Shown: piece after piece, positions 1-38,110 of the stretch
Layout: every line of letters begins with the position of its first letter
How positions within the stretch are numbered: the first letter of the stretch is position 1
NCBI GenBank assembly: GCA_048213135.1
Contig: PS015348.1
Coordinates: 25,786-63,895, forward strand
Reading direction: 5' to 3'
Origin: Reclinomonas americana ATCC 50394
Lineage: Eukaryota
Length of the DNA stretch: 38,110 nucleotides
Program-made: the position numbers and the translations under genes
The notes under the pieces: generated by a model
The model's database searches: none
What the model was told of the DNA's origin: nothing
What the model saw: only the letters and a program-made list of their open reading frames with translations

Positions 1-728
1 TCTTTGAGAGTGCGAGGAAATCGAGAGAGAGAGAGAGAGAGAGAGCGATGAGAATGAACGGGAAGACCCAGCTTGCTCAGTCAGCGTTCTCCTTTGTCTT
101 CTTTCTGTCTCTATCTCTGTGTGTTTTTCTGTCTCTCTCCCTGTCTTGCTCATGCCCTCTCCTCTTTTCTGTGAGAATGCAAGGAGATTGAGAGAGAGCG
201 AAGGGAGACTCAGCTTGCTCTCGCTCGGAGTCGCAGTCTTCTTCTTCTTTTCCTCTCTCCGTCGTACATTATCTCTCTTGCTTCCTCTCTCCCTCCTCCT
301 TCTTCTTCTTCGCATTCCTGTCCTTGCATTCGTCTTCGTCTCCCTCCGCATCCTGACGACAGCTACCACGACGTCCTACTCTTCTTCTTCTCCCCCTCCT
401 CCTCTTTTCATCCTCATTCTTCTCATCCTTCTCGTTCTTCGAATTCACTTCTTGATCTGTTCTTGTGCTATTATTGCTGTTGTTCTTATTCTTCTTCTTT
501 CTCCTCCTCCGTCTCCTCTTCTTCTTCCTCCTTTTCCTCTTCTTCATTTCCTCCTCCCCGTCTTCTTTCTCCTCCTCTCTCGCTCTGTCTCTTCCTCCCC
601 CTCTACTCCCTTCCTTTCCCGTTCCTCCCTTCACCCTTCCCCCTTCCCCCTTACCGCCCTTCCCCCTTCCCCTTTGCCCCCCTTCCCCCCTCCCTCACCC
701 TCCCCCATTCCCCTTCTCCACCCCACAG

Positions 729-1263
729 ACACCGACGGCATTTGCATGCACAACTCCATCGCCATCACCCAATTCCTCGAAAACCGCTACCCCAAAACAG
801 GCACCCGCCTCGTGCCCGAGGGACGCCGAAAGCAAGTGGCTGTCATGGTACCCCCTCATCCATTTCCATTCTTCCCCCTTCCCCCTTCCCCCTCACCTCT
901 TACTTCACCAGAACCTCGTCCGCGAATGCCACTCCCTCGACACGGCGGTCCTCCCGTCCCTCCGCGACGCCATGGCCGTGGCGGCCGGCACCTCCGCCGC
1001 ACCCAGTGCCTCCGTGGCTACGCGCACCACCCGCGCCATCGAGCGGGAGCTGGATGTGTGGGAGCAGCACTGCAAGGACGCCAATCCACACACGTCGTCA
1101 TCGACGCTGCACATGCTGGCCGGCCAGGAGGAGGTGTCGCTGGCCGACATGTGCGTGTTTCCCGTCATTGCCGCACTCGTCGAGAGCAACCTCGTGCCCG
1201 AGCTGGCCACCACTCACCCACAGTTGCGTGCATTCATTTCTAGCCGGAGGGGGTTTCATTTTT

Positions 1264-1265
<2 letters not shown>
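729..1265 (+). CDS. Glutathione S-transferase family protein, 3' exons only (729-847, 912-1265)
   Basis: GT-AG splicing gives DTDGICMHNSIAITQFLENRYPK..RLVP (end of the GST N-domain) joined to ..EVSLADMCVFP (GST C-domain N-capping motif), with TAA at 1263-1265. 5' exons not found. Confidence 0.75.
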
Positions 1266-1298
<33 letters not shown>

Positions 1299-1479
1299 GA
1301 ACGATACAAAATTCTAACAACACACACAAACACAGTCTCTGGCGGTGGTACCAGCACCTGGCGACACGCGAGTCGATTCAGCGGTCGTGGTGGGTGTCGC
1401 CATTCCACGCTCACAGACTATAGGGGATTGCGCGGAGTTGAGACAGGGAGTGTGGATTAAAAAGGAGAGAAGAGAATGA

Positions 1480-1686
1480 GAGAGGGAGGGAGAGAGAAGA
1501 AAATATGTCCGCGTCGCCGATCTGTGCAAACAAATGTGTGAGTAAGAGAGTGCACGCGAGAGGGTAAGCATCTTGAAACGGAGAGAAGAGAGAAAGCACG
1601 CTATGCTGATAGAAAATGCGTGCAAAGTACGTGTGAGCAAGAGAGTGCACGGTGCACACACAGATATGCACATTCCCGACATCCAG

Positions 1687-1733
<47 letters not shown>

Positions 1734-2400
1734 TCACCCCCTCACATAAACACACGCGAGAGAGAAAGCTGAGATTTTGTGCACTACGAAGTACATGACG
1801 GAGACTGAACTCTGAGTGACAGATGGAGGGAGAGAGAAGTAAGCATGCGCATCGCCGATCTCCAAGCTGTGCAGACAAGCAGCCACACTTTCTCTCACGA
1901 GAGAGTAAGCTTCTTCGTGTGCACCTGAAGAATGCTCTCTGAGTGGGAAACAGAGAGAGAAGACGGCAACGCCGATCTACAATCTGTGCAAGAGAGTGCG
2001 TGGCAAACACACATGCACCTTCCCGACATGCAACCATTCTCTCGCTCTCGTATCACCCTCCCTCAGACACGTAAACACACACTCGCGAGGTGCACTTGGA
2101 AAATACTCAGGAGAATGTCCTCTGACTTAGCGACAGAGAGAGAGAGGAGAGAGAAGAACAAGCGCGCCACATCGATCACCAAGCTGCGCAAACACACACA
2201 TACACATGAGGGACAAGCAGCCACTCTCTTTTCCTCTCACAAACGAAACACGCGAGAGAGAAAGCTGAGTTTGCAAGCTTCTCTCTGATGCTCTGAGTGC
2301 GAGACAGAAAGAGAAGAGAGATAGCGCGGCACGCCGATCGCCATGCTGTGCAAACCACATACGGCTAACAGAGCGCACGAAGCACAGACACGCAGCTTTC
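1480..2400. repeat. Degenerate intergenic repeat array mixed with (CT)n/(AG)n
   Basis: Recurring cgccgatc..ctgtgcaaac-like, gacaagcagccac, acacgcgagagagaaagctgag and cccgacat motifs, with homologous points about 320-360 bp apart. Confidence 0.55.
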
Positions 2401-2563
2401 CCTTTCTCTCTCTTGCACTCTCTCCCTCTCCCTCCTCTCCCTCTCCCTATCCCTCCCTCGCACTCCCTCCCTCCCTCTCCCTCCCCCCTTCCCCCTTCCC
2501 CTCCCTCCCCCTCCCCCTCCCCTCTCCCTTTCCCCTTCCCCTTCCCACCCACCTTCCGCCCTT

Positions 2564-3456
2564 CTACTTGCGCACTCCTGCCGACTCCCCACCCACCGTG
2601 TACCCCGGCACAATCGTCTGCCGCCGCGGTGGCGAGTCCGACGCCAGCATGGGACCGCGAATGGTCACACCCGGCAACTCAAACGGCACCTGCAAATACT
2701 CGAGCAGCATGAAAACCGACTGCTTGGTGTCGTCGGTCGGCAGCGTGCAGTCGAACACCTCGTCGGCCACCATGCGCTCGTAGATCCGCTCAATGTCGTC
2801 GACAAACGTGTTGTCGCGCTCGCCCAACTTGGCGCGAATCTGCGCGGCGTCGGCGCCCGCGTCCGACAGTTCCCGCTCGTACCGCTCCTGCAGGCGCATC
2901 TTTTGCACCCAGTCGGTGGCCTGGCACAGCACGTAGCTGCAGTGGAAGGCGCCGTCGACGGCGCGCGCAATGTCGGCCCAGTAGTCGAGGGCGCGCTCGN
3001 NNNNNNNNNNNNNNNNNNNNNNNNNNNNNNNNNNNNNNNNNNNNNNNNNNNNNNNNNNNNNNNNNNNNNNNNNNNNNNNNNNNNNNNNNNNNNNNNNNNN
3101 NNNNNNNNNNNNNNNNNNNNNNNNNNNNNNNNNNNNNNNNNNNNNNNNNNNNNNNNNNNNNNNNNNNNNNNNNNNNNNNNNNNNNNNNNNNNNNNNNNNN
3201 NNNNNNNNNNNNNNNNNNNNNNNNNNNNNNNNNNNNNNNNNNNNNNNNNNNNNNNNNNNNNNNNNNNNNNNNNNNNNNNNNNNCTGCTGGCGCGGGCGTA
3301 GACGCCGGGGGTGAGGAGGGAGCGGTCGAAAAAGGCCACGCCGTTTTTCACCGAGGAGGGGTTGGCTTGCCAGAGGCGGGAGATCTCCGTCATGCGTTCC
3401 ATGTAGTGGGCGGCCCAGAGGAGGGACATGGCGGCGGAGGTGGGGGGGAGGGGGTA
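2564..3456 (-). CDS. Terminal exon of a deoxynucleoside/thymidylate-kinase-like P-loop protein
   Basis: Joining the flanks of the 3000-3282 gap directly gives a continuous frame ..VAFFDRSLLTPGVYARASSERALDYWADIA..VQKMRLQER.., containing the DRS motif and a lid-like RLQER. A polypyrimidine tract plus TAG acceptor lies at 3457. The P-loop exon was not seen and probably lies in the 3591-4123 gap. Confidence 0.5.
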
Positions 3457-4379
3457 CTAGAAAGGGGAAGGGGAAGGGGAAGGCAAGTGAGAAGGCGAGG
3501 CAACGAGTGGTCTCGCTCTATAGTTCTCTCCAGTGCGCTAGCCTACGTCTCTCTCTCTGTCACCCTCTCTGTCTCTCTCCAACTCTTTCGNNNNNNNNNN
3601 NNNNNNNNNNNNNNNNNNNNNNNNNNNNNNNNNNNNNNNNNNNNNNNNNNNNNNNNNNNNNNNNNNNNNNNNNNNNNNNNNNNNNNNNNNNNNNNNNNNN
3701 NNNNNNNNNNNNNNNNNNNNNNNNNNNNNNNNNNNNNNNNNNNNNNNNNNNNNNNNNNNNNNNNNNNNNNNNNNNNNNNNNNNNNNNNNNNNNNNNNNNN
3801 NNNNNNNNNNNNNNNNNNNNNNNNNNNNNNNNNNNNNNNNNNNNNNNNNNNNNNNNNNNNNNNNNNNNNNNNNNNNNNNNNNNNNNNNNNNNNNNNNNNN
3901 NNNNNNNNNNNNNNNNNNNNNNNNNNNNNNNNNNNNNNNNNNNNNNNNNNNNNNNNNNNNNNNNNNNNNNNNNNNNNNNNNNNNNNNNNNNNNNNNNNNN
4001 NNNNNNNNNNNNNNNNNNNNNNNNNNNNNNNNNNNNNNNNNNNNNNNNNNNNNNNNNNNNNNNNNNNNNNNNNNNNNNNNNNNNNNNNNNNNNNNNNNNN
4101 NNNNNNNNNNNNNNNNNNNNNNNCTCTCGAATTCCTTCTTTCTATCTTCTGTCGCTTCGTGCTCTGCGGCCTGCATGTGCGTGGTTACGCTCCACCTGCG
4201 TTACTCCCTTTGTCTGTAGTGCACAAGATCATTGATCGCCATGCGCAACTGCATGCGAGTGCGTGCAACAAGCGGTGATCATTTGCGCGCTATATCCTGT
4301 GTGCTTCTCTGTCACTGTGTGCGTTCTCTTGTTTCCTGCTCTGCTCTCTTCACGGCACATGGTGAGTTCTGTTGGCTGC

Positions 4380-4881
4380 AGAGCTCTCTCTCTCTCTCTC
4401 AATTCGTCTGGCTCTCTTCACTCCTTGCTTCTTCTTCTTCTTCTTCTTCTCTCATTTGTTCTTCTTCTCCTTCTTCTTATTCCTCTTCTTCTTCTTCTCC
4501 ATCCTCCTCCCTCCTCCTCCTCTTCTTCTTCTCATTTGTTCTTCTCCTTCTTCTTCTTCTTCTTCTCCACCTTCCTCCCTCCTCCTCCTCCTACTCCTCC
4601 TCTTCTTTGTTCTTCTCCTTCTTCTTCTTCTTCTTCTTTTCCTCTCCCTGTGTCCTAGTACCTCTTTTCCTCACTCTCTGCTCGTCTGTTCTTTTCAGTG
4701 CCTGCTTGCTTCTTCTTCTTCTCATCTCCCTGTGTCCTTGTGCCTCTTTTCCTCAACTCTCACTGTCTGCTCGTCTGTCTGGTTCTCATTACTGCTCTCG
4801 TCTTCTTCTCTTGCTTCTTCCTTTCTTCTCATTCTTCTCCTGTGCTGCTCTCTTTCTTTCTTTCTTTCTTTCTTTCTCTCT

Positions 4882-4933
<52 letters not shown>

Positions 4934-4961
4934 NNNNNNNNNNNNNNNNNNNNCGTAGTAC

Positions 4962-5010
<49 letters not shown>

Positions 5011-5134
5011 CACACACACACAAAGACACACACACAAAGACACAAGAAGACACACAATGACATACACACATACACACACACACACAAAGACACACAAAGA
5101 CACACACACACACAAAGACACACACACGTATACA

Positions 5135-5175
<41 letters not shown>

Positions 5176-5230
5176 ACAACGAGTGAGACAACACACACAC
5201 CGCGAGGCATGTCACTCTCTCTCTCTCTTT
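4380..5230. repeat. Compound microsatellite/low-complexity tract (TTC)n, (CT)n, (CA)n
   Basis: Directly visible; probably intronic. Confidence 0.9.
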
Positions 5231-5245
5231 CTTTGTGACACTCAC

Positions 5246-5354
5246 CGCCCTCTTTGCGTTTACTTTGCGCATCGCGGATCATTGGTGAGCTGAATGCGCG
5301 TGTGAACGCTGGTGCTCGAGGGCACGCGAGGCGGCCAACGCGTGACAAGAACAT
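5246..5354 (-). CDS. Putative first exon encoding a mitochondrial-presequence-like peptide
   Basis: MFLSRVGRLACPRAPAFTRAFSSPMIRD.. is Arg/Ala/Ser-rich, has no acidic residue in the first 27 aa, contains RAFSS, and is followed by a GTGAGT donor. Confidence 0.45.
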
Positions 5355-5490
5355 TGCGGGAAAGAGAGTGGAAGTCGATGTCGACGTGGGACTGATGAAG
5401 TTGTGGTCACTTGTGCGTTGTTTTGAAGACTGTCGCGTCGTGTATGCGCTGAGGGTCACATAAGAGACGCCCTTTGTTTTGCCTAATAGC

Positions 5491-5735
5491 TGCAGAGTGG
5501 CCGACGACGTCGTGTGACAGGATGCACACAAAAACACGACAATTCGTGACAGGAATTCTTTTGTGCATACGCAACGCACGCTGTTTTGAAGTCGTGTACG
5601 CACCGAGGTTTAACATTTGAGACGCTCTCATGTTTGCTTTGGGATGCAGAGTCGCTGCCGACGTCGCGTGACAGGATGCACACAGGAACACGACAATTCG
5701 TGACAGGAATTGTTTTGTGCATGCACAACGCACGC
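5491..5735. repeat. About 91-bp direct repeat, 2 copies (5491-5581, 5645-5735), period 154 bp
   Basis: tgcagagt..gacgtcg.gtgacaggatgcacaca..aacacgacaattcgtgacaggaatt.ttttgtgcat..caacgcacgc is present twice. Confidence 0.9.
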
Positions 5736-6130
5736 ACAATGTCGGTGCGTGTTTTTTCCTGTGTGTTCTGTCGTTGCTCTTGCTGTGTGTTTGACTCGTC
5801 GCGTGGCAGTTCTCTGTTCGTGTGAGTGCGGCACATGATTCGTCGCTGTCGGTGATGGTGGAGGGCATGTCGACTNNNNNNNNNNNNNNNNNNNNNNNNN
5901 NNNNNNNNNNNNNNNNNNNNNNNNNNNNNNNNNNNNNNNNNNNNNNNNNNNNNNNNNNNNNNNNNNNNNNNNNNNNNNNNNNNNNNNNNNNNNNNNNNNN
6001 NNNNNNNNNNNCTGGCATCGCAGCGCCTTGGAGCGGGAAGCGCGGTTTGTTTGTCGGCAGTCGTTGCCTTCACGTTTCATCTCTCACCGTCTGCTGTGCC
6101 CACAGCTTGATCAACTTCAATCGTATCAAC

Positions 6131-9100
6131 ATGGCCTTCGAGGCGGTGGAAGAGGCCGTGCGTCTGCGCTGTCAACGAGCACTGGCTCAGTTCAGTCGCG
6201 ATCATCCCGATTTTGATGTGCGGGCGTGGGTGCCAAGCTTCACGCCTGCTGGGATGAATGCAGTGACAGTGAAGGCATGGCGTGAGCGACATGCTCCACT
6301 TGATCCCTCACGAGTCAAGTTGTTCGAGGAGAAGCAGCCTGTAATGTTGGCATGGCATGCTGCATTCGACTCCGACCCCTCATCCGACCCTCCGTGTGAC
6401 GGATTGGATACGACGGCACTGCACACCATCATGCTTTATGGTGGCTTTGTTCAGGATGACGGTCGCAAGCTGCTGCTGTTTGACTGTGCCGATGAACGGA
6501 AGGCTGTGCAGGAGCTTCACAGTGTCAGAAACAAGTTGAAGCACGATGAGATGACATTGACAGCTGTCACTGTGCAGCATTACCTTGGTGACGGCGGTGT
6601 TTTCCTCTCCATCCTCTCTCGACTGCAGCTGGCGGCCGATGAGCGTGCTCGATTCTGTGGTCGTATCTGTGAGGCACGCCACGCTCGTCACATTGTAGAT
6701 ACATTCGAGGAGCGACTGAATCAGCTGGCTGTCCGTGAGATGGTCTATTATCACGAAGACGAGAGTGTGCGCAAGGACATGCAGATGTATGTGCCACTGC
6801 TGTGCTCCCGTGATCGTGACGTCTCATCGCAAGACAAGATGGCGGATCTGTTGACGGAGGTGGATGTCTTCCTCTCCAACGCCAACACCACTCAGCGTGT
6901 GTTGATGCTGTTTGGCAACAGTGGTGCCGGCAAGACCACCACCATGTCGGTGCTGGCCGAGCGAGCGTGGCGACAGTGGCAGACGGGAGTGAGTCGACGG
7001 GTGCCTGTGCGTGTGCCTCTTGGTACACTGCGCAATGCCGACGAGCGATTGTTGGAGGAGGCACTGGAGCGACTGTCGCCCGAGTTGGGATTCAGCGAGG
7101 CGGATGTGCGACGATTGAAGGACGAGTCACTGCTGTTGTTGCTTGACGGGTACGACGAGTTATATCATGGTGTGAATCTGTTTGTCAAGAACCAGCTGGA
7201 TGTGTGTCGCGATGTGAAGGTGATAATCACCTGTCGCGGCGATTACGCACTGACGGCACTGGGTAGCGCGACGCAGTATCGAAGGTACTTTGCACCGGTG
7301 GATGCAAGAGGACAGTTGTGCATGCAGCAGCTGATGGAGCGACACATTGCGCCGTTCAACAAGGAGCAGATTGAGGAGTACTTTGGGCGACTGGTGCAAC
7401 TGGGTGGTGCTGACGGTGATGGCGAAGTGCGGTGGTCGACTGCCGAGGAGTACATTCGTGCATTGAAGAGTGTACATGGACTTGATGCACTGGTGGCGAA
7501 TCCATTCATGCTGACAGTGGTGGCTCGTGTGTTGCCGCAATTGGTGGCGAGTGGAGTGCAGCGACCGACTCGGTGCGATGTGTTTGACCGCTTCATTCGA
7601 CAGTGGATTGAGAGAGAGCAGGAGAGGCAGGCTCGTCTTGGTGCAGAACTTGTGCCGAGTGAGGAGACGTGTTTGGCATTCTGTGAGGGACTGGCGCGGT
7701 TGATGCACGAGCGGAATGTGGTGCGCGTGTCGGTGATGTCGATAAGTTCAATTGATGGCGGTGAGGAGGAGGATGATTTTGGCGGCGCTCCACTCGCCTT
7801 GCGACGAGTGGAGGAGGCACCGTTTGACAAGTTTCTCGGGCACAAGAATCAGCATGTGCGAGTGTGCTGTCCGATTGTGCGACGGTATGGGACGACGCAG
7901 TGGGGTTTCGTGCATCTGTCCTTGCTCGAACATTGTGTGGCACGGCATGTGTTTGCGTGGGAGACATGGGATGAGGAGATGAGATTGACGATGCAAGATG
8001 TGCAGCAGCATGTGTTAGCAGTGCGATTGCTGAATGATCGACCGTCGTTGGTGGAGCAGATTGCCGAGGTGGTGCGACGGTCTCCTGCGTTGCAAGCGAG
8101 ACTGTGGGAGGTGATTCTGTTGTCGCGGGTGGTGGATGAGGAGCGCGTGGTAACGGCGGCGGCGAATGCAGCGACGGTGTTGTGTGCAGCACAAGTGTCG
8201 TTGAGTGGGCGAGATCTGTCTGGTGTGCGAGTGAGGGGTGCGGATTTGAGGGACGCGGTGATGCACAGGACGGTGTGGAGGGGAGCGGATTTGCGAGGTG
8301 TGAATGTGTGCATGGCGTTTGCGAGGGAGGCGGATTTCAAAGGGGCGGATGTGTCGGGTGTGAAGTGGCCGAGGATGCCCATAGTGGGTCACACGGATGG
8401 GGTGTATGCAGTAGCAGTGACACCAGATGGTCAGCACATTGTGAGCGGTAGCGATGACGGTACTGTACGAGTGTGGTTGGTGGTAAGCGGCGAGGAGGTG
8501 CGTCGACTGGAAGGCCACACGAGTGCGGTGTGCGCAGTAGCTGTGACACCCGATGGCCAGCATATCGTGAGTGGCAGTGAGGACAAGACTGTACGGGTGT
8601 GGTCGGTGGCGAGTGGCGAGGAGGTGCGCCGACTGGAGGGCCACACGAGTTATGTGAATGCAGTGGCAGTGACACGCGATGGTCAGCACATTGTGAGTGG
8701 CAGTTTGGATGAGACTGTACGAGTGTGGTCAGTGGCAAGTGGTGAGGAGGTGCGCCGACTGGAAGGTCACATGAGTGCAGTATTAACAGTGGCAGTGACA
8801 CTCGATGGCCAGTACATTGTGAGTGGCAGTTGGGACACAACTGTGCGAGTGTGGTCTGTGGCAAGTGGTGAGGAGGTGCGCCGACTGGAAGGTCACATGA
8901 GTGCAGTATTAACAGTGGCAGTGACACCCGATGGCCAGCACATTGTGAGCGGCAGTTTGGACAAGACTGTGCGAGTGTGGTCAGTGGCAAGTGGCGAGGA
9001 GGTGCGACGGTTCGAGGGACACACTGACTACGTGTTCTCTGTCGTTGTCGCTCCCGATGGCCAGCATATTGTGAGTGGGAGCAGGGACGCCACCGTGCGT

Positions 9101-10183
9101 GTGTGGTCATTAGCGAGTGGGGAAGAAGTACGTCGATTGGTGGGACACGGCACCGCAGTGCTGACCGTCGCTTGCACTCCCGATGGCCAATTCATTGTCA
9201 GTGGGAGTGCAGACAAGACTGTGCGTGTATGGTCTGTGGTGAACGTTGAGGCCGTGCGACGGCACGAGGGGCACGTTGAATCGGTGCAGTATTGCGCAGT
9301 AACTCCCGATGGTCAGTTCGTCGTAAGTGGGGGTGATGAGAAGACAGTGCGAGTGTGGTCGGTGGCAAGTGGCGAGGAGGTGCGGCGGTTCGAGGGGCAC
9401 ACTGCCGCTGTGTGGTCGGTTTGCATCACCCCCGATGGTCAGTATGCGGTGAGTGGTGGTGCTGATAAGACACTGAGAATGTGGTCACTGGCGAGTGGCC
9501 AAGAGTTGCGACGGTTTGAGGGACACTCGAGGACTGTGCTTTTTGTCACCGTGACTCCCGATGGTCAGCATCTGGTGAGTGGGAGTAAAGACCTATCACT
9601 GAGAATGTGGTCGCTGGCATGTGGCGAGGAGGTGCGACGGTTTGGGGGACACAGTGGTCGAGTGAATGCGATTATCGTCACTTCCGATTGTCAGCACATC
9701 GTGAGCGGGAGCAACGACACCACTGTGCGAGTGTGGTCATTTGTGAGTGGTGAAGAAGTGCGCCGGTTGGAAGGCCATATCGATGCAGTGCATTCTGTTA
9801 CCGTCACTCCCGATGGCCAGCACATTGTCAGTGGAAGTGCCGACAACACCGTGCGTTTGTGGTCTTTCACAACTGGCGAGTTGGTGCGGCGATTTACTGC
9901 ACATATTGGACAAGTGTTTTCAGTTGCCATCACGCCAGATGGAGAGCACATTCTGAGCGCAGGCTGGGACAAGGTCGTGCGAGTGTGGTCCGTGGCGAGT
10001 GGCTTGGAGATTCAACGCTTTGAGGGACACAACGATCCGCTGTTATGTGTCGCCGTGACTCCTCAGCACATTGTTAGTGGAGGCGCTGACAAGACAATGC
10101 GAGTATGGTCACGGGCTGGAATGCTTCAGCGTATTATTGGCTCATTCCTCCCCGACTTTTCCGACGTCAGACAAGATTCGTGA
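6131..10183 (+). CDS. Intronless NLR-like protein: putative HEPN - NACHT - pentapeptide repeats - 14 WD40 (1350 aa)
   Basis: ATG at 6131. Walker A GNSGAGKT, Walker B LLLLLDGYDE, VIITCR, NPF, FVHLSLLE; pentapeptide repeats (RDLSG, ADLRD, ADLRG, ADFKG); 14 GH..W repeats. The N-terminus has LDTTAL and ELHSVRNKLKH. Confidence 0.92.
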   Translation: MAFEAVEEAVRLRCQRALAQFSRDHPDFDVRAWVPSFTPAGMNAVTVKAWRERHAPLDPSRVKLFEEKQPVMLAWHAAFDSDPSSDPPCDGLDTTALHTIMLYGGFVQDDGRKLLLFDCADERKAVQELHSVRNKLKHDEMTLTAVTVQHYLGDGGVFLSILSRLQLAADERARFCGRICEARHARHIVDTFEERLNQLAVREMVYYHEDESVRKDMQMYVPLLCSRDRDVSSQDKMADLLTEVDVFLSNANTTQRVLMLFGNSGAGKTTTMSVLAERAWRQWQTGVSRRVPVRVPLGTLRNADERLLEEALERLSPELGFSEADVRRLKDESLLLLLDGYDELYHGVNLFVKNQLDVCRDVKVIITCRGDYALTALGSATQYRRYFAPVDARGQLCMQQLMERHIAPFNKEQIEEYFGRLVQLGGADGDGEVRWSTAEEYIRALKSVHGLDALVANPFMLTVVARVLPQLVASGVQRPTRCDVFDRFIRQWIEREQERQARLGAELVPSEETCLAFCEGLARLMHERNVVRVSVMSISSIDGGEEEDDFGGAPLALRRVEEAPFDKFLGHKNQHVRVCCPIVRRYGTTQWGFVHLSLLEHCVARHVFAWETWDEEMRLTMQDVQQHVLAVRLLNDRPSLVEQIAEVVRRSPALQARLWEVILLSRVVDEERVVTAAANAATVLCAAQVSLSGRDLSGVRVRGADLRDAVMHRTVWRGADLRGVNVCMAFAREADFKGADVSGVKWPRMPIVGHTDGVYAVAVTPDGQHIVSGSDDGTVRVWLVVSGEEVRRLEGHTSAVCAVAVTPDGQHIVSGSEDKTVRVWSVASGEEVRRLEGHTSYVNAVAVTRDGQHIVSGSLDETVRVWSVASGEEVRRLEGHMSAVLTVAVTLDGQYIVSGSWDTTVRVWSVASGEEVRRLEGHMSAVLTVAVTPDGQHIVSGSLDKTVRVWSVASGEEVRRFEGHTDYVFSVVVAPDGQHIVSGSRDATVRVWSLASGEEVRRLVGHGTAVLTVACTPDGQFIVSGSADKTVRVWSVVNVEAVRRHEGHVESVQYCAVTPDGQFVVSGGDEKTVRVWSVASGEEVRRFEGHTAAVWSVCITPDGQYAVSGGADKTLRMWSLASGQELRRFEGHSRTVLFVTVTPDGQHLVSGSKDLSLRMWSLACGEEVRRFGGHSGRVNAIIVTSDCQHIVSGSNDTTVRVWSFVSGEEVRRLEGHIDAVHSVTVTPDGQHIVSGSADNTVRLWSFTTGELVRRFTAHIGQVFSVAITPDGEHILSAGWDKVVRVWSVASGLEIQRFEGHNDPLLCVAVTPQHIVSGGADKTMRVWSRAGMLQRIIGSFLPDFSDVRQDS
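8384..10110 (+). repeat. Coding tandem array of 126-bp WD40 units with high internal identity
   Basis: Consensus EGHxxxVxxVAVTPDGQHIVSGSxDxTVRVWSVASGEEVRRL repeated 14 times. Confidence 0.95.
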
Positions 10184-10464
10184 ATGAAATCCTTGCTCTG
10201 AAGAGATCTCATCTGCGCAGGCAGCTGTTGCGCTGCGGTATATTGGCTACGCTTACAATGGTCACGTTGGACACTTGACCCTTGTTCCAGTCTTCTCGAA
10301 TCAACAACTCAGGCACCTTGACAATACGTCCAAGACCTAGTTCTAGATGAGCTCCCAAGACTGTTTGCGGCATCAACAAGCCCACAGCTATCAAGTCATT
10401 CTTCGATTTCTGTGCAACTTCTTTCGTCCGCAAAGAAACTTACAACAAACCATTCCACATTCAT

Positions 10465-13400
10465 TCACGGTAATCTCCGCTTGCTGTGCTGCTCCAGCAG
10501 CGCCGTGCACCTCGCTCTTCTGTCCTCCGCCGACCACAGCTCCGGATACTGCCATCACCCGTAAAGTCAGCAGAGACTTCAACAGACTCGCCAACAACAA
10601 ACAAACACACAACACTCACCATCATCGCCAACTTGGTAACCTTCTCGGCATGTGTGGGAATGAAATTCCAGTGGATAATATACGTGAGCTGCAAGTTCTC
10701 CGTGAGCTGCAGGAGGTCGTTCTGATGCCTGAAAGCAAAGTGGCCTGCGAGGAGCACAGCGACAGTGCGGTTAGTCGAGGGTCACGGAATTCTAACAATC
10801 GATAGCTCGACCCACTCTCTCACTCCCATCCATGCCTCAAAAAGAAAGATGCCCGCATTCCGAACCCCTATGATAGAACCGACAAGCAACCCTCAGCACA
10901 ACCTTGCCTAACTCAGTCACTCCAAGCTTCAAAAGAAAGAGGCATGGATAAGCATCCTTCGCTCCCTCAACGTATAGAAGAGACGCTCACTGTCTCTCGT
11001 CGAGAAGAAAAATATGACTCGCATCCCTTAACATCCTCGCGTCTCACTCATTGACGTACAAGTCGCTCAACATCACAAACAACAGAGAGGAAAAGCACCC
11101 TCGCAGCAGGGAAGGGCACCACCANNNNNNNNNNNNNNNNNNNNCAATTGTTCATCGACAAAAATGGTGGGCCACGCACGCATCACCAAACAAAAGAACA
11201 AGATTCTCTTGCTCCTTGCTGCATGCAGGAGTCAAGGTGAGATTGCCATGAATGACGATCACCCTGCTCAGATGGCGGCAATCAAACTCTGTATGGACAG
11301 AATGCTTCCCGTCTCCTTGTTTGAGAAAGAAGGAAAGCAGAGAGTTCACACTCAACGAAATCTCACTTCAAACTACTTCCCACATGTCCCTCCCTCCCCT
11401 TTCCCCTTTCCCTTCACTTATGCTACGTGCAGGAGTCAAGGTTCACACTCAACGATATCGCACTTCCTCAGCACAAACTACNNNNNNNNNNNNNNNNNNN
11501 NNNNNNNNNNNNNNNNNNNNNNNNNNNNNNNNNNNNNNNNNNNNNNNNNNNNNNNNNNNNNNNNNNNNNNNNNNNNNNNNNNNNNNNNNNNNNNNNNNNN
11601 NNNNNNNNNNNNNNNNNNNNNNNNNNNNNNNNNNNNNNNNNNNNNNNNNNNNNNNNNNNNNNNNNNNNNNNNNNNNNNNNNNNNNNNNNNNNNNNNNNNN
11701 NNNNNNNNNNNNNNNNNNNNNNNNNNNNNNNNNNNNNNNNNNNNNNNNNNNNNNNNNNNNNNNNNNNNNNNNNNNNNNNNNNNNNNNNNNNNNNNNNNNN
11801 NNNNNNNNNNNNNNNNNNNNNNNNNNNNNNNNNNNNNNNNNNNNNNNNNNNNNNNNNNNNNNNNNNNNNNNACATGTCCCTCCCTCCCCTTCCCCCTTTC
11901 CCTTCACTTATGCTGCATGCAGGAGTCAAGGTTCACACTCAAGGATATCGCACTTCAAACCAAACTACTTCCCCCTGTCCATCCCTCCCCTTCCCCTCGC
12001 CCCTTCCCCTCGCCCCTTCCCCTCCCCTTTCCCCCCTCCCCCTCCCCCCTTCTCCCCCATCTACCCCTTCCCCTGTTACCCCCCCTCCCTTCCTCACCAC
12101 TCGGAAACTGCAACGGATGCAACGTACACACCCGCACCGACTTCTTGCCACCCGCCCCCACCGCCGCCACCGGCGCCTCCATGTACCTCGCCCGCATGTG
12201 CGCCTCATTCCACCCCCCATCCAGCTCCGCAAACCGCGCCGACCCACTAAACACCCCCTTTTCCCGCAGCACCGCCTGCAGCGTCACCTGATCGTTGTCG
12301 CCGGAGACCGAGTTGATCTGCAGCCACCGATCGTAGAGCGCCACCGTGCGCGGACTGGCCGTCACAAAGTAGATGCCGGCGTTGTACATGCCCGGCGCCT
12401 GCCGCACGTACTTGTCGAGGTCGGTGCGCTTGCCGGTGTTGTACTCGTCATCAATGGCAAACGTCACGTCGCACTGAGCGAGGTCGGGGAAGGCGAGCAG
12501 CGGGCGCAGCAGCGACGTGTCGGCGTCCGCGTGGAAAATGGCGAATCCGCGATACAGAATGTGCCGCATGAGAATGTCGCGCTTCTTCAGCATCTCGCGA
12601 TACAGCACCGAGTTGAAGCGCTGCGGCTGATTATCCAGCGCGAAGAACGACGGCGAGAAGAACACCGCCGCCTGCCCCCGCGACGCAAAGCTCTCCGTCA
12701 AGTGCGCCGTCAGCGCCTGCGTCCATGACAGGATCAGAATGCCGCCAAAGCCCGGCGCCGCTGGCACCGCCGGCAGCAACCCGAAATCGAGCGCATTGCA
12801 GAGCCAGTTGTCGAGAAAGTCGTTGAAGCCGCCCGACGCCTCCGTCACCACCAGTACCGAGTTACGCGGGAACTGCAGCAGCACGCGATCCAGCGCCTCC
12901 GCCACCTCCCGCTTCATGTACTGCGAGTCCTCGGCCGGTGGATCAAACGGAGTCGGGTCAATGTCGCCCGTGGGCACCGGCAACGCGATGGGCTCCTCAG
13001 AGGGTGGAGGCGGAGGATCGACAACAGGCGGCGATTCCTCCACAGTTGACGCCTCCTCCTTGTCATGTGGCGGTTGCTCCACCACTGGTTCCTCCTTTGC
13101 AGGTGGTGGAGGTGGAGGTGGAGGTGTCTCCTCCTGAGGCACCTCCTCCTCCGTCACAGTAGTCGCGTTCTTGTCCGACTCTTCCGCGACCTCCAACAGC
13201 GATTGTGGGACTTCGGCATCGGCCGCTGCATCGACGCGATCGAGTGCGGCGACCCACTCTTCCCGCGCACGATCCCTCTGCTTGGTGAGTTGTGCGGCGA
13301 GATTCGCTGCCACATGTGCCACGTGCGACTCGGTGCTCTGCATCTGTCGCGTGATCAGAATGTGCACCGCCAGCATGAGGGTGGCGGTGAGCGCCAGTAG

Positions 13401-13466
13401 TAGAGGCATGGAGCAGCGGCGGAAGGGCCGTAGTGCCTCTGATGAGGTGGGAGTGGTGAGACTCAT
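10465..13466 (-). CDS. Nucleotide-diphospho-sugar transferase (GT77-like), type II membrane protein; exons 13466-12098, 10744-10620, 10548-10465 (about 525 aa)
   Basis: N-terminal TM helix, Pro/Glu stem, NWLC, FHADADT (DxD), YNAGIYF and NDQ motifs. In-phase GT-AG splicing gives FPSG-HFAF..IIHWNFIPTHAEK..YPELW. Confidence 0.85.
11217..11975. repeat. Intronic repeat of about 95 bp (gcaggagtcaaggttcacactcaa..cacttc..aactac), at least 3 copies across a gap
   Basis: Copies start near 11217 (interrupted), 11421 and 11911. Confidence 0.8.
11239..11343 (+). other. 105-bp foreign-looking insertion encoding EIAMNDDHPAQMAAIKLCMDRMLPVSLFEKEGKQR (phage-like)
   Basis: The segment is absent from the sister repeat copies, stop-free in one frame, and flanked by GT on both sides. 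Phage similarity is from recall only. Confidence 0.6.
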
Positions 13467-13654
13467 TTCGCGCGTGGAAGAAACGAGAAAAAACGACGCA
13501 CAGGACGCGGTGACGTCGAGGCGTTTGTTCGCGCGATTTGAGAGGGGGAGGCGTGTGGTGGGTGGTGTGTGGTGGGGAGTGTGTGGTGCACCATGGGAGA
13601 TGTTGTGAGTGGTTGCGGAAGGAGAAGGGTGAGAAAGAGTGACGGGACAGACCA

Positions 13655-14130
13655 ATGTGTCCGAGTGCAACAACCTTTTCGCCTCTTGCTGCATTCACGT
13701 GGCGATGAAAACGTGTGGCACGTATCGGAACGCATGCACCCCACTTGCATCCTTGGCGGCAGCGACAGGAGATACTTGCATCGCGAGGCATCCGTGAAAC
13801 CGTCAAGGAACAGAGTGTCCGAGTACAGGGTCTGTTCTTGCTCTTGCTGTCTTCCTGTGGCGACGTTAACGTGTGGCACGTGCTAATGGACATACAGCAC
13901 ACGCGCTCTGTAAGTGGCAGCGACAGGAGATACTTGCATCGCGGGGCATCCGTGAATTCGAAACCGTCACAGAACAGAGTGCCGAGTACAAATTGTGTTC
14001 GCACTCTTCCTGTCTTCCTTTGGTGACGGAAACGTGTGGTGCGTACTAAAGAATATGTCTGGAACTTGCACGCTTGACGGGGGCGAGAGAAAATACTTGC
14101 ACCCCGAGTAAGTCGCGAAACCGTCACGAA
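13655..14130. repeat. Tandem repeat of about 160 bp, 3 diverged copies
   Basis: gtg(t)ccgagt at 13657, 13815 and 13979; shared aacgtgtgg and atacttgca..gaaaccgtca. Confidence 0.85.
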
Positions 14131-14149
14131 TTGCACTTCGTGGCTATGG

Positions 14150-15280
14150 AGTTGTCCGCGCTCTTCCTGCGTTCATACGGCACCAAAAATATGTGGCACA
14201 TGTTTCGCGATACCCTTTGCACTTGGGCATTCGCTGCTGCCAATCGAGCACACTCCCTTCCCGAGTGATTCACAAAACACTTGCGGGACAGACCGATATT
14301 TGACATGTACACTTCGGGGAGTTGTTCTCACTCTCCCCTTCTCTCCATCGCAAAAAAAGCAGGTGTCTTGCGTTGCAGTATGCCTTCGCAATCGGGCCCT
14401 CTGCCAGAAGGGACTACCCCCTCTCGCCGCAGGAGAGATGCAAGAAACAGCGCTAGCGGGAACTGCATTGTGTCCGAAGCGTCACCCGCACACTTCCAGC
14501 CCCTCTATCGCTCCAAAAACTTGTGGCACTCGTTACCTAGCCGTTAATGCACATGCTCCTCCGCTGCTGGCGACACTGCGCTCTCCCTTCCCAAGTAAAT
14601 CGCGAAACAGTCTCTGAATTCCAACAGAGGTTGACATTTCGGAGAGTTGTTCTCATTCTCCCCGTCTCTCGAACGCTCAAAGAGCAGATGCCTTGCGTTG
14701 TTATGTACCATCGCAATCAGCTCCTTTACCAGAAGGGACTGCCCCCTCTTCCCGAAGGAGAGATGCAAGAAACCGTCAGCGGACCTGCATTGTGTCCGAA
14801 TTCGAGTTCGCAGCGTCACCCACTGCTCCCAGCCTCTCTAACGCTCCAAGATCTTGTGACGCATGTCGCCAGATGCTAGATAAATGCTTGCCTCCGCTGC
14901 AGCCGATCAAGCACTCTCCCGCCCCGAGTGAATCACAAAACTGCAAGGACAGATCTAGAACACTTCGGTGCACGTGAGTTGTTCTTCCTCTCCCCGTCTC
15001 TCGATCGCTGAAGGAGCAAGTGCTTTGCCTTGCAGCGCACCCCTCCCACTAGCACCTCCACCAGCAGAGACCGCCCCCTATCCCCGCAAGAGGGAAGCAA
15101 GAAACCGACAGCGGACCTGCGTTGTGTCCGAAACGTCACCCGCACTCCTCCAGCCCCGCTATCGCTCCAAAAACTTGTGACTCTCGTTTCCTAGCCGTTA
15201 ATGCACATGCCCCTCCGCTGCTGGCGGTACTGCGTTCTTCCCTTCACAGCAAGTCGCACATCAGTCACCCGAAGTCGCAC
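14150..15280. repeat. Tandem repeat of about 325-332 bp, about 3.5 diverged copies
   Basis: gagttgttct at 14319, 14644 and 14976; shared gcaagaaac, ttgtgtccgaa, ccagcc..gctccaa..ttgtg and ctccgctgc. Confidence 0.85.
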
Positions 15281-15414
15281 AATCAATGTATTCCACTTTT
15301 TTCACGCCTTGCCATACAGTCACTTAGCACCACTTCCTCTCTCAAGTCCCTCTCTCCCAACACACGCCCTTCCCCTCTTACCGACGTCGCCTTCCCCCGC
15401 TTGTCCCACCGCCC

Positions 15415-15431
15415 GATGACGTCATCACGTG
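15415..15431. promoter_or_regulatory. Palindrome GATGACGTCATC (CRE-like) overlapping E-box CACGTG, about 150 bp upstream of SPAG6
   Basis: Motif match and position only. Confidence 0.3.
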
Positions 15432-15581
15432 GGCGTTGAATCAACAATCGCGCACTCGCTTTGATCCGCAAAGACAACCCGCTGCTGCTGCTGCGCATTC
15501 TACCACAGTCTCTCTCATTGCAGTAACCTAAGAAGAGAACACACACACACACACGCACGCGTGGAAAGAACAACAACAACA

Positions 15582-17592
15582 ATGGCCAATCGTGCAGTGC
15601 TTCAGGTCTTTGAGGCCTATCAGAAGGCACGCGTCAACTTTGTGCAAACAGTCGCCGAGTTGGCCAATCGGTGAGCGCACACACTGACACACACACTCTT
15701 TCTCTCTCCCTTTCTCTATCTCTGTGCGTGCGACCAGTGACAGTTCATTTCTATCGTCCGTTTACATGACTCAGGGCGTTTACTCACCCCTCCCCTTCGC
15801 ACACACACACACAGACCGGAGAACATTGAGGCTCTCCAGCATGCAGGCGCCATGGCCTTGCTCCGCCCACTCCTCCTCGTTGCGTCTCACCTCAACACAC
15901 ACAAAACACACAAGACGCACACGTGAGAGGGAAATGGCCATGACTGACTCTCTCTCTCTCTCTCTCACACACACTCTCTCTCTCGCACACACACACACAC
16001 ACACTCTCTCTCTCACACACTCACTCACTCACTCTCTCCATCTCTCTCTCACAGGACAACGTGCCCTCGATTCAACAAAGTGCGGCCATGGCACTCGGTC
16101 GACTGGCCTCCTTCTCTGAGGAGCTCGCCGAGGCTGTCGTCAGTGGAGAAATCCTTCCGCAATTGGTCTACTCGTTGTCCGAGCAGAACGTTTCGTCAGT
16201 TTCCTCCCGCGCGCTCTGATGGTGTCCGCTTACATAGTGCGTGTTTTACACANNNNNNNNNNNNNNNNNNNNNNNNNNNNNNNNNNNNNNNNNNNNNNNN
16301 NNNNNNNNNNNNNNNNNNNNNNNNNNNNNNNNNNNNNNNNNNNNNNNNNNNNNNNNNNNNNNNNNNNNNNNNNNTCTCCCTCTTTCTCTCCCTCTCTTTC
16401 TCTCCCTCTTTCTCTCCCTCTCTTTCTCTCCCTCTTTCTCTCCCTCTTTCTCTCCCTCTTTCTCTCCCTCTCTTTCTCTCCCTCTGCCTCCCCCCTCTGC
16501 CTCCCCCCTCTGCCTCCCCCTCTCGCCTCCCCCCTCTGCCTTCTCCCTCTGCCTCTCCCTTCCCCCTCCCCCTTTCCCTCTCTTCCCCTTTCCCCTTCTG
16601 CCGTTCCCCGTCTCCCCCCTATCCCTTTCCCCCTTCCCTTTCGCTCACCTCCCTTTCCCCCTCATCAGGTGTGCTCGTGCCTCGCCCAAATCGCCAAGCA
16701 CTCGTTCGAGCTGGCCGAGTTGGTGGTGGAGGGCGAGATCTTCCCGAAGATCTTCAACCTGCTGAAGGACCTGGACGAGGTGGTGCGCAAGAACGCCGCC
16801 ACCTGCATCCGTGAGATCAGCAAGCACACGCCCGAACTGGCGCAACTGGTGGTGTCGTCCGGTGCTCTCGGAGTCATTGTCGACTACGTGGGCGAGACCA
16901 AGGGCAACAACCGCCTGCCGGGCATCATGACTCTCGGCTACATTGCTGCCTTCTCCGACGCCCTCGCACAACATGTGATTGCCAATGGCGGCGTAGTGCC
17001 GCTGGCGCAGGCGCTGGACTCGGAGAAGGAGGATCACCTGCGTGCGGCCGCTGCCTGGTCACTGGGTCAGATTGGTCGCCACTCGTCAGAGCACTCCAAG
17101 GCCGTGACCGACGCCGAAGTGTTGCCACTGCTGCTCGACGCGTTCCTCGACCCGCAATCGTCGGACGACCTGAAGACCAAGGCCAAGCGCGCACTCAAGT
17201 CGGTTGTGCAAAAATGCTTGCATCTGCCCGCCCTGCAACCACTGCTCTCGCGCGCGCCGGTCAACATTCTCACACACGTCACGGGTCAGTACGCCAAGGT
17301 GCTGCCGGGCGATCGGACAGCAAGACGAGCATTTGTGTCGGACGGTGGTCTGGAGATGCTGCAGCGCATTTCCGAGCACGCACCCGAGGGCTCTGAGTTG
17401 CAGTTTCGTCTCTTCTTCACTGCTCTCCCTCACTCTCTTTGCTCGTGTGCTCATCATTGTCGCTCGTGTTACAGAAAGAACATTGACACGATCAACGCAT
17501 GCTACCCCGACGAGATTGTCAAGTACTACTCACCCGGCTTCTCCAAGAACTTTGACAAGCTCATTGACAACTACGCACCGCCACTCGAGTAA
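15582..17592 (+). CDS. SPAG6: Axonemal central-pair armadillo protein SPAG6/PF16; exons 15582-15670, 15815-15878, 16055-16189, [gap], 16669-17402, 17475-17592
   Basis: MANRAVLQVFEAYQKARVNFVQTVAELANRPENIEALQHAGAMALLRPLLLDNVPSIQQ..LVYSLSEQN, REISKHTPELAQLVV, AAAAWSLGQIGRHS, CYPDEIVKYYSPG. All visible introns are GT-AG and in phase. Confidence 0.95.
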
Positions 17593-17741
17593 TAATTACC
17601 ACGACGACAACAACAGTAGCTTGTTGCTCTTTGTTGTTGTGAATGCTTGTTCTTTTTTCCCGAGTAGTGAAGGCAACGAAAAGTGTACATTGTTTCTGTC
17701 TGTGTCCTCTCTCTTGCTTGTTTGTTGAAGAAGATGTGGCG

Positions 17742-18103
17742 ATGCGCGACCGTCGAGTGCCACTCTCTCGCGTGTTGCAAGTGGCGACTGTGATGCTCCT
17801 GGCAATGCTCATGGTGTATGTGCTTGTTGTCACACAGAAGAGAGTTTCGTGTGTTGATCTCCCCAGTGTCTTTCTGTGCATGCTGACACTGTTTGCTCTC
17901 TCTCCCTCTCTCTTCTTCTTCCTATCAGCGTGGTAACGAGAGTGTGTCTGTGAGTGATGCAACTCTGCAGCGCATTGATGATGGCGAGAATGATTGTGAT
18001 GATGATCAAGTGGGATTTCCGTGGTCGCTCTTTGGGATGGACGAGTCGGCGACGCCTGTGCTGTTGAAGGCGCCGTTGGTTGCGGTGAGCTTGGTGGGGG
18101 TTT

Positions 18104-18138
<35 letters not shown>

Positions 18139-20621
18139 CTCAACTTGTCATTCAGTTTCTGTCTTCCTCTTTATCACTCTCCCTCACTCTGTCTCTGCTT
18201 CTCTGCATTGCCATCGCTGTCGCAGCTTCTCTTGACTCCTGAGTGTTCCTCGCTCATGTGTCTCCTTCCTTTTCCCTTCCTTTGCATGCACCCCTCTCTC
18301 ATTCTCTCACTGCATGTCACTCTGCTTCTCTGTATTACTCTCTTTCTCTCTCTTTGTGCCTCTGCTCGGTACTTGCATCTCTTCCTCCTTGCACGCTCAT
18401 AGTTCTCCTCCATTTCCCCTTCCTCTTCCCTCCTCCGTCCCCTCAGCCCATCAACACCAGCGACTGGCTGCTGGTGAGCGAGGACAGTGTTCGCCTGCAA
18501 TCACCACGATCGGGCGCCTCGCAAGTGCTGGTGGAGAACGATGCAGTGTTGTTGAACGACGGTGGCATGTGTGGCGTGACACTGCAGCGGTTACCGCTTT
18601 TTGACTTGGTGCGTGTGTGTGAGGCGACGATTATGCACTCGTCTCCCAGATCACTGACACTTGGAAGTGCAGCCTGCCGACTTTTGTGTCGCGGCACCGA
18701 TTCGGGCGCCTCGCAATCGACCGCGCGAGTTGGGCTCACCTGTCGTCACCAAGGACGACGGTCGAGTCATGTGTCACGACAAGAGTGGTCCTCTGCTCTC
18801 CTTTGTTGCCACGGTGCACAATGCGGTGCGTGAGGTGACTGTCAACGGGAGAGAAAGAGCCTCTCCTCATACCATGTTCCTCCCGCTCGCAGCTGGTGAC
18901 ACCAGATGGCAGGGTGTTCACTCGACAGCACATGTGGGCGTCACATCGACTGGATGGGGTCGATCGTGATGCATCGTACTCGTGGAAGACCAGCGAATCA
19001 GTGCTGCTCGTCGACACGGTGGTATCATTGGTCCAGCATCACGGCGACGCCTTCTATCACCTGCTCGGAGAGGTGCTTCCGCGCTTCATGCAAGTGTGGA
19101 ACGTGGTGCGGGAGCAGGAACCGCACGCCCTGCTCCTCGTGCGTGACAATGCGTATGGATCGCACGTGGTGTATGACTATTTCGCACTGCTGGGCATTGG
19201 CAGGGAACGGGTGCGCTTGGGTGTGCATGGCCTGTTCCTTTCACGTCGGAAAGCTCATTCCTGTTGTCGCAGATCCTTCTGAATCCCCCCACAGTGTTGG
19301 CACGACGAGTGCTTGTTGCGCAGGGTGTGCGGGGAGGCGCCGCACAGCCGGCCTTGTTGCATGAAATGTCTCGTGTGTTCCACTCGCTGCATGGCGCGAC
19401 ATTGCGTGCACAGGTTCAGGAATTGAGAAGCAGTTGCGCATCTTGAGCTTTGCTTGTTCGCCAACTGGCTGGGTCTCATCTTAATCTTCGCCACAGAGCA
19501 TAATGAGGAGTGGCACCAATCTGCTCTCCACAATGGTCGCCCTTGGCGGTATGTGCTGGTCATCCAACGACAGGGCACTCGATCGCTTACCACGATGGAG
19601 AGGGTGTGTACTTCTTCTCGCACTTATGCCTTCGTTGTCTCTGACGATTCTTTGTGTGTGGCACAGGTCCTGTCGCTCATTGGCGAGGAGTTCCCGCACT
19701 GGCATGTCTCCTCGTTCGACACCACTCGATCGGCACTGCACAGCGTGGCGCAGTTTGCTCGCAGCGATATTGTGTTGGGGCCACACGGAGCGGCCTTTGC
19801 GCATCGTGCGTTTCTCGCTCGNNNNNNNNNNNNNNNNNNNNNNNNNNNNNNNNNNNNNNNNNNNNNNNNNNNNNNNNNNNNNNNNNNNNNNNNNNNNNNN
19901 NNNNNNNNNNNNNNNNNNNNNNNNNNNNNNNNNNNNNNNNNNNNNNNNNNNNNNNNNNNNNNNNNNNNNNNNNNNNNNNNNNNNNNNNNNNNNNNNNNNN
20001 NNNNNNNNNNNNNNNNNNNNNNNNNNNNNNNNNNNNNNNNNNNNNNNNNNNNNNNNNNNNNNNNNNNNNNNNNNNNNNNNNNNNNNNNNNNNNNNNNNNN
20101 NNNNNNNNNNNNNNNNNNNNNNNNNNNNNNNNNNNNNNNNNNNNNNNNNNNNNNNNNNNNNNNNNNNNNNNNNNNNNNNNNNNNNNNNNNNNNNNNNNNN
20201 NNNNNNNNNNNNNNNNNNNNNNNNNNNNNNNNNNNNNNNNNNNNNNNNNNNNNNNNNNNNNNNNNNNNNNNNNNNNNNNNNNNNNNNNNNNNNNNNNNNN
20301 NNNNNNNNNNNNNNNNNNNNCCAAGACAATGGTGATCGACCGTGCTTTCACGTGGAAGTGCTGCCAGGAACTGGGCACACGCCGCCGAAAACGTGGAATC
20401 CGGTTGCGTAGCCTTCTGGACGATTGTGTTCTGATTTAGCAGCTCATTGGCGTGTGCAGGTGCATGTGATGATGGCCGTGTATCAAGGGTGCAGCACGTA
20501 TGTGTGGTTTGACGAGAGAGCTGGCCTGCAGGATTCGCTGGTGCTCCCGGTGGCACAGGCACGCTGGCTTCTTCGTCACTTGGATGGCGTGTCGCGACGC
20601 GAGGAGAGGGCTGGTGATTGA
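17742..20621 (+). CDS. GT61-like (DUF563/EOGT-type) glycosyltransferase, multi-exon, with N-terminal TM anchor
   Basis: TM VATVMLLAMLMVYVLVV; AFYHLLGEVLPR, VLVIQRQGTRSL, FARSDIVLGPHGAA, HVEVLP; about 8 short GT-AG introns. The paralog shows that the 19822-20320 gap has zero true length. Confidence 0.8.
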
Positions 20622-21379
20622 GGAAGTGAAAACCGGGCGTGCATCTGGCGATGTACCTGTGACCCACAGCGAGCCCGGGTGGCTTGCAAAATTGGTGCAG
20701 CACTGGCTTGTCGAGGGTAGGTAACGGCAAGGGTTGACATCCCGACATCCATTTGCTCAACTTGGAGTCGTCGAGTGTACTGATGACGCTGCTGGCCAGG
20801 TAAGTCGGAATCATGGGCACAGGAGAAAGCCGGTACATTCTTCGTTCTGAGAAGAATATCGGCCTTGCTTGCATGTCGCCGGTGCCACGTAGGCATTAAG
20901 CGGGGCAACCGACAGCTCGAAAGGACCGCGCGCTGTCCGAANNNNNNNNNNNNNNNNNNNNNNNNNNNNNNNNNNNNNNNNNNNNNNNNNNNNNNNNNNN
21001 NNNNNNNNNNNNNNNNNNNNNNNNNNNGGCAAACAATCAAGTAGCTTCCAGTTGAAGATCTATTTACCGAATTTGCTGTGCTGTGTACGATCGCAGAAAA
21101 CGCCCTGCGTCTATGCAAGTGCGTCAAGTCCACTGGTCAACCACGCTTATGCGGTGAAGATCGCAGTTCTCGAGCTTGTTCGGAGCCCCAAGAACGAACA
21201 CACACACACAAGGAACCTGCTGCTGCCTCAAGATTGGTGTCTGTGTTGATGTTTTGGATACGGTTGAACTTGGTCATCAAGACAGCTGTTGCTTGTTTGT
21301 TGGTGAATGAAGTTGTTGTTGTTGTCTCTCGCGGCCAACGAGCAAACGACGTGACTGACATTGGATCGCAATAACTACT

Positions 21380-21441
21380 TTACATCAATGAACATTTGCT
21401 TCTCTGCGGTCTTCTCTCGGAGGCGGCAACGGCATCGTGTG

Positions 21442-21472
<31 letters not shown>

Positions 21473-24400
21473 TGGTTGCTGTTGTTGTTGTTGCTGCTGA
21501 GCTTGGTCGCGACGACGTCTGCACTCTGCCAGCCACCCGATGGCATCCTTCGTATCCGAATCCTCTTCACCAAGCACCGCTCGCCGACCATCCACACACT
21601 CCACCAGCAGTGCCTCTGCCTCGGCCCATCGCTGCTGCTTGGTGAGCACAATGCCATAACCGTACATTGTCACCAACGTGAACTCATGCCTGTCTCCCAT
21701 CACTTCACGTCGTCCCTCCAAGCACTGACGGTACAAATCACCGGCTTCCGCCAGCGATTCGCGTGTATCTTGATGCTCGAGAGAAACAGCAAGATTGTTC
21801 ATCGAAGCAAGAGTGTCCGGATGTCGATCTCCCAGCGATGCTTGCCTCAACTGCAGGCAGTCTCGAATCAACTGAACTCTTTCCTCCAGGCGACTGCTAT
21901 CTCGAATACATGAGGCGACATTGTTCATGGACACCAAGGTGTCGGGATGCTCAGCTCCAAGAACCAATCGTCTCACCTCCCAGCACCGTCGATGCAGTGT
22001 TCCAGAATCGGAATATCGTTTGCGATTAAAGTGGTGTCTTCCCTGCCAGTGCAGCGTCCACAGCGAGTCCGGATGACTCTCACCCAGTGTCGCACACTGC
22101 CGCTCATGACACTGCACCAGCAGCGGCAAGTTGCTCGAATCGTAAGCGAACCACATCAGGCACCGCAACGCATCAATCCTATCCAGCACAGTCATCTCGC
22201 CACTGCCATCCCTCTCCCACTCCTCGCACAAATGCCACGCCTGTTGCCACGCTACGTTACGCTCGTCCAACTGACGAAGCATATTAAACAACCACGCACG
22301 ACATTTTGCCACACCATTGACCAACCGTCGTTGCAGTGGACTCATCGCAACGTCACCATCGGCACGTTGTACACACTCCGTCACGCGTCGCACAATCGAT
22401 AAGGCCACTGCTGTGTCGAATCCCACCGAAGGCATTCCTCCCATGCCACACAATCCAGCTATCCACTCCACCGCCCCACACTGCACCAACAGCCCATTCA
22501 CACCAGCAGCATCACTCGCCCACATGCCATCATCCTCGCCCAACCGTCGCCACACCGTGTGCAGCATACTGAGCAAGTCACGTGACACCAATAGCACACC
22601 GTCGCTGTCATTCCACATATCAATGCCATTCAGCACACAACACACCAGTCGCACAATCAGTCGCTGCGCCCTCGACACTGCACTTCCACACCGACCCACA
22701 ATCCACCCAGCAATCTCATCGTGCACTCGATACTCCACAACCACACTACCACTCTCCCCCACCTGCTCACCACACAACACACGGGCCACACTGTCCATGC
22801 TGCTACTGACACCCACTGTGGCCAGATTTGACAAACACAGACCCTCCAGCACATCCTCCACTCCTTCGCCATCACCACCACCCACCAACTCATTGCGCCG
22901 TGAACGCACTCGCTGCTCCTCCTCCTCACTCATCTCGTCAAACTGTAGTCGCTCACCCACCACCTCGGGTGCACGCTGCCGTCTCTCCCGTGCCAGCGCA
23001 TGCAGTCGCAGTCGACGCACACATTGACCCAACTCCACCAGTCGACCTGCCGCCTCTTCATCTTCATCGGCACTCCCAGAGGTGGTCATATCGGGGATCA
23101 CTCGCAACACACCCAGTGCCACTCGTGCGAGTGCCACTGTCACTGGCAAGCCGAGTTCCTTGCACGCCGTGATCAGCAGCAACACACGACGTGCTGCTGC
23201 TGTCTGCGACATCACATTGCGTTCCAGCAGCTGCGACAGCGCGTCACTACCAATGCCACGCAGCACCTCCTCCAGTTGCGCTCCCACCAGCTGTGCTGCT
23301 GATTGTGACAGCAACCAGCTGCATGATGAACAAGAGAAAGAAAAGAGTGAGTCTTCTCATCCACACAACTCACTCTCACTGAGACTCACTCACCCAACAC
23401 AAGCACTCACTCGCAGTGCACTCTTCTCCTGCTGTCCACTTTCCAGAGCCTCCACAATCCGTCGTCGTACATCCACCGACACCTTGTGAAGCAGTCGCTC
23501 CTCCACCAGCTGCGCAATGTCCTCGTTCTCCACATCTACCACCCGCACACACTCCACCTCTGTCTCGTGCATCATCGAATCACGAATCTCATCTGCCACT
23601 TGTTCATATCGACTCGTCACCACCACAATCGGTGCCACCATTCCATCTGCACAGACACATAATGATGCACATCGAGTCAGGATCCAACATGCAAGCAAGA
23701 ATGAGAATTCTGTCACACATGACGACACGTACCCTCATCAGCACATTGAACAACACTCCTCACTTGCTCCGCCAATCCCACGTTGTCCAGCACCATCACG
23801 CCACTCGATGCATGCATCAACTGCCACAGAAGACGACGCACTGGCTCCACCTCGCCACTCGCCAGCAGCGCATCCACCTGACCGGCCATTCTTCTCCCCT
23901 TCACTTCATCCACTCGCATCTGCGCCGTCACAAAGGCGCGCAGACACTCGCCCAGTGCACTCTCCGCCTGCAGCATGCAGCATAACGAGAGGGAAAGAGT
24001 CAGAATGACACGTCAGAAGAGATGACGCAACATGAAAGACAACATGCATTTTTCTCAGCACACCTTCACATGCTCCGTCGCATCACCCACATGCCCGCGC
24101 ATCTCCACCGACACGGCCGATCCCTTCCATCGACGAGTCGCCAGCAACTCGGTCACCAGCAGCTCGGCCAGGAACGACTTGCCAGTGCCACCATCTCCCG
24201 TCAACATCACCATGATTGGATGGTGTGCTGCGCAAGAATCATCCACCACAGACAACATGATGAGACACATGAATGAGGAGAAGGTAGGCAGGGGAGAAAG
24301 AGAAGGAACACCCAACCTTTAACACCATCCACAATGCGTGTAGCGAGTGAAGCGGCCAGTGCACGTCGACTCGGGAAGCGGAACGCGGTCACTGGATTGA

Positions 24401-25863
24401 CGGTGCGGGCGATGAGCGGTGTCTTGGGTGGGCGATTGCTGTCTGGTGATGTGTGGCACAAGGAGAGTGAGCAAATGAGCACAGCAATGCACATTCCATG
24501 CAGGTCCATAATGGAACACACCTGCAGCTGGAGACGAAAGAGGCGAGATGCTTATTGTGTCAAGCCGTTGGTGCACTCGCTCCATCTCGACTCGAATCTA
24601 TCCATCACACGCAAGTGAGAAACAATCAGCCATAAGCACGCGACCGCCTCCCTCATGCATTCCCACTCAACCTGCTCCACATTGGCTGCTATCGATACCT
24701 GATCTGCTTGACTCAGCGCACCTGCATTCACACACAGCCAAGGCAGCATCAGCTTCCACATTCAATCATATCATCCACAGACATGCACCAGCCATCACTC
24801 TCTTCACTCACCATCACGAGCCTCGTTCAGTTGCACCACCAATTCCTCCTCCACATCCCTGCCAATCTGCAGTCGCCGCACAAGCTGGTGCAACTCGCCC
24901 TCTCCTCCTCCTCCGTCACCGAGCAGAGGCACAAAGAGCGCACGAGCTCGTGCAGGACTCGCCTGCTCAAACATCTCCATCATTCGCTCAATCGCATTGC
25001 GCTGTGTGACAATGAGAGAGTGATAGGTACAATCACACAGAGAGGGATATCACACTCCTCTCTCTCCAATCTCAGTCTCACACACTCACCACATCGCCAG
25101 CTGGAATCAGACGATCCGGCTCGTCACTCGGGTGTTCTCGATGACCCGCCAACAGCAAGATCGAACAGCACAGCATCGCATCAAACGAACTGCAGTCATA
25201 CAGCTGGCCTCGCTGACACCACTCGCACACCATCTGCTGCTCCTTTTCATCGTTCAACTGGACACACAGGTCCACTCCGTCTGGCATGGTGCTGCAATTG
25301 GGAAGAAGGCACAAAGAAAGAGAGGATGCTGGTGAGTGAGGGAATGTGTGTGACAAGAAAGAGGAGGCATTTATCAGGGATAGAATGTGGAGTCGTGTGG
25401 TGAGACATGAAGAGTGCGAGAATGGGGAGAAAGGGATGACCAGAGCATCACCATCTGCCAATGGCTTATGACAATCTCTTCCTCTCTAATTCACATCTCC
25501 ATCTGCATCTTGTCATTGTGTGCCTCCATCTTCCCCACACACACTCACCGCACATCACGCTCACTCGGCGCCTTGCTCCACTCATCGACGTGATTCACAT
25601 CGGGATACGAATCGAGAAACGCCGGCAGCACTTGCTCGAGTTTGGATTGCAGAGCGCGGGTGCATGGACGAGACAGGGCCTTGGCAAGGCGCATCATACA
25701 TTCTTCATCACCAGCATCGTGATGATGACTGCGCGAGGGAGAGAGGAGGAGAGGGAACGAATCACACACAATGTGAGAATGATGATGATGATGCATCTGA
25801 CAACAACACAATGAGAGAGAGACACGCACGCAACTCATGCGACACTCCACTCCCACTCGCCAT
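21380..25863 (-). CDS. STAND (NB-ARC-like) ATPase-TPR receptor, copy A, about 10 exons, with polyQ tail and CaaX
   Basis: Walker A GDGGTGKS (24175-24198), Walker B VMVLDNV..AEQVR, sensor VVVTSR, kinesin-light-chain-type TPRs (LGxxHPDTLxSMNN), ending QQQ..RSKCSLM*. Internal exons splice in phase. The start (MASGSG at 25863) is tentative. Confidence 0.82.
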
Positions 25864-25926
25864 GATGACGCGTCACAACTAGATGAAGAAGAACAGCACA
25901 ATGACAGATGCACAGGGGATGACACA

Positions 25927-25974
<48 letters not shown>

Positions 25975-26387
25975 NNNNNNNNNNNNNNNNNNNNTTCTGT
26001 CACAATAAGAAGCGGAGAAATGCAACAACGCACGCTCCTTCTCCTCCTTTCTCTCTCTTGCACACACACACAGTGGGGAATGACACTGACACACAACAGA
26101 ACAGAGAACACACAAGCTCACTTCCGCTCACAGCAGCAGTAACAGACTTTGTTGTCAACCAAACGAATGAACCATTGAAGTCCAGTCTCTCTCTCCTCTT
26201 CTCCGCTCTCATGCGCCGCGCCACTCACGATGACAGCGATGACGACGACGACGAAGAACCCGAGTCACTGCTGACACGCAAACGACGCATTCGCATGCCC
26301 ACACCTCCTCTTCCACCAATGCTTCCCCGCCTCCTCCCGTGCTGCTGCCTCCACCGCCAGTGCTGCCACCAATGGGTTTGTCTGTGT

Positions 26388-26419
<32 letters not shown>

Positions 26420-26588
26420 CAAGGAAGGAGAGGATGTTGGTCTATTTCGATGTTCCCCTTCACTCTCTCACTCCTCTCACTCTCTTCTCTCCCACACAGC
26501 CTCGTCGGCGGCATTGTCAGCACCGCCTGCCTCGGCATCTTCTGATGGACGACTCTCTCGATGAACCGCGCGATCTTGACAACATGCA

Positions 26589-27382
26589 TTCGAGCTTGGC
26601 CGAGTTGGTGATGTGCTTCCCCGAAGATCTTCCACCTGCTGAAGGACCTGGACAAGGTGCGTGCATCCGCGAGATCAGCAAGCACACGCCCGAACTCGCA
26701 CAACTGGTGGTGTCTTCGGGTGCTCTCGGAGTCATTGTCGACTACGTGGGCGAGACCAACGGCAACAACCGTCTGCCGGGCATCATGAGACTCTCGGCTA
26801 CATCGCCGCCATTCTCCGACGCCCTCGCACAACACGTGATTGCCAATGGCGGCGTGGTGCCGCTGGCGCAGGCACTGGACTCGGAGAAGGAGGATCATTT
26901 GCGAGCGGCGGCCGCCTGGTCACTGGGTCAGATTGGTCGCCACTCGTCCGAGCACTCGAAGGCCGTCACCGACGCCGAGGTGTTGCCGCTGCTGCTCGAT
27001 GCGTTCCTCGACCCGCAATCGTCGGACGATCTGAAGACCAAGGCCAAGCGCGCACTCGTCGGTGGTGCAAAAATGCCTCCACTTGCCGGCGCTGCAACCA
27101 CTGCTCTCGCGCGCCCCCGTCAACATCCTCACACACGTCACTGGTCAGTACGCCAAGGTGCTGCCGGGCGATCGGACAGCAAGACGAGCGTTTGTGTCGG
27201 ATGGTGGACTGGGGATGCTGCAACGCATTTCCGAGCACGCACCCGAGGGCTCTGAGTTGCAGTTTTGTTTCTTCCTCACTGCTCTCTCCCACTCTCTTTG
27301 CTCGTGTGCTCATCATGATTGCTCGTGTTACAGAAAGAACATTGACACGATCGACGCATGAGACGCCGACGAGATTGTCAAG
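26589..27382 (+). pseudogene. SPAG6: 5'- and 3'-truncated SPAG6 duplicate
   Basis: Close copy of about 16705-17523 including the intron, with several indels, a 2-nt deletion near 27057 and a TGA near 27359. Confidence 0.85.
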
Positions 27383-27974
27383 CATGCTTTTTTTCTCGAG
27401 CTCGAACCGATTGCCGTGATATCGATGCCTCATTCGAGATGGCGATCATTATGTAGGTGGTTTACTCTTTGGAACAGGAAGAGTTGCTCCTGCTGCTGTT
27501 GCAAACAAGACGATGCTAGCCACCACCGATATGAGCCTCACCAACAACATGACAAGCTCTCTTTACGTTTAGCCTCACCACCAACGACAACGCCTCCACT
27601 GCTTTGCTTTGCTTGCTTCTCGGATCTGGACCCGGCTTTGCTTTGTTTACCTGGCTTATGGCCTTTTCCCGAAATTCGATGTGCCGTGTACGATCGCAGA
27701 AAACGCTATGCGTCTATGCAAGTGCATCGAATCCACTGGTCAACCACGCTTATGCGGTGAAGATCGCAGTTCTCGACTTGTTCAGATCTCCGAGAGCGAA
27801 CACACACACACAGCTACTGCCTCAAGATTAGTGTTTGTGTTGATTTTTTGGATACGGTTGAACTTGGTCATCAAGACAGCTATTGCTTGTTTGTTGGTGA
27901 ATGAAGTTGTTGTTGTTGTCTCTCGCGGCCAACGAGCAAACTACGTGACTGACATTCGATCGCAAATAACTACT

Positions 27975-28071
27975 TTACATCAATGAACATTTGCTTCTCT
28001 GCGGTCTTCTCTCGGGGCCGGCGGCAACGGCATCATGTGGTTGCTGCTGCTGCCGCTTCTGCTGCTGTTGC

Positions 28072-28138
<67 letters not shown>

Positions 28139-31100
28139 GCTGATCACGGCGGCGTCGACACTCTGCTAGCCACTCGATGGCATCCACAGTCCTCGGATTC
28201 TCTTCACCAAGCACCGCTCGCCGACCATCCACGCACTCCATCAGCAGTGCCTCTGCCTCGGCCCATCGCCGCTGCTTCGCGAGCAGAATGCCGTAGTTAT
28301 ACATTGTCAACAATGTGTCATCGTGCCTGTCACCAAGCACCTCACGTCGTCCCTCCATGCACTCACGGTACAAATCAGCGGCTTCCGCCAGCGATTCGCG
28401 TGTATTTTGATGCTCGAGAGAAACAGCAAGATTGTTCATCGACAAGAGAGTGTCCGAATGTCGATCTCCCAGCGTTGCCCGTGTCAAGCGCAAGCATTCT
28501 CTATTCAGTTGAACCCTTTCCTCCAGGCGACTGTCATCTTTGATGCATACGGCAAAATTGCCCATGGATGCCAACGTGTCTGGGTGCTCAGCTCCAAGAA
28601 GCAGTCGTCGCATTTCCCAGCATCGTTTATCAAGTGGCTCAGCATCAGCAAATTGCTTTAGATTCTTGTGATGATAAGCTTGCCAGTGCAGCCTCCACAG
28701 AGAGTCCGGATGACTTTCACCCAATGTCGCACACTGCCGCTCATGACACTGCATCAACAACGGCAAGTTGCTTGAATCATAAGCAAACCACATCAAGCAG
28801 CGCAGTGCGTCAATCCGATCCAGCACAGTCATCTCGCCACTGTCATCTCTCTCCCACTCCTCGCACAAATGCCACGCCTGCTGCCACGCTGTATGGCAGT
28901 CATCCCACTGACGTAGCAACTCGAACAGCCACGCATGACACCGTGCCATCACAATGGCGAACCGTCGTCGAACTAAACTCGTCTCAACATCACCATCTCC
29001 ACGTTGTCCACATTGAGTCATGCGTCGCACAAGCGACGAGGCCTTCGCGTCGTCGAATCCGATAGAAGGCAGTTTCCCCTTGACACACTGCTCACCAATC
29101 CACTCCACCGCCCCGCACTGCACCAGCAGCCCATTCACGCCAACTGCATCACTCGCCCACATGCCGTCATCCTCGCCCAACCGTCGCCACACTGTGTGCA
29201 GCACACCGAGCAAGTCACGCGACACCAACAGCACACCGTCGCTGTCATTCCACATATCAATGCCATTCAGCACACAACACACCAGTCGCACAATCAATCG
29301 CTGCGTCCGTGACACGGCATCTCCGCAGCGTCCCACAATCCACCCAGCAATCTCATCGTGCACTCGATACTCCACACCACTCCCTCCCACCTGCTCACCA
29401 CACAGCACACGAGCCACACTGTCCATGCTGCCACTGACACCCACCGTCACCAGATTCGACAAGCACAGACCCTCCAGCACAGACTCCACTCCGTCGTCAA
29501 CACCACCAACAATCACCAACTCATCACGCCGTGCCTGAACTCGCTGCTCCTCTTCCTCACTCATCTCGTCAAACTGCAGTCGCTCACCCACCACCTCCGG
29601 TGCACGTCGTCGCCTCTCTTGTGCCAGCTCATGCATGCGCAGTCGACGCACACACTGACCCAACTCCACCAGTCGACTTGCCGCCTCTTCATCTTCATCA
29701 CTACCACCCACAGCCGCCGTCATATCGGGAATCACTCGCAGTACACCCAGTACCACTCGTGCGAGTGCCACTGTCACTGGCAAGCCGAGCTCCTTGCACG
29801 CCGTGATCAGCACCAGAAGACGACGTGCTGCTGCTGTCTGTGACATCACATTGCGCTCCAGCAGCTGCGACAGTGCATCACCACCAACGCCACTCAGCAC
29901 CTCCTCCAGTCGCGCTCCCACCAGCTGTGCTGCTGATTGTGACAACAACCAGCTGCATGACGAGGAAGAAGAGAAATAAGACCTCTTCTTCGCACAAATC
30001 ACTCTCACTCAATCACTCACCCAACACACGCATTCACTCGCAGTGCACTCTTCTCCTGCTGTCCACTCTCCAGCGCCTCTACAATCCGTCGTCGCACATC
30101 CACCGACACCTTGTGAAGCAGTCGCTCCTCCACCAGCTGCGCAATGTCCTCGTTCTCCACATCCACCACCCGGACACACTCCACCTCCGCCTCGTGCATC
30201 ATCGAGTCACGAATCTCATCCGCCACTTGTCCATATCGACTCGTCACCACCACAATCGGTGCCACCATTCCATCTGCACAAAGGCACGCACATGATGCAC
30301 ATCAAGTCAGGATCCGACAACCAAGCAAGAATGAGAATTCTGTCACCCATGACGACACGTACCCTCATCACCACATTGAACAACACTCCTCACTTGCTCC
30401 ACCGATCCGACATTGTCAAGCACCAACACTCCACTCGATGCGTGCATTAGCTGTCGCAGGAGACGACATGCTGGCTCCACCTCGCCGCTTGCCATCAGCG
30501 CATCCACCTGACCGGCCATCCTTCGTCCCTCCATTTCATCCTTCCGCATCTGTGCCGTCACAAAGGCACGCAGACACTCGCCATGAGCACTATCCGCCTG
30601 CAGCATGGCGAGAGGGAAAGAGTCAGCATGACAACAGAAGGAGAACGGCACAACATGACAAGAAAACATGCATGCTCGTCTGCACACACCTTTACATGCT
30701 CCCTCGCATCACCCACATGACCACGCATCTCCACCGACACGGCCGATCCCTTCCACCGACGAGTCGCCAGCAGCTCGGTCACCAGCAGCTCGGCCAGGAA
30801 CGACTTGCCAGTGCCACCGTCACCCGTCAGCACCACCATGATTGGATGGCGTGCTGCGCAAGAATCATCCACCACAGACAATACGATGAGACACGCGAAT
30901 GTGGAGAAGGAAGGGAGGGAGGAAGAGAAGGATCAATCAACCGTCGGAAGCTTCCACAATGCGCGTGGCGAGTGAGGCTGCCAGTGCACGCCGACTGGGG
31001 AAGCGGAATGTGGTCACTGGATTGACAGTGCGGGCCACGAGCGGTGTCTTGAGTGGTCTACTGCTGTCTGGTGCTGTGTGGCACAAGGAGAGTGAGCAAA

Positions 31101-32515
31101 TGAGCACAGCAATGCACATTCAATGCAAGTCCATCATGGAACACACCTGCTGCAGAAGGAGAAAACGGGGAGACGCTCATTGTGCTCAACTGCTGTCGCA
31201 TAAGCTCCATCTGCATATTCACAGTATACACTTCCATCCGAATCTGATCAATCACACGCAAGTGAGAAACAATGAGCCATCTTCAAGTAACCGCTTCCTC
31301 ATGCATTCCCACTCAACTTGCTCCACATTGGCTGCTATCGATGCCAGATCTGCTTGACTCAGTGCACCTGCATCCACACACAGCCAGACAGCATCAGATT
31401 CCACATTCAATCAAATCATCCACACACAAGCACCAGCCATCTCTGATCTCTCTCCACTCACCATCACGCGCCTCGTTCAATTGCACCACCAATTCCTCCT
31501 CCACATCCCTGCCAATCTGTACCTGCCGCACAAGCTGATGCAATTCGCCTTCTCCTCCTCCTCCGGCACCGAGCAGAGGCACAAAGAGTGCACGAGCTCG
31601 TGCAGGATTCGCCTGCTCGAACACCTTCCTCATTCGCTCAATCGCATTGCGCTGTGACAATGAGAGAGTGAGAGACACAATTACACAAGAGGGAGATCAC
31701 ACTCCTCCTCCTCCTCCTTCCCATTCATACACACTCACCACATCGCCAGCCGGAATTAGACGATCCGGCTCGTCTCTCGGGTGCTCTCGATGCCCCGCCA
31801 ACAGCAAGATCGAACAGCACAGCATTGCATCAAATGAACTGCAGTCGTGCAGCTGGCCACGCTGACGCCACTCGCGCACCGTCTTCCGTTCCTTCTCGCT
31901 CAACTTGACACACATGTCCACTCCGTCTGGGATGGTGCTGCATGTGGGAAGAAGGCACAAGGAAAGAGAGGATGCCGGTGAGTGTGGGAATGTGTGACGA
32001 GAAAGAGGGATTCATCAGGGATAGAATGCGGAGTCGTGTGAGGCGAGACAATGAAGAGTGCGAGAATGGGGAGAAAGGGAAGACCACAGCTTCACCATCT
32101 GCCACTTGCTTGTTCTCTTATCTCTTCTCTCCCATTCACATCCATTCTGCATCTTGGCATCGTGTGCTCCCATATCCTTCCGCACACACACTCACCGCAC
32201 ATCACGCTCACTTGGCGCCTTGCACCACTCTGCGACATGATTCACACCGGGATATGAATCGAGAAACGCCGGCAGCACTTGCTCCAGTTTGGATTGAAGA
32301 GCGCGAGTGCATGGACGAGACAGTGCTTTAGCAAGGCGCATCATGCATTCCTCATCACCGGCATCGTGATGACTGCACGAGGGAGGAGAGGAGAAGAGTA
32401 ACAGGGAACAAATCACACACAATGTGAGAATGATGATGATGATGATGCATCTGACAACAACACAATAAGAGAGAGAGACACGCAACTCACGCGGCACTCC
32501 ACTCCCACTCGCCAT
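27975..32515 (-). CDS. STAND (NB-ARC-like) ATPase-TPR receptor, copy B
   Basis: Same exon layout as copy A; GDGGTGKS, VLVLDNV, VVVTSR, TPRs, a longer polyQ and RSKCSLM*. No stop seen in the inferred exons. Start tentative. Confidence 0.82.
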
Positions 32516-32579
32516 GATGATATGCCACAATGCGAAGAACAGCAACAGCGCACAGACAGATGCACAGGGGAATGACACG

Positions 32580-32610
<31 letters not shown>

Positions 32611-33181
32611 ACAATAAGAAGCGGAGAAATACAACAACTCACTCTCTTTCTCTTCTCCTTTCCTCTCTCTTGCACACACACACACAGTGGGGAATGATAC
32701 TGACACAGAACGAGAACAGAGAACACAAGCTCACGTCTGCTCACAGCAGCAGCAGCAACAGAACTTGTTGTCAACCAAACGAATGAACCACTGAAGTCCT
32801 GCCTCTTCCCTTCTCCGCTCTCATGCGACGTGCCACTCACGATGACAGCGATGACAGCAATGACGACGATGACGAACCCGAGTCACTGTTGACACGCAAA
32901 CGACGCATTCGCATGCCCACACCTCCTCTTCCACCAATGCTTCCCTCGCCTGCTCCCGTGCTGCTGCCTCCTCCTCCTGTGCTGCCATCAATGGGTTTGT
33001 CTGTGTGTGCAAAGAGAGAGAGAGAGAGGATGTTGTTCTATTCCTCTGTTCCTGCTCTCCTCTCTCACTCTCCCTGTCCCTCACATACACTGTCTCGTCA
33101 GTGGCCTTGTCAGCACCGCCTGTCTCGGCATCGTCTCATGGACGATCCTCTCGATGAACCACGCGATCTCGACGACATGCA

Positions 33182-34048
33182 TTCGTCCTTGGCCGAGTTG
33201 GTGATGTGCTTCCCCCAAGATCTTCAACCTGCTGAATGACCTGGACGAGGTGCGTGCATCCGCGAGATCAGCAAGCGCACGCCTGAACTCGCGCAACTGG
33301 TGGTGTCTTCGGGTGCTCTCGGGAGTCATTGTCGACTACGTGGGCGAGACCAAGGGCAACAACCGCCTGCCGGGCATCATGTGACTCTCGGCTACATTGC
33401 CGCCTTCTCCGACGCCCTCGCACAACACGTGATTGCCAATGGCGGCGTGGTGCCGCTGGCGCAGGCACTGGACTCGGAGAAGGAGGATCATTTGCGAGCG
33501 GCGGCCGCCTGGTCACTGAGTCAGATTGGTCGCCACTCGTCGGAGCACTCCAAGGCCGTGACCGACGCCGAGGTGTTGCCGCTGCTGCTCGATGCGTTCC
33601 TCGACCCGCAATAGTCGGACGACCTGAAGACCAAGGCCAAGCGCGCACTCAAGTCGGTGGTGCAAAAATGCTTGCATCTGCCTGCGCTGCAACCACTGCT
33701 CTCGCGCGCGCCGGTCAACATTCTCACACACGTCACTGGTCAGTACGCCAAGGTGCTGCCGGGCGATCGGACAGCAAGACGAGCGTTTGTGTCGGACGGT
33801 GGGCTGGAGATGCTGCAGCGCATTTCCGAGCACGCACCCGAGGGCTCTGAGTTGCAGTTTCGTTGCTCTTCTTCACTGCTCTCCCTCTCTCTCTTTGCTC
33901 GTGTGCTCATCATGATTGCTCGTGTTACAGAAAGAACATTGACACGATCAACGCATGCTACCCCGACGAGATTGTCAAGTACTACTCACCTGGCTTCTCC
34001 AAGAACTTTGACAAGCTCATTGACAACTACGCACGGCCACTCGAGTAA
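33182..34048 (+). pseudogene. SPAG6: 5'-truncated SPAG6 duplicate
   Basis: Same 5' breakpoint and deletions as the 26589 copy; +1 and +2 insertions; TCG>TAG at 33612-33614. Confidence 0.88.
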
Positions 34049-34191
34049 TAATTACCACGACGACAACAGCATGAACAGCTTGTTGGTTGGTGTTGTGAAT
34101 GGTTGATCTCTTTTCCCGCAATGAAAAGTGTACATTGTTTCTGTCAGTGTCCTCTCCCTTGTTGTTGTTGTTTGTTGAAGAAGATGTGGCG

Positions 34192-36724
34192 ATGCGCGAC
34201 CGTCGAGTGCCACTCTCTCGTGTGTTGCAAGTGGCGACTGTGATGCTCCTTGCGATGCTCATGGTGTATGTGCTTGTTGTGACACAGAGAGTTTCGTGTG
34301 TTGATCTCCCCAGTGTCTTTCTGTGTGTGCATGTGCTGACGCTGTTTGTTCTCTCTCTCCCTCTCTCTCCTTCTTCTTCTTCTTCTCTTCTTCTTGTCAG
34401 CGTGATAACGAGAGTGTGGCCGTGAGTGATGTGACTCTGCAGCGCATTGATGATGGCGAGAATGATTGTGATGGTGATCAAGTGGGATTTCCGTGGTCGC
34501 TCTTTGGGATGGACGAGTCGGCGACGCCTGTGCTATTGTAGGCGCCGTTTGTTGCGGTGAGCTTGGTGGGGAGTTTGATCTCTCTCTCTCGCCAATCTCG
34601 CTGTCTTCCCCTGTCTTCCTCTTTATCACTCTCGCTCGCCAATCTCGCTGTCTCTCTCGCTCTGCGTTACACTCTGTTTCCCTTCAATGTAATAGCTCTC
34701 GCGTCTTCTCTTGACTTCTGAGCCTTCCTCGCTCGTATGTCGCAGTCGTTCCCTTCCATGCATTCTCTGATCCACTCTCTGTGTCTCTGTCACTGCATTT
34801 CTATTTGATTCTCTGTATTGCCATCGCTCTCGCACCTTCTCTTGACTTCTGAGCCTTCCTCGCTCATGTGTCTCCTTCCTTCCCTGCATTCTCTGCCCCG
34901 CTCTGCTTGTCTCTGTTTCCATTTCACTCTGCTTCTCTGCATTGCTCTCTCTCTTTCTCTGTGCCTCTGCTTGTTACTCGCTTCCCTCTCCCTCCTTGCG
35001 TGCTATTACTCTCCTCCCTCTCACCTTGCCTCTTCTCCCCTCCGTCCCCCAGTCCATCAACACCAGCGACTGGCTGCTGGTGAGCGAGGACAGTGTTCGC
35101 CTGCAATCACCACGATCGGGCGCCTCGCAAGTGCTGATTGAGAACGATGCAGTGTTGTTGAGCGACGGTGGCATGTGTGGCGTGACGTTGCAGCGGTTGC
35201 CGCATTTTGATTTGGTGCGTGTGTGTGAAGCAAGATTGTGCGCTCGTCTCGCAGATCACTTACGCTTGGAAATGCAGCCTGCCGACCATTGTGTCACAGC
35301 ACCGATTCGGGCGCCTCGCAATCGACCGCACGAGTTGGGTTCGCCTGTCATCACCAAGGACGATGGTCGAGTCATATGTCACGACAAAAGTGGTCCTGTG
35401 CTCTCCTTTGTTGCCACGGTGCACAATGCGGTGCGTGAGTACTTGTCAGAGGGAGTGAAAGGCGCCTCTCGTCATACCATGTTCTCCTGCTCGCAGCTGG
35501 TCACCCCAGATGGCAAGGTGTTCACTCGACATCACATGTGGGCGTCGCATCGGCTGGACGGAGTCGATCGGGATGCGTTGTACTCGTGGAAGACCAGCGA
35601 ATCAGTGCTGCTGGTCCACACGGTGGTGTCGTTGGTCCAGCAACATGGCGACGCGTTCTATCACCTGCTGGGAGAGGTGCTGCCGCGCGTCATGCAAGTG
35701 TGGGACATGGTGCGGGAGCAGGAACCGCATGCCCTGCTCCTCGTGCGTGACAATTCGTATGGATCGCACGTGGTGTATGACTATTTCGCACTGCTGGGAA
35801 TTGGCAGAGACAGGGTGCGATGTGGTGTGCATGGCCTGTTCTTTGTTCGTCGGCAAGCTCATTCCTGTTGTCGCAGATCCTGTTGAATCCACCCGCAGTG
35901 TTGGCGCGACGAGTGCTTGTTGCGCAGGGTGTGCGAGGAGGTGCCGCGCAGCCGGCCTTGTTGCATGAAATGTCTCGCGTGTTTCACTTGCTGCATGGCG
36001 CGACGCTGCGTGCGCAAGTTCAGGAGTTTCGAAGCAGTTGCGCATCTTGAGCTTTGCTTGTTCGCCAACTGGCTGGGTCTCATCTTCATCTTCACCACAG
36101 AGCATGACGAGGAGTGGCGCCAATCTGCTCTCCACAATGGTCGCCCTCGGCGGTACGTGCTGGTTATCCAACGAGCGGGCACTCGATCTCTGACCACGAT
36201 GCAGAGGGTGTGTACTTCTTCTCGCACTTATGCCTTCGTTGTCTCTGACGATTCTTTGTGTGTGGCACAGGTCCTGTCACTTGTTGGCGAGGAGTTCCCG
36301 CACTGGCATGTCTCCTCGTTCGACACCACTCGATCGGCACTGCACAGCGTGACACAGTTTGCTCGCAGCGACATCGTGCTGGGGCCACACGGAGCGGCCT
36401 TTGCGCATCGTGCCTTTGTCGCTCGCCAAGACAATGGTGATCGACCGTGTTTTCACGTGGAGGTGCTGCCGGGAACTGGTCACACACCGCCGAAAACGTG
36501 GAACCCAGTTGCTTGCCTTGTGGACTGTCATCTTGTAATTTGCAGCTGACTGGCGTGTACAGGTGCACGTGATGATGGCTGCGTATCAAGGGTGCAGGAC
36601 GTATGTGTGGTTTGACGAGAGAGCCGGCCTGCAAGATTCGCTGGTGCTTCCGGTGGCACAAGCACGCTGGCTTCTTCGTCACTTGGATGGGGAGTTGCGA
36701 CGCGAGGAGATGGTTGGTGAATGA
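34192..36724 (+). pseudogene. GT61-like duplicate with a nonsense mutation
   Basis: Colinear with 17742-20621; AAG>TAG at 34539-34541 in exon 2; later exons remain open. Confidence 0.7.
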
Positions 36725-37401
36725 GGAAGTGAAAACCGGGCGTGCATCTGGCGATGTACCTGTGACCCACAGCGAGCCCGGGTGGCTTGCAAAATTGGTG
36801 CAGCAGTGACTTGTCGAGTGGTGGGTAACGGCAAGGGTTGACATCCAGACATCCATTTGCTGAATTCGGAGTCGTCGAGTGTACCGATGACGCTGCTGGC
36901 CAGGGAAGTCGGTATCATGGGCACAGGAGAATGCCGGTACATTCTTCGTTCTGAGAAGAATATCGGCCTTGCTTGCATGTCGCCGGTGCCACGCAAGCAT
37001 TGAGCGGGGCAAACGACAGCTCGAAAAAACCGCGCGCTGTCCGAAGGCAAACAATCAAGTAGCTTCCAGGTGAAGATTTANNNNNNNNNNNNNNNNNNNN
37101 NNNNNNNNNNNNNNNNNNNNNNNNNNNNNNNNNNNNNNNNNNNNNNNNNNNNNNNNNNNNNNNNNNNNNNNNNNNNNNNNNNNNNNNNNNNNNNNNNNNN
37201 NNNNNNNNNNNNNNNNNNNNNNNNNNNNNNNNNNNNNNNNNNNNNNNNNNNNNNNNNNNNNNNNNNNNNNNNNNNNNNNNNNNNNNNNNNNNNNNNNNNN
37301 NNNNNNNNNNNNNNNNNNNNNNNNNNNNNNNNNNNNNNNNNNNNNNNNNNNNNNNNNNNNNNNNNNNNNNNNNNNNNNNNNNNNNNNNNNNNNNNNNNNN
37401 N

Positions 37402-37998
37402 CAGTGTGCGACACTGGGTGAAAGTCATCCGGACTCGCTGTGGACGCTGCACTGGCAAGCTTATCATCACAAGAATCGAGACCGATTTACTGATGCTGAG
37501 CCACTTGATAAACGATGCTGGGAGATGCGACGACTGCTTCTTGGAGCTGAGCACCGCGACACATTGGCATCCATGGGCAATTTTGCCGCATGCATCCAAG
37601 ATGGCAATCGTCTGGATGAGATGATCCAACTTGAACGAGAATGTTTGCGCTTGAGGCGAGCAACATTGGGAGATCGACATCCCGACACTCTTGCTTCGAT
37701 GAACAATCTTGCTGTTTCTCTCGAGCAACAAGACTCGCCAGAATTACTAGCCGAAGCTGCTGATTTGTACCGTCAGTGCTTGGAGAGATCGCGTGAAGTG
37801 ATGGGGGACCGGCATGAACGAACATTAACTACGATGTTCTACTGTGGCGATGTGCTCGTGGAGCAGCGACGATGGGCCGAGGCAGAGGCACTGCTGGTGG
37901 AGTGCGTGGATGGTCGGCGAGCGGTGCTTGGTGACGAGCATGAGGATACGTTAAATGCCATCAAGACGCTGGCAGAGTGCAGACGTCACTGTGACTAA
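37402..37998 (+). CDS. STAND-TPR receptor copy C, 3' fragment (TPR region only)
   Basis: QCATLGESHPDSLWTLHWQAYHHKN..AECRRHCD*, homologous to copies A and B. CAA>TAA stops translation before the CAA/CAG tract. Confidence 0.8.
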   Translation, partial: QCATLGESHPDSLWTLHWQAYHHKNRDRFTDAEPLDKRCWEMRRLLLGAEHRDTLASMGNFAACIQDGNRLDEMIQLERECLRLRRATLGDRHPDTLASMNNLAVSLEQQDSPELLAEAADLYRQCLERSREVMGDRHERTLTTMFYCGDVLVEQRRWAEAEALLVECVDGRRAVLGDEHEDTLNAIKTLAECRRHCD

Positions 37999-38018
37999 GC
38001 TCGACAACAAGAACAACG

Positions 38019-38069
<51 letters not shown>

Positions 38070-38079
38070 GCAACAACAA

Positions 38080-38110
<31 letters not shown>

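Follow-up and report, generated by a model that had tools for sequence, protein, structure and literature searches.

The window analysed here, that is, the whole stretch of 38,110 nucleotides, contains on its forward strand a long intronless open reading frame (P0001, Table 1), whose product consists, from the N- to the C-terminus, of an N-terminal domain of 245 aa (N-domain), a NACHT domain, pentapeptide repeats and 14 WD40 repeats. The frame runs for 1350 codons without a stop, and its M1 corresponds to nt 6131. With a NACHT domain that scores above its Pfam threshold, a Walker A and a Walker B motif that are both intact, and a C-terminal repeat sensor, the protein has the features of NACHT-clade NLR/STAND proteins and is a receptor of the NLR type (STAND). 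The codon-position GC of the N-domain (0.67/0.40/0.59) follows the same pattern as that of the remaining gene (0.65/0.43/0.65 and 0.65/0.48/0.57), whereas the 117 nt located 5' of position 6131 have values (0.46/0.54/0.67) unlike this pattern. Read in its two alternative frames, the region of the N-domain is interrupted by 10 and 14 stops. Since the coding-type GC is present in the N-domain and absent upstream of it, we consider the N-domain to be coding and position 6131 to be a plausible start. It should be added that an assembly gap, seen as a run of Ns at 5876-6011, ends 120 nt upstream of the start and that the frame is open across this gap, so that a longer N-terminus is possible. Neither a tRNA nor an Rfam family was found in a scan of the window, and a homologue search with the glycosyltransferase of the window gave no match. 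The window resembles nuclear DNA from a eukaryote.

Table 1. Features of the NLR-type gene and of its candidate effector domain (positions in the window).
Feature	Position (nt)	Strand	Position in protein and basis
Whole ORF, P0001	6131..10183	+	1350 aa + stop, intronless; translation, Pfam, codon-position GC
Orphan helical N-domain, candidate HEPN-like effector	6131..6865	+	aa 1-245; HEPN_Swt1 sub-threshold match, atlas neighbours
Candidate HEPN helix 2, GLDTTALHTIMLY, with acidic D93	6401..6439	+	aa 91-103; AF2 models, hhalign
Candidate HEPN helix 3, KAVQELHSVRNKLKH, ending in Rx4H	6500..6544	+	aa 124-138; HEPN_Swt1 alignment, shuffle tests
NACHT NTPase core	6896..7249	+	aa 256-373; Pfam NACHT E 5.5e-8, 33.3 bits, cut-off 26.7
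Walker A, GNSGAGKTT	6914-6940	+	aa 262-270; intact
Walker B, LLLLLDGYDEL	7130-7162	+	aa 334-344; intact
Pentapeptide repeats between NACHT and propellers	8195..8368	+	aa 689-746; Pfam on aa 689-723
14 WD40 repeats, 42 aa each	8387..10150	+	aa 753-1340; Pfam WD40, repeat table

The pentapeptide repeats were recognised by Pfam in aa 689-723 (E 6.1e-7, 29.3 bits vs a cut-off of 20.2), and the WD40 family matched 14 stretches (E 2e-149), which recur at the DNA level with a period of 126 nt. Fourteen WD40 repeats are enough for two seven-bladed propellers. Per-position entropies showed that the variability among the repeats is concentrated at seven repeat positions (3, 4, 5, 7, 8, 23 and 25). Fungal HNWD proteins (HET-E type) are NACHT-WD40 NLRs whose WD40 repeats are highly alike and have hypervariable positions, and the repeats described here are likewise highly alike with hypervariable positions. 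A preliminary description of this locus had proposed a helical N-terminal domain, a NACHT domain and a variable WD40 sensor; Pfam agrees with this architecture, although the description had overlooked the pentapeptide repeats that separate NACHT from WD40, and the variable sensor is supported by the 14 repeats of 42 aa and by the focusing of their variation on the seven positions.

A search with aa 200-740 yielded 396 homologues, with identities of 26-31% among the 120 best listed, and a scan of genome contigs with the NACHT region gave no match. Proteins of the Mortierellomycotina and of their Mycoavidus/Glomeribacter endosymbionts share the order of NACHT, pentapeptide repeats and WD40 repeats, but their N-termini are unrelated to the N-domain: among the N-termini of 115 NACHT homologues, 0/115 matched it (best E 0.48). 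Instead, relatives of the NACHT-pentapeptide-WD40 module bear other N-terminal modules, for instance PF13676 in P0115 and PF23948 in many proteins of the Mortierellomycotina. Elsewhere, the heads seen on this chassis are TIR, kinase or Arm-like ones, in Mortierellomycotina fungi, in their bacterial endosymbionts and in one EukProt-sourced protein (P0115).

The N-domain itself is an orphan in every collection searched. A word-indexed search with aa 1-240 against 5.8 billion clusters gave 1115 candidates, none of which scored, and a phmmer search of 1.84 billion representatives returned no credible homologue and a single spurious match. The latter, P0004, is a 400-aa tandem-repeat translation that matched aa 192-231 with seven of its stretches, and it was rejected as a homologue. 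No match to the N-domain was obtained among the PDB sequences or, using tblastn, among plasmids; none of the 223 pattern matches in metagenome contigs was confirmed as a homologue; and the rest of the window contained no relative below E 1.3. The NCBIfam, PADLOC and PHROGs libraries provided no family for the N-domain.

HEPN domains are recognised by an Rx4-6H motif which has N, D or H, that is, a polar residue, directly after the arginine, and which is positioned at the end of helix 3 (PMC3710099). Further marks of the superfamily are an acidic residue conserved in helix 2 near the motif and, in active RNases, a dimeric active site that cleaves RNA without metal ions and depends on the R and the H. 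The N-domain contains such a motif, R133-N134-K-L-K-H138, whose R133, N134 and H138 form an Rx4H within RNKLKH (nt 6527-6544, in the DNA as well as in the translation). The positions given previously for this motif and for the upstream helix (G91-LDTTALHTIMLY-103, nt 6401-6439) turned out to be exact. Bare RNxxxH is no more than chance: the six-frame translation of the window, 76,216 codons in all, contains it nine times. The protein contains Rx4H 14 times, including 12 copies in the WD40 repeats (RRxxGH and one RRFTAH). The residues surrounding the motif, judged by the profile and shuffle comparisons that follow, do exceed chance.

HEPN_Swt1 (PF18731) was the top Pfam family for all four N-domain cuts that hold the motif (E 0.064, 0.048, 0.018 and 0.039; 14.0, 14.4, 15.8 and 14.7 bits), and the sole family for the 96-aa cut. 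These scores of 14-16 bits miss the gathering threshold of 27.5 bits, and the alignment covers only about 27-30 positions, with aa ~121-150 falling on profile positions 74-102 of 115. Moreover, a control segment matched HD-ZIP_N by chance at E 0.0036 in Pfam, which places E values of 0.02-0.06 within the noise of this sequence. HEPN_DZIP3 (PF18738; gathering threshold 27 bits) was unreported at E <= 10 in the four scans of the motif-bearing cuts. An LDxxxL helix is typical of DZIP3-like HEPN domains. None of the seven other RNxxxH-bearing segments of the window matched any HEPN family, and at E < 0.05 the N-domain matched nothing else in Pfam, NCBIfam, PADLOC or PHROGs.

Local Swt1 profiles were built from cyanobacterial loci, using sets of 28 and 42 sequences; the phylum offered no such material for the DZIP3-like family, PF18738 being present in 0/401 of its genomes. 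The helix-3 region is identical at 10/18 positions to the consensus ERxxVxELxxVRNKxxH of the cyanobacterial Swt1 set, in which a small residue, Ala, occupies the place of K137. With the local HMM the real segment scored 7.1 bits, as compared with -1.9 to 0.6 bits for six of eight control RNxxxH segments, the other two being unreported. When the segment was shuffled with its motif preserved, 1/1000 shuffles reached the real score with the 28-sequence HMM, and 0/1000 did so with the 42-sequence HMM (real score 11.0 bits, shuffle maximum 10.5). Comparison with the 42-sequence set by hhalign aligned aa 91-139 over helices 2 and 3 and placed D93 on the conserved Asp; the score of 23.0 was equalled by 1/299 motif-preserving shuffles, and the hhalign probabilities were low (8.3% and 4.9%). 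An HMM limited to Swt1 helix 2 gave no score for the real region upstream of the motif. In two ESM-atlas searches, 10/10 and 9/10 of the best family-bearing matches belonged to the HEPN clan; the nearest clusters were HEPN_Swt1 (0.81 and 0.77) and HEPN_DZIP3 (0.79 and 0.78, with further ones at 0.75-0.77). Such scores below 0.9 are leads only; 0.8 is reached by one third of shuffled proteins. The Pfam, atlas, shuffle, hhalign and control results are not independent of each other, all of them resting on the same ~20-50 residues.

Structure prediction with AF2, run without an alignment, failed to give a fold, the mean pLDDT being 36.5 for aa 1-245 and 44.4 for aa 56-180. The model of aa 1-245 consists of helices only according to DSSP, at low confidence, and the model of aa 56-180 has strands at aa 112-119 and 156-164, where the longer model has helix. 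Both low-confidence models contain a helix that ends at H138 (aa 120-138 and aa 122-138) and another at aa 94-103 or 94-102. A Foldseek search of the PDB with the pLDDT-36.5 model returned 31 rows, none of them a HEPN protein and none at E <= 0.001, an outcome that is meaningless at such confidence. Of the earlier proposal that an amphipathic helix carries the motif, the helix agrees with both models, but weakly in view of their low pLDDT. The proposed HEPN identity is the best explanation at hand: HEPN_Swt1 as the top Pfam match, the HEPN clusters of the atlas and flanks that beat shuffles speak for it, but no curated threshold was reached. The N-domain also stands where an NLR carries its effector, which we counted in favour of a HEPN effector, as we did the established pairing of an N-terminal HEPN with NACHT/STAND in animals and bacteria. 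Taking these sequence comparisons together, we regard it as likely that the N-domain is a HEPN-like effector.

On this basis, a mechanism can be proposed in which the two WD40 propellers, with their hypervariable surface positions, would act as the ligand sensor, and the NACHT NTPase would be the switch that oligomerises upon ligand binding. The N-domain would be a very divergent member of the HEPN superfamily of the Swt1/DZIP3-like type, having helix 2 at about aa 94-103, together with D93, and helix 3 at about aa 120-138, terminating in R133-N134-x3-H138. Oligomerisation would juxtapose the N-domains and thereby generate a composite HEPN active site, and metal-independent RNA cleavage by this site could bring translation to a halt or end in suicide of the cell, giving the protein a putative role in immunity. 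On balance, and with reservations, we favour the view that the protein is a ligand-gated RNase. The more specific proposal, that an orphan, fast-evolved HEPN RNase effector has been grafted onto a NACHT-pentapeptide-WD40 chassis in a unicellular, non-animal eukaryote, is put forward tentatively.

The main competing explanation places the N-domain outside HEPN: it would be a helical effector or adaptor specific to its lineage, perhaps a death-fold-like or membrane-disrupting bundle of helices such as many fungal NLRs carry, and RNKLKH would have arisen in it by chance. The nine chance occurrences of RNxxxH in the six frames of the window would fit this explanation, as would the sub-threshold level of every database match, the lack of a score with the helix-2-only HMM, the orphan status of the N-domain, the failure of AF2 to yield a fold and the unrelated N-termini carried by relatives of the NACHT-pentapeptide-WD40 module. 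However, a chance motif does not account well for flanks that are matched by only 0-1/1000 (HMM) and 1/299 (hhalign) motif-preserving shuffles, or for the 0/7 natural RNxxxH controls that match HEPN. Furthermore, two different methods choose the HEPN clan among thousands of families, and no competing Pfam, NCBIfam, PADLOC or PHROG family appears at E < 0.05. We therefore judge an effector unrelated to HEPN to be unlikely, while giving it more weight than the two explanations that follow.

It is improbable that the N-domain has a true HEPN fold devoid of catalysis and serves as an RNA-binding or oligomerisation module. Inactive versions are known, including eukaryotic Swt1 (PMC3710099, Table 1), and K137 takes the place, next to H138, that a small residue has in the active cyanobacterial set; yet the motif has its R, its polar N and its H with the canonical spacing, and there is an Asp in the candidate helix 2. 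We consider it very improbable that the gene copy is decaying or unexpressed, or that its 5' end is mis-assembled, in which case the N-domain as read would not be a functional unit. The gap 120 nt upstream, through which the frame is open, could hint at this, as could the absence of the protein from a collection of 15 billion proteins, in which an exact look-up of four proteins of the window found none, but the 1350 codons free of stops, the intact Walker motifs, the coding-type GC that spans the N-domain and not the sequence 5' of 6131, and the 10 and 14 stops in its other two frames argue against it.

A HEPN effector at this position would have several known counterparts. HEPN-NACHT/STAND fusions have been described in cnidarians, cephalochordates, molluscs and bacteria (PMC3710099, PMC10236652), and the gene is probably a very divergent case of this fusion type. 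The metazoan DZIP3/hRUL138-like HEPN NLRs (PF18738), found in corals, Nematostella and oysters, show the same order of a HEPN-type domain, NACHT and C-terminal repeats, either LRR or WD40 (PMC3710099, PMC10236652), and HEPN_DZIP3 clusters are among the atlas neighbours of the N-domain. In contrast to them, the N-domain has neither a PF18738 match nor phmmer similarity within the 1.84 billion representatives, and its NACHT-pentapeptide-WD40 module resembles those of the Mortierellomycotina and their endosymbionts and not those of animals; the source itself is tentatively taken to be a non-animal eukaryote. The Swt1-like clade (PF18731) comprises, among the members treated in PMC3710099, eukaryotic Swt1, CXorf38, which is NACHT-fused in cephalochordates and cnidarians, and bacterial proteins both of the Ava_2192 type and of the HEPN-STAND-TPR architecture; fusions of this clade to NACHT/STAND are known. 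This clade provides the top Pfam family of the N-domain and has in common with it the helix-3 pattern ER..V.EL..VRN...H; D93 is a candidate for its helix-2 Asp. The differences are that the N-domain scores only 14-16 bits (cut-off 27.5), that the alignment is confined to the helix 2-3 region, and that the N-domain lacks the conserved Trp residues and the helix-4 pattern typical of cyanobacterial representatives. The proposed logic also resembles that of RNase L/Ire1 (KEN-type HEPN), Cas13 and Csm6/Csx1, in which a sensor controls the dimerisation or juxtaposition of HEPN Rx4-6H sites, resulting in non-specific RNA cleavage and growth arrest (in part after PMC3710099). Their switch is a pseudokinase, a crRNA or CARF, whereas here it would be a STAND NTPase, and they have no sequence relationship to the N-domain, with its putative RNase activity, beyond the motif. 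In a survey of fungal NLR effectors (PMC9815663), the terms 'HEPN', 'RNase' and 'ribonuclease' appear 0 times in the main text.

As the fusion type has already been described, the gene would be of value for its phyletic spread and as a case open to experiment, and not for a new principle. Provided that the N-domain is an active HEPN RNase, the protein would be a compact, natural receptor-gated RNase outside animals and bacteria, and suicide or dormancy immunity based on a STAND-switched RNase would reach past these two groups. HEPN effectors would further prove able to diverge so far that sequence searches no longer find them, and surveys of NLR effector domains relying on Pfam thresholds would then under-count them. 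Likewise, the gene would add to the evidence for a free exchange of effector heads on NLR chassis across kingdoms, and it would offer a one-polypeptide system in which the activation of HEPN domains through induced proximity by an NLR oligomer can be tested.

The 1350-aa NLR-type protein P0001 is encoded by a single uninterrupted ORF on the + strand, which starts with the ATG at 6131 and ends with the stop codon at 10181-10183. Its NACHT domain and WD40 repeats are both recognised by Pfam (see table), bearing out the NACHT-WD40 architecture proposed in the preliminary description. The N-domain (aa 1-245), the candidate HEPN-like effector, is coding, since its GC content by codon position (0.67/0.40/0.59) agrees with that of the NACHT and WD40 parts and is unlike that of the 117 nt upstream of the ATG (0.46/0.54/0.67), and since the two alternative frames are rich in stops (10 and 14). 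It should be noted that a run of Ns (5876-6011) lies just 5' of the ATG and that the frame is open across this gap, which is a caveat on the start position. The sequence 5' of the gene (4428-5172 and 6040-6130) is rich in polypyrimidine stretches and microsatellites, including (CTT)71 (4428-4638), (AC)104 (4963-5172) and runs of (CT). A pyrimidine tract ending in CAG, ~25 nt 5' of the ATG, may act as the splice or trans-splice acceptor of the 5' UTR.

Coordinates of features in P0001 (aa) and in the rest of the window (nt)
Feature	Position	Strand	Evidence
NACHT NTPase	aa 256-373	+	Pfam E 5.5e-8, 33.3 bits vs cut-off 26.7
Walker A GNSGAGKTT	aa 262-270		intact
Walker B LLLLLDGYDEL	aa 334-344		intact
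Pentapeptide repeats	aa 689-723	+	Pfam E 6.1e-7
WD40, 14 stretches	within aa 753-1340	+	Pfam E 2e-149
579-aa ORF, nucleotide-diphospho-sugar transferase domain after proline-rich stretch	11955-13694	-	PF03407 E 4.4e-14
HEAT/Armadillo-repeat ORFs	16219-17592, 26434-27255	+	HEAT E 8.7e-10; Arm E 3e-8, 3.9e-5
P0002/P0003, paralogous 610- and 623-aa proteins	21380-23212, 27975-29846	-	
Partial inverted copy of P0002/P0003 type	37063-37998	+	
Segmental duplication	16804-21000 vs 33255-37045		85-92% nucleotide identity, self-blastn
Segmental duplication	21438-25956 vs 28075-32607		85-92% nucleotide identity, self-blastn
Segmental duplication	25996-27382 vs 32605-33979		85-92% nucleotide identity, self-blastn

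The HEPN fold is described by Anantharaman et al. 2013 (PMC3710099) as a four-helix up-down bundle in which helix 3 ends in an Rx4-6H motif whose Arg is usually followed by N, D or H, helix 2 often carries an acidic residue, and conservation is otherwise poor. The N-domain contains GLDTTALHTIMLY (aa 91-103, nt 6401-6439) and KAVQELHSVRNKLKH (aa 124-138), the latter ending in RNxxxH (R133-H138, nt 6527-6544); translation and DNA agree exactly with the positions first reported for the motif, and R133-N134-x3-H138 matches the definition in PMC3710099. However, RNxxxH occurs 9 times in the 76,216 codons of the window's six-frame translation, and the bare motif is therefore by itself no evidence for HEPN.

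The flanking residues carry the argument. HEPN_Swt1 (PF18731) is the top-scoring Pfam family for every motif-containing cut of the N-domain (E 0.064, 0.048, 0.018 and 0.039; 14-15.8 bits), aligning aa ~121-150 with profile positions 74-102 of 115, although a control RNxxxH segment gave a chance Pfam match at E 0.0036, so that E values of 0.02-0.06 lie within the noise. HEPN_Swt1 (E 0.039) was the sole Pfam match of the N-domain segment, and no HEPN family was found in the 7 other RNxxxH segments of the window that were scanned (a 23-aa segment was left out). In the ESM atlas, the nearest neighbours of aa 1-240 (0.81, 0.79) and again of aa 40-200 (0.78, 0.77 and more) are HEPN_Swt1 and HEPN_DZIP3 (PF18738) clusters, scores which, being below 0.9, serve as leads only. 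To ask whether the signal exceeds that of the motif alone, the N-domain and control sequences were scored against profiles of cyanobacterial Swt1-like HEPN sequences; the first set held 28 of 30 listed loci (L091 and L103 were left out because of reading frames incompatible with the extraction), and the second added 14 more divergent places, giving 42 sequences. With the 28-sequence HMM, the N-domain scored 7.1 bits, a value reached by 1/1000 motif-preserving shuffles, versus -1.9 to 0.6 bits for six of the eight other RNxxxH sites of the window and no reported score for two; with the 42-sequence HMM, it scored 11.0 bits, reached by 0/1000 shuffles (maximum 10.5). Using hhalign, the N-domain scored 23.0 against the 42-sequence alignment (P 0.008; 1/299 motif-preserving shuffles reached 23.0), with aa 91-139 aligned over helices 2 and 3 and D93 falling on a conserved Asp. 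On the other side, no N-domain match reached a curated threshold, hhalign probabilities were 8.3% and 4.9%, Pfam gave no HEPN_DZIP3 match, an HMM restricted to Swt1 helix 2 gave the N-domain no score, and all positive lines rest on the same 20-50 residues and are not independent. The HEPN reading of the preliminary description is partly supported, and we consider the N-domain to be probably HEPN-derived.

No homologs of the N-domain were detected among protein clusters and their representatives, the PDB, metagenome contigs, plasmids, the N-termini of NACHT homologs or the window; the single phmmer match, database protein P0004, was a repeat artefact. AlphaFold2 was therefore run without a homolog alignment, yielding mean pLDDT values of 36.5 (aa 1-245) and 44.4 (aa 56-180). 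The two low-confidence models differ over aa 112-119 and 156-164, and share helices at aa 59-81, 94-103 and 120/122-138, in which H138 is the last helical residue; this would weakly suggest the HEPN position for the motif. Foldseek found nothing with the aa 1-245 model (mean pLDDT 36.5).

The 14 repeats of the WD40 part are each exactly 42 aa long (consensus GHxxxVxxVAVTPDGQHIVSGSxDxTVRVWSxASGEEVRRxE); they suffice for two seven-bladed propellers and presumably resemble fungal HET-E-type repeats. Repeat positions 3, 4, 5, 7, 8, 23 and 25 have a column entropy of 2.3-2.9 bits and all others one of <=1.6 bits; such a rigid scaffold, hypervariable at a few positions, supports the variable sensor postulated initially. 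The units (8387-10150, 126-nt period) share 71-83% DNA identity, which suggests continuing unequal exchange among repeats.

A search with aa 200-740 yielded 396 homologs, the best 120 of which show 26-31% identity. Among the matches listed, nearly all named homologs are from Mortierellomycotina fungi, some are from Mycoavidus or Glomeribacter endosymbionts of these fungi, and one, P0115, is EukProt-sourced and carries PF13676 at its N-terminus; in the precomputed lists for these matches, PF23948 is present in many fungal homologs, and kinase families are present in one. We take PF13676 to be TIR_2 and PF23948 to be Arm-like. P0115, P0038, P0080 and P0092 have the NACHT-pentapeptide-WD40 module in common and differ in their N-terminal heads. 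The heads of this module are thus interchangeable, which makes aa 1-245 of P0001 the effector slot, and its spread over fungi, endosymbionts and a EukProt protein suggests transfer between kingdoms and exchange of heads.

P0001 is probably an unusually divergent case of a known HEPN-NACHT/STAND fusion type, which the literature searched does not describe on this chassis or in this host group. PMC3710099 describes fusions of the DZIP3/hRUL138 HEPN family to TPR, RING, ankyrin, CARD, NACHT, DEATH and LRR in animal lineages, its expansion in Nematostella, oyster and unicellular Capsaspora, NACHT fusions of CXorf38 (Swt1 clade) in cephalochordates and cnidarians, and bacterial HEPN-STAND-TPR proteins. 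Two other papers report coral NLRs with "a high number of N-terminal DZIP3-like HEPN domains" (PMC10236652) and oyster proteins with N-terminal HEPN and C-terminal WD40 repeats (PMC8195603). The terms 'HEPN', 'RNase' and 'ribonuclease' are absent from the main text of a fungal NLR effector-domain survey (PMC9815663), and searches for HEPN-NACHT in protists, or HEPN-STAND effectors in unicellular eukaryotes, returned unrelated reviews only. PF18731 is present in 45/401 cyanobacterial-phylum genomes sampled, N-terminal in open frames of ~400 or ~1100-1370 aa (L081-L110), consistent with the HEPN plus AAA+ ATPase (Ava_2192-type) proteins in PMC3710099.

In the proposed mechanism, a ligand would be bound by the hypervariable propeller surface, NACHT nucleotide exchange and oligomerisation would draw the N-domains together, and paired HEPN domains would form a composite Rx4H site that cuts RNA independently of metal ions, leading to translation arrest or cell death. 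Every step is modelled on how STAND NTPases and HEPN RNases such as RNase L and Cas13 behave (PMC3710099 and established background), P0001 itself supplying the parts list alone, and we lean slightly towards this ligand-gated RNase model as a whole.

The window resembles eukaryotic nuclear DNA in its 11 assembly gaps, long microsatellites, e.g., (AC)104 and (CTT)71, poly-Q tails on proteins, sparse genes, large segmental duplications and the lack of any tRNA or Rfam match. The duplications span most of its right half, with the HEAT/Armadillo-repeat ORFs inside the duplicated units and the NLR gene outside them. No homologs of the PF03407 ORF were found at E <= 1e-5. P0002 and P0003 carry long poly-Q tails and, in their C-terminal part, TPR_10/TPR_12 repeats (E 1e-22 to 1e-28); their N-terminal ~430 aa have no family assignment, and no NTPase domain was detected in either protein. 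As TPR_10/12 are the usual sensor repeats in NB-ARC type NLRs, these proteins may be NLR-derived or NLR-associated.

Follow-up and report, generated by a model that had tools for sequence, protein, structure and literature searches.

A bacteriophage gene fragment set between minisatellite units in a Reclinomonas americana scaffold, with the anatomy of captured filler DNA

Introduction

How does a stretch of 105 nucleotides that reads as part of a bacteriophage gene come to stand between two units of a tandem repeat, in the midst of eukaryotic genes? The question is raised by 38,110 nucleotides of a scaffold of the protist Reclinomonas americana ATCC 50394, the whole of which is referred to here as the window. 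The original prediction described the 105 nucleotides as a clean insertion of phage-like coding sequence into an intronic repeat, taken up during the repair of a chromosome break. Below, we describe the insertion site, the insert and the protein family it comes from, and the host genes around it, and weigh the ways in which the arrangement could have arisen.

Results

The insertion site

The insert (11239–11343, plus strand) is contained within a local array of tandem units of ~97 nt each, which spans from ~11,217 to ~11,990 as determined by direct reading and with the repeat finder (families D7, D9 and D6). Beyond 11992 the array degrades into a C/T-rich microsatellite that continues until ~12080. 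Within the window, the 97-nt unit is confined to this array. Tandem Repeats Finder made no call for the array, which is interrupted by a gap and by the insert.

Three unit junctions are sequenced, of which one is occupied (11237/11344) and two are intact (11441 and 11931). Both intact junctions read CAAGGTTCAC, within the longer context ...GCAGGAGTCAAGGTTCACACTCAA..., and at each of them two bases, GT, are common to the segments ...GCAGGAGTCAAGGT and GTTCACACTCAA... The first junction differs: its left segment stops at 11238 and its right segment resumes at 11344, leaving exactly 105 bases between them, and the GT is found on both sides of the insert (11237–11238 and 11344–11345). The occupied junction therefore reads CAAG-GT-[105]-GT-TCAC as against CAAGGTTCAC in the two sister junctions, which makes the insertion precise and its duplication 2 nt long. 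Direct reading, the repeat finder and the two sister junctions all agree with the original prediction on the clean insertion, the GT duplication and the coordinates.

The left host flank consists of the last 22 nt of a unit, ending ...CAAGGT (11217–11238, plus strand; repeat finder, D7), and is 100% identical to 11911–11932 and 91% identical to 11421–11442. The right host flank is one full 97-nt unit that begins GTTCACACTC (11344–11440, plus strand; direct reading and repeat finder, D9 and D6), and the right segment from 11344 (D9) shares 80–90% identity with the other two copies. The next unit (11441–11481, plus strand) carries the intact junction CAAGGTTCAC and is ended by an assembly gap, past which further units, including the third, intact junction at 11931, occupy 11872–11992 (plus strand; both by direct reading and repeat finder). 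Direct reading also reveals a 10-nt palindrome, CTGCATGCAG, at 11219–11228, with 10 nt between it and the insertion point downstream; the palindrome is perfect here and in the third copy, and imperfect in the second. The repeat finder output contains no inverted repeats at the insert ends. An origin of the insert as a host sequence or repeat was checked within the window, where the insert is single-copy.

The copy register used here was taken from the repeat finder; a MAFFT alignment of the three copies put the left flank wrongly. The 'empty site' is deduced from two paralogous sister units (80–100% identical) and not from an allele.

Two further readings of the 105 bases were considered and rejected. 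A transposon is ruled out by the absent terminal repeats and the duplication of only 2 nt. A spliceosomal intron on the plus strand (AAG/GTGAGA ... GAGAG/) is set aside, as the GT belongs to the host and no plus-strand gene is evident there.

The window contains 11 N runs in its 38,110 bases, and two of them lie close to the insert. As given by the N-run listing, a 20-N gap (11125–11144) on the left and a 390-N gap (11482–11871) on the right delimit a 337-bp island (11145–11481). From left to right, the island consists of 72 nt that are unique and not of phage origin, 22 nt belonging to the repeat, the insert, and a further 1.4 units. It may be supported by very few reads, and here the finding is at its weakest. 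Given the 490-nt junction spacing and the period of 97, the 390-N run conceals about four unit junctions. The GC content is 47.6% in the insert, 47.8% in the island flanks and 55.3% in the window; as the insert matches its flanks, composition does not discriminate foreign from host sequence.

The insert as part of a phage gene

Translation, phmmer and profile searches show the insert to be 35 codons, all in one frame, from a phage gene found in the small-terminase position. Read in that frame, the 105 bases contain no stop and give the 35-residue peptide quoted in the original prediction. A phmmer search with this peptide against 1.84 billion representative proteins yields 86 matches at E<=1e-3, five of them at E<=1e-10, and the top match, P0003, is identical at 35/35 residues (E 1.3e-14). 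The matched proteins are metagenomic and about 100–200 residues in length, with about 125–160 residues for the family as such, and the part that aligns with the fragment lies in their interior. We built a family profile (A1) from 24 members, with 142 positions. When it is run against 1029 six-frame pieces of the window, a single piece, the insert, is matched (E 4.3e-23) and there is no second match. The phage-family homology that had been put forward is thus recovered by both searches, at values well past what chance would give.

The insert covers profile positions 74–108, and the homology ends at both junctions. With 35 of the 142 profile positions present and host repeat on either side, the window does not hold a complete gene: the insert has no start or stop and is devoid of the basic N-terminal RGRPKG region, the KELKxLLINSAG helix and the C-terminal SAVNITISGIGG tail. 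Its neighbors in the window are eukaryotic genes, not phage packaging genes. Judged by homology, what the window carries is the middle quarter of a phage-family gene.

With the 35-residue peptide, neither Pfam nor PHROGs returned a family at E<=10, and in a tblastn search of 50,697 deposited phage records no match rose above chance level (E of at least 3). By blastn, the insert has no match in phages or in the genomes of E. coli. Since E. coli, plasmids and deposited phages are all without a match, a cloning-host or vector origin is unlikely.

The 35-residue core is highly conserved in the family, being retained at 35/35 positions in 2, at 34/35 in 24 and at 33/35 in 31 of 249 fetched proteins. 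Amino-acid identity thus proves neither a recent event nor a particular donor. The closest record, P0003, is a single 735-bp contig, and the C terminus of the protein bears what we take to be a resemblance to a translated sequencing adaptor. From the shortness of this contig and its adaptor-like end, it follows that low-quality public data contain the phage lineage.

The source family and its genomic context

The family consensus over the region of the insert is EIAMNDEHPAQxAAIKLCMDRMLPVSMFEKEGKQR. Word-indexed searches with two full-length members retrieved 404 relatives from 634 candidates and 472 from 482 candidates, respectively. The contigs of these relatives reach 37 kb and carry the source labels jgi, ena, lgn, ncbi and metaclust, and nearly all are unnamed or 'hypothetical.'

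A scan of 185,579 prokaryotic species genomes revealed four loci (L001–L004), all of them in metagenome-assembled genomes (MAGs) of unrelated taxa. In L001, L002 and L004, the downstream terminase large subunit gene begins within the family gene, with an overlap of 4–8 nt, and matches phrog_2 with E-values of 1e-46 to 1e-48. A portal gene lies downstream in two of these three terminase loci (L002 and L004), and L004 also has a primase/helicase. L003, which sits at a contig end, contains DNA polymerase, primase/helicase and lysozyme-like genes. All four loci resemble pieces of phage genomes and not chromosomes. Because the family gene overlaps that of the terminase large subunit in three of the four loci, it is in the small-terminase position; the lineage is an uncultured, podovirus-like one. 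No deposited phage shares more than 28% identity with the terminase of L002, and the full-length relative P0005 has no match in the 50,697 deposited phage records or in plasmids, from which we take the lineage to be uncultured. In P0004, a close relative, the protein is fused to a Bacteroidota FtsL-like N terminus. The consensus and the small-terminase position at three of four loci both accord with the likeness to small proteins of uncultured tailed phages that the original prediction had proposed.

That prediction had also named DUF5681, which is weakly supported, and called the protein terminase-small-subunit-like. DUF5681 (PF18932) is matched at E<=1 by 12 of the 24 full-length relatives, the best of them scoring 25.5 bits (E 2.1e-5) and so staying under the 27.5-bit gathering cut-off; the resemblance is therefore below threshold, and the fragment matches no Pfam family. 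As for the terminase small subunit, the overlap with the large subunit gene speaks in its favor, whereas the conserved core matches no PHROG. PHROGs gave no matches for the four family proteins of L001–L004 (16 proteins scanned), and among 15 members the sole match is that of an N-terminal extension in P0009 to phrog_309 (E 0.0012), so that homology of the core to a recognized small-terminase family was not found in this collection. A basic N-terminal RGRPKG/AT-hook-like motif is present in 7 of the 24 members. The profile has one match among PDB sequences, at chance level (E 0.28), and an AlphaFold2 model based on A1 shows three helices but is poor (pLDDT 56.5, pTM 0.24). Membership in a small-terminase family is thus not established by homology; it is suggested by gene position.

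Host genes around the insert

Upstream of the array lies an NLR-like gene (6014–10183, plus strand) with a NACHT domain, a pentapeptide repeat and 14 WD40 stretches, as identified by Pfam and the repeat finder. Its open frame encodes 1,389 residues, and the NACHT domain scores 33.6 bits (cut-off 26.7). The stop codon, at 10183, is 1,055 bp from the insert, in keeping with the distance of about 1 kb given earlier.

On the other side, an open reading frame on the minus strand (12098–13694; ORF list) encodes a glycosyltransferase (Pfam Nucleotid_trans, 53.4 bits). The open frame extends to 11958 across a low-complexity sequence rich in G, E and R that is probably intron read-through. A candidate donor, G/GTGAGG at 12098/12097, is located directly before the low-complexity tract, and together with a candidate acceptor, CAG/ at 10745, it would define a 1,353-nt intron (10745–12097, minus strand) by the GT-AG rule and matching phase. 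The candidate exon that follows (10744–10620, 125 nt) is phase-compatible and terminates at another GTGAGT. The insert thus probably sits, in antisense orientation, in an intron of the minus-strand glycosyltransferase gene. The term 'intronic' of the original prediction is to this extent made plausible by an in-frame candidate GT-AG intron, while the second exon is unsupported in Pfam and in the Atlas: Pfam found no families in the downstream minus-strand reading frames, and an Atlas search with the 42-residue candidate exon gave no usable match. A PDB search returned a low-complexity match only.

A homologue search at E<=1e-10 retained none of 6967 candidates, a threshold that was probably too strict; the Atlas provides a lead, and only a lead, to haptophyte-like glycosyltransferase clusters. 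The repeat and the NLR-like gene are apparently parts of two transcription units that converge on each other. Scanning the window with Rfam and for tRNAs brought no match.

Discussion

Origin of the insertion

The host sequence is exactly restored on both sides, the duplication is 2 nt, terminal repeats are absent and the ends of the donor piece are arbitrary, which together constitute the anatomy of filler DNA. The reading that we prefer, with a probability of about 0.55, is that end joining captured a foreign DNA fragment that serves no function. A chromosome break would have occurred at the first unit junction of the ~97-nt minisatellite, 10 nt past the 10-nt palindrome and within the probable intron, and would have been repaired through non-homologous or microhomology-mediated end joining. 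In the course of this repair, an exogenous double-stranded DNA fragment of ~105 bp would have been ligated into the break, with the GT duplication arising from fill-in of a 1–2-nt overhang. The donor would be the middle of the small-terminase-position gene of uncultured podovirus-like bacteriophages, and the DNA may have entered with phage or infected bacteria ingested by the possibly mixotrophic host. The outcome would be a neutral repair scar, a raw sample of the foreign DNA that enters the nucleus. Whether the insertion is real or an artefact, the fragment is very unlikely to be functional: start, stop and both ends of the protein are missing, its orientation is antisense with respect to the host gene, and most likely it is therefore inert.

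The arrangement could also be an artefact: in a culture that was not axenic, phage DNA would have been sequenced along with that of the host and then joined to the host repeat by chimeric reads, template switching during amplification or gap filling. We hold this to be a serious possibility, though a clearly less probable one than capture. The island that carries the insert is bounded by gaps of 20 N and 390 N, the 38-kb window has 11 gaps altogether, and the site is inside a tandem repeat, a kind of sequence that assemblers handle poorly. The encoded peptide does not differ at a single residue from a present-day database protein, whose record is itself a 735-bp contig, and phage may have been present in the same DNA preparation. 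Against this, both junctions fall within 107 bp, and after the insert the 97-nt unit resumes in the phase in which it had broken off, give or take 2 nt. By our reasoning, a library chimera would require host and phage DNA to have been joined twice, independently, at that phase, which two separate chimeric events would rarely achieve. Moreover, the joins have just 2 nt in common, which is insufficient for overlap- or k-mer-based misjoining, and reads that contain each junction must therefore exist. The left part of the island, in addition, holds 72 nt of unique sequence that is not of phage origin.

If the insertion is real, the phage DNA need not have arrived directly. A larger segment already resident in the host genome, of bacterial, prophage or earlier-transferred origin, could have served as the template in repair or gene conversion, or the piece could have come from an associated phage-carrying bacterium. 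The family relatives that are found on contigs binned with bacterial and archaeal MAGs, and the FtsL-like fusion of P0004, are in favor of such a source, but the rest of the gene is absent from the 38 kb and all four MAG loci look phage-derived instead of chromosomal; we consider an indirect donor unlikely. Far less probable still is a dedicated role of the minisatellite as a trap that stores the DNA of invaders, as a spacer-like memory tied to the NLR-like gene. The idea draws on the repeat that surrounds the insert, with a NACHT-WD40 gene 1,055 bp away, and on the approximately four junctions concealed by the 390-N gap. However, one of the three visible junctions is occupied and the other two are intact, the repeat has no further copies in the window, and no acquisition machinery or RNA family was found there. 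In addition, the bacteriophage is not infectious to a eukaryotic host, and the NLR-like gene and the repeat seemingly belong to separate, convergent transcription units. The systematic spacer-like capture on which the original prediction had speculated is consequently not borne out, as the window contains a single occupied junction and no other piece of the family. By a related idea, the minisatellite would be a recurrent landing site, with other phage or bacterial pieces at the same GT in units hidden by the gap or in other genomic copies, so that it archives environmental DNA; this strikes us as most improbable too.

Of these readings, capture by end joining is the one we favor. With odds that we put only slightly above even, then, the locus presents a genuine capture of uncultured-bacteriophage DNA in a protist nucleus that has not yet decayed, a snapshot of the raw input to gene transfer of the 'you are what you eat' kind.

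Implications

If the insertion is real, the DNA of a non-infecting bacteriophage reaches the nucleus of a protist and is joined into a chromosome by ordinary break repair. It would then represent the unselected first step that is presumed by every model of prokaryote-to-eukaryote gene transfer. Such first steps are rarely caught because short pieces are usually dismissed as contamination. A real insertion would also provide grounds for a genome-wide census of foreign micro-insertions in microbial eukaryotes, which would give the rate of influx before selection. If it is an artefact, the locus serves as a warning case in which a contaminant piece is located within a host repeat inside a scaffold and is missed by contig-level decontamination.

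Comparison with known systems

The source gene is similar to those of DUF5681 and small-terminase proteins in lying upstream of the terminase large subunit gene at three of four loci, in its basic N-terminal motif and in its weak DUF5681 matches. It differs in that all members remain below the cut-off and that the core is without a match in PHROGs or among solved structures. A DUF5681 protein has been detected in the virion proteome of a Salmonella phage, according to the accessible part of that report (PMC8954984).

The arrangement is reminiscent of CRISPR-type spacer acquisition, as a piece of phage DNA lies between repeats. The differences are substantial, however: there is a single 105-bp insert with two of the three junctions empty, the host is a eukaryote that the phage does not infect, and leader and acquisition genes are absent.

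Transfer of whole functional genes from phages to eukaryotes is described, in the accessible parts of the respective sources, for the lysozymes of bivalves (PMC5303276) and, in insects, for cdtB from the APSE phage (bioRxiv 10.1101/2021.02.03.429655). In these cases as in the present one, the DNA derives ultimately from a bacteriophage and ends up in the nuclear genome of a eukaryote. As far as those parts of the sources go, the genes transferred there are complete, expressed and selected, whereas the insert consists of 35 internal codons of a gene, with neither start nor stop, in antisense orientation in a probable intron. In the literature searched, we found no report of a sub-gene phage fragment in a protist intron, which does not prove that none has been made.

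The closest parallels in form are provided by filler DNA. That chromosome breaks can capture linear DNA is established, both for yeast with transformed DNA and for nuclear genomes with DNA of organelles (PMC1976456, PMC2820518). To the extent that these papers were available, the donors in filler-DNA capture are organellar, transposon or introduced DNA, whereas the donor here is a bacteriophage gene from outside the cell. In its structure, however, the insert is like the numts and nupts and the fillers seen in yeast: a short fragment without function, inserted precisely, with 0–2 nt of microhomology or duplication and with neither terminal repeats nor a transposase.

Sequence context of the insert

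The point at which the 105-bp phage-like coding fragment entered its repeat lies 10 nt downstream of a perfect 10-nt palindrome, CTGCATGCAG (window 11219-11228), a candidate fragile site. Of the other repeat copies, the third keeps the palindrome intact (11913-11922), whereas the second has an imperfect version.

The glycosyltransferase frame, in whose inferred intron the fragment lies antisense, remains open at 12098-11958 (-) across a G/E/R-rich low-complexity tract that corresponds to a C/T microsatellite in the reverse complement. This stretch of open frame is probably intron read-through, which a gene caller could take for a C-terminal tail. The tract also matched a ribosomal protein S10 tail, a spurious hit.

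The WD40 part of the NLR-like NACHT gene (9000-10110, +) is itself a DNA tandem repeat of 126 nt, with eight to nine copies that are 60-80% identical and encode very regular 42-residue WD40 blades. Two long open frames on the minus strand, 21383-23356 and 27978-30008, carry TPR_10/TPR_12 repeats and poly-Q tails. With a mutual identity of 79% over 655 residues and a separation of ~6.6 kb, they appear to be tandem paralogues; neither an NB-ARC nor a NACHT domain was found in their N-terminal halves.

The window contains 11 N runs (3000-3283, 3591-4123, 4934-4953, 5876-6011, 11125-11144, 11482-11871, 16253-16374, 19822-20320, 20942-21027, 25975-25994, and 37081-37401). Three are exactly 20 N long, apparently the smallest gap that a scaffolder would write. 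Besides the island that holds the insert, another small one bounded by gaps (3284-3590, 307 bp) looks like ordinary host sequence.

Relatives of the fragment

The closest relative, P0003, is a 154-residue protein from a single 735-bp contig. Its final ~20 residues diverge from the phage family and resemble translated sequencing adaptor, which suggests that the record derives from an untrimmed short contig. P0004, 97% identical across the fragment, joins the C-terminal half of the phage family to an N-terminus of 76 residues matching the Bacteroidota FtsL-like family PF19579 (E = 1.6e-5); the fusion may reflect a chimeric metagenome contig or, if not, hint at the group of hosts that the phage infects.

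At L001, one of the prokaryotic metagenome-assembled loci carrying the phage family's gene, an HNH endonuclease gene (2013-2528; phrog_99, E = 1.6e-48) lies directly upstream of the gene in the small-terminase position, an order familiar from HNH-assisted packaging modules.
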